Program-made: the position numbers and the translations under genes
NCBI GenBank assembly: GCA_949285605.1
Contig: CASDZI010000007.1
Location: 19,387 to 83,386 of the forward strand
Reading direction: 5' to 3'
Length of the DNA stretch: 64,000 nt
From: an uncultured Christensenella sp.
GTDB taxonomy: Bacteria > Bacillota > Clostridia > Christensenellales > DTU072
In this document: piece by piece, positions 1-64,000 of the stretch
Layout: each line of letters opens with the position of its first letter
Position numbering within the stretch: position 1 is the stretch's first letter
Notes under the pieces: model-generated
What the model saw: only the letters and a program-made list of their open reading frames with translations
The model's database searches: none
Told to the model about the DNA's origin: nothing

Positions 1-3000
1 CCGTTCGTTCAAGACAATTTCTTCAAGAGCGGTTTCGGCGAAAGCGTAACTTTCCACGTTGAAAGCGGAGCCCTGTCCGTAGTAAAGATAAGTAAGTCCG
101 CTCTTATAGAAAGCTTTTTCTCCGACGGAAACGAGTTGCACGGGGAGGAGGACGGAGACGAGTCCGGACACGCCTTCGAAGGCGCTTGCTCCGATAGAAA
201 GGCTCCCGTCGGGGTTGTCGGTGAATTCCACCGAAACCAATCCCGTACAATAGAAGGCTTTTTCACCGACCTCGGAAATATAACCGGGAAGCGATATATC
301 GACGAGAGCGTTACTGCCGTAGAAAGCGTAAGCGGGCAAAGCCAAAGCCGAGGCGTTGAGAGTTTCGGCAAAATAGACCGAATGCAGACGAGAGCAATCG
401 GAAAAGACCCCTTCGCCCAAAGATGCGAGGGAGGAGGGGAGGGTTATCTGCGTGAGATAATGGTTGGAAAGGAAGGCGTAGTCTCCGATATCCAATGCGC
501 CGTCGGAATCGGAAAAAACAATTTCGCCGACGTTACGGCAGTAAGCGAAAGCGTAATCACCGATAGAAGCGGTACGGGCGGGGAAGAAGAGACTTTGCAG
601 TCCCGAGTTGAAGGCAAAAGCGTAATCCGATATTTGCAACGAGACGCCGACGCCGTCGGCAAAAGCGACGGTTTTTAGCGAGTAGCAATCGGAAAAAGCT
701 CCCCGTCCCACGGTTTCCACACGCAAAGGAAGGGAAAGCGAAACGAGATTCGTGCCGGCAAAGGCGTATTCCCCGAAATTCAGACGGTTGGAAGAAACGG
801 AAGAATTGACTATATGGAAAGCGGACGGATCGGTTTCGATGAAAGTTTCTTCCACGGTAAGCGCGGAGAGGGAAGAATTAGCGAAAGCGTAATCGCCGAC
901 CGAACAGATCCTTCTGGACAGCACGGCGGAAGAGAGGTTGCTTTCGGCAAAGGCGTAAGCGCCTATTTTTACGAGGGTGATAACTTCGACGTTTCCCGCC
1001 GGAGCGTTATGAGAAAGGCTGAAAGAGGATATTCCGCTCCCGTAGAAAGCGTAATCGTCGATCGCCGAATAATCGGTATTAAGCACGAACTCGCCGGTTT
1101 TGCCGGCGGGATAAAGGTAGAGCGTCTTCAATCCGTCGCTTCCGTAGAAATAAATATATCCGTTTTCGCTATATAAGACGGAAGACCCGGATATATCCAG
1201 TATGGCGAGGGAGGAGCAGCCGAGGAAGGGATTCTTGACGGCTCCGACGTTTTCGGTCCCGCTTCTGAGGGCGAGAGCGGAGGGGAGAGTAACGGATACG
1301 AGGGAGGTGCAGTAAGCGAAACAGTTTTCTCCGAGAGTATCGACGATTCCGCCGCTCGTGAAGGAAATCCTCGATATTTTCGAACAGTAAGCGAAAGCCT
1401 CTTCGGCTATTTTTTGCAATCCCGTCGGTATGGTCACGTCGGTGAGGGCGGAACAGTTATAGAAAGCTCTTTTGCCGAGAGAAGTCAGGGTGGAGGGCAG
1501 CACCGACTCGTCGCCTCCGCCGTTTAACAGGGAAGTGCAGTTTTCGAATGCGCTTTCTCCAATGGACAGTATTCCGTTGCCGAGAGCGTCTTTGTTGAAA
1601 GTAACGCTTCTTATCGCAGAACAGTTATAGAATGCCCGGGCTTCTATCGAGGTAAAGTTGGAGGGGATATTCAGAGTGGTGAGAGCGGTGCACCCGTAGA
1701 AAAGTTCTTCGGGAACGGTATCGAGGGAGTTTTGGGGCAGACGCAGACGGTTCAGAACGGTACAGTTCTTGAAAGCGCCCTTACCTATATAGGTAAGCCC
1801 CGTGGACGCCTGGAAAGAGCGTACCCCGGAATTCATGAACGCATAATCCCCGACGTAGGTCACCGAGGAAGGAATGGTGGGTTCGGCGGCGATTTTCTCG
1901 CTGCCGGCAAAGGCGTAAGCGCCTATCGTCCGCAAGGACGAGGGAAGGGAGAAACTTCTCAACGAAGAGCAATCGTAAAAAGCGTAGGAACCTATTTCCG
2001 TCAGGCTCGATTGAGCGGGGAAAATAAGTTCGGACAAAGCGGAACACCCGTAGAAAGCGTAATCGCCCACCGCAACGGTGGCGCCGGTTATGGTCAGGGA
2101 AGTCAGGGAGGAACAGTCTTTGAAAGTTTCGTCGGGAACGGCTTCGAGGTTAAGCCCGGAGTAAGAGAACTTCGAGAGCGAAACGCAATCGGCAAAAACC
2201 CTTTCTCCGAGGCTTTGCACGGAGTCGGGCAGTACGAAAGAACGCAGTCCGCTTTCTGCGAAAGCCTCCGCTCCTATGTCGATAAGAGAGGAATTTCCGA
2301 AAGAAACGTTTTCGAGAGCGGAACAGCCGTAGAAGGCACGTGTTTCGATACTTTCGACAGAGTCGGGTAGGCTTACCGAAACTATGTTTTTATTGCCGAG
2401 GAAAGCTCCTTCGCTTACGGATATCGTTTCGTCGGAAACGGTGAAATCACCGCCTTTGGCAACGGGCAGGTAAACGAAACGGGTTTTATCCGCCGAATAC
2501 AGAGCGCCGTCGACGGAGACGTAGGAAGGATGATTGACCGACGATAAAATATCCGTTAAGGACGAAAGTGCGAAAGAGCGGTAATCGAAGGTATAATTCT
2601 CGGAATCGGGCAAAATGAAAGAGGTGGCGGCGGTGTAAGCCAACACGTTTTTACCCAGTTCGAGCAAGGAAGAGCCTGCGGCGAAAACAATTTCCGAAAG
2701 TACGGAACCCGAGAAAGCCACGTCGCAACCGAAATCCGTTACGGGCAAAACGTCCTCCCCTTCTTCGGCGGGACGGACTGCGGCGAAAGCGTAATCGCCC
2801 ACCGTTTCCAGCGAGGAAGGAAGAGAAATTTTCGTCAGCGAGGACAACCCGGCAAAAGCGCCTTTTCCTACCGAGAGCAGACCTTCTTCTATTTTAATTT
2901 CCGTCAGGGAGGGTATATCAAAGAAAGCGTAGTCGCCTATATGTTTGACACTGCTCGGAATGACCAACGTGGAAAGGACTTCGGAAGAGAAGATCTTTCC

Positions 3001-3852
3001 TGCGGCAGGATCGGCGGAAGCGCCGCCCACTGCGGTGACGGGGTAACCGCCGAGAGTTTCGGGAATTATTATCAAAGTCTGGTTTTTACCTATGGAAGTG
3101 AGCCCGGTTATTTTAGCTTCTCCGTCGGAAACGGTATAGCTTAAGTATCTCGACATATCGGAATTGTCGAGGAAACGGGCGTAAAGCATAAGATTCGAGT
3201 CGGGAATGGCCGTGGGGAGGGTAAGACAGGGCTCGGAAAAAGCGGTGTCGTAATACCAGCCGTAGAAATAAGAATTTTCTTTCTCGGGTTCGTCGGGCGA
3301 AAGAATGGAGTCTCCCGGCAACCCGGAATAAAAAGCGTATTCTTCTCCGTCCACGACGTATGTGACGGAATAAGTGGCGAGAAAATACTGAGCGAAGACG
3401 GTTACCGGAGCGGTGACGTTGGTCAGACCGTCGGTGAGCCATCTGCCGTCAAAACCGGCTTTTGCCGGGACCTCGGGCATTTCGGAAACGGGAAGATCGC
3501 TCCCGTAAGAAACGTATTCATAGGAAATAACGCCGTCTGCGTTGAAAGTTACGGTGACCAGTTGCGGAGTCCATTTGGCGTAGAAGGTGCAGTCTTCTTC
3601 GGGAATGACTTTAATGTCCACTTTGGAAGAGAGGGCGCTGTCGTAATACCAGCCGTCGAAAACGTAACCGTTACGGACGGGAGTGGGGAGGTCGAGACTT
3701 TCCGAGGAAACGGGTACTTTGACAGAGGACAGGCTTTCGCCGCCGTTGGTTTCGAAAGTAATGGTGATCCGTTCGGGAAAACAGCCCGTAAGGACGACTG
3801 TAGCCGCCATAATCAGTATTATCAGAGCAAGCAATAACTTTTTACCGTTCAC
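1..3852 (-). CDS. InlB-B-repeat / BspA-type leucine-rich-repeat surface lipoprotein (N-terminus complete, C-terminus runs off left edge)
   Basis: Hand translation of the minus strand from GTG at 3852-3850 (GGGAGG RBS at 3865-3860, 7-nt spacer) gives MNGKKLLLALIILIMAATVVLTGC, which ends in a lipobox. Three GY.F.GW modules follow (YVFDGWYYD, GFDGRW, YFYGWYYD), then repeated IGDYAF..L..I.LPSS LRR units. Codons at 60-1 read NVESYAFAETALEEIVLNER in the same frame. No listed minus-strand ORF uses this frame, consistent with one open frame with no stop in the window, which explains its absence from the ORF track. Continuity of the middle was not translated codon by codon. Confidence 0.85.
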   Translation of the reverse strand, partial: MNGKKLLLALIILIMAATVVLTGCFPERITITFETNGGESLSSVKVPVSSESLDLPTPVRNGYVFDGWYYDSALSSKVDIKVIPEEDCTFYAKWTPQLVTVTFNADGVISYEYVSYGSDLPVSEMPEVPAKAGFDGRWLTDGLTNVTAPVTVFAQYFLATYSVTYVVDGEEYAFYSGLPGDSILSPDEPEKENSYFYGWYYDTAFSEPCLTLPTAIPDSNLMLYARFLDNSDMSRYLSYTVSDGEAKITGLTSIGKNQTLIIIPETLGGYPVTAVGGASADPAAGKIFSSEVLSTLVIPSSVKHIGDYAFFDIPSLTEIKIEEGLLSVGKGAFAGLSSLTKISLPSSLETVGDYAFAAVRPAEEGEDVLPVTDFGCDVAFSGSVLSEIVFAAGSSLLELGKNVLAYTAATSFILPDSENYTFDYRSFALSSLTDILSSVNHPSYVSVDGALYSADKTRFVYLPVAKGGDFTVSDETISVSEGAFLGNKNIVSVSLPDSVESIETRAFYGCSALENVSFGNSSLIDIGAEAFAESGLRSFVLPDSVQSLGERVFADCVSLSKFSYSGLNLEAVPDETFKDCSSLTSLTITGATVAVGDYAFYGCSALSELIFPAQSSLTEIGSYAFYDCSSLRSFSLPSSLRTIGAYAFAGSEKIAAEPTIPSSVTYVGDYAFMNSGVRSFQASTGLTYIGKGAFKNCTVLNRLRLPQNSLDTVPEELFYGCTALTTLNIPSNFTSIEARAFYNCSAIRSVTFNKDALGNGILSIGESAFENCTSLLNGGGDESVLPSTLTSLGKRAFYNCSALTDVTIPTGLQKIAEEAFAYCSKISRISFTSGGIVDTLGENCFAYCTSLVSVTLPSALALRSGTENVGAVKNPFLGCSSLAILDISGSSVLYSENGYIYFYGSDGLKTLYLYPAGKTGEFVLNTDYSAIDDYAFYGSGISSFSLSHNAPAGNVEVITLVKIGAYAFAESNLSSAVLSRRICSVGDYAFANSSLSALTVEETFIETDPSAFHIVNSSVSSNRLNFGEYAFAGTNLVSLSLPLRVETVGRGAFSDCYSLKTVAFADGVGVSLQISDYAFAFNSGLQSLFFPARTASIGDYAFAYCRNVGEIVFSDSDGALDIGDYAFLSNHYLTQITLPSSLASLGEGVFSDCSRLHSVYFAETLNASALALPAYAFYGSNALVDISLPGYISEVGEKAFYCTGLVSVEFTDNPDGSLSIGASAFEGVSGLVSVLLPVQLVSVGEKAFYKSGLTYLYYGQGSAFNVESYAFAETALEEIVLNER

Positions 3853-4100
3853 TCGAAAACCTCCCGTACACGCACACGCGTAAAAAATACAATTATATAT
3901 TACTCTTAATAAGTCCTTTTGTCAATAGCGGTTTGAGCAAGGCAAAGCGGTAAATCTTCCCTGCCTAAAAAGGATTTTCGCATACGGGAGGAGTATTCCT
4001 GCGGTTGCTTTCGGGACGGAAAAAGGATATAATGAAAAGGACGGCAGACAGGTCTTAAAAAGAGTGCCGTACCCGAATACAGGAGTTAAGGAGGTCAGCC

Positions 4101-5222
4101 ATGGCGACGAGAAAATCTTCTTCAAAGAAAACCAACGTCAGGGAAATAGTCCTGATATTTATAATTTTGGTACTCATAGCCGCACTTTTGGCATCCCTTT
4201 TTGCGGCAGACGAGATTAAAAGCATTTTAGGGCTGAGCGGGAACGCACAAAACGAAAGCGGAGACGACGGGGTCGTATATACCTCGGTCTTAAGCGGTAA
4301 AGCCAATGTGGTTCTTCCGTCGGAATTCGACGGAGAAAACTGCGTGGAGGTACATTTTATCGACATAGGGCAGGGAGACGCCATAGCGGTGATGCTCCCC
4401 GACGGCAAAACTTTTCTGATAGACGCCGGAAGCGGTACGTCTGTGAGCACGGCGACCAGGACGGAATATATGAATTATCTTTCCGACGTGCTGGCAATCG
4501 ACGTAGTGGACTATCTTCTCGTCACTCATCCCGACAGCGACCACGTCAATCTTGCTTCGGGGGTTCTGGAAGAATACGACGTCAAAAACATTTATTATAA
4601 CGAATACTATACCGAAGGGAGCAAAACGTACAAGACGTTTATGGACGACGCCGACGCCGAAGCCGAAACGGGAGCCACGCTTTACGAAATAGGCGCCGAA
4701 GAAGAAAAATACACCGTGACCGGCGACGGATACGAATTCGAGATATTCGCTCCCGGGAATACCGGGTTCGAAGGAGCGGAAAGTGTCAAGAACAGTATGT
4801 CGATGATGTGCGTGTTAACTTACGGCGGCAGGACGGTACTGTTTACAGGCGACGCGGAAGTGGAGACGGAGGAGTGGTTTATTTCTCTTCCGGAAGTAGC
4901 CGACCTCGACGTGGACGTACTTAAAGTGGGACACCACGGCTCGCAAAGTTGCACTTCTACCGCATTCATGGAAAAGATCAAACCCGAATACGCTTTGATA
5001 AGCTGCGACAACGGCTCGGCGTACGGTCATCCTCACGCCGAAACGATGAATACGCTTTTTGCTTTCGGGACGGTCACATACCGAACCAACCGTCACGGCA
5101 ACGTGGTTTTATATCTTGACGACGACGGGGATTTCGGTTTTCTTCCCGAGAACGACGTTCCCGTGGAAAACAACAGACTGGGTATAAATCCGCTTACCAT
5201 AACTTTGCAGAAGGCGGCGTAA
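4101..5222 (+). CDS. Membrane-anchored MBL-fold metallo-hydrolase (ComEC C-terminal domain-like)
   Basis: 373-aa ORF with AAGGAGG RBS at 4087-4093. N-terminal TM helix (IVLIFIILVLIAALLASLF). Metallo-beta-lactamase motifs THPDSDHV, FTGDAE, LKVGHHGS and GHPH. Confidence 0.8.
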   Translation: MATRKSSSKKTNVREIVLIFIILVLIAALLASLFAADEIKSILGLSGNAQNESGDDGVVYTSVLSGKANVVLPSEFDGENCVEVHFIDIGQGDAIAVMLPDGKTFLIDAGSGTSVSTATRTEYMNYLSDVLAIDVVDYLLVTHPDSDHVNLASGVLEEYDVKNIYYNEYYTEGSKTYKTFMDDADAEAETGATLYEIGAEEEKYTVTGDGYEFEIFAPGNTGFEGAESVKNSMSMMCVLTYGGRTVLFTGDAEVETEEWFISLPEVADLDVDVLKVGHHGSQSCTSTAFMEKIKPEYALISCDNGSAYGHPHAETMNTLFAFGTVTYRTNRHGNVVLYLDDDGDFGFLPENDVPVENNRLGINPLTITLQKAA

Positions 5223-5230
5223 AAAAGACG

Positions 5231-6661
5231 ATGAACGAAATAAAACCCAAGCTGAAACAAGACGATATAATCGAAGCGGAGATCCACGACAACGGTATGG
5301 AAGGAGAAGGCATAGCTTCCTACGGCGACTATACCGTTTTCGTACCGTTTTGTCTGGCAGGGGAAAAGGTAAAGGCGAAAGTGACCTACGTCAAAAAGAA
5401 CATGGTTTTTGCCGACCTTTTAAGCGTGGAAAGAGAGTCCGAAGGCAGAGTCAAACCGCCCTGCAACCGTTTCGGGAAATGCGGCGGTTGCGACCTTATG
5501 CACGCCGAATATTCTCTTCAGTTGGAGATGAAGAGGAAAAACTTGCAGCGGCTTCTGAAAAAGAACGCAGGGACGGAAATCGAATGTCCCCCCGTGGTGC
5601 CGAGTAGCTCGCCTTACGCTTACCGCAACAAGATATCCTTACCTTTCGGCACGGTGACGGAGTACAAAGACGGAAAGAAAACCACCAGGACGGTACTTGG
5701 GTTTTACAGGGAAAAGAGCCACAAGGTAGTGGCGATAACCAAGTGTTTCCTCCACGGAGATTGGGCGGAAAAGGCGATAAAAGTTTTTCTTGCGTACGCC
5801 GAAAAATACCGCCTGGCTTCTTACGACGAGGAGACGGGAAAAGGACAGCTCAAGCACCTCGTGGTGAGGTATCTGGACGGACGGGCGTGCATAGTGCTGG
5901 TGACGGACGGAAGCCGTCTTAACGGGACGGAGTGGCTGGTGAAAGAACTGGACAAAGTTTTTCCGCATTACTCTTTTTATCTCAGTCCCAAGCCCGAAAA
6001 AACCAACGTAATTATGGGGAAAACGGTCGTTCCGATAAAGACCGAACCTTTCGAAACCGAAGTTATCGGAGTAAAAATTTCGATAAATCCGTATTCTTTT
6101 TTACAGCTGAATTCGGAAATAAGGGATAAAATTTATTTACGTATAATAGAAGAAATCACGGAAGAAAATAAAAAACCGACGGTGATAGACGCCTATGCGG
6201 GAGTAGGGATACTCGGAGCGGCGCTGGCAAAGAGAGGAGCGAAAGTCTACAATATAGAGATCGTCCCCGAAGCGACCGCCGACGGCGAAAAGATAGCCGC
6301 CCGAAACGGGCTCGCCGACAAAATAACCAACCTCAACGGCGACGCGGCAAAACTGCTTCCCGATTTAATAAGCGAGCTTAAGGGTACCGAAAACGAGAAT
6401 TCGGGTAACCTATATTTAATTTTAGACCCGCCGAGGAAAGGTTGCGACGAAAAGGTGCTGAGCGAAGCGGACAAGTCCGACGTCGATAAGATATATTACA
6501 TAAGCTGTAATCCCGCCACTCTCACCCGAGACCTTGCCCGTCTGCACAACTACGAAGCGGTCTACGTCCGTCCCTACGATATGTTCCCTTGCACCAGTCA
6601 CATGGAAACGCTGGTCAGACTGGAAAAAAGGCAAGCGAAGGACGGAGGCTTTTCCGAATAA
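5231..6661 (+). CDS. rlmD: 23S rRNA (uracil-C5)-methyltransferase, RumA/RlmD family (TRAM + Fe-S + SAM MTase)
   Basis: 476-aa ORF. N-terminal TRAM-like beta domain, Cys cluster CNRFGKCGGCDLMH, SAM-binding DAYAGVGILG and C-terminal YISCNPATLTRDL with catalytic Cys. Confidence 0.8.
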   Translation: MNEIKPKLKQDDIIEAEIHDNGMEGEGIASYGDYTVFVPFCLAGEKVKAKVTYVKKNMVFADLLSVERESEGRVKPPCNRFGKCGGCDLMHAEYSLQLEMKRKNLQRLLKKNAGTEIECPPVVPSSSPYAYRNKISLPFGTVTEYKDGKKTTRTVLGFYREKSHKVVAITKCFLHGDWAEKAIKVFLAYAEKYRLASYDEETGKGQLKHLVVRYLDGRACIVLVTDGSRLNGTEWLVKELDKVFPHYSFYLSPKPEKTNVIMGKTVVPIKTEPFETEVIGVKISINPYSFLQLNSEIRDKIYLRIIEEITEENKKPTVIDAYAGVGILGAALAKRGAKVYNIEIVPEATADGEKIAARNGLADKITNLNGDAAKLLPDLISELKGTENENSGNLYLILDPPRKGCDEKVLSEADKSDVDKIYYISCNPATLTRDLARLHNYEAVYVRPYDMFPCTSHMETLVRLEKRQAKDGGFSE

Positions 6662-6691
6662 AAATTTATTTTGAGGCAATTAAGGTGTATT

Positions 6692-7339
6692 ATGAAATAT
6701 GAAACAATAAACATAAACGAATGGAAAAGGGGAAAACTTTTTTCGCATTATATCGATAATTTACGCAACGTCTTAAGTCTTACCGCAGAGATAGACGTAA
6801 CGCTATTCGTGCGATTCGTCAAAGAGAAGGGATTGAAGTTTTATCCATCCTTTATGTGGGCGGTTTCCAAGATATTCAATTCCCGGGAGGAATTCCGTTA
6901 CGGTTGGGATAAAGAAGGCAATCTGATCCGTTGGGAGCAAATTTCGCCGTATTATGCAGATTTCCATAAAGACGACGAAATGTTCACTTTGCTTTATACC
7001 GAGTATGCCGAGGACTTATTGACTTTCCACGGCAATTTTTTGAAAGACAGGGAAAAATACGGCGGTTTGAGAGGGTTCGACTTTACCGGAGTGCCGACAA
7101 ACGTATTCAACGTGTCCTGTCTGCCGTGGCTAAAATATAAAAGTTTCGACATTCACGTTTTCGACGAGGGGAAATATCTCGCCCCCGTAGTTACCTGGGG
7201 AAAGTACGAGGAAAAAGACGGAAGGCTGACAATGCCCTTAAGCGTCAATATCCATCACGCCGTTTGCGACGGATTTCATCTTTGCAGATTTTTTAACGAA
7301 TTGCAGACGTTTATCGATTCGGGAAAAATAATACCTTAA
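6692..7339 (+). CDS. cat: Type-A chloramphenicol O-acetyltransferase
   Basis: The body aligns by eye along its whole length to classical CAT, from MKYETININEWKRGKLF to the catalytic signature IHHAVCDGFH. I prefer ATG 6692 (AAGGTG RBS upstream) over the track's TTG at 6671. Confidence 0.9.
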   Translation: MKYETININEWKRGKLFSHYIDNLRNVLSLTAEIDVTLFVRFVKEKGLKFYPSFMWAVSKIFNSREEFRYGWDKEGNLIRWEQISPYYADFHKDDEMFTLLYTEYAEDLLTFHGNFLKDREKYGGLRGFDFTGVPTNVFNVSCLPWLKYKSFDIHVFDEGKYLAPVVTWGKYEEKDGRLTMPLSVNIHHAVCDGFHLCRFFNELQTFIDSGKIIP

Positions 7340-7441
7340 AAATTTTCGCCAGAAAACTTCGGGATAAGAAGCTATAGGTAAATTCTTAGCTTTCGGAAAG
7401 TGACTTAGTTACGGAAAAATAATTTCCTTTCGGATAATCTG

Positions 7442-7471
7442 TAGGTAAACAAATTCAAGGAGGTTTACCTA
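7442..7471 (+). promoter_or_regulatory. RBS-proximal hairpin in leader of the QueD-like gene
   Basis: taggtaaac (7442-7450) pairs perfectly with gtttaccta (7463-7471). The loop contains AAGGAG and the ATG at 7473 follows directly. An 8/9 copy of the 5' arm (taggtaaa) sits at 7375-7382. Confidence 0.3.
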
Positions 7472-7472
7472 T

Positions 7473-8039
7473 ATGAGAAGTATTACTACTTTAGATATTC
7501 AGTACGCACACCGTTTTTACGGATTCAGAGGAGAGGCGCAATATTTGCACGGACATACCGGAGTTTTGACTTTGGAAGTGGAAGACAGTATCGAACCCGG
7601 AGTGAATATGGTTTTCCCCTGTAACGAAATTCAGAAAACGGCGTGGGCTGTTTTGAAAAATTTCGATCACGCATTGGTTTTGAGAGAAGACGACCCGTTA
7701 CTTCCCGCAATTTTGGACGTTTACGAGAAGCAAGGCATCAAGAACGGCGCTCCGAATAACGTTATGAAAGGCGAAGCCTTCAAAACCGAACTTTGCACTG
7801 CGTACCCCGATTGCCGCCTGGTAGTGACCAAGGAAACCATGACCGTGGAAGGTATGATAAAAATGGTCTACGAGCTGCTCAAAGACAAGCTCAACATCGC
7901 AAAAATCACCTTTACTAGCGGAGTCAATGCGGCAAGTTGCGAATTCGAAACCAAAAACGACATCGCCCGTTGTCCCTTGTGCGGCATTGCGCTCAACGAT
8001 AAAGGAGTATGTCCGAAATGCGGCTACAAAAAGCAATAA
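7473..8039 (+). CDS. 6-pyruvoyl-tetrahydropterin synthase / QueD-like protein with C-terminal zinc ribbon
   Basis: 188-aa ORF. PTPS-like YAHRF..(11)..LHGHTGVLTLEV and VFPCNEIQK....NFDHALVL. The C-terminus carries CPLCG..(9)..CPKCG. Confidence 0.55.
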   Translation: MRSITTLDIQYAHRFYGFRGEAQYLHGHTGVLTLEVEDSIEPGVNMVFPCNEIQKTAWAVLKNFDHALVLREDDPLLPAILDVYEKQGIKNGAPNNVMKGEAFKTELCTAYPDCRLVVTKETMTVEGMIKMVYELLKDKLNIAKITFTSGVNAASCEFETKNDIARCPLCGIALNDKGVCPKCGYKKQ

Positions 8040-8066
8040 AACCGTCCCGTCGAAATACCGAACCGT

Positions 8067-8100
8067 AAAAAAACGCCCTTCCTGCGAGAAGGGCGTTTTG
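8067..8100. terminator. Bidirectional intrinsic terminator between convergent genes
   Basis: aaaaa-acgcccttc-ctgcga-gaagggcgt-tttt. It has a GC-rich 9-bp stem with an A-run upstream and a T-run downstream. Confidence 0.7.
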
Positions 8101-8130
8101 ATTTCGGGAATATCGAAACAGGGTACGTCT

Positions 8131-8493
8131 TTACGCTTTTTCGATGGTGGCGCCGAAAGGCATAAGGGAGAGTTTAGCGAATTTGAAGCACTGTTTTCCG
8201 AAGGGAATGCCGATTATGGTGATGCACCAGAGAAGAGCGGCGAAGAAGAAACCGATGCAGAGAGCCAGTCCGCCGAATATGATCCATATCACGTTCAGTA
8301 CGGCGTGTTTGGAAAAATCGGCTTTGACTTCTTTCCCGAAGGGCCAGAAAATTATCCCCGCCAGTTTGAAACACTGTTTCCCGAAGGGAATGCCGATTAT
8401 CGTAATGCACCAGAACAGTCCTAATATTATGTAGGAAAGTCCCAACCACAGTCCCGTCAGCAGAAACCACAAAATGTTGCCTAAAGTTTTCAT
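8131..8493 (-). CDS. yccF: YccF (DUF307) inner-membrane protein
   Basis: 120-aa ORF with strong AGGAGGA RBS. Two copies of the WCITIIGIPFGKQCFK signature separated by TM segments. Confidence 0.85.
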   Translation of the reverse strand: MKTLGNILWFLLTGLWLGLSYIILGLFWCITIIGIPFGKQCFKLAGIIFWPFGKEVKADFSKHAVLNVIWIIFGGLALCIGFFFAALLWCITIIGIPFGKQCFKFAKLSLMPFGATIEKA

Positions 8494-8629
8494 TGTTTTT
8501 CCTCCTTTTTTGGCTATATGCCGTTTTTATGGTAACCCGAACCCGACAAAATCGCAATAGGAAAAAACAAAATAGAAGTATTCTACTTAAAATTGACCGT
8601 GAAAAGGGCGAAAGAGAAAAAATTTCCGT

Positions 8630-9358
8630 CTATATCTGGAACATATTGTTTTTAAGCATATAGTGGTTGAAGTCGGTTTTGCCTTCGGTATTCCTTTTCC
8701 GCATAGGTTTGGCGGGGACGCCGCTGACGAGGGTGTAGTCGTCCACGTTTTTGGTGACCACGCTGCCCGTGGCGACGATGGCTCCCGTGCCGACGGTTAT
8801 GCCGGGGAGTATGGTGCAGTTGGTGTAGAGTTTGGCGTGAGGACCGATTTTTACAGGGGCGTAACTGCGGATAATGTGATCGGACTCGGAATGGGAATGG
8901 GTGAATATTTTACAGTATTCCGTCGCCATGGAAAAGTCCCCGAAACTTATTCCGCCCTTGGAGTCGAAGAAACTCCCCTGGTTCCAGGAGACGTTTTCGC
9001 CCACTTCGATGTTTTGTCCGTAATTGAAACGGCACCCTTCGTGCGCCACGAAGCCGTCTCCGCATTTTTTGAAAAGGCGTTTAGCGATGATTTGACGGAA
9101 AGGTACGGCAAAAGGAACGTGAATCCCCCAGATGACCCTGTCCACGCATTCCCAAAGGATATGCAGATTGCGTTGTTCTTCGGTGTAGGGAATTTCGTCG
9201 GAGAGCGGCAGGCAGTCCGACCATAAACGAATTTCCGAAAGATTTTCTTCGTCGAAACCGTTTATTCCGAGCAAAGAGAAAACTTTAAGCGTATTTTCGG
9301 CGTTCATTCCTTGTTCGGCAAGATTTCCGATAATTTCCAGCATTTTTTCCGTTTTCAT
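8630..9358 (-). CDS. Hexapeptide-repeat (left-handed beta-helix) acyl/acetyltransferase
   Basis: 242-aa ORF. The C-terminal half shows the LbH pattern (IGPHAKLYTNCTILPGITVGTGAIVATGSVVTKNVDDYTLVSGVPAKP). Confidence 0.75.
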   Translation of the reverse strand: MKTEKMLEIIGNLAEQGMNAENTLKVFSLLGINGFDEENLSEIRLWSDCLPLSDEIPYTEEQRNLHILWECVDRVIWGIHVPFAVPFRQIIAKRLFKKCGDGFVAHEGCRFNYGQNIEVGENVSWNQGSFFDSKGGISFGDFSMATEYCKIFTHSHSESDHIIRSYAPVKIGPHAKLYTNCTILPGITVGTGAIVATGSVVTKNVDDYTLVSGVPAKPMRKRNTEGKTDFNHYMLKNNMFQI

Positions 9359-9524
9359 AAATATCCTCTTGCAAAATTATTTTCCGATAAATTATAACAC
9401 ATTTTAGAAGCAAAATCAAAATGAAGTATGGTAATTTGCTTTCTGAAGTTTACACCAATGCGAGAGTTAATAATGAAACAACCGTATTGTCAATAAGACA
9501 AAATAATGATAAAATCATAAAAAG

Positions 9525-10082
9525 ATGGACAAGCGTGTTTTTAGATGTAATTATCTTATAAAAAAGATTCAAAAAGGGAACGAAAAGGCGTTAGACGAGT
9601 TATTTAAGGAATACGGAGCGCTTTTTCTCAACATGGCAAAAAAATATCTTTTCGATAAAAGCTATGCGGAAGATTTGTTGAGCGAAATGTTTTTGGAATT
9701 GTTAAAAAAGGAAGCACGGAGTTTTGACGAAAATAAAAATGGACTTAATTGGATTTTTACCATTATCAGAAGAAAGGCTTATCGTTTAAACGAACGAAAT
9801 AACTGTTCTTTTATTTTCGACGGGACAGAATACGGAAAGCATTTATCGGAGTATTTTGCTTATGAAGATAATCCTTTTTCCGAAAATTCTTTAGATAAAA
9901 CGCTTTTGAAGAAAGCGTTGGATACATTGACAGAAGAAGAAAACAAAATAATATATTATAAATATTGGGAAGGTTTGACGGTAAGGGAAATTGCTGGCGA
10001 AATGAATATACCTCGCTCTACCATTCAATATAAAATTAAAGAAATTTTATCAAAATTGAAAGAGTATTGGAACGGGAGATAG
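9525..10082 (+). CDS. ECF-type sigma-70 family RNA polymerase sigma factor
   Basis: 185-aa ORF. Region 2-like segment (LDELFKEYGALFLNMAKKYL..AEDLLSEMFLELL) and region 4 HTH (LTEEENKIIYYKYWEGLTVREIAGEMNIPRSTIQYKI). Confidence 0.8.
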   Translation: MDKRVFRCNYLIKKIQKGNEKALDELFKEYGALFLNMAKKYLFDKSYAEDLLSEMFLELLKKEARSFDENKNGLNWIFTIIRRKAYRLNERNNCSFIFDGTEYGKHLSEYFAYEDNPFSENSLDKTLLKKALDTLTEEENKIIYYKYWEGLTVREIAGEMNIPRSTIQYKIKEILSKLKEYWNGR

Positions 10083-10087
10083 TGAAA

Positions 10088-10780
10088 ATGAGGAAAAAAG
10101 ATATAGAAAGCAAGATAGTAGGTTCTTTGGAAGACGTTTCCCCTTTGAATTCGCAAATTCTGAATGCGGCTAAAGAAGAAATGAAAGAGTGCAAAAAGAA
10201 ATGCGGGAAAAGAAACGTTTTCAAATATGCGTTTGTTTGTTTTGTGTCCGCAATTTTGTGCATAGCTATAGTTTTGACCGTAAAATACGTACAAAAGGAT
10301 AATTCAGGTGCATTGCCGGACGGATATTCGGAATTAAAATATGTTTCTATGTCCGACTATTTAACGGAACACGGAATTGCTCTTACCGCTTACGATCGTT
10401 TGTTTGATGACGGGCTGGGTACAGAATCTGGCAATTCGGGAAGCGACCATTACGTTTCGACGGGGTGCAATGTAGTTTTCTATAACGGGGAAGAAGTTTG
10501 CATAACAGAAAATTACGATTTTTACGTTACCGATAAGATCACGGTTTCTATTTTGTTGTCCGATAAAGGCAGTGCGGAAAAAGATTTGTTTGAAGAATAT
10601 ATTGCTTTACAGGAAAATATGACCGTCATGGGAACAGAAATAGAGTACTCTTTCGACGAAAAAAAATCAGAAGGAAAAGCCAAATTTGTTTATAAAGAAT
10701 ATAAAATTTATATGAATTTCGTGACTTCCTCTAAAAGTTCTATGATAAGTCACTTGCAAACTTTTATCATTTTACAATAA
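10088..10780 (+). CDS. Single-pass membrane protein, candidate anti-sigma factor
   Basis: It lies immediately after, and overlaps, the sigma gene. ATG 10088 has a GGGAGA RBS; the track's TTG 10067 is an alternative start. Short cytoplasmic N-terminus, one TM helix (FVCFVSAILCIAIVLTV), then an extracytoplasmic domain. The function is inferred from position only. Confidence 0.45.
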   Translation: MRKKDIESKIVGSLEDVSPLNSQILNAAKEEMKECKKKCGKRNVFKYAFVCFVSAILCIAIVLTVKYVQKDNSGALPDGYSELKYVSMSDYLTEHGIALTAYDRLFDDGLGTESGNSGSDHYVSTGCNVVFYNGEEVCITENYDFYVTDKITVSILLSDKGSAEKDLFEEYIALQENMTVMGTEIEYSFDEKKSEGKAKFVYKEYKIYMNFVTSSKSSMISHLQTFIILQ

Positions 10781-10855
10781 TTTTTTGTTTTTTCTTTGGA
10801 CATAACCGATATTCTCGCCCTAATTATTTATAAAAGAATATCGGAGGTGTCTTAA

Positions 10856-11476
10856 ATGAAAAGCTTATTAAAATTTAGTAAATTATTTTTCATTCTTATT
10901 TCGGTATTTTTGTTATTTATTTTCTCTTCGTGTGAAAAATCTATCACTGAAACAGATAATTCGGGAACAGAAAACACGATTTATAATTATATGGATTTTA
11001 AATTTGTTTCTAATGAAATATTATCGTTGGAATACGCTTACGACCAAAATATAGTTTCGCAAAACGATATAAGAAGTATAGGTTTTTATCATAACGGAGG
11101 GAAAGAGTGGAAAGGCGAAATAGGCGAAGAGGTAAAAATAGAAGATTTTATCGTTACCGATTATCGTCCGATTAACAAGGATCCGTCTGTTCTTTCCGCC
11201 GAACAAAAACAAAAAATCAAAGAACTTTACGCACAATATCTTAACGATGCTATTAAATACTTTTATGAAAATCAAGGATTAAACATTAAAATCGATTTAA
11301 TCAAAGCCGATGACGTTAAAATAATCGATTATTACGGAGTTTATAACGATTATGCGGCGGTTTTAATCAAACATAACGATATGGGTTTACAGAAAATCGA
11401 AACGCCCGTTATCGCAGGGGTTGCGTTCTATTATCCGAACAGCGAAGAAACGATATTGCTGATCGGCAAAATATAA
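10856..11476 (+). CDS. Lipoprotein of unknown function
   Basis: 206-aa ORF with GGAGG RBS. Signal peptide ending in the lipobox FSSC (LLFIFSSCEKS). Confidence 0.6.
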   Translation: MKSLLKFSKLFFILISVFLLFIFSSCEKSITETDNSGTENTIYNYMDFKFVSNEILSLEYAYDQNIVSQNDIRSIGFYHNGGKEWKGEIGEEVKIEDFIVTDYRPINKDPSVLSAEQKQKIKELYAQYLNDAIKYFYENQGLNIKIDLIKADDVKIIDYYGVYNDYAAVLIKHNDMGLQKIETPVIAGVAFYYPNSEETILLIGKI

Positions 11477-11502
11477 AAAAATTATTGATTTTGGAGGCGA
11501 CT

Positions 11503-14070
11503 ATGAAAAACAAAGTATTAAGCATCAACAAAACATTATTAGTTGTAGTTTTTTTTATGATACTTTTGATAGGATTTTTAACAAATAGTTCAACTAATGC
11601 ATATGCAATAAATAATGGCACTGAATTATTTGAAGAAAAAATATATTGTAATACAACAATTGATGAAGATTTTGATGAGAGTTGTGTTTTGGTTGTTATA
11701 GATAAATATCATAGTGAAGTTAACAAAGTATATGATAAAAATTTTTTTGGGGATGTCTCAATAAGGGAAGTTGAAGATTTAACGAGTTTTAACAGTAATA
11801 TAGATAACTTGGATTATTTAAATCTGCAAGAATTTAGGCAGATATTAAAATTGGAACTTGAAGAACCTTCCAAACAAAATGTTTTAGATACTATCCATTC
11901 TATCGAGAATATAGATGGAGTGTTAAGTGCCTCGCCAAGTCATTATTTAAGGGATTGTACTTTACCTGGATGTGTGACTGGAGAAAATTATACAAATTTA
12001 TGGGGTTTACATGGAGACTATGGTATTAATGCTGAAGAAGCTTGGGAAATAACGACAGGGAATAGTGGTGTAAGAGTTGGAATAATAGATACAGGTGTTG
12101 ATAATCATAATGATTTATCAGGGAATTTAGTTACAGGGTGGAATGTGCTTGTTGATAATGCGACTCAAACAGATAATGTTGGACACGGGACACATATAGC
12201 AGGGACAATAGGCGCAAATGGGGAAAATATTAATGGTATTGTTGGCGTCTCTCCAAATGTATCATTGGTACCAATACAAGCGGCGATTGGTTTGCCAGTG
12301 CCTATTCTTAATATGGTCATACCTATTCTTAATGAAGAAACCTGCGTAGCAGGAATTGAATGGGCAATAGAAAATAATATAGATATAATTAACTTTAGTA
12401 TAGGTGGTTATTCTGAAACTTTAGCGTTAAAAACAGCTATTTCTAATTACACAGGATTGTTTGTTTGTGCGGCAGGTAATGGAATAAAAAATGATTTAGG
12501 AGAATATGAGGGAGTTAATACCGATGTTACGCCACATTATCCATCATGTTATAATCATGGGGAAGAATTTAGTGATAGAGTTATTTCGGTTGGCGCCATG
12601 AGTGAAAATGGTGTGCGTACATATTTTTCTAACTATGGCGCAACCTCTGTCGATATTTTTGCTCCAGGTGAAAACATTTTAAGTACAGTGCCTAACAGTA
12701 TATCAAATAGCGGATATGCGTATTTTAACGGTACTTCTATGGCAACTCCTCATGTTGTAGGAACAGCGGCTTTACTATATTCACAATTCTTAAGAAATTC
12801 TCATAATTTAACTAGGAGCGAAATAGCAGTATTAATTAAATCTATAATCATAAAAAATGCTACTATAGATGTTGAATTTTCAGGGAAATGTGTTGCCGGT
12901 GGACGCCTTAATGCTTATAAAGCACTTTCAAATAACTCATATAAACAAGTGATGACAGGGTTTGGTTATTATTCAACTTTAAGACATTGGCATGGGAAAG
13001 TAGATCTTCTTATAAATAATATTTCTTCTTTTTATACTAATTCAGATAATAGACTAGTTGTTACTAAAGTAACTGATTTAGTATTTTCTGTTGGGACTAA
13101 AAGTGCATATAATACTTGGCATGAAATTAATGGAACAGTTACTTTTGAATTAAAAAACAGTGCGGGGGAAATTATACAAATAAATAATAATAATACATTT
13201 ACAAGTACTATAAGAGTGGGATTAATTAGCAATACATCATACACTAATCGTGGTTTTACAATCAATTCTGCAAATTTGCCAAACGATACTTATACATTAT
13301 TATTAAATTGTTATACAAGTAGAGACGGGCAAGGGCAAACTAGCTCAGCATCTTTTACATTTATTATAAATAAATCTTCATGCATTGCAGCGGGCAGTCT
13401 AATAACATTATCCGACGGGAGTCAGGTCGCAGTAGAAAATCTTGTTGGGAATGAAGAACTACTTGTGTGGAATATGCAAACGGGAAGCTTTGATGTAGCA
13501 CCAATATTTTTTATTGATAATGACCCTTTTAGCACATACGAAGTTATAGAATTAACTTTTTCAGATAATTCTAAAGTACAGATTATAGATGAACATGCTT
13601 TTTTTAATGCTACAATTGGTAAATATGTATTTTTAACAAACAATGCAGATCAATATATTGGACATTATTTCAATAAATACAATAACATAGGTGGTCAAAA
13701 CGACTGGAATACGGTGCAACTAGTAAACGTAGAAATTTTTACTACTCAAACTTCGGCTTGGAGTCCTGTAACTTATGGACATTTATGTTATTATGTTAAT
13801 GGTATGCTATCCTTACCTGGTGGAATAGAAATATTAACAAATATTTTCGATGTGGATACCGAATTAATGAAATATGACTTAATCTCATTTAATCAAGATA
13901 TTAATGAATATGGATTATTTAGTTATGAAGAATTTTGCTTAATTTGGGATGTGCCCGAGGTCTTTTTTGAAGCTTTTAACGGGAAATATCTTAAAGTGGC
14001 GTTAGGTAAAGAATTGATTTCGATAGAGGATGTAACTTTATTAATAGAAAGATACCAAAATTTATTTTAA
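11503..14070 (+). CDS. Secreted S8 subtilisin-family serine peptidase with C-terminal Hint (Hedgehog/intein-type) domain
   Basis: ATG 11503 follows a GGAGG RBS. Signal peptide MKNKVLSINKTLLVVVFFMILLIGFLTNSSTNAYA. I9-like propeptide. Catalytic Asp (VGIIDTGVD), His (HGTHIAGTIG), oxyanion Asn (CAAGNG) and Ser (NGTSMATPHVVGTAALL). A beta-rich middle region follows, then the Hint-like CIAAGSLITLSDGSQVAVENL ... QIIDEHAFF ... GHLCYYVNGMLS. Confidence 0.85.
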   Translation: MKNKVLSINKTLLVVVFFMILLIGFLTNSSTNAYAINNGTELFEEKIYCNTTIDEDFDESCVLVVIDKYHSEVNKVYDKNFFGDVSIREVEDLTSFNSNIDNLDYLNLQEFRQILKLELEEPSKQNVLDTIHSIENIDGVLSASPSHYLRDCTLPGCVTGENYTNLWGLHGDYGINAEEAWEITTGNSGVRVGIIDTGVDNHNDLSGNLVTGWNVLVDNATQTDNVGHGTHIAGTIGANGENINGIVGVSPNVSLVPIQAAIGLPVPILNMVIPILNEETCVAGIEWAIENNIDIINFSIGGYSETLALKTAISNYTGLFVCAAGNGIKNDLGEYEGVNTDVTPHYPSCYNHGEEFSDRVISVGAMSENGVRTYFSNYGATSVDIFAPGENILSTVPNSISNSGYAYFNGTSMATPHVVGTAALLYSQFLRNSHNLTRSEIAVLIKSIIIKNATIDVEFSGKCVAGGRLNAYKALSNNSYKQVMTGFGYYSTLRHWHGKVDLLINNISSFYTNSDNRLVVTKVTDLVFSVGTKSAYNTWHEINGTVTFELKNSAGEIIQINNNNTFTSTIRVGLISNTSYTNRGFTINSANLPNDTYTLLLNCYTSRDGQGQTSSASFTFIINKSSCIAAGSLITLSDGSQVAVENLVGNEELLVWNMQTGSFDVAPIFFIDNDPFSTYEVIELTFSDNSKVQIIDEHAFFNATIGKYVFLTNNADQYIGHYFNKYNNIGGQNDWNTVQLVNVEIFTTQTSAWSPVTYGHLCYYVNGMLSLPGGIEILTNIFDVDTELMKYDLISFNQDINEYGLFSYEEFCLIWDVPEVFFEAFNGKYLKVALGKELISIEDVTLLIERYQNLF

Positions 14071-14090
14071 AATGAATTACCACTTATTGT

Positions 14091-14126
14091 AATTAGAATG
14101 CGCCTTTTTTAAGGCGCATTCTAATT
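14091..14126. terminator. Perfect 14-bp-stem hairpin at right end of the AT-rich cassette (putative terminator)
   Basis: aattagaatgcgcc (14091-14104) pairs with ggcgcattctaatt (14113-14126), with loop ttttttaa. There is no clear U-tract after the stem, so terminator function is uncertain. Confidence 0.5.
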
Positions 14127-14212
14127 AGAGGCATTGATAAAGATACTTTCAAAAACTATTTTTTTGTATTATCATAATAATAATAATAATTCGATTTAAG
14201 AGGAGACGGAAT

Positions 14213-15532
14213 ATGAAAGTTATAGTTGCGGGTGCGGGAATAGGCGGTTTGGTTGCGGCGGCGGCGCTCGCCGAATGCGGATTGCAGGTGACGGTTTACG
14301 AAAAGGCGGCGTCGGAGGACGTTATGCGGTACGACTGGCACGACGACGTGGAGAAAGATTATTTCGAGTTGTTGGGCGTTAAACCTCCCGAAGGGGCTTT
14401 CCGCAAGAAAAACTGGAGTTTCGCTTCCCCCTGTTCGGATAAGGTGAGAAGATATTATCAGGAAGCAAAAGACGCCGATTTCTCGGTGGAAAGACGGGCG
14501 TTGAACCGAATTTTGATAGAAAAAGCTAAAAACGCGGAGATAGAATTCGCGTCCACGGTCACTTCTCCCGTTATACGGGACGGCATTGTTACGGGGGTGG
14601 TGGTAAACGGACGGAAGGAAGAAGCCGACCTCGTTATCGACAGCGCAGGGATATTTTCTCCTATCAGGAGAGCGTTGGTTAAGGAAGGACTTTTGCCCGA
14701 TTTCGGGAAAGACGAAATTTTTATGGCGTACAGGGCTTTTTTCGAGAAGAACAAGTCCCTTCCCGACCCCGAGCACACCAACAAAGTCTATCTCAAACAT
14801 ATGGGACAGAACGGCATAAGCTGGGCTATTCTCGACAACGACCCGAATATGGTGGACGTGCTTATAGGCAGAATAGGAGAATTGGACGACGAAACGCTTG
14901 CCGACGCCTTGACGTGCCTCCGTAAAGAAAATCCTATTATCGGAGAGAAAGTTTTACGGGGAGGGATAAAAGTAGCCATTCCCGTACGTTATCCTGCCAC
15001 GAGGACGGTTGCCGACGGATACGTTTCGATAGGAGACGCAGCCTTTATGACCATACCTATGTTGGGGAGCGGCATAGCGTCTTCCACGAAAGCCGCTTTT
15101 CTGCTTTCCGAAACCGTCAAGGAAGCTCTGGTCGCAGGGCAAGGACAGAAGGCGTTTTCCAAGGAAAATCTCTGGAAATACCAGGTGAAAATTTTTCACT
15201 TGTTCGGGGCGGAGCATTGCGGACTGGATATTCTGAAAAGAAACGTGTTGAAAACCGACGTAAAGACGTTGGAATGGATGATCGTTTCGGATCTGTTGAC
15301 AAACGACGAAATAGGCAAACTCGCTTCCGGCGGAATGCTGGACGTTTCCTTCAAGGAGATCTTGCGGAAGATAAAGGTGGCGGGACCGTCTCGTCTCGGG
15401 ATTTTGCTCAAACTCAAGGGAATGCTCGATTTAAGTAAAAAAGCATATAACGTCGCAAAAAAAATTCCCGCTTTTTACGACGGGAAGAAAATAGCCGATT
15501 GGGAGAGAAAACTCCTTTCTCTCTATCGGTAA
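14213..15532 (+). CDS. FAD-dependent oxidoreductase (geranylgeranyl-reductase-like family)
   Basis: 439-aa ORF with AGAGGAG RBS. N-terminal dinucleotide-binding MKVIVAGAGIGGLVAAAALAECGLQVTVYEK and a downstream GD motif (VSIGDAAF). Confidence 0.75.
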   Translation: MKVIVAGAGIGGLVAAAALAECGLQVTVYEKAASEDVMRYDWHDDVEKDYFELLGVKPPEGAFRKKNWSFASPCSDKVRRYYQEAKDADFSVERRALNRILIEKAKNAEIEFASTVTSPVIRDGIVTGVVVNGRKEEADLVIDSAGIFSPIRRALVKEGLLPDFGKDEIFMAYRAFFEKNKSLPDPEHTNKVYLKHMGQNGISWAILDNDPNMVDVLIGRIGELDDETLADALTCLRKENPIIGEKVLRGGIKVAIPVRYPATRTVADGYVSIGDAAFMTIPMLGSGIASSTKAAFLLSETVKEALVAGQGQKAFSKENLWKYQVKIFHLFGAEHCGLDILKRNVLKTDVKTLEWMIVSDLLTNDEIGKLASGGMLDVSFKEILRKIKVAGPSRLGILLKLKGMLDLSKKAYNVAKKIPAFYDGKKIADWERKLLSLYR

Positions 15533-15559
15533 AAGTCCGACGGAACGGTTTCGGGACAT

Positions 15560-15946
15560 TTAATCTTCGTATTCCGTGACGACGGCATTTTTGCGGCATT
15601 TCTCGGCGCACAGTCCGCACTTTATGCAGCGGTCGGCGTCGATACGGAATTTTTCTTTCAGGACTCCGCTTATCGCACCGAAACGACAGGCCCTTTGGCA
15701 AAGCGAACAGCCTATGCAAGCGTTTTCGTCGATATACACCTTTTTTCTTATTTTAACGCCCGGCGCAGGGGAAATGCAGGCGTTGGTGCAGTAGGCGGCG
15801 CAAAGACCGCAGCTTCGGCAGAGCGTTTCGTCTATCGTAAAAATATCCGTGCGATTTTCCACGGTATGTTTCACGGCGCCGAAAGGACAGAGAAATTCGC
15901 AATAAGCGCATTTTACGCAACGGTTTTGGTCTATGATAAAGGACAT
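15560..15946 (-). CDS. Poly-ferredoxin, four 4Fe-4S cluster motifs
   Basis: 128-aa ORF with GAGGAGG RBS. Four CxxCxxCxxxC motifs: CVKCAYCEFLC, CRSCGLCAAYC, CIGCSLCQRAC and CIKCGLCAEKC. Confidence 0.85.
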   Translation of the reverse strand: MSFIIDQNRCVKCAYCEFLCPFGAVKHTVENRTDIFTIDETLCRSCGLCAAYCTNACISPAPGVKIRKKVYIDENACIGCSLCQRACRFGAISGVLKEKFRIDADRCIKCGLCAEKCRKNAVVTEYED

Positions 15947-16071
15947 TCTTGCGCCTCCTCAAGTTTAATGTTTTAACTCGGATATTATATTACCACGCTT
16001 TTCGCCTAAAGTCCATAGTTGTATTTTTCTTGGAAATTACAGCGAATACGGGCATGTGCGAAATTTCGGTA

Positions 16072-16100
16072 TTGACACGCAATAAAGTATAAATTAAAAT
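16072..16100 (+). promoter_or_regulatory. Sigma-A-type promoter of hup
   Basis: TTGACA (16072-16077), 17-nt spacer, TAAAAT (16095-16100). Confidence 0.55.
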
Positions 16101-16154
16101 ATAACTATAGAAGGGTTTTTGACCCGCAGCAAAGTCGTTAAGGAGGACAAAATA

Positions 16155-16412
16155 ATGAACAAAAGCGATTTAATCAACGCAATACGAGCTAAAACCGGAT
16201 TGACCGCCAAAGATGCGGAAGCCTTTTTCGGAGCGTTTTGGGGCAGTATCAAGGAAGCTCTCGCCGCAGGAGAAGAAGTAAATCTTACCGGAATCGGTTC
16301 CTTTAAGGTCAAAGAAAGAGCCGCAAGAGAGAGCATAAATCCCAGAACTAAGGAAAAAATCGTGGTTCCCGCAAAGAAAGCCGTCGCTTTCAAAATTTCG
16401 AAATCCTGGTAA
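16155..16412 (+). CDS. hup: DNA-binding protein HU
   Basis: MNKSDLINAIRAKTGLTAKDAEAFFGAFWGSIKEALAAGEEVNLTGIGSFKVKERAARESINPRTKEKIVVPAKKAVAFK is a canonical HU. ATG 16155 follows an AAGGAGGA RBS; the track's upstream start at 16119 is rejected. Confidence 0.9.
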   Translation: MNKSDLINAIRAKTGLTAKDAEAFFGAFWGSIKEALAAGEEVNLTGIGSFKVKERAARESINPRTKEKIVVPAKKAVAFKISKSW

Positions 16413-16425
16413 AATAAAGCCTTAT

Positions 16426-16451
16426 CCCCGCCTTGCGGCGGGGAGTTTTTT
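16426..16451 (+). terminator. Intrinsic terminator of hup
   Basis: ccccgcc-ttgc-ggcgggg followed by a T6 run. Confidence 0.8.
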
Positions 16452-16665
16452 ATCGCAATTTCCTGTTTTTTACATTCGTATAAATTTATACGAAGCGGGA
16501 GGTTGCGAATTTTTTTTAGTATGGATTTTCCTTACGATTCGCTTAGCGGCGTCGAAAGGCGCACCGAAGAAATCGCAAAAAAATTAAGATAAAAAAAAGT
16601 CTTAAAGGTGTAAAATGTATTTAACGTATATTTTATCCTTACAGGGGGAAATAAAGGAAAGTAGA

Positions 16666-17760
16666 ATGATTGAAAAAGTTACGGATAAGAAAACTTTAAG
16701 GGAATTCGTTTATTTTACCGAGAAGCTGTACGAGGGCGAGGACAGATACGCACCTCCTTTTTACGGAGCGCTTTACAAGGAACTTTCGAGGGAAGTCCTG
16801 GAGAAAGCCGCATACAAGGCATTTTTAGCAAAAAAGGACGGCAAAATCGCAGGAAGAATACTCTATACCTCGGAGTATAACGAAAAAGAGGGTGGGGTAA
16901 CGGGATATTTTTCCTTATTCGACGCATACGACGACGCCGAGGTTGCCAAAGAACTTTTGCTTGCGGCGGAGAAGGCGGCGGTTGCCGACGGAGCTACCCG
17001 TCTGGAGGGACCATATACGCCCTACGACCCGGACAACCGCAGAGGTATCCTGGTAAAGGGGCAGGAATATCCTGCGATGATCTTCACTTCCTATAACTAT
17101 TCCTATTACGGAGAGTTGCTGGAAAAGGCTGCTTACGTCAAGTCCTGCGACACGGTGGCGTTGAAAATAGATCTGCAAGGCGAGAAAGCGGAATTTCTGA
17201 AAACTCTCGCTTCCGAGGTGCGTAAGAGATTCGACATAAGGGTGGACAGTCTGGATTACTCCCGTTTCGACAGAGACGTCGCCGACGTGGCGAAAATTTT
17301 CGCTTCCGCCACTACCGAGATAAATTATCGGGAAGCGCCTTCGGTAGAGACTATTGCCCGACTTGCAAAAAAAATGAGGTTGTTCATAAATCCCGACCTC
17401 ATAAAGATAGCCCGGGACGCTCACGGCGAACCGATAGGGTTTTGTATGTGTCTGCCCGATTTCAATCAGATAATACGAAAGACCGGGGGAAAAATCAAAC
17501 CTCTGGCTTTTCTTCTCGGCAGGAAAAAAATCACCGCCGCCAGAGGGATGTTGCAGTACGTCGTTCCCGAATATCAGGGGAAGGGCGTTATCGGCGTCCT
17601 GTTCGAGGAAACTTACCGTTCCTTCGAAAAATACGGCATAACGGAATTCGAGGGCGGAACGATTATGGAAGACAATAAAAAGAGTATCGGAGTTCTGGAG
17701 AAATTCGGCGGAAAGATAACCAAAGTTTACAGGCTGTATAAAAAGGAGTTGCAATCATAA
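16666..17760 (+). CDS. GNAT-like N-acyltransferase family protein (long form, ~365 aa)
   Basis: It starts MIEKVTDKKTLREFVYFTEKLYEGEDRYAPPFYGAL, and the central FSLFDAYDDAEVAKELLLAAEKAAVADGATRLEGPY resembles the long GNAT-fold family. ATG 16666 is preferred over 16615. Confidence 0.55.
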   Translation: MIEKVTDKKTLREFVYFTEKLYEGEDRYAPPFYGALYKELSREVLEKAAYKAFLAKKDGKIAGRILYTSEYNEKEGGVTGYFSLFDAYDDAEVAKELLLAAEKAAVADGATRLEGPYTPYDPDNRRGILVKGQEYPAMIFTSYNYSYYGELLEKAAYVKSCDTVALKIDLQGEKAEFLKTLASEVRKRFDIRVDSLDYSRFDRDVADVAKIFASATTEINYREAPSVETIARLAKKMRLFINPDLIKIARDAHGEPIGFCMCLPDFNQIIRKTGGKIKPLAFLLGRKKITAARGMLQYVVPEYQGKGVIGVLFEETYRSFEKYGITEFEGGTIMEDNKKSIGVLEKFGGKITKVYRLYKKELQS

Positions 17761-18950
17761 TGCTCGTAGCCGTTCTGCAGGGTGCGGCAATGCTCGCCGT
17801 CCCGGCGTTGATAATGAAATTCCGAAACAAGGGTCTCGTGAAAGGTATCGGCACGATAGGTATGAGTTATCTTGCCGGGATACTCGTTGCGTTGATTTTT
17901 TTCGGGATAAACAAAGCCGGAGCGGATATCACGCTTAATGCGGACGTAGGAGAGATAGGTTCTCACGCCGCCATAGGGATAGCCATACCCTTGCTTTTAT
18001 TCGGGGCCAACCTGAAAGAAGCCAAAAAACTTTCGGTAAAAGTGGTAGTGGCGTTTACTCTGCTTACGGTGGCGGTAGTGGGAGTGTCGGTGGCGGCGTT
18101 TTTCGCTTTCGGACGGAATCTTAATTACGGAGCCGAGCTTTCCGCCATGGCTACCGGGCTCTATACCGGCGGCACCCCAAACCTCAACGCCATAGGAGCG
18201 ATTTTCGGCGTGGACGAGACCGTCATCGGTTTGGCTAATCTGTCCGATATGATAATAGGCGGAGTGTTTTATCTGTTTTTATTGACTTTATGCAAACCGC
18301 TATTGAAAAAATTCCTGAAAGCGGCGCCGGCGGCAAGTTACATGAAAGACAGAGCCGACTTCGACAATTACGAGGACCTGACCTATAAGACCGTTCCCGA
18401 CAAGAAGTCCTTGATAAAGAACGTCGTAATTGCCTTCCTGATGGCGGCGGCGAGCGCCGGGATAGGCGTACTAATCTGGTATCTTACGGGAGCGGTGCAG
18501 GGGACGATGACCGACTACCTCGTGCCTGCGCTTATGATAGGGGTGACGGTATCGGGGCTTATCGCTTCCTTCAATAAAAAAATACGGGAAGTCAAAGGCA
18601 ACACTTTAATAGGTCAATATCTCATCAACGTCTTCAGCTTCGGGCTGGCAATGAGCCTCAATCTTAACGAAATAGGCAGAAATTTCCCCCAAATGCTGTT
18701 ATTGTACGGGTCGATAACGGTCTGTACTTTCATTGTTCACGTTCTGCTGTGTAAATTGGCGAAAATCGACGTCGATTGCTGTATGGTGACCATGACGGCA
18801 GGTTTATACGGGCCTGCTTTCGTGCCTGCCATCACTTCTCAGATAAAAAACGACGAGCTCACCGCCCCGGGGCTTATTTGCGGCGCCATAGGGTATGCGA
18901 TAGGAACTTTCCTCGGACTGGGGATAGGTTTGTTGTTGCGGTTGGTTTAG
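17760..18950 (+). CDS. Polytopic integral membrane protein (DUF819-like putative transporter)
   Basis: 396-aa ORF. Its start overlaps the upstream stop (TAATG). About 10 or more hydrophobic helices throughout. Confidence 0.5.
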   Translation: MLVAVLQGAAMLAVPALIMKFRNKGLVKGIGTIGMSYLAGILVALIFFGINKAGADITLNADVGEIGSHAAIGIAIPLLLFGANLKEAKKLSVKVVVAFTLLTVAVVGVSVAAFFAFGRNLNYGAELSAMATGLYTGGTPNLNAIGAIFGVDETVIGLANLSDMIIGGVFYLFLLTLCKPLLKKFLKAAPAASYMKDRADFDNYEDLTYKTVPDKKSLIKNVVIAFLMAAASAGIGVLIWYLTGAVQGTMTDYLVPALMIGVTVSGLIASFNKKIREVKGNTLIGQYLINVFSFGLAMSLNLNEIGRNFPQMLLLYGSITVCTFIVHVLLCKLAKIDVDCCMVTMTAGLYGPAFVPAITSQIKNDELTAPGLICGAIGYAIGTFLGLGIGLLLRLV

Positions 18951-18976
18951 CTTTTCTTACCGAAATTATTTTTACG

Positions 18977-18998
18977 CCCTCTTTAAGAGGGTTTTTTT
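18977..18998 (+). terminator. Intrinsic terminator
   Basis: ccctct-tta-agaggg followed by T7. Confidence 0.7.
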
Positions 18999-19080
18999 AT
19001 TGCGGACGCTACACTTTGTACCGACTTGTCTCATAGTTATGTAAGGAAGGACGTCCGTCCTCGGAAAGGGAGAACAGCAT

Positions 19081-19281
19081 ATGAGCTTCGTGAAAAGATA
19101 TTCCTCGGTAAGACAAGCCGAAACCGTTTTTACGGGAAATACCCTTTGCCTTTCGCCTTTGGCGGACGTTACCGGGGATATAGCGGGTTCGGGAGCGTTC
19201 GATTGCGTGCTGGAGGATCCTTTGCCGAGTCTTACCCGAGGCGAGAGCGTGACCGTGATTTTTACGGTGGAGGCGGAATAA
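19081..19281 (+). CDS. Small hypothetical protein (66 aa)
   Basis: AAGGGAG RBS 7 nt upstream of the ATG. Protein-like composition (MSFVKRYSSVRQAETVFTGNTLCLSPLADVTGDIAGSGAFDCVLEDPLPSLTRGESVTVIFTVEAE). Its stop overlaps the next start (TAATG). Confidence 0.45.
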   Translation: MSFVKRYSSVRQAETVFTGNTLCLSPLADVTGDIAGSGAFDCVLEDPLPSLTRGESVTVIFTVEAE

Positions 19282-19487
19282 TGAAAGAGATAATCAATAC
19301 TCCTTACGTCTATAAAAACGGAGAACTTTACGCCACCGGCAATACCGTCGTCACCGTCGTGGAAGATCCTGTGGCGATAAAGCTGCCGCCCTGTGCTCCG
19401 TGTTTTCCTTTTGCGGTAAACACCCGTTGCATAAACAGGAACGCTTTCTGTGATAGGTTAAGGTGTTTATTAAGATGTTTTCGCTAA
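19281..19487 (+). CDS. Small hypothetical protein (68 aa) with Cys-rich C-terminus
   Basis: Translationally coupled to the preceding ORF, with GGAGG upstream. Six Cys in the last 31 residues (PPCAPCFPFAVNTRCINRNAFCDRLRCLLRCFR). The distal half uses rarer codons, so the true extent is uncertain. Confidence 0.35.
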   Translation: MKEIINTPYVYKNGELYATGNTVVTVVEDPVAIKLPPCAPCFPFAVNTRCINRNAFCDRLRCLLRCFR

Positions 19488-19523
19488 AACAGGTATCCGA
19501 AAATTAAATTTCAGATACCTGTT
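19488..19523. terminator. Hairpin between convergent genes (likely terminator of the flavin oxidoreductase gene)
   Basis: aacaggtatc (19488-19497) pairs with gatacctgtt (19514-19523). On the minus strand it is followed by TTTT. Confidence 0.5.
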
Positions 19524-19557
19524 ATAAGGATTTCAAAAAATCATTTAAGCCGACCGA

Positions 19558-21612
19558 CTATAAGGCAAGAGCGGTTTTCCAGGCTTGCCAGACCACGGTG
19601 CGGAGGTTGCCCACCTTTTTGGCGTCGCCCACGAAACGGACTTTTCTTCCCAAAGACAGCGGAGCGGGGATATATCCTACCGAAACTATCACGTCGTCGA
19701 CGTCGAGGAGGAGTTCTTTCCCGTCCTTATCTTTTACGGTGACGTAACCGTCGCCTATTTCCTTTACCGTGCTTTCGAGGTAAACGGGAACTTCGTTACA
19801 TTCGAAAAAGTCCCTCAGATAAGAGGAGTTGGCAAGGCACAGTCCTCTTACCGCCATAAGATCGTTCTTGGCTTCCACGATAAAGGGCTTTTTCCCCTGC
19901 AGGAAGAGTTCGTAAGCTATTTCGCAACCGGTCAGTCCGCCGCCGATTATCGCCACACGTTCTCCCACGGCTTTTTTACCTTCCAGAAAATCCACCGCTT
20001 CCACGGCTTTTTCTATCCCGGGCAGACGGAGCTTTCGGGCGGTCGCTCCCGTGGCCACTACCACTTCGTCGAAGTCGGCGAGGGCGGATACGTCTTTTAT
20101 TTCGGTATTCAGTTTTATTTCCACGGGCAGCTCGGCGATTTTGGCTCGGTACCACTCGATGAGCTGTTTGTCCTTTTCCTTGAACGAGAAATTGGCTGCG
20201 GCGACGAAAACCCCTCCCAAACGGTCGGTCTTTTCGAAGAGGGTAACTTTATGTCCTCGCAAAGCGGCTATCCTTGCCGTCTCCATACCGCCCACGCCGC
20301 CGCCTATAACGGCGACTTTCTTGATTTTCTTAGCGGGTCTTATGTCGTATTTATGACCCTGCATGGTTTGCGGATTGAGGGCGCAACGGGCCATATGGGA
20401 AGCGTCGTCGAAGGTCTCGTCGTTGGCTGCGCCTTTGTAGTGGGCGAGGGGGAAACAGGCGTTGTGACAGCAGATACAGGGCAAAATATCCTGCATGCGG
20501 TCCTCCAGAAGTTTGGTGACCCACTCTCCGTCGGCGAGGAATTGTCTCGCCACGCCCATAGCGTCGATTTTGCCGTCCTTTATCGCCTCTGCTCCGACCT
20601 CGGGGGTCATTCTGCCTGCGCATACCACGGGAATGTCCACGAACTTTTTAATGTGAGCCACGTCTTCGAGGTTGCAGTTGACGGGCATGTATGCCGGCGG
20701 ATGAGCCCAGTACCAGGCGTCGTAGGTGCCGTTGTCGGCGTTGAGCATATCGTAGCCTGCGTCCTGAAGGTATTTTGCCGCTTTTTCGCTCTCCTCCATA
20801 TCCCTGCCGATCTCCGTATATTCCTCTCCCGGCATCGCCCCTTTGCAGAAGTCCTTGGTCTTGCTTATTACCGAATAACGCAAACTTACCGGATAATTTT
20901 CGCCGCAGGCGTTTTTTATGGCTTTTACCACTTCCACCGGGAAACGGTAGCGGTTTTCGAAGCTTCCGCCGTACTCGTCGGTACGGAAATTGGTGTAAGG
21001 CAGGGTGAACTGGTCCAGAAGATAACCTTCGTGCACGGCGTGAACTTCCACTCCGTCCACTCCCGCTTCCTTGCAAAGCAATGCGGTTTTGGCAAAAGCC
21101 TTCACCATTTGGGCGATTTCCTCCTTGGTGAGGGCTCGGCAGGTGACGCCTTCCGCCCACCTCGAGGGCAATTCGCTGGGAGAAGCGCAGATGTAAGAGG
21201 CGTCCACTATGGGTTTTGCGATCGCTCCTATCAACTTGTTTTTCAATAAAATAACGAGATTGTCGGTTATGGCGAAGGAACGGCCGAAACCTGCGGTGAG
21301 CTGAACGAAAAGCTTGGCGCCGGTTTTATGCAGTTCTTCCATATAGGTTTTCAGCTTACGGAACATTCCCTTGTTCTGATAAAGCCATCTGCCTCCTATG
21401 GTGTCTCGCAACGGAGCGATGCCGGGGATTATCAGTCCCACGTTGTTTTTAGCCTTTTCCATAAAAAATTCGGCGGCTATTTTGTCGAAATGATTGGGTT
21501 CCATCCAACCGAAAAGCGAAGTTCCGCCCATGGGACACATCACTATGCGGTTTTTGATCTCCACGTCCCTTATTTTCCAGGGAGTAAACAGCGGTTCGTA
21601 TTTTTTATCCAT
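19558..21612 (-). CDS. Old-Yellow-Enzyme-family NADH:flavin oxidoreductase / 2,4-dienoyl-CoA-reductase-like (FMN + 4Fe-4S + FAD/NAD domains)
   Basis: 684-aa ORF with AAGGAG RBS. OYE TIM-barrel N-terminus (IKNRIVMCPMGG, VEVHAVHEGYLLDQF), Cys cluster CICCHNAC and C-terminal Rossmann motifs (VAVIGGGVGGMETA, VAIIGGGLTGCEIA). Confidence 0.85.
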   Translation of the reverse strand: MDKKYEPLFTPWKIRDVEIKNRIVMCPMGGTSLFGWMEPNHFDKIAAEFFMEKAKNNVGLIIPGIAPLRDTIGGRWLYQNKGMFRKLKTYMEELHKTGAKLFVQLTAGFGRSFAITDNLVILLKNKLIGAIAKPIVDASYICASPSELPSRWAEGVTCRALTKEEIAQMVKAFAKTALLCKEAGVDGVEVHAVHEGYLLDQFTLPYTNFRTDEYGGSFENRYRFPVEVVKAIKNACGENYPVSLRYSVISKTKDFCKGAMPGEEYTEIGRDMEESEKAAKYLQDAGYDMLNADNGTYDAWYWAHPPAYMPVNCNLEDVAHIKKFVDIPVVCAGRMTPEVGAEAIKDGKIDAMGVARQFLADGEWVTKLLEDRMQDILPCICCHNACFPLAHYKGAANDETFDDASHMARCALNPQTMQGHKYDIRPAKKIKKVAVIGGGVGGMETARIAALRGHKVTLFEKTDRLGGVFVAAANFSFKEKDKQLIEWYRAKIAELPVEIKLNTEIKDVSALADFDEVVVATGATARKLRLPGIEKAVEAVDFLEGKKAVGERVAIIGGGLTGCEIAYELFLQGKKPFIVEAKNDLMAVRGLCLANSSYLRDFFECNEVPVYLESTVKEIGDGYVTVKDKDGKELLLDVDDVIVSVGYIPAPLSLGRKVRFVGDAKKVGNLRTVVWQAWKTALAL

Positions 21613-21699
21613 ACCCGTATTCTCCTTATTTTTTTTCTTATTAGTTTAAGTATAAATTATCGGGAAAGCGCAAGTCAATACGCTTTCGGCGGCGGAAGA

Positions 21700-21725
21700 G
21701 CAAAAACGGCGGAAAATCCGCCGTT
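21700..21725 (-). terminator. Intrinsic terminator of ypeB
   Basis: Read on the minus strand: aacggcgga-ttt-tccgccgtt followed by TTTTT. Confidence 0.7.
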
Positions 21726-21753
21726 CGTGAAAGGAAAAAGGTACGCAGAAGTA

Positions 21754-23055
21754 TCACATAAGGAGTTTTCCGTTTTCGTCGATGACCACGAGAACTTTTA
21801 TTTCCTCTCCGCTTTCGGGGTCGAAATACAGATAATATACCACGTCGTCTTTGGTGGCTACTATTTCTTTCGCCGCAAGCTCGGTATTCCATTCGGTGGG
21901 AATGACGCAATAGGTCTGACTTTTCACCGTGAGAGAGGGGTCAAGGGTGATACTGTTCTGTTCGGGGAAGGAGAAAGTCCTTTCGGTGTGGTTGTAGAGG
22001 TAATTCTGCGCTTCCATTCCCAGCAGGGCGCCGCTTTGGGAGCAAATTTTCAGTTTGATGAGGTCGGGGTAATATATCACGCCGTCCTGTTCGTAAGCGA
22101 AATTGATATAGACGGTGGAGTCGTCGTTGCTGACCCAGACTTCCTTCATATCGTCGTAACCGAAAGAAGCGAGATGCCTTGCGGCTTTTGCCACGCATTC
22201 CTCTTCGGAAAGGACGGGATCGGTGACTTCACGGAAAGCGCTGTACATAACGAGATAACCGCCGATAGTCGTGATCTGAGCCGTGGCGTCCACGCCGTCG
22301 TTTTTAAGGGAAAACAGATAGGTGGGCAGGGACGCCGAACTCGTCCCGACCAACTCTATATCGGTAGCGTCGGGGAAAAGTTCCTTTACCTTTTCCGCAG
22401 CCTGTTCCTGCGTGACCTCGACTTTTCCTGAGAGGAACTTGGCTTCTCTGTCGTTAAGTCCGTCGCTGAAAGGTCCGTCGTAAATCATTTCCGGATATTC
22501 CACAGTGGAATGATTTTTTATCGCGTCGGCAATCAAGCTGTAATCGGTCAGGACGGAGGAGTCTATCTTATCGCCGTTTATCAGTTTGTCGTGGGCGGAT
22601 ATAAGACTTTCGTTGACGGTGCCGACGATGTTGAGATACTCGGTGAGATTGGTTTTTTCCTCTTCGTTCAAGGAGGCGCTTTTCAGCTTCACCGCAAGGT
22701 AGTAGCTGTAGTCTCCAAGCTGATTAATGAACTTGATTAAATTCGTACTTTCCTCGCTTTCGGTAACCAGTTGCGAAAGATTGGAAGCCGCTACGTCACA
22801 TTCTCTCCATATATCGTTGAGAAGCTGCTGTTTTAAGGCAGAGCTTTGTATCACGTTTACTTTAGATAATTTTATTTCCACGTCGGACAGGCTGTCCATC
22901 GCTTCGAAGTAAGACTTTTCGTAAACGGAATTAAGTCTGGCGTCGCCGTCTTTGCGTTTGCTTTCGATAATGCCTAAAGCTATCGAAAGACCCGTTACGG
23001 CAAGGAGCAGAACGACGGAGATGACGACGGTTACGATTTTACTTTTTTTGGTCAT
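21754..23055 (-). CDS. ypeB: Germination protein YpeB
   Basis: 433-aa ORF with an N-terminal membrane anchor and C-terminal PepSY-like repeats. It lies directly downstream of sleB, as in the canonical sleB-ypeB operon. Confidence 0.8.
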   Translation of the reverse strand: MTKKSKIVTVVISVVLLLAVTGLSIALGIIESKRKDGDARLNSVYEKSYFEAMDSLSDVEIKLSKVNVIQSSALKQQLLNDIWRECDVAASNLSQLVTESEESTNLIKFINQLGDYSYYLAVKLKSASLNEEEKTNLTEYLNIVGTVNESLISAHDKLINGDKIDSSVLTDYSLIADAIKNHSTVEYPEMIYDGPFSDGLNDREAKFLSGKVEVTQEQAAEKVKELFPDATDIELVGTSSASLPTYLFSLKNDGVDATAQITTIGGYLVMYSAFREVTDPVLSEEECVAKAARHLASFGYDDMKEVWVSNDDSTVYINFAYEQDGVIYYPDLIKLKICSQSGALLGMEAQNYLYNHTERTFSFPEQNSITLDPSLTVKSQTYCVIPTEWNTELAAKEIVATKDDVVYYLYFDPESGEEIKVLVVIDENGKLLM

Positions 23056-23067
23056 GGGTTTCCTCCT

Positions 23068-23790
23068 TTACACGCAGAAAACGTGGTCGCCTATGGTAAG
23101 ACGTATTTCTTTCTGTCTTATCCAGGCGTTGGTGGCGGTCCTGGGATTGTAATAATATAGGCAGCCGTAGGTGGGATCCCAGCCGTTGAGGGCGTCCTGA
23201 GCGGCTCTGATTGCGGTGGAGTTGGGGGTGAGATTGATTTGTCCGTCGTCCACCACGCTGAAAGCTCCCGATTGGTAAATTACTCCGCTTATGGTGTTGG
23301 GGAAAAGGGAGCTTCTGACCCTGTTCAGGACCACCGCCGCCACGGCTACCTGTCCCACATAAGGCTCTCCTCTGGCTTCGCCGTAGACCAGACGGGCAAG
23401 GAGATAGGCGTCGTTACTGCCCGAGGTGGACGAAGAGTTGAGGTTTATCCCCATCGCCGCCGCCGTAGCCGGTCCGACTATTCCGTCCACGGCAAGCCCG
23501 TTGGTGCGTTGAAAATATTTGACTGCGGCGGTGGTCTTGCTTCCGAAGATTCCGTCCACTTCTCCGGTGTAATAACCCCAGTTTTTCAATTTGGTCTGAA
23601 TGGTGCGTACCACCGTGCCCGTGCTTCCCTGCCGGTAAGTGGCGGCTTCGGCGTCGGCGTCGCTTCGGTCTGCCACCGCAAACAGCAACACCCCGACGAT
23701 GACCGTAGCCAGCACGAGGGCGACGCAGAAAATCGCATTGAGAACGGTGATTTTCCCGCTGCGGTTCAGTCTGATGATTTTTTGTTTCAT
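23068..23790 (-). CDS. sleB: Spore cortex-lytic enzyme SleB
   Basis: N-terminal anchor, PG_binding_1 repeat (VRTIQTKLKNWGYYTGEVDGIFGSKTTAAVKYFQRTNGLAVDGIVG) and SleB hydrolase domain (ARLVYGEARGEPYVGQVAVAAVVLNRV...). Confidence 0.85.
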   Translation of the reverse strand: MKQKIIRLNRSGKITVLNAIFCVALVLATVIVGVLLFAVADRSDADAEAATYRQGSTGTVVRTIQTKLKNWGYYTGEVDGIFGSKTTAAVKYFQRTNGLAVDGIVGPATAAAMGINLNSSSTSGSNDAYLLARLVYGEARGEPYVGQVAVAAVVLNRVRSSLFPNTISGVIYQSGAFSVVDDGQINLTPNSTAIRAAQDALNGWDPTYGCLYYYNPRTATNAWIRQKEIRLTIGDHVFCV

Positions 23791-24320
23791 TTATTCCTCC
23801 AATTTTTTATTAGTTCGGCTAAAAAAGATTTATACGTCGTTTCCTCCCCCTCTTTTTCTCCCACGAAACACAGGGGAGGGTACGCCACGCACCACCAGTT
23901 GTCGCCTTCGCCGCTTCCCAATTCGATTATCACCGCACGGTACTCGCCTCCGTCGAAAACCGCCTCCCCGTAACTTTTGGTGGGGAAGTATTCGGTGCGT
24001 ATTTCCGCTTTCACGGGATAAGTTTCTCCGTTCTCGGCGAGCGTTTTCCGTCCGAGTTTTTCCAAAGCGGAGAGGTTGTCCGAGATTATTTTTTCCGCTT
24101 CGGCGGCTTTTTCAGCGTCCTCGAGCAAAGGGGTAAGGAAAGCCACTATTTCGTCCCGCACGCGGAGTTTGAGACTCTGATCCCGTTCGGAATTACTGTT
24201 GGCACGGATATGTAACCGCAAACAGTCGTCGGCTTCCGTTACTTTTTCGGTGCAGCCCGAAAGGAAAAACGATATCGAAAATATGGCGAGTATCGCCGTA
24301 AAAAGCAGAAATTTTTTCAT
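23787..24320 (-). CDS. spoIIR: Stage II sporulation protein R
   Basis: Signal/lipobox-like N-terminus (FFLSGC). SpoIIR signature LRLHIRANSNSERDQSLKLRVRDEI and WWCVAYPPLCF. Its stop overlaps the sleB start by 4 nt. Confidence 0.85.
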   Translation of the reverse strand: MKKFLLFTAILAIFSISFFLSGCTEKVTEADDCLRLHIRANSNSERDQSLKLRVRDEIVAFLTPLLEDAEKAAEAEKIISDNLSALEKLGRKTLAENGETYPVKAEIRTEYFPTKSYGEAVFDGGEYRAVIIELGSGEGDNWWCVAYPPLCFVGEKEGEETTYKSFLAELIKNWRNK

Positions 24321-24426
24321 AATGCGGTATTATTGCCTTTCGTAAAAGAAATATACGGCGAAATAAAACGCTCCGTCTCCTTTTTACTGGACAAAAAGCG
24401 ATAAAAAGGATAAAATACGGATATGC

Positions 24427-25185
24427 TTGAATTTAAGAAGGAGGATAAGATACGCCGTCGGAGAAGGGACGCTGTTTTTGGCGGAAATCAAAGAAGACAA
24501 GGCGGTGTTTTACTATCCTATCGGCGGCGACGAAGACAAGGCGTTGCGCGAAATCGACGAGTTCTGCCGTCAAAACGGTTTGATTATGCAATTCCGTTTT
24601 CTGAGCGGAGAGCAGGCGGAAAAAATAAAATCTTTTTTCGGGAAGGAGAGCCGTCCCGATCGGGACTGGGCGGATTATCTCTATTCCGCTGCGGAACTGA
24701 AAACCCTTTCGGGCAAAAAATGTCACGGACATAAGAATTTCGTCAACCGTTTTTCCAGGGAATATCCCGATCATAAATTCCTGCCGTACGACGTGACGAT
24801 GCGACCGCTCGCCGAAGAATTTGCCGAAAAGTTTTACGACGAAGAGAACAAGGACAGCAGGATTTTCAAGGAAGAAAAGCGGATTTTTTGCCGTATTTTA
24901 TCGGAATACGGAGAAACGGGACAGGCAGGCGGAGTGCTGACGGTGGGCGGCAAGATCGTGGCGATAACCTTCGGCGAAGTGGTGGGCGACACCCTTTACG
25001 TTCATTTCGAGAAGGCGTTACGGGAGTATAAAGGCAGTTACGCTATGATAAATTACCTTTTCGTCAACAGTTTCCGAACGCCATTCGAATACGTCAACAG
25101 GGAAGAGGACGTCGGGGACGAAGGGTTGAGGCAGGCAAAACTCAATTTGCACCCCGTTCGGCTGATAGAAAAGTTTTTCACCTGA
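24427..25185 (+). CDS. DUF2156-family protein (lysyl-PG-synthase C-terminal-domain-like), 5' end unresolved or possibly degraded
   Basis: The body has the family-like DYLYSAAELKTLSGKKCHGHKNFVNRF. The only ATG (24423, MLEFKKEDK) is in a different frame from the conserved body, and the in-frame start is TTG 24427 without a good RBS. Confidence 0.55.
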   Translation: MNLRRRIRYAVGEGTLFLAEIKEDKAVFYYPIGGDEDKALREIDEFCRQNGLIMQFRFLSGEQAEKIKSFFGKESRPDRDWADYLYSAAELKTLSGKKCHGHKNFVNRFSREYPDHKFLPYDVTMRPLAEEFAEKFYDEENKDSRIFKEEKRIFCRILSEYGETGQAGGVLTVGGKIVAITFGEVVGDTLYVHFEKALREYKGSYAMINYLFVNSFRTPFEYVNREEDVGDEGLRQAKLNLHPVRLIEKFFT

Positions 25186-25289
25186 AAGCCCGAAAACTCC
25201 CTCGGTAAAAAATTAACCGAAAACGCTTGAAAAAAAAATGTTTATATGATAAAATAACCAAGCATAATATCGTTAGAGGTGTTAAAAGA

Positions 25290-25586
25290 ATGTTAGGAAT
25301 GATGTTGGCGGCGGTGGAGCCGTATAAAGTTTATAACGCTTTCTCCATAGTTTTTATGGTACTTATGGTGTTACTGAGCATCGCTATGATAATAATAGTG
25401 GTATTGCAGCAGGGAAACACCAATAACCTGGGAGCTATAGCCGGCGGAGCCGAATCCTTCTTCGGGAAAAACAAAGCCCGCAGCCTGGACGGGAAATTCA
25501 AACGCTGGACTATCATAATCGCAGCCGCCATTCTCGTAAGCAGTATTTTGTTCTTCGTGTTCCAGATTTTGAAGAACTCTCTGTAA
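25290..25586 (+). CDS. secG: Preprotein translocase subunit SecG
   Basis: MLGMMLAAVEPYKVYNAFSIVFMVLMVLLSIAMIIIVVLQQGNTNNLGAIAGGAESFFGKNKAR.. with a second TM helix. ATG 25290 follows AGAGGTG; the track start at 25227 is rejected. Confidence 0.8.
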   Translation: MLGMMLAAVEPYKVYNAFSIVFMVLMVLLSIAMIIIVVLQQGNTNNLGAIAGGAESFFGKNKARSLDGKFKRWTIIIAAAILVSSILFFVFQILKNSL

Positions 25587-25612
25587 GAGAATTTACCGAC
25601 CGATTAAAGCAA

Positions 25613-25636
25613 GGCTCCCGAAAAGGAGCCTTTTTT
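25613..25636 (+). terminator. Intrinsic terminator of secG
   Basis: ggctcc-cgaaaa-ggagcc followed by T6. Confidence 0.8.
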
Positions 25637-25662
25637 CGTAACCTTTTTCCTAAAGCCTTCTA

Positions 25663-25691
25663 TTGACTTGCGGGAGAAAGGTTTATATGAT
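25663..25691 (+). promoter_or_regulatory. Sigma-A-type promoter of the smpB-led gene run
   Basis: TTGACT (25663-25668), 17-nt spacer, TATGAT (25686-25691). Confidence 0.55.
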
Positions 25692-25762
25692 AAAATTATT
25701 TAATACTTATTTTACGCATACGCAGGCGTGGAGAACGTGCCGGCGTAGGCGGAGGAGAAACG

Positions 25763-26209
25763 ATGACGGTCGTCGCAACCAACAAAAAAGCGTATCACGA
25801 TTATTTCATCGAAGAGACCTTCGAAGCGGGGATACAGCTTGCGGGAAGCGAAGTGAAAAGCGTCCGTTTGGGGGGCGTCAACTTAAAGGACAGTTTCGCT
25901 ATAGTTCGCAACGGGGAACTGTTCCTTATCAATGCGCACATTTCTCCTTACAAAATGGGGAGTTATTTCAATCCCGACCCGAGAAGGGACAGGCGGCTTC
26001 TGATGCACAAGAAGGAAATTGCCCGTTTGCAGGGTAAAGCCGAACGCAAAGGGTACGCCATCATCGTCACCAAAATGTATTTCAAACAGGCGCTCGTCAA
26101 GGTGGAAGTGGCGTTGGCGAGGGGAAAGGAAAGTCACGACAAACGGGAAGCGTTGAAAGAAAAACAACAGAAAAGAGACCTTGCGAGGGCTCTTGCCGAT
26201 TACAAATAG
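25763..26209 (+). CDS. smpB: SsrA-binding protein SmpB
   Basis: 148-aa ORF with canonical NKKAYHDYFIEETFEAGIQLAGSEVKS and a basic C-terminal tail. Confidence 0.9.
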   Translation: MTVVATNKKAYHDYFIEETFEAGIQLAGSEVKSVRLGGVNLKDSFAIVRNGELFLINAHISPYKMGSYFNPDPRRDRRLLMHKKEIARLQGKAERKGYAIIVTKMYFKQALVKVEVALARGKESHDKREALKEKQQKRDLARALADYK

Positions 26210-26228
26210 AAAAACGGGAGGCACGAAA

Positions 26229-27509
26229 ATGAAAGACATCGGTACTAAATGCGTACAATCGGGTTACGACCCTGCCAACGGCGAAGCGAGACTTCTGCCC
26301 ATATATCAAAGCACTACCTACAAATACGACACCCCCGAAGAAATGGGAGATCTGTTCGACCTGAAAAAGGACGGATATTTTTATACGAGGTTAGCTAACC
26401 CCACCGTAGCCGGGCTGGAAAGCAGAATAGCCGCTCTGGACGGAGGAGTGGGAGCGGTGGGGTGCGCCAGCGGAATGGCGGCGTCCACCCTTGCCGTGAT
26501 GAACGTCTGTCACGCCGGGGACAATATCGTTTCATCGGCGACCATCTACGGCGGCACCTATAATCTGTTTTCCACGACTTTGCCCAAAGTCGGGATAGAA
26601 ACCAGGTTCGTGGAGCCTTTCGACAAAGCCGAAGATATAGAAAAGGTCATCGACGAAAACACCAAAGTGCTGTTTTGCGAGACCATAGCCAATCCCGCAA
26701 TGTACGTTGCCGATTTCGAAAAATGGGCAAAAATAGCAAAAAAATACGGGATTTTGTTGTTTGTGGACAACACGCTTGCCACGCCGGTCATTTGCCGACC
26801 GATAGAACACGGCGCCAACGTGGTTATTTATTCCACCACGAAATACATGGACGGACACGGCGCCGCCCTCGGCGGAATGGTGGTGGACGGCGGCAATTTC
26901 GATTTTGCCGCAAGCGACAGATATAAGGATTTCGTCACGCCCGACGAAAGTTACCACGGTATGGTCTATGCGAGGGATTGCGGAAAAGCGGCGTTTTCGG
27001 TAAAACTCAGAGTTCAGTATATGAGAGATATAGGAGCGCAGATGGCTCCGATGAACGCTTTTCTGACCTTTTTGGGGGTGGACACCTTACATCTCCGTAT
27101 GCCCCGCCACAGCGAGAACGCTCTTAAAGCGGCGCAACTTCTGGAGCAGAGTCCTTATGTGGAATGGGTCAAATACGGCGGACTGGAGTCCGACGTGAAT
27201 TATCCTCTGGTACGGAAATATTTCGACAAGGGCATGGCGTCGGGTATGGTCACTTTCGGGATAAAAGGCGGACGGGAAGCGGCGTCGAAATTCCAGAAAG
27301 CTCTGCGGCTTTTCAAGATAGTCACGCACATAGCCGACGCGAGAAGCTGCGTGCTGCACCCTGCCAGCACCACGCACAGGCAGCTGTCGGACAGCGACCT
27401 CGCTGCTTGCGGGATAAGCGACAACCTCATCAGACTTTCGGTGGGGATAGAGAGCGCCGACGACATTCTCGAAGACATAGGGAACGCCCTCGAAGCCTCG
27501 GCAAAATAA
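26229..27509 (+). CDS. metY: O-acetylhomoserine sulfhydrylase (PLP-dependent, Cys/Met metabolism family)
   Basis: ATG 26229 follows GGGAGG. IYQSTTY, YTRLANPT and the PLP-lysine motif YSTTKYMDGHG. Length is ~426 aa. Confidence 0.85.
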   Translation: MKDIGTKCVQSGYDPANGEARLLPIYQSTTYKYDTPEEMGDLFDLKKDGYFYTRLANPTVAGLESRIAALDGGVGAVGCASGMAASTLAVMNVCHAGDNIVSSATIYGGTYNLFSTTLPKVGIETRFVEPFDKAEDIEKVIDENTKVLFCETIANPAMYVADFEKWAKIAKKYGILLFVDNTLATPVICRPIEHGANVVIYSTTKYMDGHGAALGGMVVDGGNFDFAASDRYKDFVTPDESYHGMVYARDCGKAAFSVKLRVQYMRDIGAQMAPMNAFLTFLGVDTLHLRMPRHSENALKAAQLLEQSPYVEWVKYGGLESDVNYPLVRKYFDKGMASGMVTFGIKGGREAASKFQKALRLFKIVTHIADARSCVLHPASTTHRQLSDSDLAACGISDNLIRLSVGIESADDILEDIGNALEASAK

Positions 27510-27533
27510 CGAACAGATAAAACAGGAGAAAAA

Positions 27534-28448
27534 ATGCCTATAGTCATACCGAAGGATATACCGGCGTTCGACGTGCTTACAAGGGAAAATATTTTCGTAA
27601 TGGGCTCCATGAGAGCGAGGACGCAGGACATAAGACCTATAGAGATAGCGATAGTCAATCTGATGCCGACCAAAATAGAGACGGAAACGCAGCTGATGAG
27701 AATGTTGTCCAACAGCCCTTTGCAGGTCAACATAACCCTCGTACGCACCGCTTCCTACACGGCAACCAACGTGTCCAGCAATTATATGGAGAGATTTTAC
27801 CTGACCTTCGACGACATCAAGGACAGGAATTTCGACGGAATGATAATAACCGGCGCCCCGGTGGAAAATCTCGATTTTACCGACGTGAAGTACTGGGAGG
27901 AGCTCTGCCGCATAATGGACTACGCCGACAGAAAGGTCACCAGTACCATATTCATTTGCTGGGGGGCGCAGGCGGCGTTGAATTATTACTACGGGATAGG
28001 GAAAAGGTCCCTCGACAAAAAACTTTTCGGGATTTTCCCCAACCGTGCGAAAATGGAATACGAGCCTCTTCTGAGAGGGTTGGACGACGTGTTCTACATT
28101 CCGCATTCCCGTCACACCGAGATAGACGAGAAGAGCCTCAAAGAGGACGGGCGGCTGGTGGTGCTTGCCGAAGGAGAGGATTGCGGCGTGAGTATCGTAA
28201 AATGTATCGACAACCGTAAATTCTTCTTTTTCGGACACAGCGAGTACGACAGGGAAACGCTTAAGACCGAATACCTCAGAGACATGGACAAGGGTCTGGA
28301 GATCGATCCGCCGAAGAATTATTTTTCCGACGGAGAGCAGAACGGAGTCGCAATGAAATGGCGCAGTACGGGGTCGTTGTTGTTCAACAACTGGCTGAAC
28401 TATTACGTCTACCAGGTCACGCCGTACGACATCGGGAGAAAAGGTTGA
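27534..28448 (+). CDS. metA: Homoserine O-acyltransferase, MetA family
   Basis: 304-aa ORF. MPIVIPKDIPAFDVLTRENIFVM.. and IRPIEIAIVNLMP are typical of MetA, with catalytic-Cys context FICWGAQAAL. Confidence 0.85.
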   Translation: MPIVIPKDIPAFDVLTRENIFVMGSMRARTQDIRPIEIAIVNLMPTKIETETQLMRMLSNSPLQVNITLVRTASYTATNVSSNYMERFYLTFDDIKDRNFDGMIITGAPVENLDFTDVKYWEELCRIMDYADRKVTSTIFICWGAQAALNYYYGIGKRSLDKKLFGIFPNRAKMEYEPLLRGLDDVFYIPHSRHTEIDEKSLKEDGRLVVLAEGEDCGVSIVKCIDNRKFFFFGHSEYDRETLKTEYLRDMDKGLEIDPPKNYFSDGEQNGVAMKWRSTGSLLFNNWLNYYVYQVTPYDIGRKG

Positions 28449-29539
28449 AAGTAAAAAAACTGTATCTGGAAAATTTCCTTTCTTACGCCAACGCTTACGT
28501 CGAGTTCTCGGACGGACTCAACGTCCTGGTGGGCAGTAACGCCGCAGGCAAGACCAATCTTGCCGAAAGCATCTATTACTGTTCGGTGGGGAAGTCGGCA
28601 AGGGGATTGAAGGATAAGGAGCTCATAAGATGGGGGGCGGAAAAGCCTTCCGCCAGGATAAGAATGGCGGTGGAAAGGCGGTTTTCCACCCACACCGTGG
28701 ATATTCGGATAGACGAACAGGGCAAAAAACGCATAACCGTGGACGAAATACCCATTTCCCGAATGGGAGAACTCATGGGGGCGGTCAATACCGTATATTT
28801 TTCCCCCGACGAAATGAAGCTCATCAAAGAGTCGCCTTCCGACCGCAGAAAGTTTATGGACGTAAGTCTGTGCCAGAGGGATAAGCTGTATTTTTACAAA
28901 CTTCTGGAATACAACAAACTTCTTGCGCAGCGGAACAAACTTCTGAAAAATTACAAGGGCAGTCCCGACCTTAGGAATATGAGCGACATAATCGTTGCCA
29001 AAATGGCGGAAACTCAGGAGTATATAATGAAAAAACGGGCTGGCTTCGTGTCCTCGCTTACTCCGCTCGCCGACGCCCGTCACCGCAGAATAACCTGCGG
29101 CAAGGAGGGACTTAAGCTGGATTACGAGACCGAAGAAGCGGATTTTTCCGACCTCAAAGGTTCGTTGAAAGCCCTTTACGAAAAGAATTTCGAGAAGGAC
29201 AGTCGATTGGAATATACCACCGTCGGGATACACCGTGACGACCTGAAGATAGTCGCAGGCGGCATCGACGTCCGTAAATTCGGGTCGCAGGGACAGCAGA
29301 GGACTTCGGTGCTCAGTCTGAAACTTGCCGAAGCCGACAGCTTTGCCGAAACCGAAAAGGAATATCCCGTGCTCATACTCGACGACGTGGCGAGCGAATT
29401 GGACAAAGACAGGCAGAAGGCCTTATTCGAAAGTCTGGACGGAATGCAGACTTTGGTGACGGCGACGGGGATCGCAGAGGAATTTTCCAAAGGAAAAATT
29501 TACGAAATAAAACAAGGAAAGATTACCGCAAGGAGTTAA
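28445..29539 (+). CDS. recF: DNA replication and repair protein RecF
   Basis: TTG 28445 overlaps the metA stop (gGTTGAaa). (M)KVKKLYLENFLSYANAYVEFSDGLNVLVGSNAAGKTNLAES carries the Walker A motif; the C-terminus has LILDDVASELD (Walker B). Length is ~364 aa. Confidence 0.85.
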   Translation: MKVKKLYLENFLSYANAYVEFSDGLNVLVGSNAAGKTNLAESIYYCSVGKSARGLKDKELIRWGAEKPSARIRMAVERRFSTHTVDIRIDEQGKKRITVDEIPISRMGELMGAVNTVYFSPDEMKLIKESPSDRRKFMDVSLCQRDKLYFYKLLEYNKLLAQRNKLLKNYKGSPDLRNMSDIIVAKMAETQEYIMKKRAGFVSSLTPLADARHRRITCGKEGLKLDYETEEADFSDLKGSLKALYEKNFEKDSRLEYTTVGIHRDDLKIVAGGIDVRKFGSQGQQRTSVLSLKLAEADSFAETEKEYPVLILDDVASELDKDRQKALFESLDGMQTLVTATGIAEEFSKGKIYEIKQGKITARS

Positions 29540-29542
29540 TAA

Positions 29543-31240
29543 ATGGAAGAGGTAAAAAAAATCATAGCCGGGCTGATTAAGGTTGACGGCATCAAGGAAG
29601 AGGATATATATCCGTTGCTTTGCGTGCCGCCCGACCCCGCTCTCGGAGACTACAGTCTGCCCTGCTTCAGACTGGCAAAAACGCTCAGGAAAAGTCCCGT
29701 CGTCATTGCCGAGGAGCTGGCAAAAAGCATAACGGCGTTGCCCGAGGGGATAAGCGGAGTTTCGGCGTTGAACGGGTATCTCAACTTCACCCTCGACAAG
29801 AAGTCCTCCGCCGAAAAGGTGGTCAAAAAGGTCTTGAAAGAAAAGAACGACTACGGCGCTTCGGCGGAAGGCGCAGGCAAAACCGTCTGTATAGACTATT
29901 CCTCCGTCAATATAGCCAAGCCTTTCCATATCGGACATCTCTGCACCACGGTTTTGGGTCAAAGTCTTTACCGCATTTACGAAAAGCTCGGATACAAATG
30001 CGTCGGAATCAACCATTTGGGTGACTGGGGAACGCAGTTCGGGAAGCTAATCGTGGCATTCAAGAAATGGGGCGACGAAAAGACCCTTGCCGAAAGAGGG
30101 GTGAAGTTCCTGACGGAAATTTACGTTAAGTATCACGAGGAAGCGGAAAAAGAGCCGTCGTTGGACGACGAAGCGAGGGCGTGGTTCAAAAAGATAGAGG
30201 ACGGCGACGAGGAGGCTTTACGCCTTTTCGGACTGTTCAAGGAGATAACCCTTGCCGAGGTCGAAAAAATTTACGACAGGTTGCACGTTTCCTTCGACAG
30301 CTACAACGGGGAGGCGTTCTATAACGACAAGATGCAACCGGTACTGGACGAACTCGCCGCAAAGCGTCTTTTGGTGGAGAGCGACGGGGCGAAGGTGGTG
30401 GATCTGTCCGCCTACAATATGCCGCCCTGTCTGTTGGTGAAAGCCGACGGAGCGACTTTATACGCCACGAGAGATCTTGCGGCGGCGTTTTACCGCAAGA
30501 AGACGTACGATTTTTATAAATGCCTGTATGTAGTGGCGTATCAGCAGAATTTACACTTCGCCCAACTTTTCAAAGTTCTGGAACTTATGGGAAAAGACTG
30601 GGCTAAGGATATGGTGCACGTTGCGTTCGGAATGGTCAGTTTAGAGGACGGCGCCATGAGTACCCGTCACGGGAAAGTGGTGCTTTTGGAAGACGTTTTG
30701 AACAAGGCGGTGCAGAAGAGCCTGGATATTATCAAACAGAAGAGTCCCGACCTCGAGGACAAGGAGAAAGTCGCCGAGACGGTGGGAGTAGGGGCGGTGG
30801 TATTTTTCGCCCAGTACAACAACCGCATAAAGGATATGGTGTTTTCCTACGACAAGGTGCTCAATTTCGACGGAGAGACGGCGCCTTACGTTCAGTACAC
30901 CGCCGCCCGTTGCAAGAGCGTGATACGGAAGGTAGGGTCCTACGACTTGCTCAAAGCCGATTTCGACGGGATAAGCGACGCCGAAAGCGCGGCGGTAGTG
31001 GCGGATTTAGGTAAATTCAACGAAGTCATACGTTCCGCCGCAGAAAAATACGAACCGTGTTACGTCGCCCGGTATCTTGTGGAACTTTGCAAGGACTTCA
31101 ACCGTTTTTATCTCGCAAACAGGATAGTCAACGAACCCGACGGAATAAAATACGCCCGTGCCGCCCTTACCGAAGCGACGGGGACGGTCATCGAGGAAGG
31201 GTTGAGGATGCTCGGGGTGGGAACTCCCGAAAAAATGTAA
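29543..31240 (+). CDS. argS: Arginine--tRNA ligase
   Basis: 565-aa ORF. HIGH-type motif (AKPFHIGHL), DALR anticodon-binding C-terminus and terminal Met typical of ArgRS. Confidence 0.9.
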   Translation: MEEVKKIIAGLIKVDGIKEEDIYPLLCVPPDPALGDYSLPCFRLAKTLRKSPVVIAEELAKSITALPEGISGVSALNGYLNFTLDKKSSAEKVVKKVLKEKNDYGASAEGAGKTVCIDYSSVNIAKPFHIGHLCTTVLGQSLYRIYEKLGYKCVGINHLGDWGTQFGKLIVAFKKWGDEKTLAERGVKFLTEIYVKYHEEAEKEPSLDDEARAWFKKIEDGDEEALRLFGLFKEITLAEVEKIYDRLHVSFDSYNGEAFYNDKMQPVLDELAAKRLLVESDGAKVVDLSAYNMPPCLLVKADGATLYATRDLAAAFYRKKTYDFYKCLYVVAYQQNLHFAQLFKVLELMGKDWAKDMVHVAFGMVSLEDGAMSTRHGKVVLLEDVLNKAVQKSLDIIKQKSPDLEDKEKVAETVGVGAVVFFAQYNNRIKDMVFSYDKVLNFDGETAPYVQYTAARCKSVIRKVGSYDLLKADFDGISDAESAAVVADLGKFNEVIRSAAEKYEPCYVARYLVELCKDFNRFYLANRIVNEPDGIKYARAALTEATGTVIEEGLRMLGVGTPEKM

Positions 31241-31261
31241 ACCCATTCAGGAGAGGCTTTT

Positions 31262-32050
31262 ATGATAGACGCTCACACTCACACTAAATTTTCCTTCGAC
31301 GGGAAGAGTTCCGCCGTCGACATGGCGGAGAGAGGCAAGGAACTCGGGCTTGATTATATGGCGTTCACCGACCATTGCGACAGGGATTACGCCCACATCT
31401 GGCGTTACAAGATAGTCCGTCAGCTCAACGTGAAAAAATACGTGGCGGCGATAAAGGAAATGAAGGAAAAATATCCTTTCCTTGCGTTGGGGATAGAATG
31501 CGGTTATTCCGAACTTGCCGAAGACGATTATCTTAAAATGATACCTTTTTCGGAAATGGATTACGTTCTCAATTCCGTACATACCGTGGACGGGTTGGAC
31601 TGCTACACCGCCTCATATTTTTCGGGCAAAAAAAAGGAAGAGGCTTACGGAAAGTATCTTCGGAAGATCCTGAAAAGTCTGGACGCAAAATATCCGTACG
31701 ATACCGTGACGCACATAGGTTTCGTCCGCAAGAACGCTCCTTACGCCGACGCAAGCATGCCCCTTGCCGAATATATCGACGTGATAGACGAAATTCTGAA
31801 AAAAATAATCGAAAAGGGCAAGACGCTGGAAGTCAACAGCAATATAAAATATAAGGATTTCATGCCCACGGCGGAAATACTTAAACGGTATTACGAACTG
31901 GGCGGACGGAGCATAACCTTCGCTTCCGACGCTCATCTCACCGCAAGGGTGGGCGAGCTGTACGACGTGGCGAGCGAAACGGTCAAGGACATAGGGTTCC
32001 GCTACTGGACGGTTTACCGCGAGAGGAAACCTCTGCATATCGAAATATAG
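31262..32050 (+). CDS. PHP-domain histidinol-phosphatase-family hydrolase
   Basis: 262-aa ORF. MIDAHTHTKFSFDG, FTDH and SDAH metal-binding motifs of the HisJ/PHP family. Confidence 0.7.
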   Translation: MIDAHTHTKFSFDGKSSAVDMAERGKELGLDYMAFTDHCDRDYAHIWRYKIVRQLNVKKYVAAIKEMKEKYPFLALGIECGYSELAEDDYLKMIPFSEMDYVLNSVHTVDGLDCYTASYFSGKKKEEAYGKYLRKILKSLDAKYPYDTVTHIGFVRKNAPYADASMPLAEYIDVIDEILKKIIEKGKTLEVNSNIKYKDFMPTAEILKRYYELGGRSITFASDAHLTARVGELYDVASETVKDIGFRYWTVYRERKPLHIEI

Positions 32051-32060
32051 GGAGGTAAAA

Positions 32061-33752
32061 GTGGACAAGAAACCTTCGGCGGAAAAAATTCTTTACATAA
32101 TCGATACCGTGGCGGGTTGGCTGGCGTTACTGATATATTTGTCGATGCACACCATGCTGGGATTTATAGGTCACGCTACCTTTTCGGCGTTACCCTATAT
32201 CCTGGGAGCGTTGATTATCGCAAGCGCCGTTACTGCCACCGTCATTACCCTTGCCAAAAACAACAAGCTCCTCCTTATCGTCACCCTTGTCGTAAACGGA
32301 GTGGCTTTGATAGGGAGCCTCGCTTACTTTTTTGCGATGCTGACGCACTTCCGCAGTTTTCTCCTTTCGGGTCTGTCGATACTGGCGTTTTACGTTTTCG
32401 TGGCGATAGTGGTCTACCTTATTTTTTATTTCCCGAAACAGAACTTCAAAGGGAAGAATCTGGTGGCGGCTTTGCTTTGCGCCGTGCTGGTCGGGGGAGC
32501 GTTGCTCAATTTTACCGATTTCAGAACGCTTAAGATCAATTTCGTTACCGACGAAGCGGCGGTTTACGCCGTAGGAGATGAGTATCAGATAGTCTGGACT
32601 ACCGCAGTCGAAGGTATGGGCTGGGTGGAAATAGGCGGCGAAAGTTATTACGACGAGTACGCCGGAAGCAAACGTACCTCCGAAAAGGTGCATAAGGTGA
32701 ACGTGCCGATGAAAGTACTGGACGAACACAAGTCCTATACCGTTTGCAGCAGGGCAATGCTCAGCGAGCAGGGCTTTTCGGGACTCAACGGGTATAAGGT
32801 CTCCAAGACCTATTCCTTCCGTCCCGTGGACGACAGCGACGGGATACAGGCGTATGCGGTAAGCGACTCGCACGACTATAACGGGATCGTCAAAAAAACC
32901 GCCGATTACTACGGCGACAAAACGGATTTTATAGTGATAGCCGGCGACGCGGTGTCCTTTGTCGATACCGAAACCGACCTTGCGAGAATACTTAATCTCG
33001 CTCACGCCCTTACCGGGGGCAATATCCCCGTGGTATTTGCCCGTGGCAATCACGAGGTCAAATGCCCCGAAGCCGAAAATCTCCACCGATACGTCGGCTC
33101 GGAGGGGGAAAACTTCTATTATACTTTCCGACTGGGGTCGGTCTGGGGAGTGGTGCTGGATATGGGAGAGGACCACGCCGACGACTGGTACGAGTTCTAC
33201 GATACGGCGGTTTACGACGGTTACCGAGCCGCACAGGTGGAATTTCTGGACGAAGTCATAGCTAAGGCGGACAGCGAATATTTTGCCGACGGAGTGGAGT
33301 ACCGCATTGCCGTCTGCCATATGCCCACCGCAATGGTGGGATATTCGTCGGACTATATGTACGACGTCGCCGTCAAGATAAACGAACGGCTCAACCAGCT
33401 GGACCTCGACGTTATGCTGAGCGGACATCTGCATCAGATATTTAAGATAGAAGCAGGCTACGAAGCGGGCAGACCGCTGTTCTACCGCACCGAGTATTCG
33501 GGAAAGGCGGTTTCCGAAACGCCCGATTTTCTCGCCACGGGCGCCAACTTCCCCACGGTGCTGGTTTCCAGAAGGTCGGACGTACAGAGCGTCTCCGAAA
33601 AGGAAAGTAAATTCGGTTATAAGTTCATAGGGACGGCGTTGGAATTGACTTCGGAGGAAAAAACCGCCCGTTACACCGACGCCGACGGACAGGTGCTGTT
33701 TTCGATAAATCCTTTCGAGAATATCGATTACGGGAAAATAATCGTTCTGTAA
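32061..33752 (+). CDS. Membrane-anchored metallophosphoesterase (calcineurin-like)
   Basis: GTG start after GGAGG. About 5 N-terminal TM helices. Phosphoesterase motifs VSDSHD, AGDAV, ARGNHE and SGHLH. Confidence 0.7.
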   Translation: MDKKPSAEKILYIIDTVAGWLALLIYLSMHTMLGFIGHATFSALPYILGALIIASAVTATVITLAKNNKLLLIVTLVVNGVALIGSLAYFFAMLTHFRSFLLSGLSILAFYVFVAIVVYLIFYFPKQNFKGKNLVAALLCAVLVGGALLNFTDFRTLKINFVTDEAAVYAVGDEYQIVWTTAVEGMGWVEIGGESYYDEYAGSKRTSEKVHKVNVPMKVLDEHKSYTVCSRAMLSEQGFSGLNGYKVSKTYSFRPVDDSDGIQAYAVSDSHDYNGIVKKTADYYGDKTDFIVIAGDAVSFVDTETDLARILNLAHALTGGNIPVVFARGNHEVKCPEAENLHRYVGSEGENFYYTFRLGSVWGVVLDMGEDHADDWYEFYDTAVYDGYRAAQVEFLDEVIAKADSEYFADGVEYRIAVCHMPTAMVGYSSDYMYDVAVKINERLNQLDLDVMLSGHLHQIFKIEAGYEAGRPLFYRTEYSGKAVSETPDFLATGANFPTVLVSRRSDVQSVSEKESKFGYKFIGTALELTSEEKTARYTDADGQVLFSINPFENIDYGKIIVL

Positions 33753-33802
33753 AACTTATTCAGGCTGTAAAATCAAGGGAAATATTTTTTCGGAGGCAAA
33801 AT

Positions 33803-36235
33803 TTGTTACGCTTAAAAAATATTACGAAAGATTACGTTCTCGCAGGGAACGATACCGTGCACGCCCTGAAAAGGATAAGTCTTAATTTCCGAGCCAACGA
33901 ATTCGTGGCGATCCTGGGCCCGTCGGGGTGCGGCAAGACCACGCTTATGAATATCGTGGGCGGTCTGGACAAATACACGTCGGGCGAACTTATCATAGAC
34001 GGGAAAACGACTTCCGCTTTTACCGACGCCGAGTGGGACAATTACCGCAATAAAAGGATAGGATTCGTATTCCAGAACTACAACCTCATATCGCACCTGA
34101 CGGTATTGAGCAACGTGGAGCTGGCGTTGACTTTATCGGGGGTAGCTCCAGAGGAACGCAAACGCAGGGCGTTGGAAGCGCTGAAGAGGGTAGGGCTTGC
34201 CGAGCAGTATTCCAAAAAGCCCAATCAGCTTTCGGGCGGACAAATGCAAAGAGTGGCTATAGCGAGGGCTTTGGTGAACTCTCCGGAAATTTTGCTTGCC
34301 GACGAACCCACCGGGGCGTTGGATACCGCTACCAGCGAACAGATAATGGAACTTATAAGAGAACTTTCCGCCGAAAAACTGGTTATTATGGTCACGCATA
34401 ACCCGTCGCTTGCGGAAAAATATTCCACCCGTACCGTGAAAATGCTGGACGGAGAAATAATTTCCGACTCCGACCCCTACGACGGGCGGGAAGAAAAATC
34501 GCTTTCGGAGGAAATTTCTTCGATTTCAGAAGAGAGCGTTCTTGAGCAAAATCCCGAAAAAGGCGAAAACGCTCCCGAGAGCGTAATGAAAGACGACGTC
34601 GAAATTCAAAAGAATAACAAGTCGGAGAAAAAAAAGAAAAACAAGGCGAAAAAAGAAAAAACGAGTATGTCGTTCATTACGGCTTTATCCCTTTCTTTCC
34701 GCAATCTGATAACGAAAAAAGGCAGGACGATACTGACTTCGATAGCCGGGAGCATAGGGATAATAGGCATTGCGTTGATACTTGCCATAAGCAACGGAAT
34801 GAACGCATTCATATCCAAGACCACCACCGAGACGATGAGCGCCAACCCCATTACCGTAGAAACCGAAGCCCTCAACCTGGAAGCGGCGATGGAAGCCATG
34901 AACGCGGCGAGCGATATAGATATTTTCCCGGCGGCGGAAAAGATATTCATTCAAAGGACCTCGGCTTTTTCACAGCTGATTTCCAAGAACAAGATCACCG
35001 CCGGCTATGTCGATTATCTCAAGGAAAATCTGAATAAAGACTGGTACAACGACGTGCTTTACAAGACGGGGCAGGAGCTGAACGTCCTGACGGAATTCGA
35101 CGGGGCGGTAAGGAAAGTCACGCAGACCTCGAGCTGGCAGATGCTGGTCACCAACGACCTCGTGGGTATGCAGTACGACGTACTGGCAGGCCGCCTGCCC
35201 GAAGGGGAAAAGGATCTTCTTATAATCGTGGACGAGTACAACCGCCTGAGCGAAAGCGTGCTTATAAGTTTAGGCTTTACTTCCGCAGAAGCGGAAAACG
35301 ACTCTCTGGATTTTTCCGAAGTGTTGGGCAAAACTTACAGAGTGCTTTCTTCCGACGAAGCCTACGCAATTAGCGACGGCAGGATTATCAGCCGTTTTAC
35401 GACGGATATATCGTCCTCGGCAGGGCTCGAAGCGTCTGTGTGCGGAATAGTGAGAATTAAAGAAACCACGGATTTGGGCGTCCTTTCCACGGGTATAGGA
35501 TACACAAAAGAGCTTTATAATGCAATTCAGGAAAAGAACCTCAACAGCGACTGCGTGCAGTTCATTAAGTCCGATCCGACGGTGGATGCGGAGACGGGCG
35601 ATCCTTACGTTTCCGACGGAAAAGGGACTGTCGAAGAAAAATACGAAGAGACGTTGAGAAAATACGGCGGTATCTCCACCCCGGATTACATAGCCGTATA
35701 CGCCAAGGATTTCAATACGAAGGCGGAGATAAAAAAGGTTCTCGACGCATACAACGATTCGCACGAGGACAAGATAATTTATACCGACCTCAGCGAGCTT
35801 ATGGGAGACATGCTGAGCAGCATGGTGGACGTGATAAGTTATGTCCTGATAGGATTTACCGCCATAAGCTTGATAGTAAGTTCGGTCATGATAGGGATAA
35901 TAACCTACGTCTCCGTCATCGAGCGCACTAAGGAGATAGGTATCCTGCGAGCCATCGGCGCCAGAAAAAAGGATATAGCGAGGGTATTCAATGCCGAGAC
36001 GTTTATCATAGGATTTTTTGCAGGGCTGGTGGGAGTCGTCGTGGCGGGGATACTGACCTTCCCCGTCAATGCCATTATCGCCGCTCTTGCCGGAGTGAGC
36101 GGAATCGCCTCGTTGAATCCTTTGCATTGCGTCATTCTGATAGCGGTAAGTATCTGTCTTACGCTCATATCGGGACTTATCCCTGCGAGCAAGGCTTCGA
36201 GAAAAGACCCGGTCACCGCATTGCGGACCGAGTAA
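33803..36235 (+). CDS. ABC transporter, fused ATP-binding and FtsX/MacB-type permease
   Basis: TTG start after GGAGG. Walker A GPSGCGKTT, signature LSGGQMQRVAIARA and Walker B LLADEPTGALD. A Lys-rich linker is followed by a large extracytoplasmic domain and the C-terminal FtsX helices. Confidence 0.85.
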   Translation: MLRLKNITKDYVLAGNDTVHALKRISLNFRANEFVAILGPSGCGKTTLMNIVGGLDKYTSGELIIDGKTTSAFTDAEWDNYRNKRIGFVFQNYNLISHLTVLSNVELALTLSGVAPEERKRRALEALKRVGLAEQYSKKPNQLSGGQMQRVAIARALVNSPEILLADEPTGALDTATSEQIMELIRELSAEKLVIMVTHNPSLAEKYSTRTVKMLDGEIISDSDPYDGREEKSLSEEISSISEESVLEQNPEKGENAPESVMKDDVEIQKNNKSEKKKKNKAKKEKTSMSFITALSLSFRNLITKKGRTILTSIAGSIGIIGIALILAISNGMNAFISKTTTETMSANPITVETEALNLEAAMEAMNAASDIDIFPAAEKIFIQRTSAFSQLISKNKITAGYVDYLKENLNKDWYNDVLYKTGQELNVLTEFDGAVRKVTQTSSWQMLVTNDLVGMQYDVLAGRLPEGEKDLLIIVDEYNRLSESVLISLGFTSAEAENDSLDFSEVLGKTYRVLSSDEAYAISDGRIISRFTTDISSSAGLEASVCGIVRIKETTDLGVLSTGIGYTKELYNAIQEKNLNSDCVQFIKSDPTVDAETGDPYVSDGKGTVEEKYEETLRKYGGISTPDYIAVYAKDFNTKAEIKKVLDAYNDSHEDKIIYTDLSELMGDMLSSMVDVISYVLIGFTAISLIVSSVMIGIITYVSVIERTKEIGILRAIGARKKDIARVFNAETFIIGFFAGLVGVVVAGILTFPVNAIIAALAGVSGIASLNPLHCVILIAVSICLTLISGLIPASKASRKDPVTALRTE

Positions 36236-36263
36236 AAAAGCTTTCTTTCCGATTGATCGGGAG

Positions 36264-36285
36264 CCTCCCTTTTCGGGAGGTTTTT
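36264..36285 (+). terminator. Intrinsic terminator of the ABC transporter gene
   Basis: cctccc-ttttc-gggagg followed by T5. Confidence 0.75.
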
Positions 36286-36327
36286 CTTTGTGCGACAAAG
36301 CGGGGGGAGGTTTTGCCGGAAAGGGAA

Positions 36328-36334
36328 TTCGACA
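36328..36334 (-). promoter_or_regulatory. Perfect Spo0A box (TGTCGAA) upstream of the Spo0A-like gene
   Basis: ttcgaca on the plus strand equals TGTCGAA on the minus strand. A 5/7 copy (TGTCGTG) sits at 36357-36363. Confidence 0.4.
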
Positions 36335-36462
36335 GATTATTACAAACATAGACATTTGTCGTGGGCTTAACGATAAAATCGGCGTTTACAATTCAAAATG
36401 CGGAGTGATATTATATTTTTGCGTTGTTTAGACGGCAAAATCTGACAAAACGGGAGATTTGT

Positions 36463-37176
36463 ATGAAAAGTTTTACATTGTTTTTTTGCGAAAGCGGAGA
36501 GTCGGCAAAGAGGAATATAGAGAGTTACTATTCGGATAAACCGTTCGTTACGGTCAAGGTGGTGCAGGACGCCGAGCAATATCTTTCGGCGGGGAAACCC
36601 GACGTGGCGGTGATTTCCGAAGATTTCAACTATTTGCCTTTGATCAGGCTGTTTGCGGCTAACCGTCCCAAAATAATACTCGCCTGTAAGGAAGAGAGCG
36701 ACGAAATGGAAAAGGTACCGCACGATGCAGTGGTATTCAAGCCGTATTCATTAAACGACGTCACCGAGATAGCCGCAGGTCTTGCCGAGGGGAAGGAGGA
36801 AAAGATAAAACTTGTCGGCAACAAAGCCATCGACGAAAAACTGAGCAATATTTTCATAAGAGCGGGGATTCCGCCGCACATCAAGGGATACCAGTATCTT
36901 CGCACGGCGGTCAAGTTCGCCATAGACCGACCCGACATAGTCAACAGCATAACCAAAAAACTTTATCCTGCGGTAGCCGAATATTACGATACCACTCCGA
37001 GCAAGGTGGAAAGGGCGATAAGGCACGCCATAGAGGTGGCTTGGAGCAGGGGCAGGATAGAGAACATCAACGCAATTTTCGGAATAAAGATCTACGGTAA
37101 AGGCGACAAACCCACCAACGGCGAACTCATAGCGCTGGTCGCCGACAAAATGGTCATCGAGCTTATGCCCGAATAA
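36463..37176 (+). CDS. Spo0A-like transcription regulator: canonical Spo0A C-terminal DNA-binding domain, degenerate receiver domain
   Basis: The C-terminus matches the Spo0A_C signature closely: GIPPHIKGYQYLRTAV, ITKKLYPAVAEYYDTTPSKVERAIRHAIEVAWSRG, KPTNGELIALVADKM. The N-terminal ~105 aa are receiver-like, but the acidic-pocket and phospho-acceptor positions read C-E and S by eye alignment. ATG 36463 follows GGGAGA. Confidence 0.8.
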   Translation: MKSFTLFFCESGESAKRNIESYYSDKPFVTVKVVQDAEQYLSAGKPDVAVISEDFNYLPLIRLFAANRPKIILACKEESDEMEKVPHDAVVFKPYSLNDVTEIAAGLAEGKEEKIKLVGNKAIDEKLSNIFIRAGIPPHIKGYQYLRTAVKFAIDRPDIVNSITKKLYPAVAEYYDTTPSKVERAIRHAIEVAWSRGRIENINAIFGIKIYGKGDKPTNGELIALVADKMVIELMPE

Positions 37177-37220
37177 ACCGAAAAAAAGAAATTTTCTTGA
37201 TTTTCGATAAAATATTTTTT

Positions 37221-37256
37221 AACCGTTTTGGTCGAAAAGACGAAACGGTTTTTTAT
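37221..37256 (+). terminator. Intrinsic terminator
   Basis: aaccgttt ... aaacggtt stem followed by T6. Confidence 0.7.
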
Positions 37257-37402
37257 TATTTTGCCGATAAAAATGTTATTTATTTTCCGCTCAAAATTTG
37301 CCGAAACACAGTTTTATTTTGAAAAATTTTTATCCGAGCGGTCTTGACAAACAGCGAAAGTAAAGATACCATATATCAAAACACGAAAGGTGGTTTACGC
37401 TT

Positions 37403-37735
37403 ATGCAAAAAATGCTTGTAAAAGTCAACAAAGAAAAAATGAAAGAACTCGGTATAAGCGAGTACTATATAGACCTCACGTTGCACGACGCATTCGACGA
37501 GGGGCATTTTTTTGTGGAAGAACAAGAGGACGGAGCTATTCTGTATAGCGGCAATCCGGAATATCCGAACTATTTGGGGCTCTTCGGGATAGCTTATTCC
37601 ATATTAAGCGACGACGAAATTTTTATGTCGGTCTGTGAAAAATGGATATGGTATGATAACGATGATACAGGCGACGGTTCTTTTGCCGAAGAAGACGTGT
37701 TGGAAGTGATAAAAAATGACGAAAATTTCGACTGA
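37403..37735 (+). CDS. Small acidic hypothetical protein (110 aa)
   Basis: AAAGGTGG RBS. No signal peptide or TM helix. Asp/Glu-rich, with no motif I recognise. Confidence 0.5.
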   Translation: MQKMLVKVNKEKMKELGISEYYIDLTLHDAFDEGHFFVEEQEDGAILYSGNPEYPNYLGLFGIAYSILSDDEIFMSVCEKWIWYDNDDTGDGSFAEEDVLEVIKNDENFD

Positions 37736-37906
37736 TAAACGAGGTTTTTAAGCCGTCGATCTCAAAATACACATTAAAAAATTTTCAAAAAAACCGGGGC
37801 AGATCCCGAGTCATTCGGGCGAAGAGCGTATTGACACCGACCGCATTTATATTGTATATTATTATATATATTATTTCGCACGGGCGTATGCGGGAGGACG
37901 TTTTTT

Positions 37907-40900
37907 ATGAAACAGAAAACTTTACGGGTATTATTGCTTTTGATAATATTTCTCAATGCGATTTTCCTGATTTCCTGTTCCGAAGGATATAACGGTCCCG
38001 TCAACCTCCCCGAAGAGGAAGAGGAGGCGCCCGACGTCGTCTATTACAAGATCACCGTGGACAACGGTGCGGAAATTGTCGTTTACGAGAAGGAAGCCGA
38101 CGTTTCGCTCACCGTCACCGCCGCAGACAAAAAGAATATGGTCTTTATCGGCTGGGAGTACGAAGGTAAAACCGTTTCCTCCGACAAGACTTACACCTTC
38201 ACCGTCAAAGAAAACGCTTCCCTTAACGCCAAATACTTAACTTCTTATAAAATTTATCTGGATGCCGGACTTGCCGGGACCGAATACGAAGCCGTAACGG
38301 TGGGAGAGGGGCAGGATTATACCTTGCCCGTCCCCGTTCTGGAAAATTATTACTTCCTCGGCTGGTATGACGGGATAATGCCTTACACCGACGAAAAGGG
38401 CAATGCGCTGAAACCTTTCTCCGCTCCCTACGACGTCACGCTGAAAGCCGTATTCGAAGAAAAACCCGTTTATACCGTCATCTGGCAAAGTATTTATACC
38501 GACGAGAACGGACAGGAAGCCGTTTATTCGGAGAGTGCGGTAGAGAAACACCTTGACGAAAAGATCACTCTTACCGCCGTAGCCGTCCCCGACAACCGTT
38601 TCGTGGGGTGGTACGACGAGAAAGGTGATTGTGTATCGAGCGAAACCGAATTTAGCTTTAAGGTGGTTTCCGACGTGACTTACCGTGCAAAATACGAAGA
38701 GGCGTTCACCGTGAACGTCTTGTTCGGGAGCGGGTCGGGCACTTACGCCAAAGACACGATAGTAGACATCACCGCCCAGACTACGCCTACGGGAAAGTAT
38801 TTTAAGGGGTGGAGATACATCGGGGAAAGCGAGTTGCTGGAAGGCGAGCAATATGAAAAAAATACCTTTAAGTTGAAGGTTACCGAGTCCGTTTCTTTCG
38901 AAGCGGTATTCGAGTTTATAGACTATACTCTGACCTTCACCATGCAGGGCGGAAGCTACGGCGACAGTCCGGTAGAGTATCATAAAACCGAAGGAGTCCA
39001 CTACGGCGACGAAATAATCCCTCCCGTATCTCCTTCGGAAACGCATTACGTCTTTGCGGGCTGGTCGAGCTATCCCGCCCGTATGCCGGCTAACGATCTC
39101 ACCATATCCGGCAGACTTATCCCCGAAAAGCACACCGTCACCTTGGACAGCGGTATAATTTCGGCTAACGGAGCTTCTTACGGCGTATTCGATTACGGCA
39201 CGGAAATAACCGTCGCCCACAAGGAAATAACGGGCAAGCGATTCCTCTACTGGGCGGAGAACGGGGCGCAGGTCTCCTCGTCGAGTCCGTACACGTTCAC
39301 CGTGGAAAGGAACGTCACCCTTACCGCTGTTTATGAAGACATTCTGTATAAACTCATTTATTACGTTTACGGAGCCGAATACGGCGATGACGGCGGAGTT
39401 TACCAAGAATTCGAACTGAAATACAAAGACCCCACGTTCAGTCTGCCCGCCATAAGCAAAGAGCATTACACCTTCAGCGGTTGGAGCAGGTTGCCGCAGG
39501 AAATGCCTGCTTACGACTATACGGTGAAGGGAACCTTCATTGTGGACAGACACACTCTTTCGGTAAATAACGGCTACATAAACGGCGATACGTCTTTGAC
39601 CGAAGACGAATTCGATTGGAACGAGGAAGTCACGGTCACCGCAGTCATTCCCACGGGAAAAACCTTTAACGGTTGGTATTTAGGCGATATAAGGGTTTCG
39701 CAGGAGGTAGAATACACTTTCCCTCTCGCAGGAAATACCGATCTGGAAGCACGGACGGATTTTATTCAGTATGAACTCGTCTTTATGGTGTCGGGACAAA
39801 CGGGTACCGAAGGTTTCGTCGAGTATCACAGAACCACCTCTATTTACAACTCTACGGTAAGGTATCCGACTACCCCCGCCGAGGAGCATAAGGAATTCGG
39901 CGGTTGGTCGCTTTCTCCCGACAAAGCCGTGACTCCTCCCGAAAAAATGCCCGCCGAGAACCTGACTTTATACGGGAAGCTTTCCTGGGTAAGACATACG
40001 GTAGTCCTTTCCGGCGGAGTTATCGTAGAAGTCAACGGCAGTCCCGTCGAGAATGTTTCCCGAGCGACCTACGATTACGGAACGGAATTGAAGATTTCGG
40101 CTCAGCCCGAAAGAGGATACCATTTTACCGGGTGGACGATTAACGGCCAGTTGGTAAGCGAAGCCGGACAGGATTACGCTTTTACTTTGACCAAAGACAT
40201 TACCCTGACGGCGACTTCCGCCCTGACAGAGTATCAAGCCGTATATTACACGCAAAAAGACGGCTCCGGGTATACCGAGTGGAAGAGTGAAACTTTCCAC
40301 TATAACGAAAATTATAATTTAGCCTCCGCAGAGGTCGTTGACCATTACGACTTCGACGGTTGGTACTACGCAAACGGAGATGAAGCTCCTGCAAGTCTGA
40401 TAACTTCCGACGAAAATCTGGAGTTCTACGGAAATTACAATATTCAGCGACATACGTTTACCGTGGTGGGAGGGACCATAAACGGTTATGACGAGACCAC
40501 GGTCGAAGTGCCGTTCGGCACCTGTCTGACCATCGAAGCCACCGTTCCCGTAGGAAAAGTTTTCCGCAGATGGACTTCTTACGGGCTTGCGCCCGTTACC
40601 GTCAATCCATATGACGCCACCGTTACCGGCGACGTTACCTGGAAGGCGGAATTTGCCGTGGCGAAATACGACTTGACGGTGACCGACGGCAGGATAAAAT
40701 CCGTGGACAACGTCGATATCTCGGAAGACGTTTACAGAGGAACTTACGACTACGGCACCGTTATAGAGCTGCAACCGAAGAACGCCGAAGCCGGTAAAGA
40801 ATTCTCCCACTGGAAGATCAACGGAAAAAAGTTTTATAAACCGGACTACGATTTTGAAATAACCGAAGATGTCACGGCGGTGGCGGTTTTCGAGTTTATA

Positions 40901-43900
40901 GACTATACGCTCACTTTCACTATGCAGGGCGGAAGTTACGGCGATACTCCCGTAACGTTCGGCGAGCCGAAGATTATGCATTACGGCGACGAAATAATCC
41001 CTCCCTCCGCTCCTTCGGAAACGCATTACGTTTTCGCAGGCTGGTCGAGTTATCCGTCCCGTATGCCGGCAGACGATCTCACCATATCCGGCAGACTTAT
41101 TCCCGAAAAGCATACGCTTACCGTAAACGGCGGCAGCGGAAGCGGAACCTATAATTACGACGATACCGTTACGGCAACGGCAGAAATTCCAGTAGGACAG
41201 AGTTTTGTGAAATGGGTGGATACCGAAGGAACGGTATTAAGCACCGAAGCAATATACTCGTTCACCTTGGAAAAGGATACCGAAATAACAGCAGTTTACG
41301 AATATATCGACTATACTCTTACCTTTATGCTCTACGGAGCCGAGTACGGGGAAACAGGACGCGCTTATTACACCGAAACTTTACATTACGGCGATACGGT
41401 CAAAGATCAGTCTTTGCCCGTGGATAAAGAAAATTACGCTTTTTCGGGCTGGTACGTCGAAGGAGAGGAAACGATACCCACTACCATGCCGGCGGCCGAC
41501 CTCACGATCAGGGGCGATTACGAATACATCTATATCATGACCGATTTGGGCGACGGTACTTATTCCGTTGCGGCGAACACCGCCATTAAAGGCACTTATC
41601 CGTCCACGATAACCGTTCCTTCGCTTTATGACGAAAAACCCGTAGTAAAAGTGGAAAATCAAGGCTTTGCCGACAGGACCGAATTGACAAACGTAACTAT
41701 ACCCGACAGCGTAACCGTTATAGGCGAGGGAGCTTTTTCGGGTTGTACTTTGCTTACTTCGCTTACCTTACCCGTTTCGGGCGGAGATTATTTAGGGTAT
41801 ATGTTCGGAGCGACGTCGGCAGACAGCCAGGATAAGGCGGTACCGTCGAGTCTTACCGAAGTCGTCTATAACGGTACGACTATTCCCGACAAATATTTCT
41901 ATAAATTGACTTCGCTCAAAACCGTGCGTTTCCCGAATACGGAATCGGTAGGGAACAACGCCTTCGACGGAGCGGGACTCACCTCCCTCGTGTTGCCCGA
42001 AACGCTGACAACCGTTGGCGAATACGCTTTTGCCAACCTCAATTACCTCGCTTCGATAAAATATCGTCGGACCGACGTATTCAACTTTGCGGACAAAGAC
42101 GTTTTCGAAATGGCGGGCAGGAGTGTAAACTCACTCGAAGTGACCTTTAACGACGGGGTAACGCATATCCCCGCAAATATGTTTGCGGTCACCGACGCCT
42201 CCGACAGACCGAAGGTGACTTCCGTCGTTTTCCCGACCACGCTTAAGTCGGTAGGAGCTTACGCTTTCAGCGGACAGGACGGACTGACGGCGGATATAGT
42301 TCTGCCCGAAGGCGTTACCGAGATAGGGGCAAGCGCTTTTGCCGGAACGAAAACGAAGAAGGTAGTTATTCCTTCCACCGTGACGAGTATCGGAAGCGGA
42401 GCCTTCTCGGCGTTGACTTCCCTTACCGAAGTGGAATATAACGCCGTCAATGCGTTTACCGACGTGTCCGAAGGACTTTACGCTTTCCGTGAAGACGAGA
42501 ACGAGTTTACGGTAATTATCGGAAGCGCCGTTGAGACCATTCCCGACAATCTGTTCCGTCTTTCGGGGGTAACGGAAGTGACTTTTGCCGAAAACGGAAG
42601 CCTTACAAGTATCGGAAGTTATGCCTTCGCTTACAGTAAACTCACCTCTGTTTCCTTGAGCGGCGACTTGACGCTCGGAGAAAAAGCCTTCTACGGTTGC
42701 GCTTCGCTCGGGTCTGTTTACTATAACGTACCGAACGCTGCCGACTTTACTTCTTCCTCTCTCGTGTTCGGGTCGTCCTCCGCTGCGACGGGATATGCCG
42801 TTAAGACGGGATATGCCGTTACGATAGGAAAAGACGTTATAAGGATCCCGTCTTACCTGTTCGGGAAACCCGAAAGCGACATAAATAATTACGTCAATGC
42901 GACTACCGTTACTTTCGAAAGCGGCAGTTCGTGTAAAGAAATAGCTTCTTACGCTTTCGCAAACGGCACCCTCGGCGGTAGTTTGGAGATACCCTTTACC
43001 GTCAGAGAAATAGGAGAATACGCTTTTTACGGGAACGATCTTACCGAGGTGTCCGTGCCTTCCACCACCACTACGATAGGAGCAAAAGCCCTTGCCGGTA
43101 ACGGGACCGTCACCGTCAACTGCCAGGTGAGTTTCTCGTTCGAGACATGGGCGACAGATTGGGTGGACGACAACGCCACGGTAAATTATTCCGTCGGGGC
43201 AATGACAGACGGCGATTTCAGTTACGTGGTAAACGAAGGCAGGGCTTACATTACGCATTACCACGGCACGGCGACCAAGGTCGTTGTCGGAAAAGTAGGA
43301 ACAGAAGGCGGTACTGCGGAAGGATACGACGTTTACGGCGTGGGACTGACCTTCAAGGGGAACAAATCGATCACTTCCGTCACGCTTCCTGCTACCGTAG
43401 CCGAGATCCAGGCTACGGCGTTCGAAGGATGCACCGCTTTAGAGTCCTTTACCCATAACGGCAATGTGACCGTCATAGGCAGCAAGGCGTTTTACGGGTG
43501 CAATAATTTAAGTACCCTCACTCTTAACTTTACGGGAAGCGAGATAGGTAGCGAAGCTTTCGCCGGGTGCGGAAAACTTACTTCCTTCGACTTTGAGACG
43601 GTCACCTCGATAGGCGACAGGGCTTTTGCTAACAGCGGACTTACTTCGGCGCTTCTTTCCTCGGCGGTAGTTATCGGGAACGAGGCGTTTGCCGATTGCG
43701 CTTCGCTTACGAGCGTGACTTTGTCCTCCGTGGAAATTATCGGCACGGGAGCGTTCGCTTCCTGTTCGTCTCTGCAGGAATTCATTTTCGACGGAAACGA
43801 CAATTACGAATTGCGTAGCGGCGCTCTGTACCGTATATCCGACAATACGTTACTGTATTATCCTGCTTCAAGCGGTGCGACCTCTTTCGACGTTCCCGAC

Positions 43901-46900
43901 GGAACGGAAAACATAGCCGACGGAGCGTTCGCAAACGCCGTCAACTTGACGGAAATCACGTTACCGTCCACGCTTACTTCGATAGGAAGGGGAGCGTTCG
44001 CCGGGTGCGTCGAGCTTAAGACGGTCAATATAAACAGCGTTGCGCTTAACGACCTGACGCCTGACAGCGATATTTTCCCCGATGCGACTTCTCTTACCGT
44101 CAACGTAAGCGAAGGCGTAACGAGGTTGCCCGATTACTTGTTTGACGGGGCGACGGTTTCTGCCGTAACTCTCCCGACCGCAGGACTTACTTATATCGGG
44201 GAATACGCTTTCTATAACAACGCCTTGACCGCTCTTACCATACCCGAAAGCGTAACCGAAATCGGGGAATACGCTTTCTACGGCAGTACTCTCGAAACCC
44301 TTTATTACAACGCTAACGTAGAGAGTTTCGTTGCCGACGAAAACGGCAATACCGTATTCGGACCCATGGCGAGCGGAGCGGTACTCGATTTGGGCGAAAA
44401 CGTAACGGTAATAGGGGACAACTTCCTTTATAACTCTAACCTCGCCGTCGTAAATCACGGTACGTCGCAGGTGGTACGGATAGGCGAAAACGCTTTCCGA
44501 GGGACGAGTCTTACCTCGGTCACGATAAAAGAAAGCGTGACGGACGTCGGTTCTTACGCATTTGCGGAAATAACCACCCTTAACGAGATAACGGTAGATT
44601 CTTCCGCAAACTTCACCGGAACGGGCATATTCGACGGTTCGGGAACGGACAGCGTGACGTTCAAAGCTACGGGCAGTAACGTATCGAGCGGACTTTTCGC
44701 TTCTGCAAATAAACCTTCTCTGACGAGTATAACCTTGGAAAACACCGAGACCGTAGGAGACAAAGCTTTCGACGGTATAAACACGGTAACTTCGCTGACG
44801 TTGCCGTCCACGCTTACGACTATAGGGTCGAGAGCTTTCGCCGGAATGAACGCCATATCCGTTCTGACCGTTCCCGAGAACGTGACCACGATAGGGAACG
44901 AAGCGTTTTACGGCTGGGACGGACTTACCGAACTTAATTTCAACGCAACAAGCGTTGCCGACTTCGAACCCGGAAACGGCGTATTCGGAGTAGAGACAGG
45001 CGTAAGTCGCTCTTACGTCCTGAACGTAGGGGACAAGGTAGCGAGGATACCCGCACTATTAACGGTTTCCGACGCATTGAGCGACGCCGAGCCTGTCGAA
45101 AACGCACAGATAACGGCGGTTAATTTTGCGGCTTCTTCGGCGTTGACGTTGACGGAGATAGGCCATTACGCTTTCGCCGCATTGACGAATGCTACCATAA
45201 CCAACTTCCCGACTTCGGTGGTGACGATAGGAAGCTACGCTTTCTATAAAACGGCGGTAGGAGCGTTGACTTTGACGGCGGCGACGTCCATAGGAGATTA
45301 CGCTTTTAACTCGTCATCTCTTACTTCGCTTACCTTAACTTCCTCGTCTTACACGATAGGCAGTTACGCTTTCGGAAACAATACGGCACTGGCGTCGGCA
45401 GATCTCGGAGAAGGGGTGACGGCGATAGGACAAGGAGCGTTCTACGGCGATACGGCGTTGGAAACGGTCGTTATGGAAAACAACGACATAACCAACATAG
45501 GGCAAGGAGCGTTCGAAGGGTGCGCTTTACTGACGAGCTTCAATCTCGGGACGGAGATAACGAACGTTGCGGCAAATCTGTTTGACGGGTGCGCATCCCT
45601 CGCTTCGATAACCATACCCGACAGCGTAATTTCCATAGGAGCGTACGCTTTCAGAGGTTGTGCGTTGACTTCCATAACTTTAGGCGAAAATCTGACTTCC
45701 TTAGGAGAAGGAGCGTTTGCCGATTGCGTATACGTAACCGCAATAAATTACTATTCCGTCAATTTGGGGAACGCAAGCGAAAATTCGGCGATATTCGAGT
45801 CGGTGGGCTCGGGAACTTCGGGCGTGACCCTCACGATAGGTTCTGCGATCAGGAAAATGCCCGATTATCTGTTCTATGTACCCGAACGGGTGGGAAGCGA
45901 CGGAAGTGCAATCGATGTCGACGCCCGCATTACGGTTATAGAATATGGAGCAAGAACGGGGACAACCATCGCCGAAACTTCTTTGGAAATAGGGATCGCA
46001 ACAATCAGGGGATTGCCGATAGAAGAAGTTACCCTTCCCGATTTTGTGACTAAAGTGGGCGACTACGCTTTTGCAAATTGTTCGGAAGCGACCGTTCTTA
46101 CCTGGGGCGAAGGACTTACCAAAGTAGGCTATATGTCTTTTGCCGGAATGACGGCGGTGACGGAATTTAACCACAACGCCGTTTCTTTGGGCGACAACAA
46201 CTTTACCACGCAACAGGAATCGAGTGAAAGCAATCCTCAAAGTAACGACGTCTTCTATAATTTCGGCAACAACGTTACCATGAACGTAGGCGAAGGCGTG
46301 ACGAAGATTCACAGACGTATGTTTATGATATATTCCGATGAAGACGTAACGCTGAAGCCGAAGATACAGACGTTGAACCTACCTGCCACCGTCACCGAAA
46401 TAGGCGAGGATGCGTTCAACGGCGTAGCGACGTTGACGACGGTAAATTACGCCGAGGGAAGCAAACTCGACAGTATAGGCAACAATGCCTTCAAAGGGAC
46501 TTCCATAACGGCAATAACTCTGTATCTGGACGCCACGACGTTGGGGACCGGGGCGTTTGCGGATTGCGTAAAGGTGACCGAAGTTACCTTGACCGTTTAC
46601 GACGGCACAAAAAAGACAGAAAATTATCCTACGGTTTATGCCGATACTTTTGCTAATCTCGGGAAAGCTACCGCAGGCGTAAAGGTGACCGTCAAAAACA
46701 ATCTGGATATTATCCCCGCCAATATTTTCTATGCCAATTCACCCGAAACCGCTGCCAACATAACCGCAGTGTTCCTTGAGAAGAGGTATCTCGACGATAT
46801 AGTCATAAAGCCGGATGAAGATGAGTTTTCGGTAATATATCAGTATATGGACGACGCTATTACGATAGGCGACAACGCTTTCCGCAACGTAGCGAGTCTG

Positions 46901-47539
46901 ACGACTTTGAATTTCGAAGGGACGGCTCACAGCGGAGAAGACTATTTCCGTAAAATAAAAACGATAGGATCATACGCATTCAGTGGAACGAGTTTAGGAG
47001 GAGAGCTATTGTTCCACTGCGAAAACGGCACGAATATAGGCTCTCACGCTTTCGACGGCACGAAAATCACCCGCATAAAACTCTATTCCAGCACGGTTTT
47101 GACCGTGGGCGAATACGCTTTTGCCGAATGTGCGGAATTGACGGGTATAACTTTAGTCAGGGAATATACTGTCGGATTGGACGATAATAACGATATTATG
47201 GGAACAGTAGGAGATTACGCATTCCAAAATGCGGTCAAACTCAATTTCGATACCATGTATCCGAAATTCACGTCCATAGGGAACTATGCGTTTGACGGGT
47301 GCGTCGCTCTTACGTCTATCGGAGACTTCTGCGAAGGACTTAGCTATATTGGTTCTTACGCTTTCCGAGGAACCGCAATAAATACGGTTTACTCTTTAAC
47401 TGTTACCGAAAACGGATATAGATGGGACCAGAAAGCGGAATGTAAACTTACCGTACCGACAACAGCGCAAGTTCACGAAAACGCCTTCGACGGAATGGGC
47501 GGTACGGTCGAGGTTCCGAAGGCTACGGTAGAGGAATAA
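37907..47539 (+). CDS. Giant (3210 aa) surface lipoprotein: ~15 InlB-B-repeat (Listeria-Bacteroides repeat) modules followed by ~1900 aa of BspA-type leucine-rich repeats
   Basis: GGGAGGA RBS. Signal peptide with lipobox (LLLLIIFLNAIFLISCSEG). Recurrent GY.F.GW motifs from about 38.1-41.5 kb (YYFLGWYDG, RFVGWYDEKG, HYVFAGWSS, HYTFSGWSR, YHFTGWTING, and others). From about 41.6 kb, recurrent ..L..V.IP.SVT.IG..AF.GC..L LRR_5-type units. There is no LPXTG sorting signal at the C-terminus. Confidence 0.9.
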   Translation: MKQKTLRVLLLLIIFLNAIFLISCSEGYNGPVNLPEEEEEAPDVVYYKITVDNGAEIVVYEKEADVSLTVTAADKKNMVFIGWEYEGKTVSSDKTYTFTVKENASLNAKYLTSYKIYLDAGLAGTEYEAVTVGEGQDYTLPVPVLENYYFLGWYDGIMPYTDEKGNALKPFSAPYDVTLKAVFEEKPVYTVIWQSIYTDENGQEAVYSESAVEKHLDEKITLTAVAVPDNRFVGWYDEKGDCVSSETEFSFKVVSDVTYRAKYEEAFTVNVLFGSGSGTYAKDTIVDITAQTTPTGKYFKGWRYIGESELLEGEQYEKNTFKLKVTESVSFEAVFEFIDYTLTFTMQGGSYGDSPVEYHKTEGVHYGDEIIPPVSPSETHYVFAGWSSYPARMPANDLTISGRLIPEKHTVTLDSGIISANGASYGVFDYGTEITVAHKEITGKRFLYWAENGAQVSSSSPYTFTVERNVTLTAVYEDILYKLIYYVYGAEYGDDGGVYQEFELKYKDPTFSLPAISKEHYTFSGWSRLPQEMPAYDYTVKGTFIVDRHTLSVNNGYINGDTSLTEDEFDWNEEVTVTAVIPTGKTFNGWYLGDIRVSQEVEYTFPLAGNTDLEARTDFIQYELVFMVSGQTGTEGFVEYHRTTSIYNSTVRYPTTPAEEHKEFGGWSLSPDKAVTPPEKMPAENLTLYGKLSWVRHTVVLSGGVIVEVNGSPVENVSRATYDYGTELKISAQPERGYHFTGWTINGQLVSEAGQDYAFTLTKDITLTATSALTEYQAVYYTQKDGSGYTEWKSETFHYNENYNLASAEVVDHYDFDGWYYANGDEAPASLITSDENLEFYGNYNIQRHTFTVVGGTINGYDETTVEVPFGTCLTIEATVPVGKVFRRWTSYGLAPVTVNPYDATVTGDVTWKAEFAVAKYDLTVTDGRIKSVDNVDISEDVYRGTYDYGTVIELQPKNAEAGKEFSHWKINGKKFYKPDYDFEITEDVTAVAVFEFIDYTLTFTMQGGSYGDTPVTFGEPKIMHYGDEIIPPSAPSETHYVFAGWSSYPSRMPADDLTISGRLIPEKHTLTVNGGSGSGTYNYDDTVTATAEIPVGQSFVKWVDTEGTVLSTEAIYSFTLEKDTEITAVYEYIDYTLTFMLYGAEYGETGRAYYTETLHYGDTVKDQSLPVDKENYAFSGWYVEGEETIPTTMPAADLTIRGDYEYIYIMTDLGDGTYSVAANTAIKGTYPSTITVPSLYDEKPVVKVENQGFADRTELTNVTIPDSVTVIGEGAFSGCTLLTSLTLPVSGGDYLGYMFGATSADSQDKAVPSSLTEVVYNGTTIPDKYFYKLTSLKTVRFPNTESVGNNAFDGAGLTSLVLPETLTTVGEYAFANLNYLASIKYRRTDVFNFADKDVFEMAGRSVNSLEVTFNDGVTHIPANMFAVTDASDRPKVTSVVFPTTLKSVGAYAFSGQDGLTADIVLPEGVTEIGASAFAGTKTKKVVIPSTVTSIGSGAFSALTSLTEVEYNAVNAFTDVSEGLYAFREDENEFTVIIGSAVETIPDNLFRLSGVTEVTFAENGSLTSIGSYAFAYSKLTSVSLSGDLTLGEKAFYGCASLGSVYYNVPNAADFTSSSLVFGSSSAATGYAVKTGYAVTIGKDVIRIPSYLFGKPESDINNYVNATTVTFESGSSCKEIASYAFANGTLGGSLEIPFTVREIGEYAFYGNDLTEVSVPSTTTTIGAKALAGNGTVTVNCQVSFSFETWATDWVDDNATVNYSVGAMTDGDFSYVVNEGRAYITHYHGTATKVVVGKVGTEGGTAEGYDVYGVGLTFKGNKSITSVTLPATVAEIQATAFEGCTALESFTHNGNVTVIGSKAFYGCNNLSTLTLNFTGSEIGSEAFAGCGKLTSFDFETVTSIGDRAFANSGLTSALLSSAVVIGNEAFADCASLTSVTLSSVEIIGTGAFASCSSLQEFIFDGNDNYELRSGALYRISDNTLLYYPASSGATSFDVPDGTENIADGAFANAVNLTEITLPSTLTSIGRGAFAGCVELKTVNINSVALNDLTPDSDIFPDATSLTVNVSEGVTRLPDYLFDGATVSAVTLPTAGLTYIGEYAFYNNALTALTIPESVTEIGEYAFYGSTLETLYYNANVESFVADENGNTVFGPMASGAVLDLGENVTVIGDNFLYNSNLAVVNHGTSQVVRIGENAFRGTSLTSVTIKESVTDVGSYAFAEITTLNEITVDSSANFTGTGIFDGSGTDSVTFKATGSNVSSGLFASANKPSLTSITLENTETVGDKAFDGINTVTSLTLPSTLTTIGSRAFAGMNAISVLTVPENVTTIGNEAFYGWDGLTELNFNATSVADFEPGNGVFGVETGVSRSYVLNVGDKVARIPALLTVSDALSDAEPVENAQITAVNFAASSALTLTEIGHYAFAALTNATITNFPTSVVTIGSYAFYKTAVGALTLTAATSIGDYAFNSSSLTSLTLTSSSYTIGSYAFGNNTALASADLGEGVTAIGQGAFYGDTALETVVMENNDITNIGQGAFEGCALLTSFNLGTEITNVAANLFDGCASLASITIPDSVISIGAYAFRGCALTSITLGENLTSLGEGAFADCVYVTAINYYSVNLGNASENSAIFESVGSGTSGVTLTIGSAIRKMPDYLFYVPERVGSDGSAIDVDARITVIEYGARTGTTIAETSLEIGIATIRGLPIEEVTLPDFVTKVGDYAFANCSEATVLTWGEGLTKVGYMSFAGMTAVTEFNHNAVSLGDNNFTTQQESSESNPQSNDVFYNFGNNVTMNVGEGVTKIHRRMFMIYSDEDVTLKPKIQTLNLPATVTEIGEDAFNGVATLTTVNYAEGSKLDSIGNNAFKGTSITAITLYLDATTLGTGAFADCVKVTEVTLTVYDGTKKTENYPTVYADTFANLGKATAGVKVTVKNNLDIIPANIFYANSPETAANITAVFLEKRYLDDIVIKPDEDEFSVIYQYMDDAITIGDNAFRNVASLTTLNFEGTAHSGEDYFRKIKTIGSYAFSGTSLGGELLFHCENGTNIGSHAFDGTKITRIKLYSSTVLTVGEYAFAECAELTGITLVREYTVGLDDNNDIMGTVGDYAFQNAVKLNFDTMYPKFTSIGNYAFDGCVALTSIGDFCEGLSYIGSYAFRGTAINTVYSLTVTENGYRWDQKAECKLTVPTTAQVHENAFDGMGGTVEVPKATVEE
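38906..39133 (+). repeat. Intragenic direct repeat, copy 1 (~228 bp)
   Basis: Near-identical at the DNA level to 40886-41113, at an offset of exactly 1980 bp. Encodes AVFEFIDYTLTFTMQGGSYGD...HYGDEIIPP..PSETHYVFAGWSSYP.RMPA.DLTISGRLIPEKHT. Confidence 0.85.
40886..41113 (+). repeat. Intragenic direct repeat, copy 2 (~228 bp)
   Basis: See copy 1. The flanks are nearly identical, including third codon positions. The central ~35 nt (40951-40980 versus 38971-39000) are strongly diverged. Confidence 0.85.
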
Positions 47540-47555
47540 GATAACTCCCCGATAA

Positions 47556-47693
47556 TTATTTTACTTTATCGGGGTGGTAAAGTTTTTTGGTGGAATCCGC
47601 TTCGTCTTTCAGCGACATCGTTAAATCAGGGTCGCTTACGGGATTGGAGCGGACTTTCCTCGAAAGGGGTTTATTCTGTTTGATTTTTTTCAT
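47556..47693 (-). CDS. Small basic hypothetical protein (45 aa)
   Basis: ATG 47693 follows a GGAGGA RBS. MKKIKQNKPLSRKVRSNPVSDPDLTMSLKDEADSTKKLYHPDKVK. The 3' end overlaps a hairpin (47547-47574), so it may be spurious. Confidence 0.3.
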   Translation of the reverse strand: MKKIKQNKPLSRKVRSNPVSDPDLTMSLKDEADSTKKLYHPDKVK

Positions 47694-47756
47694 AGAAACG
47701 GGTCCTCCGTTGTCAGTATGAGAAGATCCGACGTAAATTAAAGAGGTAAAAGCAAA

Positions 47757-48461
47757 ATGACAAAATTTGCCGTAGTGACGGGCGCAAGCGGAGGGATAGG
47801 CAAGGCTATAGTTTCCCGACTTTTGTCCGAAGATTATACCGTAGCGGCTCAATACAGAAATAACCCCGAAGCGCTGCAGGATATAATCGGGGTAAAGCCT
47901 TTTTACGGAGATTTTTCCTTACGGGAAGGGATAACGGCTTTTTACGAAAAAGTCAAGGCGGAATTCCCGAAAATCGACGTTCTGGTCAACAACGCAGGCG
48001 TAGCGAGCTGGAAGCTTTTTACCGATTATTCCGACGAGGAAATCGAAAATCTGATATTTACCGATATGACGGCGGCGATGCTCCTCACCAAGAAGTTTTT
48101 GCCCGATATGATCTCGGCAAAAAAGGGAAGTATCGTCAACATATCCAGCGTTTGGGGAGTTTACGGTGGTTCCTGCGAAGTTCCGTATTCGGCGGCGAAA
48201 GCGGGAATTATCGGTTTTACCAAGGCCTTGGCTAAAGAGGCGGGGTTGTCTTCGGTAAGAGTCAACTGCATAGCGCCGGGCTTTATCGAAACCCCGATGA
48301 ACGCTAAACTGTCCGAAGAAGACAAGAAGGCGTTTTTCGACGGATTGGCGCTCGGACGCGGCGGTAAAGCGGAAGAAATAGCGTCCGCCGTGGCTTTTCT
48401 CGCTTCCGACGACGCGTCTTACGTTACAGGACAGGTGCTCGGAGTGGACGGAGGGTACTGA
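47757..48461 (+). CDS. Short-chain dehydrogenase/reductase (FabG-like 3-oxoacyl reductase family)
   Basis: 234-aa ORF. TGASGGIGKAI cofactor motif, NNAG, and catalytic S...YSAAK. Confidence 0.85.
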   Translation: MTKFAVVTGASGGIGKAIVSRLLSEDYTVAAQYRNNPEALQDIIGVKPFYGDFSLREGITAFYEKVKAEFPKIDVLVNNAGVASWKLFTDYSDEEIENLIFTDMTAAMLLTKKFLPDMISAKKGSIVNISSVWGVYGGSCEVPYSAAKAGIIGFTKALAKEAGLSSVRVNCIAPGFIETPMNAKLSEEDKKAFFDGLALGRGGKAEEIASAVAFLASDDASYVTGQVLGVDGGY

Positions 48462-48512
48462 AAAGGGGGCGTTATCGTTGGATTTTTCAAGACGAGGTTT
48501 GCCCGAGGGCGG

Positions 48513-48541
48513 TTGACTTCGTCTTTTTTTTATCATATAAT
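48513..48541 (+). promoter_or_regulatory. Near-consensus sigma-A promoter upstream of mgtE leader
   Basis: TTGACT (48513-48518), exactly 17-nt spacer, TATAAT (48536-48541). Confidence 0.65.
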
Positions 48542-48602
48542 ATTATAGTCGTGACCGTATTTTTTCGGTTCGGCACACGAATTTTTTTTAAGGAGGCAAG
48601 CG

Positions 48603-48686
48603 ATGGACTCGGCTAATAAAGGCACCGACGGCAGTTATCGATTAAGCGAAGTTCCCCGACGACACGCTTGCGGCGGAAATTTTTAA
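48603..48686 (+). CDS. Candidate 27-codon leader ORF in the mgtE 5' UTR
   Basis: AAGGAGG (48590-48596) lies 6 nt before the ATG. It encodes MDSANKGTDGSYRLSEVPRRHACGGNF. It is too short for the ORF track, and there is no evidence beyond the SD and its position. Confidence 0.3.
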   Translation: MDSANKGTDGSYRLSEVPRRHACGGNF

Positions 48687-48743
48687 CTGTCTAAATATGT
48701 CTTTATTTCCTTATTCGGGAGTCTTTCCCTCGTGAGGTAAATA

Positions 48744-50108
48744 ATGGATGAAGAAATTCTGTTTTCTCTTTTAGAAAAAAAGAACATCAAAGAACTGCGG
48801 CCCATTCTGGTCGCAATGAACCCTGCCGATATCGCGCAGTTTTTAAGCGAAGTCAAAGAAGAGGAACTTCCTCTTATTTTCCGTTTGCTTCCGAAGGATC
48901 TGGCGGCGGAAACTTTCGTGGAAATGGATTCCGATATGCAGGAAATGCTCATAACGGGCTTTTCGGACAGGGAGCTTAAGCTCATTATCGACGAACTGTT
49001 CCTCGACGACACGGTGGATATAATAGAAGAAATGCCCGCAAACGTGGTGCGGCGTATTCTGAACCAGTCCGACCCTGCCACCCGTACAGCCATAAACGAA
49101 ATACTGAAATATCCCGAAGACAGCGCGGGAAGCATAATGACTATCGAATACGTCAATCTCAAGAAAGATATGACGGTCAAGGAAGCGTTTGCTCGTATTC
49201 GTGCCACGGGAGTGGACAAGGAAACCATATACACCTGTTACGTCACCGACGAAAACCGTTATCTTCTGGGTATGGTCACGGTAAAGACTATGCTTTTGAA
49301 CGATTACGAAACCAAAATCGGCGACATAATGGAAACCAACGTCATTTACATCGACACTCTCACCGACAAGGAAGAAGTGGCTAATCAGTTCAATAAATAT
49401 AACTTCCTCGCAATGCCTGTAGTGGACAAGGAATGTCGACTTGTCGGTATTATTACCATAGACGACGCATTGGACGTTATTACGGAAGAAGCGACGGAAG
49501 ACATCTCCAAAATCGCGGCAGTTATCCCGAACGACAAACCTTATCTTAAAACCAGTATCTGGAGAATATGGTTGAGTCGGGCTCCGTGGCTTCTGATTCT
49601 TATGTTGAGCGCGACGGTAACGGGAATTATCATTACTAAGTACGAAAGCGCGCTCGCCGTCAGCATAACTTTGACGGCGTGTATTCCGATGCTGACGGGA
49701 ACTGGCGGTAATGCGGGCAGTCAGGCGTCTGCTACGGTAATTCGCGGAATAGCGTTGGGAGAGATAGAGTTTTCCGACATATTTAAGGTTATATGGAAGG
49801 AAATAAGAGTTTCGGTGCTTCTCGGCATAACGCTTGCCGTGGCGTGCTTTGGCAAACTTATGGCGGTGGACCAACTTTTCAGAGTGGAAAACGGTTACTT
49901 TATAGCCGCCGTTATCTGCATAACGATGGCTGTTACGGTGGCGATAGCAAAATTCGTCGGAGCCATTCTGCCGCTTATCGCAAAGAAATGCAAACTCGAC
50001 CCCGCGGTAGTAGCCAGTCCTTTCATAAGCACTATCGTGGACGCGCTGAGTCTGATGGTGTATTGCAATATAGCAATAGCCGTTCTGAGCCCACTCGGAG
50101 CTATGTGA
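48744..50108 (+). CDS. mgtE: Magnesium transporter MgtE
   Basis: 454-aa ORF. MgtE N-domain, tandem CBS pair (DIMETNVIYIDTLTDKEEVANQFNKYNFLAMPVVDKECRLVGIITIDD) and a 5-TM C-terminal domain with GTGGNAGSQ. Confidence 0.9.
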   Translation: MDEEILFSLLEKKNIKELRPILVAMNPADIAQFLSEVKEEELPLIFRLLPKDLAAETFVEMDSDMQEMLITGFSDRELKLIIDELFLDDTVDIIEEMPANVVRRILNQSDPATRTAINEILKYPEDSAGSIMTIEYVNLKKDMTVKEAFARIRATGVDKETIYTCYVTDENRYLLGMVTVKTMLLNDYETKIGDIMETNVIYIDTLTDKEEVANQFNKYNFLAMPVVDKECRLVGIITIDDALDVITEEATEDISKIAAVIPNDKPYLKTSIWRIWLSRAPWLLILMLSATVTGIIITKYESALAVSITLTACIPMLTGTGGNAGSQASATVIRGIALGEIEFSDIFKVIWKEIRVSVLLGITLAVACFGKLMAVDQLFRVENGYFIAAVICITMAVTVAIAKFVGAILPLIAKKCKLDPAVVASPFISTIVDALSLMVYCNIAIAVLSPLGAM

Positions 50109-50135
50109 AAGTGATTTAAAAAAAAAACGGTTCAA

Positions 50136-50167
50136 GCGTTTTCCGTTCGTGAAAACGCTTTTTTTAC
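50136..50167 (+). terminator. Intrinsic terminator of mgtE
   Basis: agcgtttt-ccgttcgtg-aaaacgct followed by T7. Confidence 0.8.
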
Positions 50168-50227
50168 TATTGCAAAAAAGGGCGTTTTGTGTTAAAATTA
50201 AGATAATTTTTCAAAAAGGAGCAGGGA

Positions 50228-51268
50228 ATGAACAACATCCGTACCAACAAACTCTATACCTGGATAGCTATAGCGATTTTTGTTATCGTGTTTGCGGCGT
50301 TGCTGACGGTAGCCACGCTGTTCGACCTCGATATAAGTAAAATTATGACCAAGAACTCCCTTCCGGAGGGAAATTATTTTTCGACCAGCGGATTCGGCTT
50401 GTTCTTTGAAGCGGTGGGGAGCGCACCCATTTACATAATGGGTTCCATCGTCGGCGTAATATTGTTCTGGTGGGGGATCAGAAAAGATAATCTCAGTTTA
50501 AGAGTTATATTGACCATAGTGGGAGCGGTGGCGGTTTTCGTCGGGCTGTACCTTTTTATCAACGATATTTTCAAGTACATAGGCGAACATATGCACGACG
50601 AAGAGTATATGGGAAAAGGTTACGTTCAGTTCTGCATACTTACGCTTACGCTTATTAACTCCGTTCTGTTGGTTCTGACCTGGAAAAACGTCGGCAAAGT
50701 AACCAACGATAAGCTGATAATATGGGTTCTGGTAATACTTGGCGTAATTATATGCTATCTTGTTGTCCACTTCGTAAAGGGACCCGTGGGCAGAATGAGA
50801 TACCGCGCGATGAACTACAGCGAGGAGTACGGGTTCGAATACTTTACGCGTTGGTACGTCGTCAACGGCGAACGCAATCTCGTACCCGTGGCGCACGGCG
50901 TGGAAATCAGCGACAGCTGCAAGTCTTTCCCGTCGGGACACACTTACAGCGCGGGAGTTATTTATACTTTGGTATGCCTGCCCGACCTTTTGGAAAAATG
51001 GAACAAAAAATGGATCAAAGCCGTTATCTATTCGGGTACGGCGGTCTTTACGGGAATAGTGGCGATAAGCCGTATCGTGGTAGGAGCGCATTTTATGAGC
51101 GACGTTCTCTTCGGCGGAACGCTGTCCTTTCTCGCCTGTATGCTTTTCCGTGAAATATTCATATTCCGCTTTGCCCATTTCAAAAATCTTTTTTCGAAAA
51201 AGTCCGACGAGGCAACGGAAAAAGAAAATATAAGCGAAAGCGAAACCGAAACGGAAACGGTAGAGTGA
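50228..51268 (+). CDS. PAP2-superfamily membrane phosphatase
   Basis: 346-aa ORF with multiple TM helices. PAP2 motifs KSFPSGHT and SRIVVGAHFMSDV. Confidence 0.8.
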   Translation: MNNIRTNKLYTWIAIAIFVIVFAALLTVATLFDLDISKIMTKNSLPEGNYFSTSGFGLFFEAVGSAPIYIMGSIVGVILFWWGIRKDNLSLRVILTIVGAVAVFVGLYLFINDIFKYIGEHMHDEEYMGKGYVQFCILTLTLINSVLLVLTWKNVGKVTNDKLIIWVLVILGVIICYLVVHFVKGPVGRMRYRAMNYSEEYGFEYFTRWYVVNGERNLVPVAHGVEISDSCKSFPSGHTYSAGVIYTLVCLPDLLEKWNKKWIKAVIYSGTAVFTGIVAISRIVVGAHFMSDVLFGGTLSFLACMLFREIFIFRFAHFKNLFSKKSDEATEKENISESETETETVE

Positions 51269-51293
51269 AAGGGGAATTTATTCGAAATAAAAC

Positions 51294-51323
51294 AAAGAAC
51301 CGACCATAACGGTCGGTTCTTTT
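51294..51323. terminator. Bidirectional intrinsic terminator
   Basis: aaagaaccgacc-ataac-ggtcggttcttt with A/T runs on both sides. Confidence 0.75.
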
Positions 51324-51353
51324 AACTTAAAACGTTTACCTGCAAAAAAACGA

Positions 51354-51806
51354 TCATAAAGCCTGTTTTTCCATAACGTAATTCCGCAATTCGACCCCGA
51401 ATCTTTCCACGGTTTGTTCTTTTATCACGATATATCCTCTTTTTTCAAAAAAAGGTTTAGCCGTTATGGAAGAGTGGGTGACGATATTGCGAGGACAGAG
51501 TTTTTCGAGTTTGTCGCATAATGCGGTAGCTGTTTTTTTCCGCAGAAAGTTTTTGTTTACGAACAGATAATGCAAAAAACCGCTTTTGTCGATACTGCCG
51601 AAACCGAGCAAGGTTCCGTTTTCGGTAGCCACGTAAGTTATGGCATAACGCAAAGTCTTTCCCCATTTTTCGGTATCGGGATTGAGGGGCGCCCAGGCGT
51701 CGAGCTGTTCTTTATTATAATCGGCGGCATTTACGGAATGTACCGTTTCATAGAACAAAAGAAGGATCTTTTCCAAATCGCTTTCTTTATAAGGTCGTAA
51801 CTCCAA
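51354..51806 (-). CDS. GNAT-family N-acetyltransferase
   Basis: 150-aa ORF. Acetyl-CoA-binding-like FLRKKTATALCDKLEKL and typical GNAT length and topology. Confidence 0.75.
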   Translation of the reverse strand: MELRPYKESDLEKILLLFYETVHSVNAADYNKEQLDAWAPLNPDTEKWGKTLRYAITYVATENGTLLGFGSIDKSGFLHYLFVNKNFLRKKTATALCDKLEKLCPRNIVTHSSITAKPFFEKRGYIVIKEQTVERFGVELRNYVMEKQAL

Positions 51807-51810
51807 TGTC

Positions 51811-52404
51811 TTACTCTCCTTTTTCGTCGAGGTAAGTCGCCTGTACGTCGGACAGGTGGAAGAGAAGGGCTGTAGGATACTTGTAAAAAACGTCGCTTAA
51901 AGCGTAACTTCCGCCTAAAACACGTTGATCGAAACCGCCCATATGCCAGTTTATCGCCATAGCTTCCTCACGGGTAAGCCGCATAAATCCGCTTATTATG
52001 TAAACGCTTTTTTCTCCGTGGCCGTAGGGGAGTGCGTCGTCCACGGTATAGTAAGGTTTTTGCACCCATTCGCCGTCAACTTTGACGTTACGCATTTCTT
52101 CCTTGTAGTAATTGACTTTGCATACGTCGTGCAAAAGGGCGATTATCGCCGCACTCTCGGGAGAAACCTTTTCTTCGGCTTCCTCGGCGTATTCCATTTC
52201 CAAGTTCTGCAAAAAGCGGTAATAAGTCTTTACGCTGTGTTCGCAAAGTCCGCCTGCGTGAGCGGAATGGAATTTAGTGGAAGCTGGCGCGCGGAAAAAG
52301 TCGCTCTTTTTCAGCCATTCGAGAAGTTTAGCCGAGCCTTCTCGGGTAATATTTTCTTGAAAAATACGGATAAACTCCGAAGAGTAATCGATAAAATCAG
52401 CCAT
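51811..52404 (-). CDS. HD-domain phosphohydrolase
   Basis: 197-aa ORF. H...HD metal motif (FHSAHAGGLCEHS, ALLHDVCK). Confidence 0.7.
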   Translation of the reverse strand: MADFIDYSSEFIRIFQENITREGSAKLLEWLKKSDFFRAPASTKFHSAHAGGLCEHSVKTYYRFLQNLEMEYAEEAEEKVSPESAAIIALLHDVCKVNYYKEEMRNVKVDGEWVQKPYYTVDDALPYGHGEKSVYIISGFMRLTREEAMAINWHMGGFDQRVLGGSYALSDVFYKYPTALLFHLSDVQATYLDEKGE

Positions 52405-53737
52405 TTTTGTTCTCCTTCAGTAAATTAACTATATATTTTAATTGTTTTTCTTTTCCAACGAGATTATTGTCTTTCAATGCACAGGCACGGAGAAGGGCTT
52501 TTAAGACGAGCCCTCTCTTTTCCTTCGGCACGAAGTCAAGATCCCGTCCGTTTACGGCAAGCTCCTTTACGGAAAAAGGAACGCGCTCTTCTTTCATTTC
52601 CGCGAGAGTTTTTTTCATTCGCGATACCGACGGGCAGGTCCCCTCGGTAAGTCCCGTCCCCGAATAGTCGGCTTGTTTAAGTAAAAATAACTTTGGAAGC
52701 AGGCTATAGTTTTCTTGTAAGAATTGACGGAGTTTATTTTCCCGCATTTCCTGTTTAAGATCCACCATATGGAGCCTTACCAGTTTTTTAGTCTCCGAAA
52801 TTACGGTCTTAGGATACCTTAAACGACTCAAAATGTCATCGGCTATCCTTTCGCCCTCGACGTCGTGTCCGTGATAAACGCCTTTTGAAAGACAGCAATA
52901 AGGTTTTCCCACGTCGTGTAAAAGCGCTGCAAGGCGGATTTCCGCGGCGGCGTTTTCCAAGGTGGCGAGAATATGCCCGAAAACGTCGTAACGGTGGAAG
53001 TCGGCTCTTTGCGGCAGATTTTTTCCGAGGGTTATTTCGGGCAGGATATATTGCAATACTCCCGTCTCGTCCAAAAGGCGTAGCCCTCTGACGTGGGCTT
53101 TTTCGGTGCCGTAACGGCAGTCGGCTACGAGAATTCTGTCCAGTTCGTCCCGTATTCTTTCGGGAGAAATTTCCTTTATCAGGGCGGCGTTTTTCTTGGC
53201 GCAAGACAAAGTGTAAGGATCTATGTCAAAACCCGTTTCCGCCGCTTGACGGCATAGACGCATAAGGCGCAGTCCGTCTTCGGTAAAGGTCTTCTCGCTT
53301 ATCTGACGTAAAGTACGCCCTTTTATATCTTCGCAACCGTGACAAGGGTCGCAAATTTCGCCCGACAGGATATTCAGATATACCGCATTTGCGGTAAAAT
53401 CCCTGCGAGAAGCGTCGGCGTTTATATCGTTTGTGCGACGGACGGATACCGGACTGTGTCCCGTTTCGTAATCGTCGGTACGGAAAGCCGTGTATTCGTA
53501 TGAGGCTTTTTCCGAAACGATCTTCAGAGTCATAAGTTTCGGGCTGGTTTTTTTGACCTTGAAAGGAGAGTTTTCGAGCAGTCTTTCCACTTCGGACGGG
53601 TCGGTGTCGCCGGCAAGGTCGCAGTCGGAAGGCGTACGCAGACAAAGTACGTCGCGTACATACCCCCCTACAATATAAAGCGGACGGGGAAAGTACGAAG
53701 CGAGTTTTTTCAGTTCCTCGGGCAAGGGAAAGTGCAT
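52397..53737 (-). CDS. cca: CCA-adding tRNA nucleotidyltransferase (PolyA-polymerase head + HD domain)
   Basis: 446-aa ORF. YIVGGYVRDVLCL...DCDLAG nucleotidyltransferase motif, RRDFTANAVY, and C-terminal HD (LLHDVGKP). Confidence 0.8.
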   Translation of the reverse strand: MHFPLPEELKKLASYFPRPLYIVGGYVRDVLCLRTPSDCDLAGDTDPSEVERLLENSPFKVKKTSPKLMTLKIVSEKASYEYTAFRTDDYETGHSPVSVRRTNDINADASRRDFTANAVYLNILSGEICDPCHGCEDIKGRTLRQISEKTFTEDGLRLMRLCRQAAETGFDIDPYTLSCAKKNAALIKEISPERIRDELDRILVADCRYGTEKAHVRGLRLLDETGVLQYILPEITLGKNLPQRADFHRYDVFGHILATLENAAAEIRLAALLHDVGKPYCCLSKGVYHGHDVEGERIADDILSRLRYPKTVISETKKLVRLHMVDLKQEMRENKLRQFLQENYSLLPKLFLLKQADYSGTGLTEGTCPSVSRMKKTLAEMKEERVPFSVKELAVNGRDLDFVPKEKRGLVLKALLRACALKDNNLVGKEKQLKYIVNLLKENKNG

Positions 53738-54280
53738 TTATTTGGAATATACGTCCTTTTTCAAAATTCCTATTTCGGGGATATTGCGGTATTTCTGCGC
53801 ATAATCGAGTCCGTAGCCCACCACGAATTCGTTGGGAATTACGAAACCGACGTAGTCGCCGTCGATGGAAGTTTCCCTGCGGGAAGGTTTGTCGAGCAGA
53901 GCGCAGATTTTCAAGGCTTTCGGCCGTCTTTCGGTAAGGATACGTTTCAGATAGGACAAAGTAAATCCGGTATCTATGATATCTTCCACCACTATTACGT
54001 TTTTCCCTTCGATAGGGCAGGAAATATCGTTGATTATCCGAACTTCGCCGCTGGAAGTCGTCCCCGAGCCGTAACTCGTTACCGACATGAATTCTAAAGT
54101 TACGAAATTGTCGAGTTCCTTGGTAAGGTCTGCGAAAAAGTAACAGCTTCCTCTGAGAATACACACCATAATAAGGTCTTCGTCGCCGAAATCCTTTTTA
54201 ATTTCCGCGGCGAGGGATTTCACTCTTTCGGCAATGCGCTCCTTGGTGATAAGTATTCTGTCCAGATCTTCTCTCATCAT
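53738..54280 (-). CDS. hpt: Hypoxanthine phosphoribosyltransferase
   Basis: 180-aa ORF. PRPP-binding VIVVEDIIDTGFTL. Located downstream of tilS, as in Bacillus. Confidence 0.9.
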   Translation of the reverse strand: MMREDLDRILITKERIAERVKSLAAEIKKDFGDEDLIMVCILRGSCYFFADLTKELDNFVTLEFMSVTSYGSGTTSSGEVRIINDISCPIEGKNVIVVEDIIDTGFTLSYLKRILTERRPKALKICALLDKPSRRETSIDGDYVGFVIPNEFVVGYGLDYAQKYRNIPEIGILKKDVYSK

Positions 54281-55539
54281 AAGTTTTGCTTCTCCTTGAT
54301 AATATGTATGATTTTTTTCGTTTCCGAAGTAATTTTCGCTTCGTCGGCAACCTCCAACCCGAGGACGGCGAGGACGGTTTTTCCGTCGGCAACCACGAGC
54401 AGGGAGTCTTTCGCCGCGACGGAAAGCTTCCTTTCGTTGAGAAAGTCGCTTAAAAGTTTTCTTTTTCCGTTTACTTTGCGGAAAAAGTCTCCGTCCTCTT
54501 TTCTGCGGACGATTTTCCCTTTCAGTTTATCGAAATCGGCGGTGCAGCTTCTGACGATTTTTTCCGAGGGCTGAAAGCGGTAAACGAATCCGTCGGAAAT
54601 TATTTCCCGTCCGTCGAAAACGACTTTTGCGAAAGGCTTGGCGGCACGGTACAACAGCAGTCCGCCGTTGTATTTTGCCACGTTTACGCCGTAGGGAAGA
54701 TTGAGGAAGGCGTTGTTTTCCTTGTCTTTAAGTCCGACCACGGCATTGAAATGCACTCTTTCCACGTCCTGCCATACCCCCATGTTTTTCAATGCGGCGT
54801 TTAAGGAATATTTGACTATCAGGTCGGGTTCGGAAAAAACGTCGGGGATAAAGAAGCCCTCTTCGCATTCGAATGCGGGGACGATCTTCGAGGAAAGATA
54901 CCTTTCCACTTCGGAAGCGTTTTCGGCAAGACGGGCAAAGGAAGCGTTCAGGTCGGGATAACGGCTTTTCAATAACGGTATAATTTCGTTCCGTAAAAAA
55001 TTACGGGTATAAGCGTCGTCGGCATTGCTTTCGTCCTCTACATAGGGGACGGCGTTCCGTTCGACGTAAGAGATGATGTCATTGCGGGTGTAACGAAGCA
55101 AGGGTCGCAGAAATTCCCTGCCGGAACGGATCCCCTGCAATCCGCCTATGCCGGTACCTCTGAGGATACGCATAAGGAGAGTTTCGGTATTGTCGTCGGC
55201 GTGGTGAGCCAAAGCTATTTTGTCCACGACGCCGTCGTCGAGAAGTTTTCGAAAAATGCGGTAACGGAGGATCCTTGCCGCCAGTTCGCAACTGACGCCG
55301 TTGGCTTCGGCGTACGAGGGTGTGTCCACGGAAAAGCCCATGAAGGGAATGTCCCTTTCCGAACAGTAATTTTTGACGAATTCGCTGTCGAGCAAGGAAC
55401 TTTTACCCCTTATGCCGTGTTCCACGTTGAGGACTATGAGATCTTGTCCGCTTTTCAGATATAAGTCGAGCAGCGCCATCGAGTCTCTTCCGCCGCTTAC
55501 GGCGACGCCTATTTTACAAGGGAGAATTTCCGTTTTCAT
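54277..55539 (-). CDS. tilS: tRNA(Ile)-lysidine synthase
   Basis: 420-aa ORF. PP-loop VAVSGGRDSMAL. Its stop overlaps the hpt start by 4 nt. Confidence 0.85.
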   Translation of the reverse strand: MKTEILPCKIGVAVSGGRDSMALLDLYLKSGQDLIVLNVEHGIRGKSSLLDSEFVKNYCSERDIPFMGFSVDTPSYAEANGVSCELAARILRYRIFRKLLDDGVVDKIALAHHADDNTETLLMRILRGTGIGGLQGIRSGREFLRPLLRYTRNDIISYVERNAVPYVEDESNADDAYTRNFLRNEIIPLLKSRYPDLNASFARLAENASEVERYLSSKIVPAFECEEGFFIPDVFSEPDLIVKYSLNAALKNMGVWQDVERVHFNAVVGLKDKENNAFLNLPYGVNVAKYNGGLLLYRAAKPFAKVVFDGREIISDGFVYRFQPSEKIVRSCTADFDKLKGKIVRRKEDGDFFRKVNGKRKLLSDFLNERKLSVAAKDSLLVVADGKTVLAVLGLEVADEAKITSETKKIIHIIKEKQNL

Positions 55540-55595
55540 AAAAAAATTATATAATTTTTTTTAAGATAAATCAAGCGGAAACCCGCAACGGGAAA

Positions 55596-57824
55596 TTACG
55601 CTCTGACCAACCGCAGCACGATGACCGTCATATCGTCCTTCTTCTTGCCCGAAAGGCGTATCGCTTCTTCGATCAGGGAGTCGGCGGCGTCCTGAGGATT
55701 CAGGACGGAGCCGCTCATTATCTGCGCCACTTCTCCTTCGTTCACGGCGTCCGCAACCCCGTCGCTCATCATAACGACGGTATCGTCTGTTTTCAGACGG
55801 CGGCTTTCCACGACGGGTTCGCTTTCGGAAAGGATACCTATGGGCAAAGTGCCGCCGTTTATTATTTCGTAAGAACCTCCGCTGAATACGAAACTTTCCC
55901 GTCCGCCCTGCTTGATGAAGTCTATTTCCCCGTTTTGGATATCTATAACCGCAACGTCAAGGGCACTAAAGTCCTCGTTTTTACGCAATGCAAGCAGACG
56001 GGAAACGCCGGAAAAAATGGTTTTGTGACCGAAGCCGGCTTTATAGAACGATTCGATGAGGCGGGCTACCCTCTCTGCGGTGTCGGAGGCGTTTTTTCCC
56101 GTGCCCATACCGTCGCTCAATACGAACATAAGTTTGTGTTTACCGATCTTGACCGCCAGACCGGAGTCGCCGGAGCGGGATTCCTTTGCGGCGAAACTTT
56201 CCCCGTAGAGGATCTTGTAAACGGGAGCGGGACAGTAGCAGACGCTTGCCATGCCTTTGACGTCCTTCCTTCTGGCATATTCCGCCATGGGCATTCCGAT
56301 GGTTTCGCCGATAATATCCTTAAGGGCGGGTTTGTTGACGTCGGATTCCCTGACCACGAGGGTGATCTCCTTGTCGCCGTCGCCGTTATATATCATTACG
56401 TCGGTGGCGACCACGTTTGCTTGAGCCAATTTTTCCATAAGGTGCTTTTCGGGCTCGGGATCGAAGGCGAGTCCTTTGTTTACCGACGAAGCCAGTTCTT
56501 CGAGGAGATCCGCCACTCCGCCGGCTACGCTCACGACCATGAGCCTTCCCTGTTCTATACCGCTTTTACGTTCCTGCATTTTGCGGTATTGCTTGACGCT
56601 GTCGTTGACGAGATTAATCAAAAAAGCCAGTCGTGTACAGTTTTCGCCTAAACTTACCCCTGCGTCGAGGATACTGGTCCTGCCGTTGCTTAGTGCGGAA
56701 TAAACGAGTTTTTTTACCGATATGTATAAATCGGGTATTTTTTCCAGACATTTTTTTACCGAAGGACAGGAAATACAAGCGTTTTCGCATACGTTTCGGA
56801 CCAGGAGCTCGGGGTCGTCTTCGGGTTGCTCGTCGGAAAGAAGTTTTTGCATTTCCCCGAAAGCAGAGGAGACGGATTTTAGGCGGGCAGCGAGGTCCTC
56901 CCTGTCTCGGTTGACCACGGTGCGGAGAGCGTAGCGAGCGTGATAACCTTGCTGAAAGGCGAGGATTTTTTTGAAAAATTTTCGAGGAAAACACATTCCC
57001 AAAGCGCATCCTGCGACGAAAGGCAGCAGTATGAAGAGGTCGGTGGCGGAATTGAAGAAATAGACCGCACACAGAAAAGAGAGGCTCAGAGCGGCTGCGG
57101 CAAGCGGAGAGCGAAGGGAGGAAGTTCCGCTCGCCACCACCGAAAGGAAAGCCGAATAAGCGAGGAAACCGAGTTCTCCCGTACCCACGGCGGCTCCGAG
57201 TCCTGCGCAGATACCGAAAAAGGGCAGGACGGATTTTTCCACGCTTCTTAAAAACAGGAAACCGAATCCGAGGGCGAAATAATAGACCGAGACCTCGAAG
57301 GGACGGAAGGAGGCAAGTCCTGCCGACAGGAGAGCGAGATACAGCCCTAAAGCGAATTTTTCGTTGGGGTTGAGGCGGTATTTAAGCCCTCTGACGAGGG
57401 GCGGATAGAGAGCTATTATCGCAAGGTAGTGAAAAACGGGAGCGAGCAGAAAGGACAGGGAGGTTATGGCTACGGAGAAGAGATCGGTACCGCTGAAAAC
57501 CGCATAAGGTATCAGGGAGATCACGGTAAGGACGGTGGTTTCCGCCATATGGTAACGCAGGCGTTTTTTGTAGTGGACGAATACCGTCAATGCCGCAAGA
57601 AAGGCCGCCGCACCTATCCAGGAGAGTGCGGGGAGGGAAAAATTGACGGCGAGTTCGGCTCCCGCAAAGCAGGGGATATAGACGTAATATTTTTCCCTGC
57701 AATAGACGAGAGCGAAGACCAGTCCGTTGGAAAATCCGGTAATACCGAGGGATTTTTCGGCGAGGGCAAGCAGGGCGAATACGGGGAAGTATATTAAATA
57801 TTTCAAGAAGGTTTTTTTCAGCAT
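55596..57824 (-). CDS. spoIIE: Stage II sporulation protein E (membrane PP2C phosphatase)
   Basis: 742-aa ORF. About 10 N-terminal TM helices, a central regulatory region and a C-terminal PP2C/SpoIIE phosphatase domain (LMFVLSDGMGTG, VVMMSDGV, DDMTVIVLRL). Synteny with tilS-hpt. Confidence 0.85.
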   Translation of the reverse strand: MLKKTFLKYLIYFPVFALLALAEKSLGITGFSNGLVFALVYCREKYYVYIPCFAGAELAVNFSLPALSWIGAAAFLAALTVFVHYKKRLRYHMAETTVLTVISLIPYAVFSGTDLFSVAITSLSFLLAPVFHYLAIIALYPPLVRGLKYRLNPNEKFALGLYLALLSAGLASFRPFEVSVYYFALGFGFLFLRSVEKSVLPFFGICAGLGAAVGTGELGFLAYSAFLSVVASGTSSLRSPLAAAALSLSFLCAVYFFNSATDLFILLPFVAGCALGMCFPRKFFKKILAFQQGYHARYALRTVVNRDREDLAARLKSVSSAFGEMQKLLSDEQPEDDPELLVRNVCENACISCPSVKKCLEKIPDLYISVKKLVYSALSNGRTSILDAGVSLGENCTRLAFLINLVNDSVKQYRKMQERKSGIEQGRLMVVSVAGGVADLLEELASSVNKGLAFDPEPEKHLMEKLAQANVVATDVMIYNGDGDKEITLVVRESDVNKPALKDIIGETIGMPMAEYARRKDVKGMASVCYCPAPVYKILYGESFAAKESRSGDSGLAVKIGKHKLMFVLSDGMGTGKNASDTAERVARLIESFYKAGFGHKTIFSGVSRLLALRKNEDFSALDVAVIDIQNGEIDFIKQGGRESFVFSGGSYEIINGGTLPIGILSESEPVVESRRLKTDDTVVMMSDGVADAVNEGEVAQIMSGSVLNPQDAADSLIEEAIRLSGKKKDDMTVIVLRLVRA

Positions 57825-57864
57825 AAGTCTCTCCGAGAGACCATTATAACTAATTTATATGGAC

Positions 57865-57892
57865 AAAAAACCGTAAAAAAAGCCGTTTCTTG
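57865..57892 (-). terminator. Intrinsic terminator of the DUF1846 gene (contains a 0A box)
   Basis: Read on the minus strand: gccgtttc-gacaa-gaaacggc followed by T7. Confidence 0.7.
57881..57887 (+). promoter_or_regulatory. Perfect Spo0A box (TGTCGAA) in spoIIE promoter region
   Basis: TGTCGAA lies 33 nt upstream (in the spoIIE sense) of a TATAAT -10 element (rc of 57843-57848), that is, around the -40 position. Confidence 0.45.
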
Positions 57893-57930
57893 TCGAAACG
57901 GCAATAAACAGAAGTCGGAGATGAAAAGGC

Positions 57931-59418
57931 TTAAACCCCGTAGAGTTCCTTGGTGGCGAATTCCGGTTCGCAGGTGACGTTCACGCCGAGTTTTCGGAGC
58001 ATACTCAAATCTATTTCGGGGAGCATACAGGAAGAATGGGCTTCGCAGTCTTTGAGCAAGGTGAGTTTGAGGTAGGCTTTGTTGACGGTTGCGTCGTCCA
58101 CGGCGCAGATACTGAGAGCGGTCAGGACGTCGGCAAGGTTAAGACGGAATTTGTCCCTGTGCAGAATTTCTTTTTTCAATCTCGTAATGGGTTCGAGGAC
58201 GGCGGGGGAGAGTAAAAGTTCGTTATCGGCGATGTCTGCCATCATTTTAATGGCGTTGAGCACGGCGCTGGAACAGCTCGTCATGAGAGTGGACGCCCGT
58301 CCTACGGCTATCCTGCCGTCGGGAAGTTCTATGGCGACCGACGGGCAAAGGCACTGTTCGGCTTTTTTCAAAGCCGGTTCCACTACCGTTCTTTCGGAGA
58401 AGGGGATCTTGTTCTCGTTCATAAGGAGGCGTATCCTCTGCGGCGCGCTGATGTCGCAAAGACCCTGTTTGTAGTCGCAGCTGGTTTTGTAGAAACGGCG
58501 GATTATTTCCTGCCTGCCTGCTTTTCTTACCGCTTCGTCGTCGGTTATGGCAAATCCCGCCATATTTACCCCCATGTCGGTGGGAGAACGGTAGAGATTT
58601 TCGTCGCCGGTTATTTTGGTGAGAATGGATTTTACTATGGGGAAGCACTCTATGTCACGGTTATAGTTGACCGTGCTTATGCCGTAGGCTTCGAGGTGAT
58701 AGGGGTCTATCATATTGATGTCGGCAAGATCAGCGGTAGCCGCCTCGTAAGCGACGTTGACGGGGTGACGCAAAGGAAGATTCCAGACGGGAAAGGTTTC
58801 GAATTTGGCGTAGCCCGCCTTTACGCCGCGTTTATATTCGTGGTAAAGCTGACTTAAACAAGTGGCGAGTTTTCCGCTGCCGGGTCCGGGGGCTGTCACC
58901 ACTACCAAAGGACGGGTGGTTTCTATGTAAGGGTTAGCGCCGTAACCTACGTCGCTGACTATGGTGTCCACGTCGGTGGGATACCCCGGAGTGCGGCGGT
59001 GAACGTAAGTTTTCTCCCCTCGGCGGTTGAGTTTGTTCAGGAAAACGTCGGCGGCGGACTGTCCGCTGTACTGAGTGACCACCACGCTGTTAATGTAAAT
59101 ACCCATAGCGCGGATTTTGTCTATCAGACGGAGTACGTCGTCGCCGTAGGTTATGCCGAAGTCGGCTCTTATCTTGTTGCGTTCGATGTCGCCTGCGCTT
59201 ATTACGAAAATAATTTCCGCCTTGTCTTTAAGTTTTTTGAGAATGTTTATTTTGGCGTTGTATTCGAAACCCGGGAGCACTCGGTAAGCGTGCATGTCGT
59301 CGAAAAGTTTTCCGCCGAATTCCAGGTAGAGTTTGTTGTCGAATTTAGCTATCCTTTCCAGAATTTTTTCGGTCTGAAGCTTGGTATAAAGCTGATTGCT
59401 GAACCCTTTTTCTTTCAT
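57931..59418 (-). CDS. UPF0371 / DUF1846-family protein
   Basis: 495-aa ORF. The N-terminus FSNQLYTKLQTEKILERIAKFDNKLYLEFGGKLFDDMHAYRVLPGF is characteristic of the family. Confidence 0.75.
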   Translation of the reverse strand: MKEKGFSNQLYTKLQTEKILERIAKFDNKLYLEFGGKLFDDMHAYRVLPGFEYNAKINILKKLKDKAEIIFVISAGDIERNKIRADFGITYGDDVLRLIDKIRAMGIYINSVVVTQYSGQSAADVFLNKLNRRGEKTYVHRRTPGYPTDVDTIVSDVGYGANPYIETTRPLVVVTAPGPGSGKLATCLSQLYHEYKRGVKAGYAKFETFPVWNLPLRHPVNVAYEAATADLADINMIDPYHLEAYGISTVNYNRDIECFPIVKSILTKITGDENLYRSPTDMGVNMAGFAITDDEAVRKAGRQEIIRRFYKTSCDYKQGLCDISAPQRIRLLMNENKIPFSERTVVEPALKKAEQCLCPSVAIELPDGRIAVGRASTLMTSCSSAVLNAIKMMADIADNELLLSPAVLEPITRLKKEILHRDKFRLNLADVLTALSICAVDDATVNKAYLKLTLLKDCEAHSSCMLPEIDLSMLRKLGVNVTCEPEFATKELYGV

Positions 59419-59505
59419 TTTTCGTCCCTCGTAAATAAGCCTTGCGGCACAAAAATCATTACTTAATATGATAAGTTAACGGCAGGGCGTTTGTCAAGCG
59501 AGAGC

Positions 59506-59536
59506 AACAAAAAACGCAACCCTTTTACAGGTTGCG
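59506..59536 (-). terminator. Intrinsic terminator after iolG
   Basis: Read on the minus strand: aacgcaacc-tgtaaaag-ggttgcgtt followed by T6. Confidence 0.7.
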
Positions 59537-59565
59537 TTTGCAAGTTAAATTGTCGTAAAAACGGC

Positions 59566-60591
59566 TTAAAGTGAATATTCTTTGCGAATATCATCCAATT
59601 TTACCGGAGCGTTCAAGAGGAGGGATTTTTTGGCGGCGAGACCTATCAGGACGGCTTCCAGTCCGCTTTGAGCGTCCACGGGGACGGGGGAGTCGTTGAC
59701 GATGCTGTCGATGAATTCGTTGACTTCGGCGACGTACGCTCCCATATATCTTTCGAGGAAGAAGTTGAGGGGTTTTTCGGCGTGGACGCCGTTTGCGTCG
59801 CTTATGACGGCGTTGGAAACGGTATCGTTAGCTATAGCCACCTGACCGAGACTGCCGAATACTTCGGCGCGCTGGTCGTAGCCGTAACTTGCCCTGCGGC
59901 AGTTGTCGATGACGGCTAAAGCGCCGTTAGCCAGTTTCATTGTGATGACGGCGGTGTCGATGTCGCCGGCTTCCCCGATGGTTTTGTCCACCAAAACTTG
60001 TCCGTAAGCGAAAACTTCGGTAACTTCGCTGCCCGATAGATACCTCACCATATCGAAATCGTGTATGGTCATATCGAGGAAGATTCCGCCCGAAACCTTT
60101 ATATATTCCACGGGAGGAGCCCCGGGGTCTCTCGAGCAGATTTTGACGAGGTTGAGGTCGCCGATTTTTCCCTGCGCCACGGCTTCTCTCGCCGCACGGA
60201 AATTGTGGTCGAAGCGACGGTTGAAACCGACTTGATATTTGACCTTGCTATCTTTCAGAGCGTCGAGGACCTTGCAGATCTTCTTGACGTCGTGATCTAT
60301 GGGTTTTTCGCAGAAAACGTGCTTTCCTGCGGCGATGGCGTCCAAGGATATAGCCGAATGGGTGTCGGTGGAAGAGCAGATCAGCACGGCGTCTATTTCT
60401 TTGTCGGCGAGGATCTTTTTATAGTCGTCGTAAATTTCGTTTATGCCCTTGTCTTTTGCCCATTTGGCGGTTTCTTCGGTGATGAAAGGATCGGCTATGG
60501 CTTTCACCACGGCGTTTTTTACATAACGGGTAATGCTTTCGCAATGCACACGGCCTATTCTGCCGGCGCCGATAATACCTATTTTAAGCAT
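59566..60591 (-). CDS. iolG: Gfo/Idh/MocA oxidoreductase, probable inositol 2-dehydrogenase
   Basis: 341-aa ORF. MLKIGIIGAGRIGRVH Rossmann motif and EKP motif (FCEKPI). The iol context supports the assignment. Confidence 0.7.
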   Translation of the reverse strand: MLKIGIIGAGRIGRVHCESITRYVKNAVVKAIADPFITEETAKWAKDKGINEIYDDYKKILADKEIDAVLICSSTDTHSAISLDAIAAGKHVFCEKPIDHDVKKICKVLDALKDSKVKYQVGFNRRFDHNFRAAREAVAQGKIGDLNLVKICSRDPGAPPVEYIKVSGGIFLDMTIHDFDMVRYLSGSEVTEVFAYGQVLVDKTIGEAGDIDTAVITMKLANGALAVIDNCRRASYGYDQRAEVFGSLGQVAIANDTVSNAVISDANGVHAEKPLNFFLERYMGAYVAEVNEFIDSIVNDSPVPVDAQSGLEAVLIGLAAKKSLLLNAPVKLDDIRKEYSL

Positions 60592-60625
60592 AACAGATGT
60601 TCTCCTTAAAGTTGATTGGTTTATT

Positions 60626-62128
60626 TTATATGGTTCCGTCCCAGGTGGAAACCTTGGTGGATTTTTTCTCGTGTTCGTCGAACCAGTGGGTGGTGACGCA
60701 TTTGGACTCGGTAAAGAAACGGTACCCGTCCTTGCCCAACGTGTGCAGGTCGCTGAAGAAGGAATTCTTGTGTCCGCTGAAGGGGAAGAAGCCTACCGGC
60801 ACGGGGATGCCTACGTTGATGCCCACCATACCTCCGTCGGTGTTGCGGGCAAATTCACGGGCGTAATAACCGTTCTGAGTATAGATGACCGAACCGTTCG
60901 CAAAGGGGTTGGAGTTCATCAAAGCCAGACCTTCCTCGAAAGTCTTTACCCGTTTGACGCAGAGCACCGGCCCGAAAATTTCGTTGATGCCCACGGTCAT
61001 TTCCGGGGTGACCTTGTCGAGGACGGTGGGCCCGAGGTAGAAACCGTTTTCGTATCCGGGGACGGTCACGTTACGTCCGTCGAGGACGAGTTCGGCTCCT
61101 TCGGCGAGACCTTTTTCTATCCAATCGATAACGCTCTTTTTATGGGAAGCGGAATATACGGGACCGAGTTTACTGGTTTTGTCGTAAGCGGGACCGACTT
61201 TGAGTTTGGAGGCGATTTCCTTTATTTTCGCCACGAGTTCGTCGGCTATGGATTCCTGCACGACGACGACGGGTAGCGCCATACAGCGTTCTCCGGCACA
61301 GCCGAAAGCGGCGTTGACTATCCCTGCGGCGGTACGGTCGAGGGCGGCGTCTTCCAGGACGAGAGCGTGGTTCTTGGCTTCGCAAAGAGCCTGCGCTCTC
61401 TTACCGTTTGCGGCGGCGGTGGAATAGACGTATTTTCCTACCGAGGTGCTTCCCACGAAGGAGACGCCTTTTATTAGGGGATTGGTCAGAAGTTCTTTGT
61501 TGACCACTCTGTCGCAGGTGATGACGTTGAGTACGCCGTCGGGGAGACCGGCTTCTCTGTATAATTCGCAGATACGGAGACTGGTCATGGGGGTGGCTCC
61601 GGCGAGTTTCAAGACCATCGTGTTGCCGCAGGCGATACAGACGGGAGCCATCCAGCCCATTGGAATCATTGCGGGGAAGTTGAAAGGACTCATTCCCGCA
61701 AAAACGCCCATGGATTCTCTATACAAAACGGTGTCGTAACCGGTGGAGGCGTCCATAAGGGAATCGCCCTGCATGGTGATGGGCATGGTGCAGGCGAGTT
61801 CGGTGGCTTCCTTGGCTTTCAGCACGTCGCCCTTGGCTTCTTCGTAGCACTTACCGTGTTCTTTGGCAACCAGCAGGGAGAGTTCTTCGAGGTTTTCCAT
61901 AAGCAGATCCCTGACTTTGTAGAGGATCTGAACCCTCTTGATGACCGGAACTCTCGACCAGGTCTGATAAGCGGTATGGGCGTTTTCGATGACCTGTTGC
62001 ACTTCCTCGAGGAGCATTTTCGGACTGCGTGCGATCTGTTCGCCGGTGGACGGATCGTAAACTTCGTAATAAGAATCGGTTTTGCTTTCGTAGAATTTAT
62101 TGTTGGTAAAATACTTTAAGGTTTCCAT
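60626..62128 (-). CDS. iolA: Methylmalonate-semialdehyde dehydrogenase (CoA-acylating)
   Basis: 500-aa aldehyde dehydrogenase. Catalytic-Cys context FGCAGERCMA is typical of MmsA/IolA, and Glu is present in the EIFGPV motif. Confidence 0.8.
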   Translation of the reverse strand: METLKYFTNNKFYESKTDSYYEVYDPSTGEQIARSPKMLLEEVQQVIENAHTAYQTWSRVPVIKRVQILYKVRDLLMENLEELSLLVAKEHGKCYEEAKGDVLKAKEATELACTMPITMQGDSLMDASTGYDTVLYRESMGVFAGMSPFNFPAMIPMGWMAPVCIACGNTMVLKLAGATPMTSLRICELYREAGLPDGVLNVITCDRVVNKELLTNPLIKGVSFVGSTSVGKYVYSTAAANGKRAQALCEAKNHALVLEDAALDRTAAGIVNAAFGCAGERCMALPVVVVQESIADELVAKIKEIASKLKVGPAYDKTSKLGPVYSASHKKSVIDWIEKGLAEGAELVLDGRNVTVPGYENGFYLGPTVLDKVTPEMTVGINEIFGPVLCVKRVKTFEEGLALMNSNPFANGSVIYTQNGYYAREFARNTDGGMVGINVGIPVPVGFFPFSGHKNSFFSDLHTLGKDGYRFFTESKCVTTHWFDEHEKKSTKVSTWDGTI

Positions 62129-62143
62129 AATTCCTCCTGAAAA

Positions 62144-63034
62144 TTATATTCCTGCGGTTTCTTTGATGTATTTACGGGCTTTGACGGCGTATTCGAAGGG
62201 ATCGGCGACGGCGGGGTCCTGTTCGGCTTCCACCAGCAACCAACCTTCGTATCCGGCGTCTGAAAGAATTTCGAACACCGGTTTGAAATCTATGCTGCCG
62301 TCTCCCGGAACGGTGAACGCACCCTTGCGGACGCCCTGAAGAAAACTCAGATCTTCCTTTTTGACCTGTTCTACCACGGCGGGACGAATGTCTTTCAGAT
62401 GGACGTGCTTGATCCTGTCGACGTATTTTTTCAAAACGGCGAGATAATCTTCTCCGCAATAAGCTAAATGTCCCGTGTCGTAGAGGAGGGAAACTTTGTC
62501 CCTATCGGTCATCGCCATAAAACGGTCTATTTCGTCGGCGGTCTGGACGACGGTGCCCATATGGTGGTGATAGGTGAGGGAAATACCGTACTCTGCGGCA
62601 ATTTCTCCCAAGCGGTTGAGTCCGTCGCAGAGAGTTTTCCACTCTTTGTCGTTGAGGACGTATTTGTGCCCGAAGACCGGAATGTCCTTACCCTGCACGC
62701 TGTAACTCTGTTCGCTGGCGCCGATACGTTTTGCGCCCATAAAGGCAAGGAATTCGCATTCGGCTCGGAAATCCTTTTCCACTTCCTCGAAAGGACGGGT
62801 AAGGATAAAGGAAGAGAACCATTTGTTGGCGATCTGCAGACCCCGTATGTCGAGGGCGCGTTTCAGGACCTCTCGGTCTTTAGGAAACTTGTTGCCTATT
62901 TCGCAACCCGTAAAGCCGGCGAGGGCCATTTCGCTGACGCATTGGGCGAAGGTGTTTTCCTTGCCGAGGTCGGGCATGTCGTCGTTGGTCCACCCGATGG
63001 GGGCTATCCCCAGTGAAACGTTTTTGAAATTCAT
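62144..63034 (-). CDS. iolE: Myo-inosose-2 dehydratase
   Basis: 296-aa xylose-isomerase-like TIM barrel. The N-terminus LGIAPIGWTNDDMPDLG is characteristic of IolE. Confidence 0.8.
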   Translation of the reverse strand: MNFKNVSLGIAPIGWTNDDMPDLGKENTFAQCVSEMALAGFTGCEIGNKFPKDREVLKRALDIRGLQIANKWFSSFILTRPFEEVEKDFRAECEFLAFMGAKRIGASEQSYSVQGKDIPVFGHKYVLNDKEWKTLCDGLNRLGEIAAEYGISLTYHHHMGTVVQTADEIDRFMAMTDRDKVSLLYDTGHLAYCGEDYLAVLKKYVDRIKHVHLKDIRPAVVEQVKKEDLSFLQGVRKGAFTVPGDGSIDFKPVFEILSDAGYEGWLLVEAEQDPAVADPFEYAVKARKYIKETAGI

Positions 63035-63065
63035 ATGATTTACCTCTTTAATAAAAGTTAAAATA

Positions 63066-64000
63066 TCAGTATTTTCTCGCCTGGGAAAGTTTTTCCTTTC
63101 TTTCCGCCAGAGCGTTTTCGGCTTTCTCGCCGTGCGGGACTTCGCTCACGCCCACGTTCCACCAGCTGCCGTAACCGTCGGTCATGGTCTTGGGCAGTAC
63201 CTTTATGTCGATGAGAACGGGGGAGGTCTGTTTCAAGGAGTCTTTCAGGGCGTTTTCCAGTTCCTTCATAGTCCTTGCGGTGTAGGATTTGAAACCGTAT
63301 CCGGCGGCGACGGCGGCGTAATCCACGTTCATAAAATCGCCTTCCCGTATTGGATCATTGCCGTTACGGCTCCTTAACTCGGTACAAAGGGAATCTATAC
63401 CTTGCCCCATCTGCAAGTTGTTGATGCATCCAAAACTTGCGTTGTCGAATAAAAGAACGTTGATTTTCAGGTGTTCCTGAACTGCGGTGAGCATTTCCGA
63501 ATGGAGCATATTGAAGCTTCCGTCGCCTGCGAAAGCGTAAACCTCCTTGTCGGGGCAAGCCATTTTGCTGCCCACCGCTCCGGCTATTTCGTAACCCATA
63601 CAGGAATAGCCGTATTCCATATTATAAGAGTAGAGGGCGTCGGTGGTCCACATTCTCTGCAGACACCCCGGGAGAGAACCCGAAGCTCCCACGGCTATGG
63701 CGTCGGAAGGGATAATGTTTCTGATAAGAGCTATCGCCGAGGTCTGGCAGATCGTCCCGCCCACGTTCCTGACGTAGTTTTCCAGACAGTCGGCGGTACG
63801 GATCTCGTTTTCGGGCGTCATGTCGGGGGAGTACTCTATAGCGGAAAGTCTGGCGTATTCTCTGTCCCAGTTCTTTTTGGCTTCGGAAATTTCTCCGCCG
63901 TAAGAAGATCTGTAATCGCCGAGCAGTTCGTCGAGTTTCCTTAAAGTCGCTTCGGCGTCGCCGAGCACGGGCACTGCGTCGAGTTTAGCCGCATGGAAAG
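63066..64000 (-). CDS. iolD: 3D-(3,5/4)-trihydroxycyclohexane-1,2-dione acylhydrolase (TPP enzyme), C-terminal part; N-terminus beyond right edge
   Basis: TPP-binding motif GDGSFNMLHSEMLTAVQEHLKINVLLFDNASFGCINNLQ. The frame remains open from 63974 to 64000 (..FHAAKLDA-VPVLGD), so the listed start is internal. Confidence 0.8.
   Translation of the reverse strand, partial: FHAAKLDAVPVLGDAEATLRKLDELLGDYRSSYGGEISEAKKNWDREYARLSAIEYSPDMTPENEIRTADCLENYVRNVGGTICQTSAIALIRNIIPSDAIAVGASGSLPGCLQRMWTTDALYSYNMEYGYSCMGYEIAGAVGSKMACPDKEVYAFAGDGSFNMLHSEMLTAVQEHLKINVLLFDNASFGCINNLQMGQGIDSLCTELRSRNGNDPIREGDFMNVDYAAVAAGYGFKSYTARTMKELENALKDSLKQTSPVLIDIKVLPKTMTDGYGSWWNVGVSEVPHGEKAENALAERKEKLSQARKY

Follow-up and report, generated by a model that had tools for sequence, protein, structure and literature searches.

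A low-G+C operon module of uncultured gut Clostridia that may join sigma-factor control to Hedgehog-like processing of a secreted subtilase

The interval 9359-14212 of the window (the whole 64-kb stretch of Christensenella DNA analysed here) is, on balance, probably a laterally acquired operon module of low G+C content that circulates among uncultured gut Clostridia and whose secreted product would undergo Hedgehog-like processing under the control of a sigma factor; this is the best explanation of the whole. Its four genes, co-directional as the earlier note had described them and all on the + strand (9525-10082, 10067/10088-10780, 10856-11476 and 11485/11503-14070), encode an ECF-type sigma factor, a single-pass membrane protein, a lipoprotein and a secreted subtilase that ends in a module here called HintC.

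The abrupt drop in composition that had been counted by hand is plain in computed profiles, with G+C of 0.27-0.38 inside the interval and 0.48-0.52 outside it (500-nt windows, ~9250-14250), an immediate return to the flank level beyond ~14250, and no other stretch below 0.38 in the 64 kb (1-kb windows). Orthologous cassettes occur in at least five other uncultured gut Clostridia (L017, L096, L097, L098 and L099), and L017, L096, L097 and L099 have the full set of four genes, a co-occurrence on which the earlier note had made its proposal depend. All compared sequences are metagenome assemblies, and the named matches are mostly Christensenella or Christensenellaceae. The flanks of these cassettes are unrelated, and their G+C is ~0.35-0.385 whatever that of the host (flanks 0.31-0.49). 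Given that the same ~35-38% G+C recurs at unrelated loci in other species, lateral acquisition, and with it the foreign origin suggested earlier, is likely from the sequences compared. It is improbable, by comparison, that the cassette is ancestral and owes its composition to amino-acid usage or to an expression-linked codon bias of secreted proteins. Such a history would fit the 4.5 G+C points by which HintC genes average below their flanks in 80 genomes, the presence of the cassette at one and the same locus, flanked by acetyltransferase and FAD-reductase genes, in every examined strain of the source species, and the absence of mobility genes and repeats: as the earlier note had observed, there is no integrase or transposase among the adjoining genes, no tRNA (nor any Rfam family) and no direct repeat bounding the cassette. 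No empty site, that is, a locus without the cassette, was found. The deviation, however, is seen at synonymous sites and is strongest at third codon positions (eight flanking genes have a GC3 of 0.48-0.62, whereas the sigma gene has 0.34, the membrane-protein gene 0.38, the lipoprotein gene 0.32 and the protease gene 0.19), and it extends to the gene of the cytoplasmic sigma factor and to the intergenic DNA, whose four pieces have a G+C of 0.26-0.31. Further, the cassette lies below its flanks in hosts of ~0.45-0.49 G+C and not in the low-GC hosts L096 and L099, and its neighbouring genes differ in every species.

The first gene (9525..10082, +; 185 aa) encodes an ECF sigma factor, as had been proposed, with matches to Pfam Sigma70_r2, r4, r4_2 and Sigma70_ECF and to TIGR02937 (80.7 bits, cut-off 42.9); no curated sigma subfamily model reaches its cut-off, and identity to the sigma factors of orthologous cassettes is 57-62%. 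The membrane protein that follows (10088..10780, +; 230 aa, or 237 aa from TTG 10067) is predicted to have ~45 cytoplasmic residues, one transmembrane helix and ~165 extracytoplasmic residues, and has no Pfam or NCBIfam match and no detectable anti-sigma or sensor domain. The overlap of the sigma gene with this reading frame holds only for the TTG start; the start Met conserved in 13 homologues corresponds to ATG 10088, 5 nt past the sigma stop. An iterated profile joins the protein to single-pass proteins whose genes come after an ECF sigma gene at 12 HintC loci, and the same partner accompanies the sigma factor in 4/4 contexts centred on sigma homologues. The two thus form a conserved couple, in keeping with the pairing first proposed, and position, topology and co-conservation suggest that the membrane protein is an anti-sigma factor. 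SigI-RsgI of Clostridium thermocellum represents the type of ECF sigma/anti-sigma operon that switches on surface or secreted proteins. The cassette too has a sigma factor and a candidate single-pass anti-sigma factor with an extracytoplasmic domain beside putative target genes, and a group-specific promoter candidate before them; it differs from SigI-RsgI in a sigma factor below every curated subfamily cut-off, an anti-sigma candidate with no recognisable anti-sigma or sensor domain, and a sigma gene apparently under a sigma-A-type promoter instead of its own control.

That promoter candidate (9487..9515, +; TTGTCA, 17 nt, TG-extended TAAAAT) is the top site of the promoter scan (10/12 with TG, a consensus match only), and sigma-A-like TTGACA/TATAAT pairs also lie 5' of the sigma genes in related operons. 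Between the anti-sigma and lipoprotein genes stands a candidate of ECF type (10796..10825, +; TTGGACAT-N16-CTAATT, also written TTGGACA-N17-CTAATT; predicted start ~10832). The pattern TTTGGACA.A...TA.TT is invariant at the same place in 6/6 orthologous cassettes; the window contains it once, where 0.16 matches would be expected. A related GGACAA-N16-GTTATA occurs nine times, always intergenic and on the + strand, in L016, L028, L039 and L083, and L057 has a classic TGTAAC-N17-CGTCTA at the equivalent place. Matches to the class-A motif number 17 in 2.75 Mb of strand, 11 of them within the six loci that bear the cassette's sigma/anti-sigma family, and these 11/11 are on the operon strand. The earlier note had pointed to the region upstream of 10856 as a place to look for an AAC...CGT promoter: a conserved promoter-like element that is not of sigma-A type is present there, but it is not the textbook form, and the cassette lacks the canonical GAAC...CGT motif. 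The designation as an ECF-type promoter is that of a candidate, drawn from comparison and not from a consensus. The spacer of this element (10797-10815) is predicted to pair with the lipoprotein gene's Shine-Dalgarno region (10835-10855) in a leader hairpin (10788..10862, +; -23.6 kcal/mol, z -5.1, 0/200 shuffles equally stable), and RNA that begins at 10832 is predicted to be unstructured. In orthologues the fold is similar and its arms are different but complementary (z -0.1 to -6.6); a regulatory function of the hairpin may be supposed. The same hairpin appears as inverted repeat I3 in the repeat listing.

The lipoprotein gene (10856..11476, +; 206 aa) was called correctly, its lipobox IFSSC being read directly from the sequence. 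The family is uncharacterised, with no relative in Pfam or PDB; an alignment of 20 sequences shows the motifs FYTLxEAYDxGWLTxEDLxSIAYY, YYGTYNG and IGGVxFxY and no conserved nucleophile besides the lipobox Cys, and consequently a role as covalent acceptor is not favoured. Members lie directly 5' of HintC genes in many species, and 59% of HintC genes have a lipoprotein gene as their immediate upstream neighbour, compared with 8.9% for other genes (p = 6e-21). A Shine-Dalgarno GGAGG for the subtilase gene lies 26 nt past the lipoprotein stop. The large secreted S8 protease anticipated by the earlier note is an 855-aa pre-pro-subtilase (11503..14070, +) with a signal peptide (11503-11607, +; AYA-I, read from the sequence) and an S8 domain (12082-12894, +; Peptidase_S8 on residues 194-464, 156 bits against a Pfam cut-off of 21.8), in which D196, H228, N326 and S412 are invariant among 19 homologues. 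Among solved structures it is closest to deseasin MCP-01 and to subtilisins (E 6e-36 to 1e-28), and its full-length homologues are 39-63% identical. In several strains of the source species the gene is split, internally deleted or fully deleted and the other three genes are intact. The protease is a dispensable part of the cassette in this species and, given that its gene is decaying, may contribute little to fitness. The perfect terminal hairpin, earlier drawn with a 14-bp stem at 14091-14126, has a stem of 17 bp (14091..14128, +; stem 14091-14107 / 14112-14128, loop UUUU; -27.1 kcal/mol, z -7.3). It lacks a U tail, is not called by the terminator scan and is degenerate in the protease-less allele L011; it is probably the end of the operon, and the conserved FAD-reductase flank lies 3' of it.

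HintC comprises the last 230 residues of the subtilase and is, by structure prediction (AF2 pLDDT 94.2, pTM 0.89), a Hint-fold domain with a tail: a Hint core (residues 627-772; 13381..13818, +), with a predicted scissile bond at Ser626-Cys627, and a tail of ~85 aa (residues 773-855; 13819..14067, +) whose five predicted helices are of high confidence and pack with the core as one unit. Each of the top 50 Foldseek matches in the PDB is an intein, Hedgehog HhC or a BIL structure (TMt 0.70-0.83 among the closest), and no PDB match covers the tail. Prediction thus vindicates the earlier Hint call, although Pfam and NCBIfam are blind to it in the window protein, where their sole weak match is to an intein-bearing DnaB. 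HintC is matched by no Pfam/NCBIfam model, and a description of it was not found in the literature searched; the Pfam Hedgehog-type Hint model gives weak matches in 11/16 family members, hhalign pairs it weakly with Hedgehog (E 0.007, probability 5%), and the PT-HINT model (PF07591) does not match even at E 10. C627, D672 and H698 align ungapped to Hedgehog C258, D303 and H329 (Cys1, Asp46 and His72) and are conserved in 359/360, 367/375 and 375/375 domains, respectively; the Thr of the TxxH motif of Hedgehog and inteins is Ile or Val in HintC, and residue -1 is variable, including Glu and Asn. In the tail, K836 and Y851 are invariant and D799, Y803 and G804 at least 98% conserved (375 domains). 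Conservation was counted in ~375-377 domains and C-terminal position in 404, of which 381 place HintC within 5 residues of the protein's end.

At E<=1e-30 HintC has 1,713 cluster representatives. Its passengers are subtilases and other hydrolases, or else repeats of the LRR and Flg_new types (Flg_new in 24, LRR_5 in 22 and S8 in 10 of the 44 scanned); S8 passengers occur in 22/80 loci, and LRR and Flg_new repeats are commoner. A subset of HintC genes is placed after the same sigma/anti-sigma family as in the cassette, with the pair upstream in ~12/80 loci. The self-contained module of sigma factor and protease envisaged in the earlier note therefore stands in that the genes co-occur, but the conserved functional unit is the lipoprotein with any secreted passenger ending in Hint-plus-tail, not the sigma factor with an S8 protease, and the sigma/anti-sigma pair is its optional upstream regulator.

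Hint domains can finish by simple hydrolysis, as BIL domains do and as Hedgehog does in vitro, and it is possible, if doubtful, that HintC does only this, as a C-terminal pro-domain that removes itself by hydrolysis and sets a soluble protease or adhesin free without forming an adduct; the lipoprotein would then be a cognate chaperone, dock or inhibitor and have no part in anchoring. The lipoprotein family, with no conserved candidate nucleophile, would suit such a role, and related subtilases of the same clade have binding modules of ordinary kinds instead of HintC (LRR, Flg_new, FG-GAP and choline-binding repeats). Release alone agrees less well with passengers of normally cell-anchored kinds that have no other anchor motif, or with an 85-residue tail that has invariant residues, is conserved above the passengers and is costly for cleavage alone. 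Nor does it sit easily with the Asp so widely kept at the position of Hedgehog D46, the general base for transfer (residue roles from PMC9163320). That the protease might instead control the sigma factor was raised by the earlier note; that it does so, as a site-1 protease cleaving the anti-sigma, is very unlikely, and we found no support for it. A secreted protein weakly similar to Peptidase_C39 does lie between the sigma and anti-sigma genes in 2/7 operons of other sigma classes (E 4e-4 and 1e-2, below cut-off). However, HintC proteins with LRR or Flg_new passengers, which are not proteases, also come after this sigma/anti-sigma family; sigma, anti-sigma and lipoprotein genes are intact in protease-less strains and species; and the conserved promoter-like element stands before the lipoprotein and protease genes. 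In polymorphic toxins of Gram-positive bacteria, PT-HINT domains are said to stand ahead of a C-terminal toxin, and yet we give scarcely any credence to the idea that HintC frees its last 85 residues as a toxin: the tail is near-invariant in 375 domains and the N-terminal passengers vary, which is the opposite polarity, the hairpin and FAD-reductase flank follow with no immunity-like gene downstream, and Pfam gives no PT-HINT match even at E 10.

Hedgehog/Hog proteins reportedly combine a Hint core with a sterol- or adduct-recognition region (Hall 1997; Burglin 2008). HintC resembles them in a secreted, variable N-terminal passenger before a conserved C-terminal Hint with an extra helical region, in the equal spacing of Cys1, Asp46 and His72, in a CY(Y/A)V motif near the core end, and in fold (1at0, TMt 0.75), and its weak Pfam matches are to their Hint model. 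Unlike these eukaryotic proteins, it is bacterial, has Ile or Val for Thr69 and a longer tail (~85 aa, five helices) in which nothing resembling the sterol-recognition region is detectable, and shows genetic linkage with a lipoprotein and, in some cases, with an ECF sigma factor; since sterols are not expected in its hosts, any acceptor must differ from that of Hedgehog. BIL domains, reportedly of types A and B (Amitai 2003), are bacterial Hint domains of secreted or variable proteins that cleave rather than splice; they usually have other domains on both sides, and in many of them a C-terminal Asn is retained for C-terminal cleavage. HintC shares their fold (TMt 0.74 to the Clostridium thermocellum BIL, PDB 2lwy) and differs in being always terminal, with a conserved tail and a Hedgehog-type Asp46. 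LPXTG/sortase, PEP-CTERM/exosortase and T9SS CTD signals, which dedicated enzymes handle, offer a functional analogy in the placing of HintC at the very end of surface proteins of the LRR, Flg_new or protease kinds and in the removal of the signal during maturation, whereas HintC would be self-catalytic, spans 230 residues and has no transpeptidase gene in its operon. C-terminal Hint-like domains also occur in signal-peptide proteins of proteobacteria and myxobacteria (noted by Burglin 2008 and by Dassa and Pietrokovski; PMC2362128); by description these belong to other phyla and share an N-terminal region, unlike the diverse HintC passengers, and no tail, lipoprotein or sigma linkage is described for them. 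PT-HINT (Zhang et al. 2012) similarly processes an exported multidomain protein of Gram-positive bacteria, but HintC is reversed in polarity (C-terminus conserved, N-terminus variable) and lacks both an immunity gene and a PF07591 match.

The best reading is thus of a sigma-controlled surface module whose passenger would be released or anchored by Hedgehog-like autoprocessing. The sigma-A-type promoter would supply the sigma factor and its single-pass partner; once let go by the anti-sigma, the sigma factor would direct RNA polymerase to TTGGACAT-N16-CTAATT, and comparative conservation suggests that the lipoprotein and pre-pro-subtilase genes are transcribed from there. Upstream read-through RNA would lock the lipoprotein ribosome-binding site in the leader hairpin, and RNA from the ECF-type promoter would leave it free. 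The subtilase, to judge from its signal peptide, would be exported by Sec, and its C-terminal 230 residues, Hedgehog/Hog-like in computed fold and conservation with a Hint core and an invariant helical tail, may then turn the Ser626-Cys627 peptide bond into a thioester. Resolution by water would release the passenger, resolution by an acceptor in the envelope, selected by the tail, would anchor it covalently, and the Hint-tail fragment would be left behind. More broadly, with more than 1,700 clusters bearing adhesin-like or hydrolase passengers and a lipoprotein usually upstream, HintC behaves like a C-terminal device, specific to its lineage, for processing or anchoring, and the subtilase is one cargo of it.

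The AT-rich island at ~9359-14212 is probably an imported regulatory-plus-effector cassette, made up of an ECF-type sigma factor, a membrane partner, a lipoprotein and a subtilase, and part of the population is losing its effector gene. The cassette is also one imported, partly decaying instance of something broader, as the last ~230 residues of its subtilase (HintC; core 627-772, helical tail 773-855) represent a Hog-like C-terminal module, uncurated and widespread among gut Clostridia. An earlier note, made from the sequence alone, had described a foreign sigma/anti-sigma/lipoprotein/protease cassette; its interpretation as a whole was largely sound, except that the object is larger than was seen, the HintC module reaching well beyond the cassette.

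In 500-nt windows, G+C drops from 0.48-0.52 to 0.27-0.38 at ~9250-14250, an interval occupied by four plus-strand ORFs, and the only 1-kb windows below 0.38 in the whole 64 kb belong to this stretch. G+C at third codon positions (GC3) is 0.34 in the sigma gene, 0.38 in the membrane-protein gene, 0.32 in the lipoprotein gene and 0.19 in the protease gene, against 0.48-0.62 in eight flanking genes, and the intergenic pieces of the cassette have a G+C of 0.26-0.31. Because third codon positions deviate from those of the flanking genes, the low G+C is not an amino-acid effect, and all three measures bear out the sharp drop originally reported. In all five other species found to carry the cassette (locus L017 and four contexts recovered through sigma homologues), its G+C is 0.35-0.385, its neighbours differ from species to species and the host flanks range from 0.31 to 0.49, such that in low-GC hosts the cassette does not deviate from its surroundings. 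This constancy across hosts at unrelated loci is, together with GC3, the main argument for transfer into the ~0.5 G+C genome of the window, and the lateral origin proposed in the earlier note is probable. Deviant composition and differing sites in different genomes are likewise traits of genomic islands. As had also been remarked, a mobilisation apparatus is missing: searches at the cassette in the window turned up neither a tRNA or Rfam family nor direct repeats on its flanks, and integrase and transposase genes are absent among its neighbours. No empty site for the whole cassette was found among the contigs of this species, every one of which bears it, and PADLOC returned just generic subtilase matches and hence no defence-system signature. 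The only mobility genes seen near any copy are a tyrosine recombinase of the phage-integrase family (L096, 73-975), 4 kb upstream of an orthologous cassette in another species, and, in the same-species strain L011, a serine recombinase located 3 kb to the left.

By exact-protein look-ups, many metagenome contigs of a single species carry the locus, with a hexapeptide acetyltransferase gene and a FAD/geranylgeranyl-reductase-like gene as common flanks. The sigma, membrane-protein and lipoprotein genes are intact in all strains seen, and the protease gene occurs in five states: intact (the window, L001-3, L007, L009, L010), split into 127 + 716 aa at codon ~128 (L006, L008), interrupted by a stop codon at position 490 that leaves 489 + 284 aa (L100), reduced by a ~1.55 kb internal deletion corresponding to window 11714-13260 (L101), or cleanly absent (L011, L012). 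In L011 the sequence past the lipoprotein stop aligns to the post-protease spacer of the window, and the indel is therefore the protease gene alone. The effector gene is repeatedly being lost while the remainder of the cassette persists. The DNA to the left (window 1-8600 and its counterparts in L001, L006, L008, L011 and L101) also varies by strain, with an ArsR/HMA/P-type ATPase/Rrf2 block in the window and L001, TetR/Macro/SIR2 in L006 and L008, and absence of the CAT and PTPS genes from L101. A chloramphenicol-acetyltransferase-family gene (Pfam CAT) lies 2 kb left of the cassette at window 6671-7339, in a stretch of moderately low G+C (0.41-0.44), and in L011 the large serine recombinase adjoins a chloramphenicol-acetyltransferase-like gene. 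Between L011 and the window the cassette is 98% identical and the right flank just 87%.

The regulatory half of the cassette begins with a plus-strand gene (9525-10082) for a 185-aa protein with Pfam matches of the r2, r4 and ECF type (Sigma70_r2, r4, r4_2) and a TIGR02937 score of 80.7 against a cut-off of 42.9, although it reaches the cut-off of no curated subfamily model. ECF (group 4) sigma-70 factors have regions 2 and 4 only and a mass of ~20 kDa, and both regions and size agree with the ECF assignment first made. The plus-strand ORF that follows (10067/10088-10780) encodes ~45 N-terminal residues, one hydrophobic helix (residues ~45-66) and ~165 further residues. The overlap with the sigma gene that had been reported holds only for the ORF opened at TTG; the conserved start, ATG 10088, lies 5 nt past the sigma stop. 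The description as a single-pass membrane protein stands, and homologues follow sigma genes in 12 HintC-centred and 4 sigma-centred loci. Given that it is single-pass and both adjacent to and co-conserved with the sigma factor, we infer that this protein is the anti-sigma of the window sigma. It has no Pfam or NCBIfam match at E<=0.01, hence no recognisable ASD, zf-HC2 or RsgI_N domain, and an HxxxCxxC motif is absent from residues 1-45.

The same arrangement recurs elsewhere. Nine of 80 loci (the best 80 of 201) have an ECF sigma and a membrane-protein homologue upstream of the HintC gene in the same orientation. The sigma comes first, in some loci with a secreted protein after it, and the membrane protein, between one and four lipoproteins and the HintC protein follow in that order; in three more (L028, L040, L083) the pair, or the membrane protein alone, is otherwise arranged. 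Approached from sigma homologues (~60% identity), sigma, membrane protein and lipoprotein occur together in 4/4 contexts and S8-HintC genes join them in three, several in tandem in L099, so that the four genes do co-occur outside this genome. In other sigma classes (L016 3848-4720, L090 2807-4009, L020, L039, L045, L057, L087) a gene for a secreted protein of 265-400 aa stands between sigma and membrane protein. Two of these seven proteins have weak, below-cut-off Peptidase_C39-like similarity, and the secreted protein might act as a protease that processes the anti-sigma; in the sigma class of the window this intervening gene is missing.

The region's best sigma-A-type site, a promoter candidate at 9487-9515 (TTGTCA, 17 nt, TG-n-TAAAAT), lies before the sigma gene, and sigma-A-like sites also precede the sigma genes of related operons. 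A different element, TTTGGACA(A/T)A, ~14 nt, (C/T)TA(A/G)TT, is common to 6/6 orthologous cassettes in the gap between the membrane-protein and lipoprotein genes; in the window it is the promoter-like GGACA-N17-CTAATT at 10796-10825, where it occurs just once in 64 kb (0.16 occurrences expected). In a second sigma class the corresponding position is taken by GGACAA-N16-GTTATA, a motif that also precedes other genes of the same loci, and 11 of the 17 matches to it in 2.75 Mb of strand fall within the six loci that carry this sigma/anti-sigma family, all 11 on the operon strand. Locus L057 has a textbook TGTAAC-N17-CGTCTA. The target promoters of ECF factors combine AAC at -35 with CGT at -10, and GAAC-N15-18-CGT has 48 matches in the window, a count expected by chance, with none in the cassette. 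Upstream of 10856, where the earlier note had advised looking for an AAC...CGT promoter, a conserved element is present, but not in the AAC...CGT form. From comparison between loci, we infer the conserved elements to be the cognate ECF promoters, a reading that would make the lipoprotein and the HintC protein the regulon; that control runs in the sigma-to-target direction, with the sigma driving the lipoprotein and protease genes, is fairly probable.

In operons of other sigma classes the membrane-protein gene is followed by an intrinsic terminator, and the window class has there instead a hairpin (10788-10862; -23.6 kcal/mol, z -5.1) in which the promoter spacer pairs with the Shine-Dalgarno region of the lipoprotein gene. 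Single-sequence folds, with covariation described and unscored, show it kept in six species with different arm sequences (orthologous hairpins at L017 2018-2082, L096 6290-6362, L097 9247-9322, L098 9250-9327 and L099 6366-6433); with the six intergenic regions aligned by MAFFT, RNAalifold returned no structure, owing to misalignment of the 3' arms. RNA from the predicted ECF start near 10832 is without the 5' arm (10797-10815) and folds as unstructured, which would tie translation to the start site, and the hairpin may in this way make lipoprotein translation depend on where the transcript begins. At the end of the unit, the perfect hairpin seen earlier is present (14091-14128, -27.1 kcal/mol, no U tail), its stem being 17 bp rather than 14.

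The lipoprotein gene (10856-11476, plus strand) was correctly named: its product has a signal peptide that ends in a lipobox, FIFSSC at residues 21-26, whose Cys is the sole invariant column among 20 homologues. The family has conserved motifs, and no Pfam or PDB relative of it was found. Lipoprotein genes are linked to HintC, with one upstream, on the same strand and within 400 nt (usually 3-46 nt) of 39/66 HintC genes as against 63/710 other genes of those loci (odds ratio 14.8, p = 6e-21); 19 of these upstream lipoproteins belong to the family of the window lipoprotein. The fourth gene (11503-14070, plus strand) encodes the secreted S8 protease that the earlier note had recognised, with a signal peptide, a Peptidase_S8 match (PF00082) of 156 bits against a cut-off of 21.8, an Asp-His-Ser triad and oxyanion Asn (D196, H228, N326, S412) invariant among homologues, and subtilisins and deseasin as PDB relatives (E down to 6e-36); triad, oxyanion Asn and profile place it in MEROPS S8. 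A mycosin of a type VII secretion system was considered and rejected, as TIGR03921 scores 135.3 bits against a cut-off of 278.75 and T7SS genes are absent among the neighbours. Full-length homologues are 39-63% identical, and the last ~230 residues are the best conserved.

The proposal of a Hint domain in this protein finds no echo in profile libraries: Pfam and NCBIfam searches of the window subtilase alone gave no Hint call, and a sequence profile search of the PDB returned nothing significant. The predicted structure supports it. AF2 run from 121 sequences reached a pLDDT of 94.2 and a pTM of 0.89 (an earlier 16-sequence model had a pLDDT of 68), giving a single compact unit of a beta-rich core (627-772) and five helices (773-855). 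The top 50 Foldseek matches in the PDB were all Hint-fold proteins, among them mini-inteins (with TMt reaching 0.83), the autoprocessing domain of Hedgehog (1at0, 0.75) and the BIL domains of Tetrahymena (BIL2) and C. thermocellum; the alignments span ~150 columns and thus leave the tail unmatched. On this modelling the core very probably has the Hint fold. The sole Pfam signal in the family is a weak one to the Hedgehog-type Hint model (11/16 members, best E 0.002), and a profile alignment to Drosophila Hedgehog 258-471 (sequence verified against PDB 6td6 and 1at0), of weak score (E 0.007), runs without gaps from Cys1 to His72 and pairs C627, D672 and H698 with Hedgehog C258, D303 and H329. 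Hedgehog D303 is D46, the general base (PMC9163320). Counted over 377 distinct HintC domains, Cys1 is present in 359/360, Asp46 in 367/375, Glu71 in 374/375, His72 in 375/375 and, in an LCYYV motif that recalls SCYA of Hedgehog, the Cys in 364/376; all 375 have Ile or Val in place of the Thr of TxxH (position 69), and the tail residues K836 and Y851 are invariant. Fold, N-terminal nucleophile Cys and block-B His are those of the Hint superfamily.

HintC is not confined to subtilases. With one genome scanned per species, 201 stretches encoding HintC were recovered, and the best 80 of these come nearly all from uncultured Clostridia (labelled Christensenella, Christensenellaceae, Borkfalkiaceae and similar), always terminate a large signal-peptide protein of 300-1950 aa and accompany an S8 domain in just 22. 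Among 44 HintC proteins compared with Pfam, Flg_new repeats occur in 24, BspA-type LRR in 22, LRR_8 in 12 and S8 in 10, with alpha/beta hydrolases, C10 or trypsin-like peptidases and DUF6973 in a few. An exhaustive HMM search recovered 1,713 representatives, at E<=1e-30, of clusters defined at 50% identity. Database names for these proteins go no further than 'S8 family peptidase', 'leucine-rich repeat protein' or 'hypothetical'. Neither Pfam 2025 nor NCBIfam 2026 contains a HintC model, and a literature search yielded no account of HintC or of any connection between Hint and ECF. Other Firmicutes anchor such passenger proteins by LPXTG, SLH or choline-binding modules, and related subtilases bear such modules in place of HintC. 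The domain stops <=5 residues from the protein terminus in 381/404 cases; 27-58 further residues follow it in 20/404 (P0041, L019, L021, L023, L024, L027, L033, L043, L077, L091), and those of P0041 are His/Asn/Gly-rich with a final Arg run. Adjacent HintC genes can share nearly identical HintC-coding 3' ends after dissimilar upstream sequence: 98% nt against 67% in the preceding 700 nt in L099 (7032-9698 and 10348-12753), and 90% against 43% in L040 (9569-10717 and 12299-14551), unlinked paralogues being just 66-69% identical. The pattern points to a recent duplication, or to recombination, by which different passengers come to be joined to one HintC module.

Hint domains are known as inteins, BIL domains and the Hedgehog autoprocessing domain. 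Inteins are inserted in a host protein, finish in (His-)Asn before a Cys, Ser or Thr of the C-extein and ligate their exteins; HintC is terminal (381/404) and has no extein to ligate, and its core ends V-N-G-M-L with Val as penultimate residue and neither His-Asn nor a nucleophile after it, and splicing was rejected. The likeness to BIL domains, compared by fold only, consists of matches to 2lwy and 6y75. In polymorphic toxins the Hint domain (PT-HINT) directly precedes a C-terminal toxin that varies, and an immunity gene follows; in HintC proteins it is the passengers that vary, on an invariant tail, the protease gene is followed by a hairpin and a housekeeping flank, and PF07591 gives no match, and this candidate too was rejected. 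By analogy HintC would work most like the eukaryotic Hog domain, with which it shares the order of passenger, Hint and recognition region, as well as Cys1, Asp46 and His72; a C-terminal Hint with a conserved 85-aa tail in a secreted protein is the Hog layout. Hedgehog transfers its passenger to a hydroxyl acceptor, cholesterol, and differs in that HintC lacks Thr69 and has a tail without detectable similarity to the sterol-recognition region. C-terminal Hint-like domains have been described in some secreted proteobacterial proteins (Burglin 2008, Dassa and Pietrokovski; PMC2362128). The HintC family is distinguished from these by its diverse passengers, conserved tail, lipoprotein partner and probable ECF control.

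Composition, gene content, cassette recurrence, Hint fold, residue conservation, terminal position, passenger diversity, lipoprotein linkage and the promoter-like element were all computed, and the Hog analogy can be extended from them into a putative mechanism. Cys627 would form a thioester that splits Ser626|Cys627, and after export an envelope acceptor, whether lipid, glycopolymer or the co-encoded lipoprotein, would attack that thioester, the tail selecting the attacking nucleophile. Diverse passengers (LRR/Flg_new repeats, subtilases, other hydrolases) would thereby be covalently fixed to the cell surface, in some operons under a dedicated ECF sigma/anti-sigma switch. Autocleavage itself is likely. 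Covalent transfer to an envelope acceptor rather than hydrolysis is a good deal more doubtful, and the proposal that HintC, as the Hog domain's counterpart in bacteria, anchors proteins by its own catalysis and without sortase is correspondingly tentative.

The Hog-like layout of variable secreted passenger, Hint and conserved tail has been regarded as an invention of eukaryotes whose origin is unknown, and here it is a large bacterial family of >1,700 clusters, sitting where Gram-positive surface proteins normally carry their sorting signal. If HintC does transfer its passenger to an envelope acceptor, it would constitute a new route of protein attachment to bacterial surfaces, would plausibly be related to Hedgehog processing and would offer biotechnology a compact tag that cleaves itself or ligates. 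Given that its carriers are abundant uncultured gut Clostridia and that its passengers are adhesin-like proteins and proteases, HintC is relevant to interaction with the host and its mucus.

Follow-up and report, generated by a model that had tools for sequence, protein, structure and literature searches.

The gene and its surroundings

The gene described here belongs to a low-GC block within a 64-kb window (the whole stretch of DNA that was analyzed) and encodes a secreted protease whose C-terminal end is a predicted Hint domain followed by a helical tail (Table 1). The ORF list enters it as 11485-14070 (+), opening at a TTG codon at 11485, and the residue numbers used below follow that 861-aa frame; the true start is the ATG at 11503, and the exact 855-aa product is recorded in ENA, Logan and NCBI assemblies. 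The PF00082 match scores 156 bits against a cut-off of 21.8, and the subtilase triad is found in the translation as Asp202 (DTG), His234 (HGTH) and Ser418 (GTSMA). By both threshold and triad, the passenger carried by the module is, on sequence grounds, a member of the Peptidase S8 family. A Pfam scan of the spacer between the protease and the module gave zero matches.

Table 1. Features of the locus, with positions numbered along the window
Feature	Position	Strand	Basis
ECF-type sigma factor, head of the same low-GC block (context)	9525..10082	+	Pfam Sigma70_r2, Sigma70_r4, Sigma70_ECF
Membrane protein in anti-sigma factor position (context)	10088..10780	+	ORF list
Small lipoprotein-like protein, lipobox ..FSSC, undescribed family (context)	10856..11476	+	ORF list, Pfam, locus comparison
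Whole gene: secreted S8 protease with C-terminal Hint and tail cassette, 855 aa	11503..14070	+	ORF list
Predicted Sec signal peptide MKNKVLSINKTLLVVVFFMILLIGFLTNSSTNAYA with AYA cleavage motif	11503..11607	+	Translation, read by eye
Peptidase_S8 (subtilase) catalytic domain	12064..12876	+	Pfam PF00082, E 1.3e-45, residues 194-464
Beta-rich spacer from protease to cassette	12937..13377	+	Composition; basic, pI about 9
Predicted scissile bond Ser632/Cys633 (TCA TGC)	13378..13383	+	Translation; Cys633 is Cys1 of Hint
Hint domain, Cys633-Pro778	13381..13818	+	AlphaFold2, Foldseek, invariance, Hedgehog alignment
Tail, 83 aa, acidic (pI 4.05), five helices	13819..14067	+	AlphaFold2, Foldseek, alignment, composition
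30-nt inverted repeat right after the stop codon, probably a terminator hairpin closing the low-GC gene block	14077..14140	+	Repeat search

Among the genes upstream, the membrane protein appears in gene calls of 230 or 237 aa without a Pfam match, and the same ECF sigma factor family is present upstream in 5 loci. The small lipoprotein family is found upstream of S8-type cassette genes, often as tandem copies, and is the sole recurrent neighbor across 81 loci, where it is linked to S8-type passengers. A reading of this DNA made earlier from its letters alone (hereafter the sequence-only reading) had proposed a survey of the tail and its partners; the tail proved to be widespread together with Hint, but all-against-all clustering of the ORFs in the 81 loci revealed no dedicated partner such as a transferase, an immunity protein or a receptor. 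The lack of a conserved neighbor gene fits an autonomous device. Neither a second copy of the cassette within the window nor flanking repeats around the low-GC block, as hallmarks of a mobile element, were found.

The C-terminal Hint domain

The sequence-only reading had placed the first residue of a Hint domain at codon 13381-13383, which is indeed TGC (Cys633) with NKSS directly before it, and the motifs quoted in support, CIAAGSLITLSDGSQVAVENL, QIIDEHAFF and GHLCYYVNGMLSLPGG, are all present in the translation as given. Structural comparison had been named beforehand as the check on the Hint fold, and was carried out with AlphaFold2 and Foldseek. When Hint and tail were modeled as one body, the prediction reached a pLDDT of 92.1 and a pTM of 0.87, and Foldseek placed residues 633-778 in the Hint fold with E-values of 1.5e-8 to 1e-5 and target-normalised TM-scores of 0.75-0.81. 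Mini-inteins, Tetrahymena BIL2, a C. thermocellum BIL and Hedgehog (1AT0) were matched at E 1.5e-8 to 3e-7, and 63 PDB structures matched at E<=1e-3, of which the top 50 were all inteins, BIL domains or Hedgehog. On the strength of this model, the module is a member of the Hint superfamily at the level of fold.

Pfam searches for Hint families, another check proposed earlier, gave a divided outcome. The window protein had no Hint family match in Pfam and NCBIfam scans (Pfam, E<=1) and only matched weakly an intein-bearing DnaB model, PRK07773 (E 2.8e-4); among its homologues, PF01079 was the sole Hint-type Pfam model matched, in 18 of 56 at E<=0.01 with a best E-value of 5.9e-6, the best scores in the family being 26.3-26.5 bits and so under the Pfam curated cut-off of 29.7. 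Searching the PDB by sequence, with the single sequence and with a profile, returned matches at E 0.1-1 only, to DnaB inteins, Hedgehog and the AXH domain of Ataxin-1, the last of which was taken as noise or a distant fold resemblance. For the 236-aa stretch itself, 153 homologues were found at E<=1e-3, the closest with an E-value of 1e-88.

Conservation at the catalytic positions is strict. Cys1 and the block-B histidine, both pointed out in the sequence-only reading, are kept in all 69 genomic homologues together with an aspartate, and the three residues (Cys1, Asp46 and His72 in Hedgehog numbering) do not vary across 45 complete proteins. In the window protein, Asp46 corresponds to Asp678 (13516-13518) and His72 to His704 of block B (13594-13596), while blocks F/G are represented by His766..Asn772-Gly773 and the MLSLP strand. 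HMMER aligned profile positions 55-135 with residues 249-329 of Drosophila Hedgehog without net gaps, and because the aligned lengths are equal, C258, D303 and H329 land on Cys1, Asp46 and His72; hhalign gave the same residue alignment with high local confidence. The residue at -1 is small or variable in the 69 homologues (S 36, A 7, G 5, T 5, others), and the Thr of the TxxH motif of block B is replaced by Ile or Val.

At the end of the Hint core the terminal His-Asn is missing, as had been claimed, and an invariant Pro, Pro778 in the window protein, occupies the position of the terminal Asn of inteins (YYVNG-MLSMP aligned with NG-FIASN of intein block F/G). Since there is Pro at the Asn site, no +1 nucleophile and no C-extein, both splicing and C-terminal cleavage are excluded; the earlier prediction that the chemistry would be N-terminal only is borne out by block F/G strands that finish in Pro and by the missing C-extein. 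The invariant Asn772-Gly773 pair was considered as an intein-like cleavage site and rejected, since its counterpart in the alignment is the beta-turn of block F/G (NG in Npu DnaE) and not the Asn that ends an intein. At the junction of Hint and tail, the nine residues VNGMLSMPG (MLS[ML]PG) are constant at the protein level whereas their third codon positions drift; therefore, selection acts on the peptide, and a DNA-level site at the junction is ruled out.

The helical tail

The tail was earlier described as about 84 residues from 13816 to 14067. Its extension to the stop codon, its conservation and its lack of recognizable relatives all stand; position 13816, however, opens a Pro codon two residues ahead of the quoted 'GIEIL', a trivial offset. 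AlphaFold2 modeled it with a pLDDT above 90 in context and 84.6 alone, and the alignment contains the conserved motifs NIF[DE]VD, YGL[FY]TYEEF and AFNGxYLKVxxGKG. That the tail might be a known domain with an ordinary function had been raised as an objection to autoprocessing, and no relative was found: Pfam had none, and Foldseek with a tail-only model gave nothing under E=2.7 in the PDB or BFVD. A dockerin-like or wall-binding identity likewise received no support from these three sources. Comparison of the tail with the Hedgehog sterol-recognition region (SRR) by hhalign showed no similarity and no meaningful global alignment.

A search with the tail profile returned many proteins of 85-150 aa, all of which, where inspected, begin at an internal Met of the module. 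One (L093) is a gene-call truncation and two are remnants in the genome that break off where Hint meets the tail, so that the short proteins give no evidence for an independent tail protein. Tail-only remnants were observed to adjoin variable islands.

A cassette on many surface proteins

The sequence-only reading had treated the module as a peculiarity of one subtilase, a view which is too narrow. From Cys633 (13381) to the C-terminus the module spans 229 residues, and these last 229 residues are a conserved cassette found at the end of hundreds of surface proteins of gut Christensenellales that are otherwise unrelated. It is present in at least 1,800 protein clusters (1,816 representatives of 50%-identity clusters at E<=1e-30), nearly all from Christensenellales-like gut Clostridia, and is always C-terminal, within 90-150 residues of the stop codon. 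Pairwise identity averages 17.5% among the passengers, against 68% in Hint and 58% in the tail. Treatment of Hint and tail as one single cassette is a point absent from the sequence-only reading.

Most complete cassette proteins carry signal peptides, and a similar N-terminus with a signal peptide was seen in 48 of 70 homologous ORFs, the others being truncated. In 45 proteins the passenger domains were Flg_new (28/45), BspA-type LRR (27/45) and Peptidase_S8 (9/45, about one fifth), and trypsin-like, M64, C10 and esterase domains also occur. No SLH, LPXTG or cell-wall-binding domains were found among the cassette proteins scanned. Between the end of the folded passenger and Cys1 there are only 3-6 residues, and so no stalk to span the wall. 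More remote C-terminal Hint domains without the tail are present in viral contigs, ending in 'YFVNGLLSGN..stop'. The best reading of this distribution is that the cassette is a general device for maturation or sorting of Christensenellales surface proteins and not specific to subtilases. A literature search found no publication describing the Hint and tail family.

Proposed mechanism and alternatives

To judge from its residues, the cassette probably cuts its passengers free or joins them to another molecule. The favored explanation, and a reasonably probable one, is that the module is a C-terminal autoprocessing unit of the Hint superfamily, complete in itself and Hog-like in architecture, which acts by thioester-based N-terminal processing with possible transfer. 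By homology, the Cys633 thiol would attack the carbonyl of Ser632 after export and folding, with His704 assisting, and the N-to-S acyl shift would turn the Ser632-Cys633 peptide bond into a thioester. An external nucleophile would then resolve the thioester, freeing the pro-subtilase and its spacer from the 229-aa module. The last step is the least certain: Asp678 (Hedgehog Asp46/D303) and the tail packed on Hint would most likely select or activate it, and the passenger may exit with a C-terminal adduct, plausibly an anchoring component of the cell envelope, as opposed to a free acid.

A wider and distinctly tentative proposal is that Christensenellales might use enzyme-free Hedgehog-like chemistry to couple many secreted adhesins and hydrolases covalently, via the C-terminal carboxyl, to an envelope lipid, a glycan, peptidoglycan or even a gut sterol or bile acid, the new helical tail picking the acceptor. 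This would amount to sortase-independent surface display, and the cassette would be a prokaryotic equivalent, perhaps even a forerunner, of the Hog domain of eukaryotes, which to our knowledge has so far been traced to early eukaryotes only. Several observations count against the favored explanation. The Thr of block-B TxxH is replaced, the PF01079 scores are sub-threshold and the window protein has no Hint match; the tail is acidic and soluble, unlike the amphipathic Hedgehog SRR; and the passenger fold ends too near Cys1 to leave a stalk. Some inteins, among them Mtu RecA and Npu DnaE, also have an Asp close to position 46, so the invariant Asp46 is no proof of transfer chemistry. Finally, neither an acceptor molecule nor a gene for acceptor synthesis was identified.

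The same catalytic evidence would be produced if the thioester were just hydrolyzed, the cassette being a disposable helper of folding or export, or a timed release switch, with the passenger freed in soluble form without an adduct and the tail merely stabilizing or regulating Hint. This alternative is rather unlikely. In its favor, many passengers are hydrolases able to act in solution, no acceptor or partner gene was found, and the tail-less Hints of viral contigs indicate that a C-terminal Hint may well serve for self-removal alone. Against it, an 83-aa domain that keeps 58% identity and whose polar and aromatic motifs are invariant represents much constraint for a passive appendage, and Asp46 is invariant although hydrolysis in Hedgehog does not require it. 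Most passengers, moreover, are adhesin-type LRR or Flg_new arrays, which normally require a surface anchor and here have no other.

If anchoring is what the cassette provides, it could also be non-covalent, with the tail binding a protein or polymer at the surface and so tethering the protein, while Hint is either an inactive scaffold or cuts only when cued, releasing the passenger. The proteins that bear the cassette have no other conserved anchor candidate, the tail is compact and predicted by the model to fold independently, and the block-B Thr is missing; on the other hand, a silent Hint is at odds with the strict invariance of Cys1, Asp46 and His72, and the tail is single-copy and unrepeated, has no linked partner gene and, at pI 4.05, is unlike typical wall-binding domains of Gram-positive bacteria, which leaves this explanation quite improbable. 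That the module is the pre-toxin HINT of a polymorphic toxin, freeing the tail as a small toxin or signal for competitors, is already disfavored and very improbable: in many polymorphic toxins exported by Sec, a HINT domain directly precedes the toxin at the C-terminus (PMC3482391), and tail-only remnants by variable islands superficially resemble orphan cassettes, but the polarity is reversed (a constant C-terminus and a variable N-terminal part), Pfam gives no PT-HINT match, no conserved immunity gene lies downstream, several paralogues within one genome have near-identical tails, and the tail cannot be split from Hint by Hint chemistry because the residues for intein-type C-terminal cleavage are absent.

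Relation to known systems

The likeness to Hedgehog proposed in the sequence-only reading holds in part. As in Hedgehog and other Hog proteins, the cassette is C-terminal on a protein with a signal peptide, has a Hint fold (1AT0, E 9e-8) with Cys1, Asp46 and His72 colinear with C258, D303 and H329, and lacks a terminal Asn and C-extein; PF01079 is also its nearest sequence family. An extension of about 80 helical residues without a structural homologue is a further likeness, the SRR having none either (PMC7906309). Unlike Hedgehog, the cassette is bacterial, its PF01079 scores are sub-threshold, block-B Thr is Ile or Val, and its tail is an acidic five-helix bundle whereas the SRR is an amphipathic helix-loop-helix. 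Hog motif J (..ASCYA) and SRR motifs K and L, as defined in Buerglin 2008 (PMC2362128), are absent from the junction MLS[ML]PG and, by hhalign, from the tail: where motif J has 'ASCYA' the cassette reads 'LSMPG', with Pro in place of Hedgehog Cys143. Given PF01079 scores below threshold and a tail unlike the sterol region, the cassette is best called Hog-like in working and build, not a demonstrated member. A sterol is unlikely to be its acceptor.

BIL domains of types A and B belong to variable proteins that bacteria secrete and are Hint domains that cleave and do not splice, and BUBL BILs have shown that a Hint thioester can serve in conjugation. The cassette is similar in its occurrence in secreted variable proteins and in structure (C. 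thermocellum BIL 2LWY and Tetrahymena BUBL BIL2 6Y75, E 3e-8 to 3e-7, about as close as the likeness to inteins; the 2LWY match, at E 2.6e-7, is a structural similarity only). BILs, however, are internal and flanked on both sides, and A-type BILs retain the C-terminal His-Asn, whereas the cassette Hint is terminal, continues into a fixed tail and carries Pro in place of the Asn; neither Hint_2 nor any BIL-type Pfam model matched the family. Similarity to inteins is clear in the best structural matches, to the DnaB and RecA mini-inteins (target-normalised TM-scores 0.75-0.81), and in the recognizable block A, block-B His, block-F His and 'NG' turn; unlike inteins, the cassette has no terminal Asn, +1 Cys/Ser/Thr, C-extein or homing endonuclease and cannot splice.

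Two systems are comparable as functional analogues only. The sortase LPXTG signal and the T9SS C-terminal domain are likewise constant C-terminal elements on unrelated secreted passengers within one lineage; they are removed during attachment to an envelope acceptor, for which a dedicated transpeptidase is needed, whereas the cassette bears its own chemistry with no linked enzyme gene found, its attachment being hypothetical. The pre-toxin HINT family (PF07591) is found toward the C-terminal end of large multidomain proteins exported by Sec and is predicted to be autoproteolytic (PMC3482391), a position that the cassette Hint shares; in that family the C-terminus is hypervariable and accompanied by immunity genes, while here it is constant and the passengers vary, and PF07591 matched neither the window protein nor its homologues.

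Significance

Christensenellales are a host-associated gut lineage that is difficult to culture. An active cassette would mean that a large part of their predicted surface proteome matures by autocatalytic Hint chemistry, including BspA-type LRR adhesins, Listeria-Bacteroides-repeat proteins and S8, trypsin-like, M64 and C10 proteases. Should a specific acceptor take over the thioester, bacterial proteins would have a new route to anchoring or lipidation, and the cassette would be the first system in bacteria to follow the Hog logic in full, with a Hint domain and an adduct-selecting domain, which bears on the origin of Hedgehog autoprocessing. The compact, highly conserved Hint and tail unit is also a possible tool for C-terminal protein labeling. 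For annotation, more than 1,800 unnamed protein clusters can be recognized by the pattern ..C[IV]AxG[ST]LITLADG .. EH .. VNGMLSMPG .. YGLFTYEEF ..

Architecture of the subtilase and fold of its C-terminal module

The C-terminal 229 aa of the secreted S8 subtilase, from Cys633 onward, form a module (the cassette) made up of a Hint domain and an 83-aa helical tail. Residue numbers follow the 861-aa mechanical ORF; however, ATG 11503 is very probably the true start, and the 855-aa product from this codon occurs verbatim on several metagenomic and NCBI contigs, where the records are unnamed and the precomputed annotation is Peptidase_S8 only. All strings quoted in the sequence-only reading of this gene were found in the translation, the one mismatch being a two-residue offset in where the tail starts.

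Features of the window and of homologous loci (L-numbers, loci from other genomes or contigs)
Feature	Location	Details
Four-gene block	9400-14150	about 32% G+C vs about 49% around
ECF sigma factor and overlapping membrane protein	9525-10780 (+)	head of block; membrane protein in anti-sigma factor position
Lipoprotein-like gene	10856-11476 (+)	lipobox; no Pfam match; undescribed family
S8-Hint mechanical ORF	11485-14070 (+)	861 aa
Sec signal peptide, typical	N-terminus	MKNKVLSINKTLLVVVFFMILLIGFLTNSSTNAYA; by-eye reading of translation
Peptidase_S8 domain	residues 194-464	Pfam E 1.3e-45; Asp202, His234, Ser418
Spacer	between Peptidase_S8 and cassette	basic, beta-rich
Cassette start	13381-13383	TGC; ..NKSS-C633IAAGSLITLSDGSQVAVENL..
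Weak AXH matches	13387-13605	module residues about 3-75
Tail	residues 779-861	five helices
Hairpin closing block	14077-14140	
Remote viral relatives	L086 2887-3441; L087 2632-3549	IMG/VR viral contigs
Tail-only ORF	L089-L092 3001-3264	adjoins V-ATPase subunit D gene
Tail-only ORF	L094-L096 4001-4270	downstream of FGGY kinase gene; begins at LCYYVNGVLSMPGG
Lipoprotein-like family, examples	L043 1554-3841; L054 113-4049; L035 1787-4115	

Pfam contains no Hint family matching the window protein at E<=1, residues 630-708 weakly match an intein-bearing DnaB model in NCBIfam (E 2.8e-4), and a sequence search of the PDB gave nothing better than the NpuDnaB intein at E 0.6. The cassette stretch is strongly conserved (153 homologues, best 1e-88), and 56 of these homologues served as the alignment for an AlphaFold2 model (pLDDT 92.1, pTM 0.87), in which an all-beta part is followed by five helices. 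Foldseek returned 63 PDB matches at E<=1e-3, the best 50 of which are Hint-fold proteins without exception, among them the Ssp and Npu DnaB mini-inteins (E 1.5e-8, TMt 0.75-0.81), Tetrahymena BIL2 (E 3.4e-8), Hedgehog 1AT0 (E 9.4e-8) and a C. thermocellum BIL (E 2.6e-7). When the 56 homologues were scanned singly, 18 matched PF01079, the Hedgehog Hint module (best E 5.9e-6), with scores of 26.5 bits, under the curated cut-off of 29.7, and none matched another Hint-type Pfam model. The Hint fold claimed from the sequence is upheld by the model and its Foldseek matches; Pfam lends sub-threshold agreement through the homologues, but not through the window protein itself. The N-terminal Hint half also shows weak matches to the Ataxin-1 AXH domain (PDB 4J2J, E 0.1; Pfam AXH in homologue P0044, E 0.083), and noise or remote similarity of a subdomain probably accounts for them.

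Catalytic residues and the C-terminal edge of the Hint domain

Cys, Asp and His at positions 1, 46 and 72 (Cys633, Asp678 and His704) are invariant in all 69 genomic homologues and likewise among 45 complete proteins, so that the Cys1 and block-B His first picked out by eye are family-wide features. At position 69, where inteins and Hedgehog have the Thr of TxxH, the genomic homologues have Ile or Val, and the residue preceding Cys1 is mostly Ser. For positions 46, 69 and 72 the equivalent residues of human SHH are D243, T267 and H270 (PMC7906309). In the profile-to-PDB alignment, profile positions 55-135 pair with residues 249-329 of Drosophila Hedgehog in stretches of equal length; thus Hedgehog C258, D303 and H329 fall on Cys1, Asp46 and His72. 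Alignment by hhalign to two Hedgehog sequences gave the identical pairing; local confidence was high, but the alignment as a whole was statistically insignificant.

At the C-terminal edge, 'GHLCYYVNG-MLSLP-GG' was aligned manually to intein blocks F/G, in agreement with the strand positions in the model; we take its counterparts to be 'DHNFALKNG-FIASN-C' in Npu DnaE and 'TIVVNS-VAASC' in Hedgehog. Both the His of block F and the NG turn are retained, an invariant Pro occupies the place of the intein terminal Asn (Hedgehog Cys143), and nothing C-extein-like follows the cassette. Splicing and C-terminal cleavage are therefore excluded and only N-terminal thioester chemistry is possible, as had been predicted from the missing terminal His-Asn. 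All nine residues of VNGMLSMPG are invariant, yet the third positions of their codons vary freely, indicating that the constraint acts on the peptide.

Distribution and passengers

An exhaustive profile search found 3,799 50%-identity cluster representatives at E<=1e-3, of which 1,816 reach E<=1e-30. For the best 150, the proteins are mostly 500-1,950 aa in length, and the match stops at their C-terminus or no more than about 55 residues short of it. One-genome-per-species collections gave 248 matches, nearly all titled as Clostridia, Christensenella or Christensenellaceae, or as related uncultured bacteria of gut, rumen or digester; more than one copy is present in several of the genomes. The module is terminal in 70/70 genomic ORFs, its VNGMLS motif lying 90-98 residues ahead of the stop, and signal peptides are present in 48 of the 70, the remainder being mostly truncated. 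Eight of these ORFs carry an additional His/Asn/Gly-rich C-terminal extension. At L005, L007, L009, L010, L021, L032 and L072 a low-complexity extension of 30-55 residues follows the tail (GNHNGHGNGNHH..); several of the His/Asn/Gly-rich extensions terminate in basic residues, and they are possibly metal-binding.

In pairwise comparison the passengers (the parts N-terminal of the cassette) average 17.5% identity, the Hint domains 68% and the tails 58%. The passenger domains of the 45 complete proteins are Flg_new (28 proteins), BspA-type LRR_5 (27), Peptidase_S8 (9), Trypsin_2 (2) and M64, C10, alpha/beta-hydrolase and esterase (one each), and no SLH, LPXTG or wall-binding domain was found in them. 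With passengers so varied, the subtilase fusion is one among many, and the single-subtilase scope of the sequence-only reading was far too narrow.

Remote relatives with 26-29% identity were seen in viral contigs (L086, L087) as short proteins ending in Hint, with the strand '..[FY][FV][AV]NG[IL]L[ST]..' as in the cassette and a tail that is absent or only about 35 residues long; 'ANGILTSC' in L087 is nearer to Hedgehog motif J.

The helical tail

Within the model of the module the tail has pLDDT >90, and a model of the tail by itself reaches 84.6. The high pTM of the complete module points to a single body in which the tail packs against the Hint domain. It is acidic (pI 4.05) and carries the strongly conserved motifs NIF[DE]VD, YGL[FY]TYEEF and AFNGxYLKVxxGKG. 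It matched no Pfam family, no PDB or BFVD structure by Foldseek (best E 4.0 and 2.7) and showed no similarity to the Hedgehog SRR by hhalign, in line with its first description as lacking a recognisable motif.

A tail-profile search also returned many proteins of 85-150 aa, but these gave no evidence of a free-standing tail protein: the inspected entries begin at an internal Met of the module, and when three were traced to their contigs, one proved to be truncated by gene calling, with Hint continuing in frame, and two are remnants starting exactly at ..VNGMLSMPGG or ..LCYYVNGVLSMPGG, beside variable or phage-like regions. In the tail-only ORF of L089-L092 homology begins exactly at VNGMLSMPGG, and both such ORFs (table), which lie within contigs, flank regions of assembly-dependent or phage-like content; they may be left over from recombination at this invariant junction, or may be 3' gene ends that integrative elements carry. 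Many of the family's database entries are 85-150 aa fragments starting at an internal Met (MPGG.., MCYYVNG..); being conserved and present in several copies, the cassette seems to disrupt both assembly and gene calling, which hides the family from annotation.

Relation to known Hint systems and proposed mechanism

The module is alike to the Hedgehog Hog domain in layout and predicted mode of action, but its profile score is sub-threshold and motifs J, K and L are absent; it also falls outside inteins, BIL types A and B and PT-HINT. Hog domains have been traced no further than early eukaryotes, and C-terminal Hint-like domains have been noted in a poorly characterised proteobacterial/myxobacterial protein group (Buerglin 2008, PMC2362128). 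A full-text literature search found no description of the present family, and its inspected database entries are unnamed or 'hypothetical protein'. On these grounds we class the module as an apparently new family of Hint domains that carries a new accessory domain, its architecture being Hog-like.

As judged from sequence and model, the module has a Hint fold with conserved Cys1, Asp46 and His72, lacks the C-terminal cleavage residues, and behaves as a terminal cassette on proteins predicted to be Sec-exported; to the extent that computation can decide, the Hint-tail interpretation is supported. By established Hint chemistry, an N-to-S acyl shift would occur at Ser632-Cys633, after which a nucleophile would attack the thioester and free the passenger from the 229-aa module, and our analysis makes it probable that the Hint domain is active in this way. 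The nucleophile is the least certain step. Asp46 of Hedgehog is required for sterol transfer and dispensable for thioester formation; its invariance, together with the tightly conserved accessory domain and adhesin-type passengers without any other anchor, favours Hog-like transfer, although transfer to a specific acceptor is itself less likely than not. Plain hydrolysis of the thioester is a serious rival, if a rather unlikely one, and is consistent with the failure to find an acceptor or partner, the acidic, soluble tail, the lack of a stalk before Cys1 and the tailless C-terminal Hint domains of viral contigs. A polymorphic-toxin reading is rejected because the polarity is reversed (constant C-terminus, variable N-terminus), PT-HINT match and immunity gene are both absent, and the Hint domain could not detach the tail. 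N-terminal autoprocessing, with acceptor transfer as the favoured, unproven resolution, is on balance the best explanation of the whole.

Genomic context

The S8-Hint gene is the last of four same-strand genes, after those for an ECF sigma factor, a membrane protein and a lipoprotein. By its G+C composition the block looks recently acquired, but neither an integrase nor flanking direct repeats turned up around it; in other genomes cassette genes average only about 5 points under their flanks. A survey of genomes for partners, as earlier proposed, found no gene consistently linked to the cassette across 81 loci; a small lipoprotein family, the sole recurrent neighbour, lies upstream of S8-type members. 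The lipoprotein-like family is directly upstream of the cassette gene in 18/81 loci, often in 2-4 tandem copies, and accompanies 8 of the 12 S8-type passengers recognised by a motif test; its product could inhibit the protease, act as its chaperone or be its substrate. The sigma family of the window is also upstream of the cassette in 5 loci, suggesting that the protease operon is regulated by envelope signals.

What the first reader, a model, noticed from the sequence alone, without database searches (positions are those of the whole stretch)
36463..37176. Spo0A-type regulator with a degenerate, apparently non-phosphorylatable receiver domain, outside the conserved spo0A neighbourhood
The C-terminal ~110 aa are an excellent match to the Spo0A DNA-binding domain, including the recognition region (..TPSKVERAIRHAIEVAWSRG..KPTNGELIALVADKM). 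I aligned the N-terminal domain by eye to B. subtilis and C. difficile Spo0A. The acidic pair D10-D11 reads C-E (FFCESG). The phospho-acceptor D56 (LVLDIIMP) aligns with Ser in VAVISEDFN. T84 (MLTAFG) aligns with Ala (ILACKE). Only K106 (ILKPF / VFKPY) is kept. The receiver is also ~15 aa shorter. The gene is flanked by an ABC transporter gene and a giant surface-protein gene, not by spoIVB/recN as is typical for spo0A in endospore formers. There are two readings. It may be a Spo0A paralogue that binds 0A boxes independently of phosphorylation, acting as a competitor or constitutive activator, possibly controlling the adjacent surface-protein locus. Alternatively, this lineage's master regulator has escaped phosphorelay control. 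I am not aware of either being described.
Basis: partly seen in the sequence, partly recalled or inferred. Interest (0 to 1): 0.65.

Follow-up and report, generated by a model that had tools for sequence, protein, structure and literature searches.

The report
Spo0A regulator with dead phosphorylation pocket
This gene encodes a relative of Spo0A, the master switch for bacterial spore formation, that keeps an intact DNA-binding half but has lost the aspartate through which Spo0A is normally switched on, so an uncultured gut or rumen Clostridia lineage that still carries sporulation genes has a Spo0A-type regulator that must be controlled some other way.

Summary
ORF 36463-37176 (+) encodes 237 aa. 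The C-terminal half is a high-confidence Spo0A DNA-binding domain. The N-terminal half folds as a (βα)5 receiver, and its closest relatives by profile are Spo0A receiver domains, but Pfam Response_reg does not detect it. A profile-profile alignment maps the five catalytic residues of B. subtilis Spo0A as D10→E10, D11→S11, D56→S52, T86→C75 and K108→K93. Only two of the five catalytic positions keep a usable residue, and the acceptor Asp is gone.

It is not a one-off. It belongs to a large, vertically inherited family of ~240-aa Spo0A homologues from uncultured Clostridia. Most members already lack the second metal-binding Asp but keep the acceptor Asp. Only this sub-lineage (Ser) and its sister (Gly) have lost it. 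The N-domain is still under purifying selection (dN/dS 0.12).

Nine of ten lineages have a perfect 0A box (TTCGACA) upstream of a σA-type promoter of the gene, which points to control by a Spo0A-type protein, probably itself.

A MacB-type ABC transporter gene is a recurrent upstream neighbour. The giant surface-protein gene is not.

The window also holds spoIIE, spoIIR, sleB and ypeB. I could not establish whether a canonical spo0A also exists in this genome.

Verdict: a new variant of a known kind, of moderately high interest.

The parts
36463..37176 (+). spo0A-like gene, 237 aa (identical to database protein P0001)
   Evidence: ORF and translation. The identical protein is found on 4 other contigs. 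23 sequence variants are all intact. dN/dS against the 90% relative is 0.09.
36463..36786 (+). N-terminal pseudo-receiver domain, residues 1-108: β1 4-9, α1 13-23, β2 29-34, α2 37-43, β3 48-52, α3 58-63, β4 70-75, α4 80-84, β5 89-92, α5 97-108. Pocket residues are E10, S11, S52, C75 and K93.
   Evidence: AF2 model with pLDDT 90. Foldseek matches to receiver domains. hhalign probability 99.2% to canonical Spo0A REC. The family profile's best PDB hits are Spo0A REC domains. No PF00072 hit. dN/dS 0.12.
36787..36822 (+). inter-domain linker, residues 109-120
   Evidence: The only low-confidence block of the model, with mean pLDDT 58.
36823..37173 (+). Spo0A C-terminal DNA-binding and transcription-activation domain, residues 121-237, including the invariant SKVERAIRHAIEVAW recognition region
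   Evidence: Pfam PF08769 at E 3.2e-38. PDB 1fc3 and 1lq1 at E about 1e-32. Foldseek TM 0.85-0.91. 40 invariant columns across 70 homologues. dN/dS 0.04.
36328..36334 (-). perfect 0A box (TGTCGAA on the minus strand, TTCGACA as read on the plus strand), 135 bp before the start codon and about 50 bp upstream of the -35 element
   Evidence: The same box in the same orientation occurs in 9 of 10 lineages, at -126 to -137 in seven of them, at -114 in L020 and at -181 in L021, which has an N gap. Background is 0.04 per 300 bp.
36385..36414 (+). σA-type promoter-like site, TTTACA-N18-TATTAT with a TG extension
   Evidence: Equivalent TTTACA ... TGnTATnAT elements can be read in the upstream sequences of the relatives printed.
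36452..36456 (+). ribosome-binding site GGGAG, 6 nt before the ATG
   Evidence: Read directly from the sequence.
37221..37255 (+). intrinsic-terminator-like hairpin (AACCGTTT...AAACGGTT followed by a T run) after the gene
   Evidence: Read directly from the sequence. The scan tool did not list it, so it is an inference.
33803..36235 (+). fused MacB-type ABC ATPase + FtsX permease (810 aa), a recurrent upstream neighbour that is followed by its own terminator-like hairpin
   Evidence: Pfam ABC_tran + FtsX. The best NCBIfam match is MacB, below its cut-off. Full-length homologues sit directly upstream of the spo0A-like gene in L008 (89%), L014 (59%), L015 (38%) and L016 (37%), although the other flanking genes differ in L015 and L016. 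Terminator-like site at 36246-36263.
37403..37735 (+). 110-aa ORF with no family match, found only in the same species, so probably not part of the system
   Evidence: No Pfam or NCBIfam hit. tblastn finds it only in same-species contigs L001-L004.
37907..47539 (+). 3210-aa LRR_5 (BspA-type) / Flg_new repeat surface protein. It is a neighbour only in the closest relatives and is listed as context, not as part of the system.
   Evidence: Pfam. Adjacent in L001-L003, L008 and L009 only. Absent at the orthologous locus L014 and elsewhere.

Best explanation
The gene encodes a Spo0A-family transcription factor whose receiver domain has become a pseudo-receiver.

Shown:
- The C-domain is a fully conserved Spo0A DNA-binding and activation domain.
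- The N-domain is a folded (βα)5 domain descended from the Spo0A receiver, and it is still under purifying selection.
- Three of the five catalytic residues are gone, including the acceptor Asp (S52), the Thr (C75) and the metal-binding DD2 (S11).
- The gene belongs to a large, vertically inherited family in uncultured Clostridia. That family lost DD2 long ago and lost the acceptor Asp only in this sub-lineage.
- The family's own promoter carries a conserved perfect 0A box.

Inferred:
- The protein binds canonical 0A boxes (TGTCGAA), including the one upstream of its own σA-type promoter. This would give an autoregulatory loop like that of canonical spo0A.
- Its activity is not set by His-Asp phosphotransfer. 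It is set instead by how much protein is made and/or by something that acts on the retained N-domain, such as a protein partner, dimerisation, or a ligand or redox input.
- The N-domain is kept because it still gates or dimerises the C-domain.
- Whether this protein is the genome's only Spo0A or works beside a canonical copy is open. I put that at about even odds.
For: Domain identity.

Residue mapping: (hhalign probability 99.2%, E 1e-19).

Descent from the Spo0A receiver: the family N-domain profile hits Spo0A REC structures (9phz, 5wq0, 1dz3/1qmp) ahead of all other response regulators. 16 of 28 family N-domains still hit PF00072.

Fixation and selection: S52, C75, E10 and K93 are invariant in 23 variants. 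dN/dS is 0.12 for the N-domain and 0.04 for the C-domain at dS about 0.6.

Late, clade-restricted Asp loss: the relative at the orthologous locus (L014, same seven upstream genes) keeps Asp. In an NJ tree the Ser clade and the Gly clade (P0030, P0162) are sisters inside the Asp-retaining family.

0A box: a perfect TTCGACA in the same orientation occurs in 9 of 10 lineages whose flanking genes mostly differ. Background is 0.04 per 300 bp.

The pocket composition fits the published description of pseudo-receivers: DD2 is non-acidic in about 80% of them, and D, T and K are each kept in about 65% (PMC12632262).
Against: No biochemical data exist.

E53 and D54 follow S52 directly and are conserved in the clade, so phosphorylation at an unconventional residue, or of Ser52 by a Ser/Thr kinase, is not excluded.

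0A-box binding is inferred from conservation of the C-domain and the cis-element. The box could instead be the target of a different, canonical Spo0A in the same cell.

One lineage (P0030, locus L013) has only a degenerate box.

The window as a whole is not enriched for 0A boxes: 15 found against 11 expected.

The AF2 inter-domain geometry is uncertain (pTM 0.55), so nothing can be said about whether the N-domain occludes the C-domain.
Confidence: 0.72

Rival explanations
1. Sole Spo0A. This is the lineage's only Spo0A, the true orthologue moved away from spoIVB. Entry into sporulation, or whatever Spo0A controls here, has escaped His-Asp phosphotransfer altogether.
For: - The N-domain is most similar to Spo0A receivers specifically.
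- The C-domain is almost as close to B. subtilis Spo0A (56/115 identical) as those of canonical clostridial Spo0As are (64-66/115).
- A conserved 0A box upstream of the gene is a feature of genuine spo0A genes in my own knowledge of B. subtilis.
- 107 of 118 Spo0A-positive Firmicutes carry a single spo0A (10.1101/2022.02.25.481979).
- Intact spoIIE, spoIIR, sleB and ypeB in the window imply a working initiation regulator.
- No second Spo0A_C lies in the 64-kb window or within ±6-10 kb (less where the contig ends) of any of the related loci fetched.
Against: None of the contexts examined for this family has spoIVB or recN next to the gene. No complete genome could be inspected. Ten Clostridiales genomes are known to have two spo0A paralogues and one has three. 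Many non-sporulating Oscillospiraceae keep 75-97 of 112 core sporulation genes, so sporulation genes in the window do not prove that the organism sporulates.
Confidence: 0.45
2. Paralogue. A canonical, phosphorylatable Spo0A exists elsewhere in the genome. This protein is a phosphorylation-independent paralogue that shares 0A boxes with it, as competitor, primer or constitutive activator, and is itself under Spo0A control through its upstream 0A box.
For: - It lies outside the canonical locus in every lineage examined.
- The receiver is extremely divergent: 13/105 identical to B. subtilis, against 36-48/115 for canonical forms.
- TIGR02875 scores below its cut-off.
- Spo0A paralogues are documented in Clostridiales.
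- Other divergent Spo0A_C proteins exist in Oscillospiraceae and Ruminococcus MAGs, including a 121-aa protein that is C-domain only.
Against: No co-resident canonical copy was seen in any of about 0.3 Mb of fetched sequence. The one candidate checked, the Glu-type P0100, is from a different organism with 29% GC. The recognition helix is invariant, so there is no sign of a new DNA specificity.
Confidence: 0.45
3. Still phosphorylated, at another residue. Candidates are D54 or E53 in the β3-α3 loop, Ser52 by a Hanks-type kinase, or regulation through Cys9 or Cys75 redox chemistry.
For: S52-E53-D54 is conserved in all 23 variants, apart from one that has E at position 54. Cys9 is nearly invariant across the family and C75 is invariant in the clade. 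Ser/Thr phosphorylation and thiol switches are known for some atypical regulators (reviewed in PMC12632262; a thiol example is PMC9321951).
Against: DD2 and the Thr are both missing, so Mg2+-dependent phosphotransfer chemistry is unlikely. Cys9 is replaced by Phe in the 90% sister lineage. With 17% of N-domain sites varying, three invariant residues are not statistically remarkable. No kinase gene lies nearby.
Confidence: 0.1
4. Decaying relic. The gene is an inactive remnant in a lineage that is losing sporulation.
For: Pocket residues are drifting (C9/F9 and A74/S74 polymorphisms). The sister lineage P0030/P0162 has an accelerated C-domain, 72% identical against 77-85% for other family members.
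Against: The ORF is intact in 23 variants from many samples. dN/dS is 0.09 overall and 0.12 in the N-domain at dS about 0.6. The promoter, the 0A box and the ribosome-binding site are conserved between the window and L008.
Confidence: 0.03

Closest known systems
Canonical Spo0A (B. subtilis P06534, C. difficile; TIGR02875; structures 1qmp, 1fc3, 1lq1)
   Same: Same two-domain architecture. The C-domain is 49% identical to B. subtilis, with an invariant recognition region. The N-domain is a (βα)5 fold most similar to Spo0A receivers. There is a 0A box upstream of its own gene. The genome carries spoIIE, spoIIR, sleB and ypeB.
   Different: The acceptor Asp, the Thr and DD2 are replaced by Ser, Cys and Ser. 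The β3-α3 'MPxxDG' loop is deleted. The score is below the TIGR02875 cut-off. There is no PF00072 hit. It is not next to spoIVB or recN.
Pseudo-receiver / aspartate-less receiver (ALR) response regulators (reviews PMC12632262 and PMC4395418; examples named there or known to me include ChxR, HP1043, RitR, GlnR and CmrT)
   Same: A receiver fold with missing catalytic residues fused to a DNA-binding output. DD1 acidic with DD2 non-acidic is the typical pseudo-receiver pattern. The mode of regulation is unknown.
   Different: None of the described examples has a Spo0A_C output. The word 'Spo0A' appears only in passing in PMC4395418 and not at all in PMC12632262. This N-domain matches neither PF00072 nor any other Pfam family, the minor pseudo-receiver families included.
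Phosphorylation-independent Spo0A mutants of B. subtilis (sad67 deletion in the receiver; isolated C-terminal fragment). From my own knowledge, not checked here.
   Same: They show that a Spo0A whose receiver no longer inhibits the C-domain can activate 0A-box promoters without the phosphorelay. The natural protein here also lacks part of the β3-α3/α3 region.
   Different: Those are laboratory alleles. Here the altered receiver is a natural, selected state found in many lineages, and it is not known whether it is constitutively active.
Spo0A paralogues in Clostridiales (10 genomes with two copies, Anaerostipes hadrus with three; Galperin et al. preprint 10.1101/2022.02.25.481979)
   Same: A precedent for more than one Spo0A-type gene per genome, and for Spo0A in non-sporulating Clostridia.
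   Different: That study does not discuss receiver degeneracy. In the main text, 'phosphoacceptor' and 'phosphorylation site' have no hits, and the single mention of 'receiver' only concerns tree building. The family described here has no named cultured member among the 120 best hits.

Membership tests
Spo0A (TIGR02875 equivalog, canonical sporulation master regulator) | Spo0A_C DNA-binding/activation domain (PF08769) | tested here: met
   E 3.2e-38, profile positions 3-103 of 104. PDB 1fc3 and 1lq1 at E about 1e-32. Foldseek TM about 0.9.
Spo0A (TIGR02875 equivalog, canonical sporulation master regulator) | N-terminal receiver domain homologous to the Spo0A receiver | tested here: met
   AF2 (βα)5 fold. 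hhalign probability 99.2%. The family profile's top PDB hits are Spo0A REC domains.
Spo0A (TIGR02875 equivalog, canonical sporulation master regulator) | Complete phospho-acceptor pocket (DD, D56, T86, K108 in B. subtilis numbering) | tested here: not met
   The residues are E10, S11, S52, C75 and K93.
Spo0A (TIGR02875 equivalog, canonical sporulation master regulator) | Whole-protein score at or above the curated equivalog cut-off | tested here: not met
   147.5 bits against a cut-off of 200. Only model positions 144-258 match.
Spo0A (TIGR02875 equivalog, canonical sporulation master regulator) | spoIVB-spo0A(-recN) neighbourhood (typical, not strictly defining) | tested here: not met
   Absent from the window and from all related loci examined.
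Spo0A (TIGR02875 equivalog, canonical sporulation master regulator) | 0A box or boxes in its own promoter region (autoregulation) | tested here: met
   Perfect TTCGACA at 36328-36334, conserved in 9 of 10 lineages. Actual binding was not tested.
Spo0A (TIGR02875 equivalog, canonical sporulation master regulator) | It is the regulator required for entry into sporulation, and the only copy in the genome | not testable with these tools
   The complete genome was not available. The genome-collection scan returned only 3 loci and not the source genome.
Pseudo-receiver / aspartate-less receiver response regulators | (βα)5 receiver topology | tested here: met
Pseudo-receiver / aspartate-less receiver response regulators | One or more of the five catalytic residues missing; for the ALR subset, the acceptor Asp missing | tested here: met
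   DD2, D and T are missing. Definitions are from PMC12632262 and PMC4395418.
Pseudo-receiver / aspartate-less receiver response regulators | Recognised computationally as a receiver (PF00072 or one of the minor pseudo-receiver Pfam families) | tested here: inconclusive
   The window protein has no hit at E<=10. 16 of 28 family N-domains hit PF00072 at E<=1.
Pseudo-receiver / aspartate-less receiver response regulators | Activity independent of Asp phosphorylation | not testable with these tools
   This needs biochemistry.

The most novel reading that the evidence does not exclude
This is the only Spo0A of a lineage that still makes endospores. If so, a natural group of Clostridia commits to sporulation without any His-Asp phosphotransfer to Spo0A. 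It would instead use transcriptional autoregulation, or an unknown input acting on a pseudo-receiver. That input might be connected to the recurrently adjacent MacB-type ABC transporter.
Probability: 0.2. Interest if true: 0.85.

Novelty: new variant of a known kind. Interest (0 to 1): 0.6.

Why it matters
Phosphorylation of Spo0A on Asp56 is treated as the universal trigger of endospore formation. Presence of spo0A is also used as the genomic marker of sporulation capacity in gut Firmicutes.

A large, uncultured clade has a Spo0A homologue with an intact DNA-binding domain and a degenerate receiver, and in this sub-lineage the acceptor Asp is gone. This has three consequences:

- **Annotation.** Pipelines miss these genes or name them only as 'Spo0A C-terminal domain-containing protein' or 'hypothetical', which biases sporulation predictions for gut and rumen MAGs.
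- **A natural experiment.** The family shows how a master developmental regulator can be rewired away from two-component control.
- **A testable system.** The conserved 0A box and promoter upstream of the gene give a concrete starting point: protein plus own promoter, with S52D/S52A mutants.

If a canonical copy coexists, the protein would be a model for how a phosphorylation-independent paralogue shapes a phosphorylation-gated regulon.

Tried and rejected
1. **Source genome or a second spo0A.** The paralogue question therefore stays open.
2. **N-domain search.** phmmer of the N-domain alone against 1.84 billion representatives gave only one real hit, the Gly-type P0162. The domain is too divergent for single-sequence searches, so I used family profiles instead.
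3. **0A box near spoIIE.** The box at 57891-57897 first looked like regulon evidence. It sits in the loop of the terminator hairpin of the preceding DUF1846 gene, so I did not count it.
4. **Other 0A boxes.** There are no perfect boxes upstream of the ABC transporter gene in four lineages, and none before the 110-aa ORF or the giant gene. There is no overall enrichment in the window.
5. **P0100 as a co-resident paralogue.** These Glu-at-acceptor homologues have a C-domain 75% identical to this one and come from the same sample series. I rejected the idea because their contigs are 29% GC against 48%, with tetranucleotide correlation 0.46.
6. **HMM from canonical Spo0A receivers.** It aligned the window N-domain only weakly (8 bits) and left a gap over the acceptor. 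This was superseded by the profile-profile alignment.
7. **RNA genes.** Rfam and tRNA scans of the window found nothing.
8. **Literature.** Searches for Spo0A with pseudo-receiver, aspartate-less, atypical, non-phosphorylatable or paralogue terms found no description of such proteins.
9. **Cluster look-up for organism names.** It returned none for the window protein. ArgS homologues place the organism only among unnamed 'Clostridia bacterium' MAGs, with 65-66% identity to Faecalibacterium and Eubacteriales MAG proteins.
Full report
**1. The gene and its two halves**

The ORF runs from ATG 36463 to TAA 37174-37176 on the plus strand and encodes 237 aa. GGGAG lies 6 nt before the ATG.

Pfam finds only Spo0A_C (residues 129-229, E 3.2e-38). 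The NCBI Spo0A equivalog TIGR02875 scores 147.5 bits against a cut-off of 200, and matches only through its C-terminal positions 144-258. The only PDB sequence matches are the Spo0A C-domains 1fc3 and 1lq1, at E about 1e-32 over residues 121-233. No Response_reg hit appears even at E<=10.

An AlphaFold2 model built on a 70-sequence alignment has mean pLDDT 90. Residues 4-108 form a β1α1β2α2β3α3β4α4β5α5 domain. A low-confidence linker covers 111-120, and a helical C-domain follows. Foldseek against the PDB puts the Spo0A C-domain first (TM 0.85-0.91). It then lists receiver domains, among them the Spo0A receivers 1qmp and 5wq0 (TMt about 0.7).

**2. Which residues occupy the catalytic positions**

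I aligned 28 N-domains of the family (A2) and 12 canonical Spo0A receivers that have all five catalytic residues (A3). The B. subtilis sequence in A3 was written from memory. The PDB alignments printed confirm most of it.

hhalign gives probability 99.2% and E 1e-19. The column mapping, B. subtilis to window, is:

| B. subtilis | Role | Window |
|---|---|---|
| D10 | DD1 | E10 |
| D11 | DD2 | S11 |
| D56 | acceptor | S52 |
| T86 | Thr | C75 |
| K108 | Lys | K93 |

- The Pro anchor before β4 (P80/P69) fixes the Thr register.
- S52 is the last residue of predicted β3 (48-52), exactly where the acceptor sits in receivers.
- MAFFT alignments of the full-length proteins agree.
- The β3-α3 loop motif 'MPxxDG' is absent.
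The conclusion stands.
- By the definitions in the 2025 pseudo-receiver review, this is a pseudo-receiver and an aspartate-less receiver (PMC12632262; PMC4395418).

**3. It is a member of a large family, and Asp loss is recent**

A search of 5.8 billion proteins found about 90 clusters of ~240-aa full-length relatives (44-64% identity, 97-100% coverage). Nearly all come from metagenomes and MAGs, and nearly all carry only the Spo0A_C Pfam label. The few that are named are called 'hypothetical', 'Spo0A C-terminal domain-containing protein' or, by JGI, 'response regulator (stage 0 sporulation protein A)'.

Among the 118 nearest homologues:
- 63 have an acidic DD1, a non-acidic DD2, and D, S/T and K. 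The typical motif is F-C-E-[TSP].
- Only 11 have the complete set of five residues.
- 17 lack the Asp: Ser x3, Gly x1, Glu x12, Asn x1.

The family N-domain profile hits Spo0A receiver structures (9phz, 5wq0, 1dz3/1qmp) ahead of every other response regulator. 16 of 28 N-domains still touch PF00072. The domain therefore descends from the Spo0A receiver and was not swapped in.

In an NJ tree, the Ser clade (P0001-P0003) and a Gly clade (P0030, plus P0162 from the 1.84-billion-protein search) are sisters nested within Asp-retaining members.

Locus L014 (P0021, 55% identical) has the same seven upstream genes as the window: a Cys/Met-metabolism PLP enzyme, HTS, recF, argS, PHP, Metallophos and ABC/FtsX. 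Its protein keeps the Asp. So the Asp was lost within an orthologous gene.

S52, C75, E10 and K93 are invariant in 23 sequence variants of the clade. C9/F9 and A74/S74 vary.

Against the 90% relative (L008), dS is about 0.6. dN/dS is 0.12 for the N-domain and 0.04 for the C-domain. The degenerate domain is maintained, not decaying.

**4. Organism and genomic context**

The window contains no rRNA or tRNA genes.

ArgS has its nearest named relatives in 'Clostridia bacterium' MAGs (68-73% identity) and in Faecalibacterium and Eubacteriales MAGs (65-66%). I read this as an uncultured lineage, probably near Oscillospirales, with vertical inheritance of the gene. The order-level placement is an inference.

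The window carries:
- spoIIR (23787-24320, passes its equivalog cut-off)
- sleB (23068-23790)
- ypeB (21754-23055)
- spoIIE-tilS-hpt (53738-57824)

. This suggests that the sporulation machinery is at least partly retained. However, non-sporulating Oscillospiraceae such as Faecalibacterium also keep spo0A and 75 of 112 core sporulation genes.

**5. Neighbours**

None of the contexts examined for this family has spoIVB or recN.

The fused MacB-type ABC ATPase/FtsX permease lies directly upstream in four lineages: the window/L008, L014, L015 and L016. Its homologues are full-length and 89, 59, 38 and 37% identical. In L015 and L016 the genes further out differ. It is absent in six other lineages. 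This is either ancestral synteny that has eroded or a weak functional link. The ABC gene has its own terminator-like site, and no 0A box precedes it.

The giant LRR_5/Flg_new protein is adjacent only in same-species and 90%-identical contigs. The 110-aa ORF is species-specific.

**6. A conserved 0A box**

A perfect TTCGACA, the reverse complement of the 0A box TGTCGAA, lies 135 bp before the start codon (36328-36334). It is about 50 bp upstream of a TTTACA-N18-TG-TATTAT promoter-like site.

The same heptamer in the same orientation occurs as follows:

| Locus | Position(s) relative to the start codon |
|---|---|
| L008 | -136 |
| L010 | -135 and -167 |
| L011 | -126 |
| L014 | -129 |
| L015 | -134 and -155 |
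| L016 | -136 |
| L019 | -137 |
| L020 | -114 |
| L021 | -181 (an N gap intervenes) |
| L013 (Gly-type) | no perfect box; AGCGACA at the corresponding position |

The background frequency of this oriented heptamer in all fetched DNA is 0.04 per 300 bp. Even allowing for a post-hoc choice of position, nine of ten lineages cannot be chance.

I infer that the gene is controlled by a Spo0A-type protein. That protein is most simply itself, as with canonical spo0A (own knowledge of B. subtilis). I also infer that the invariant recognition region (SKVERAIRHAIEVAW) still reads canonical 0A boxes.

**7. What remains open**

I could not inspect a complete genome. No second Spo0A_C region exists in the window or in any fetched locus. 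Together that is only about 0.3 Mb.

The Glu-type homologues (P0094-P0100 and others) come from a 29%-GC organism and are not co-resident.

Spo0A paralogues are documented in Clostridiales, and divergent Spo0A_C proteins exist in Oscillospiraceae and Ruminococcus MAGs. I therefore rate 'sole Spo0A' and 'paralogue' about equally likely.

**8. Novelty**

Full-text searches found pseudo-receiver and ALR reviews and Spo0A comparative-genomics papers. None describes Spo0A homologues with degenerate or Asp-less receivers. The library does not cover all journals, so this absence is not proof.

I classify the finding as a new variant of a known kind: a Spo0A-family regulator with a pseudo-receiver input. 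It has a family-wide dimension (DD2 loss), a clade-specific one (Asp and Thr loss), and a concrete testable cis-element.

Noticed in passing
L016 about -118, L019 about -119, L020 about -85 and L011 about -98 relative to the spo0A-like start codon; degenerate in the window around 36337-36350: The palindrome TTTTGTACAAAA (in three loci AATTTTGTACAAAAT) lies between the 0A box and the -35 element of the gene in several lineages. L016 and L019 each have a second copy further upstream. Its AATTTT...AAAATT flanks resemble a CodY box (own knowledge). It may be a second regulator's site.
   Followed up: partly
P0094-P0100, P0105, P0109, P0110 and P0118; loci L017 10001-10777 and L018 8708-9484: A second group of Spo0A homologues is PF00072-positive but has Glu at the acceptor position (VLMECVLP) and only one acidic residue in the DD pair. 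They come from a 29%-GC organism in the same sample series, are also not next to spoIVB, and have ATCGACA at the corresponding upstream position.
   Followed up: partly
L007 9935-10300 (Oscillospiraceae bacterium RGIG6106) and L006 9659-10597 (Ruminococcus sp. UBA4383): Other divergent Spo0A_C proteins: a stand-alone 121-aa ORF with the C-domain only, and a 312-aa Spo0A-like protein with a DD pair and an Asp but apparently no Lys (FLPEPYN). They suggest a wider range of Spo0A_C paralogues in this group.
   Followed up: no
window 9525-14070 (GC 0.32-0.33 over 10001-14000 against about 0.50 elsewhere): A low-GC island holds an ECF-type sigma factor (9525-10082), two ORFs with no family match (10067-10780 and 10856-11476) and an 861-aa subtilase (11485-14070). 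It may have been acquired horizontally.
   Followed up: no
window 6671-7339: A chloramphenicol acetyltransferase family gene (Pfam CAT, E 2e-60).
   Followed up: no
window 21754-24320 (-) and 53738-57824 (-): A spoIIR-sleB-ypeB cluster, and spoIIE-tilS-hpt in the same order as in B. subtilis. SpoIIE scores well below its equivalog cut-off (272 against 491 bits), so it is divergent.
   Followed up: partly
window 57891-57897: A perfect TGTCGAA lies 67 bp upstream of the spoIIE start codon, but in the loop of the terminator hairpin of the preceding DUF1846 gene. Whether it serves both roles is unknown.
   Followed up: partly
residue 9 of the protein (window 36487-36489) and alignment A2: A Cys immediately before the DD1 position (motif F-C-E) is at least 90% conserved across the family. 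It is replaced by Phe in the 90%-identical sister lineage. It might be a redox or metal ligand in the ancestral pocket.
   Followed up: no
L001 10943-11260 and 12190-12522; window 37403-37735: The species-specific 110-aa ORF between the regulator gene and the giant surface-protein gene is present in two diverged copies (62% identity) on one same-species contig. The region between the two genes is variable.
   Followed up: no
window 28445-29539: recF, which passes its equivalog cut-off, lies between an HTS-family homoserine O-acyltransferase gene and argS, not in the usual dnaA-dnaN-recF-gyrB arrangement. The gene order from the Cys/Met-metabolism PLP enzyme through recF and argS to the ABC transporter is conserved in L014.
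   Followed up: no
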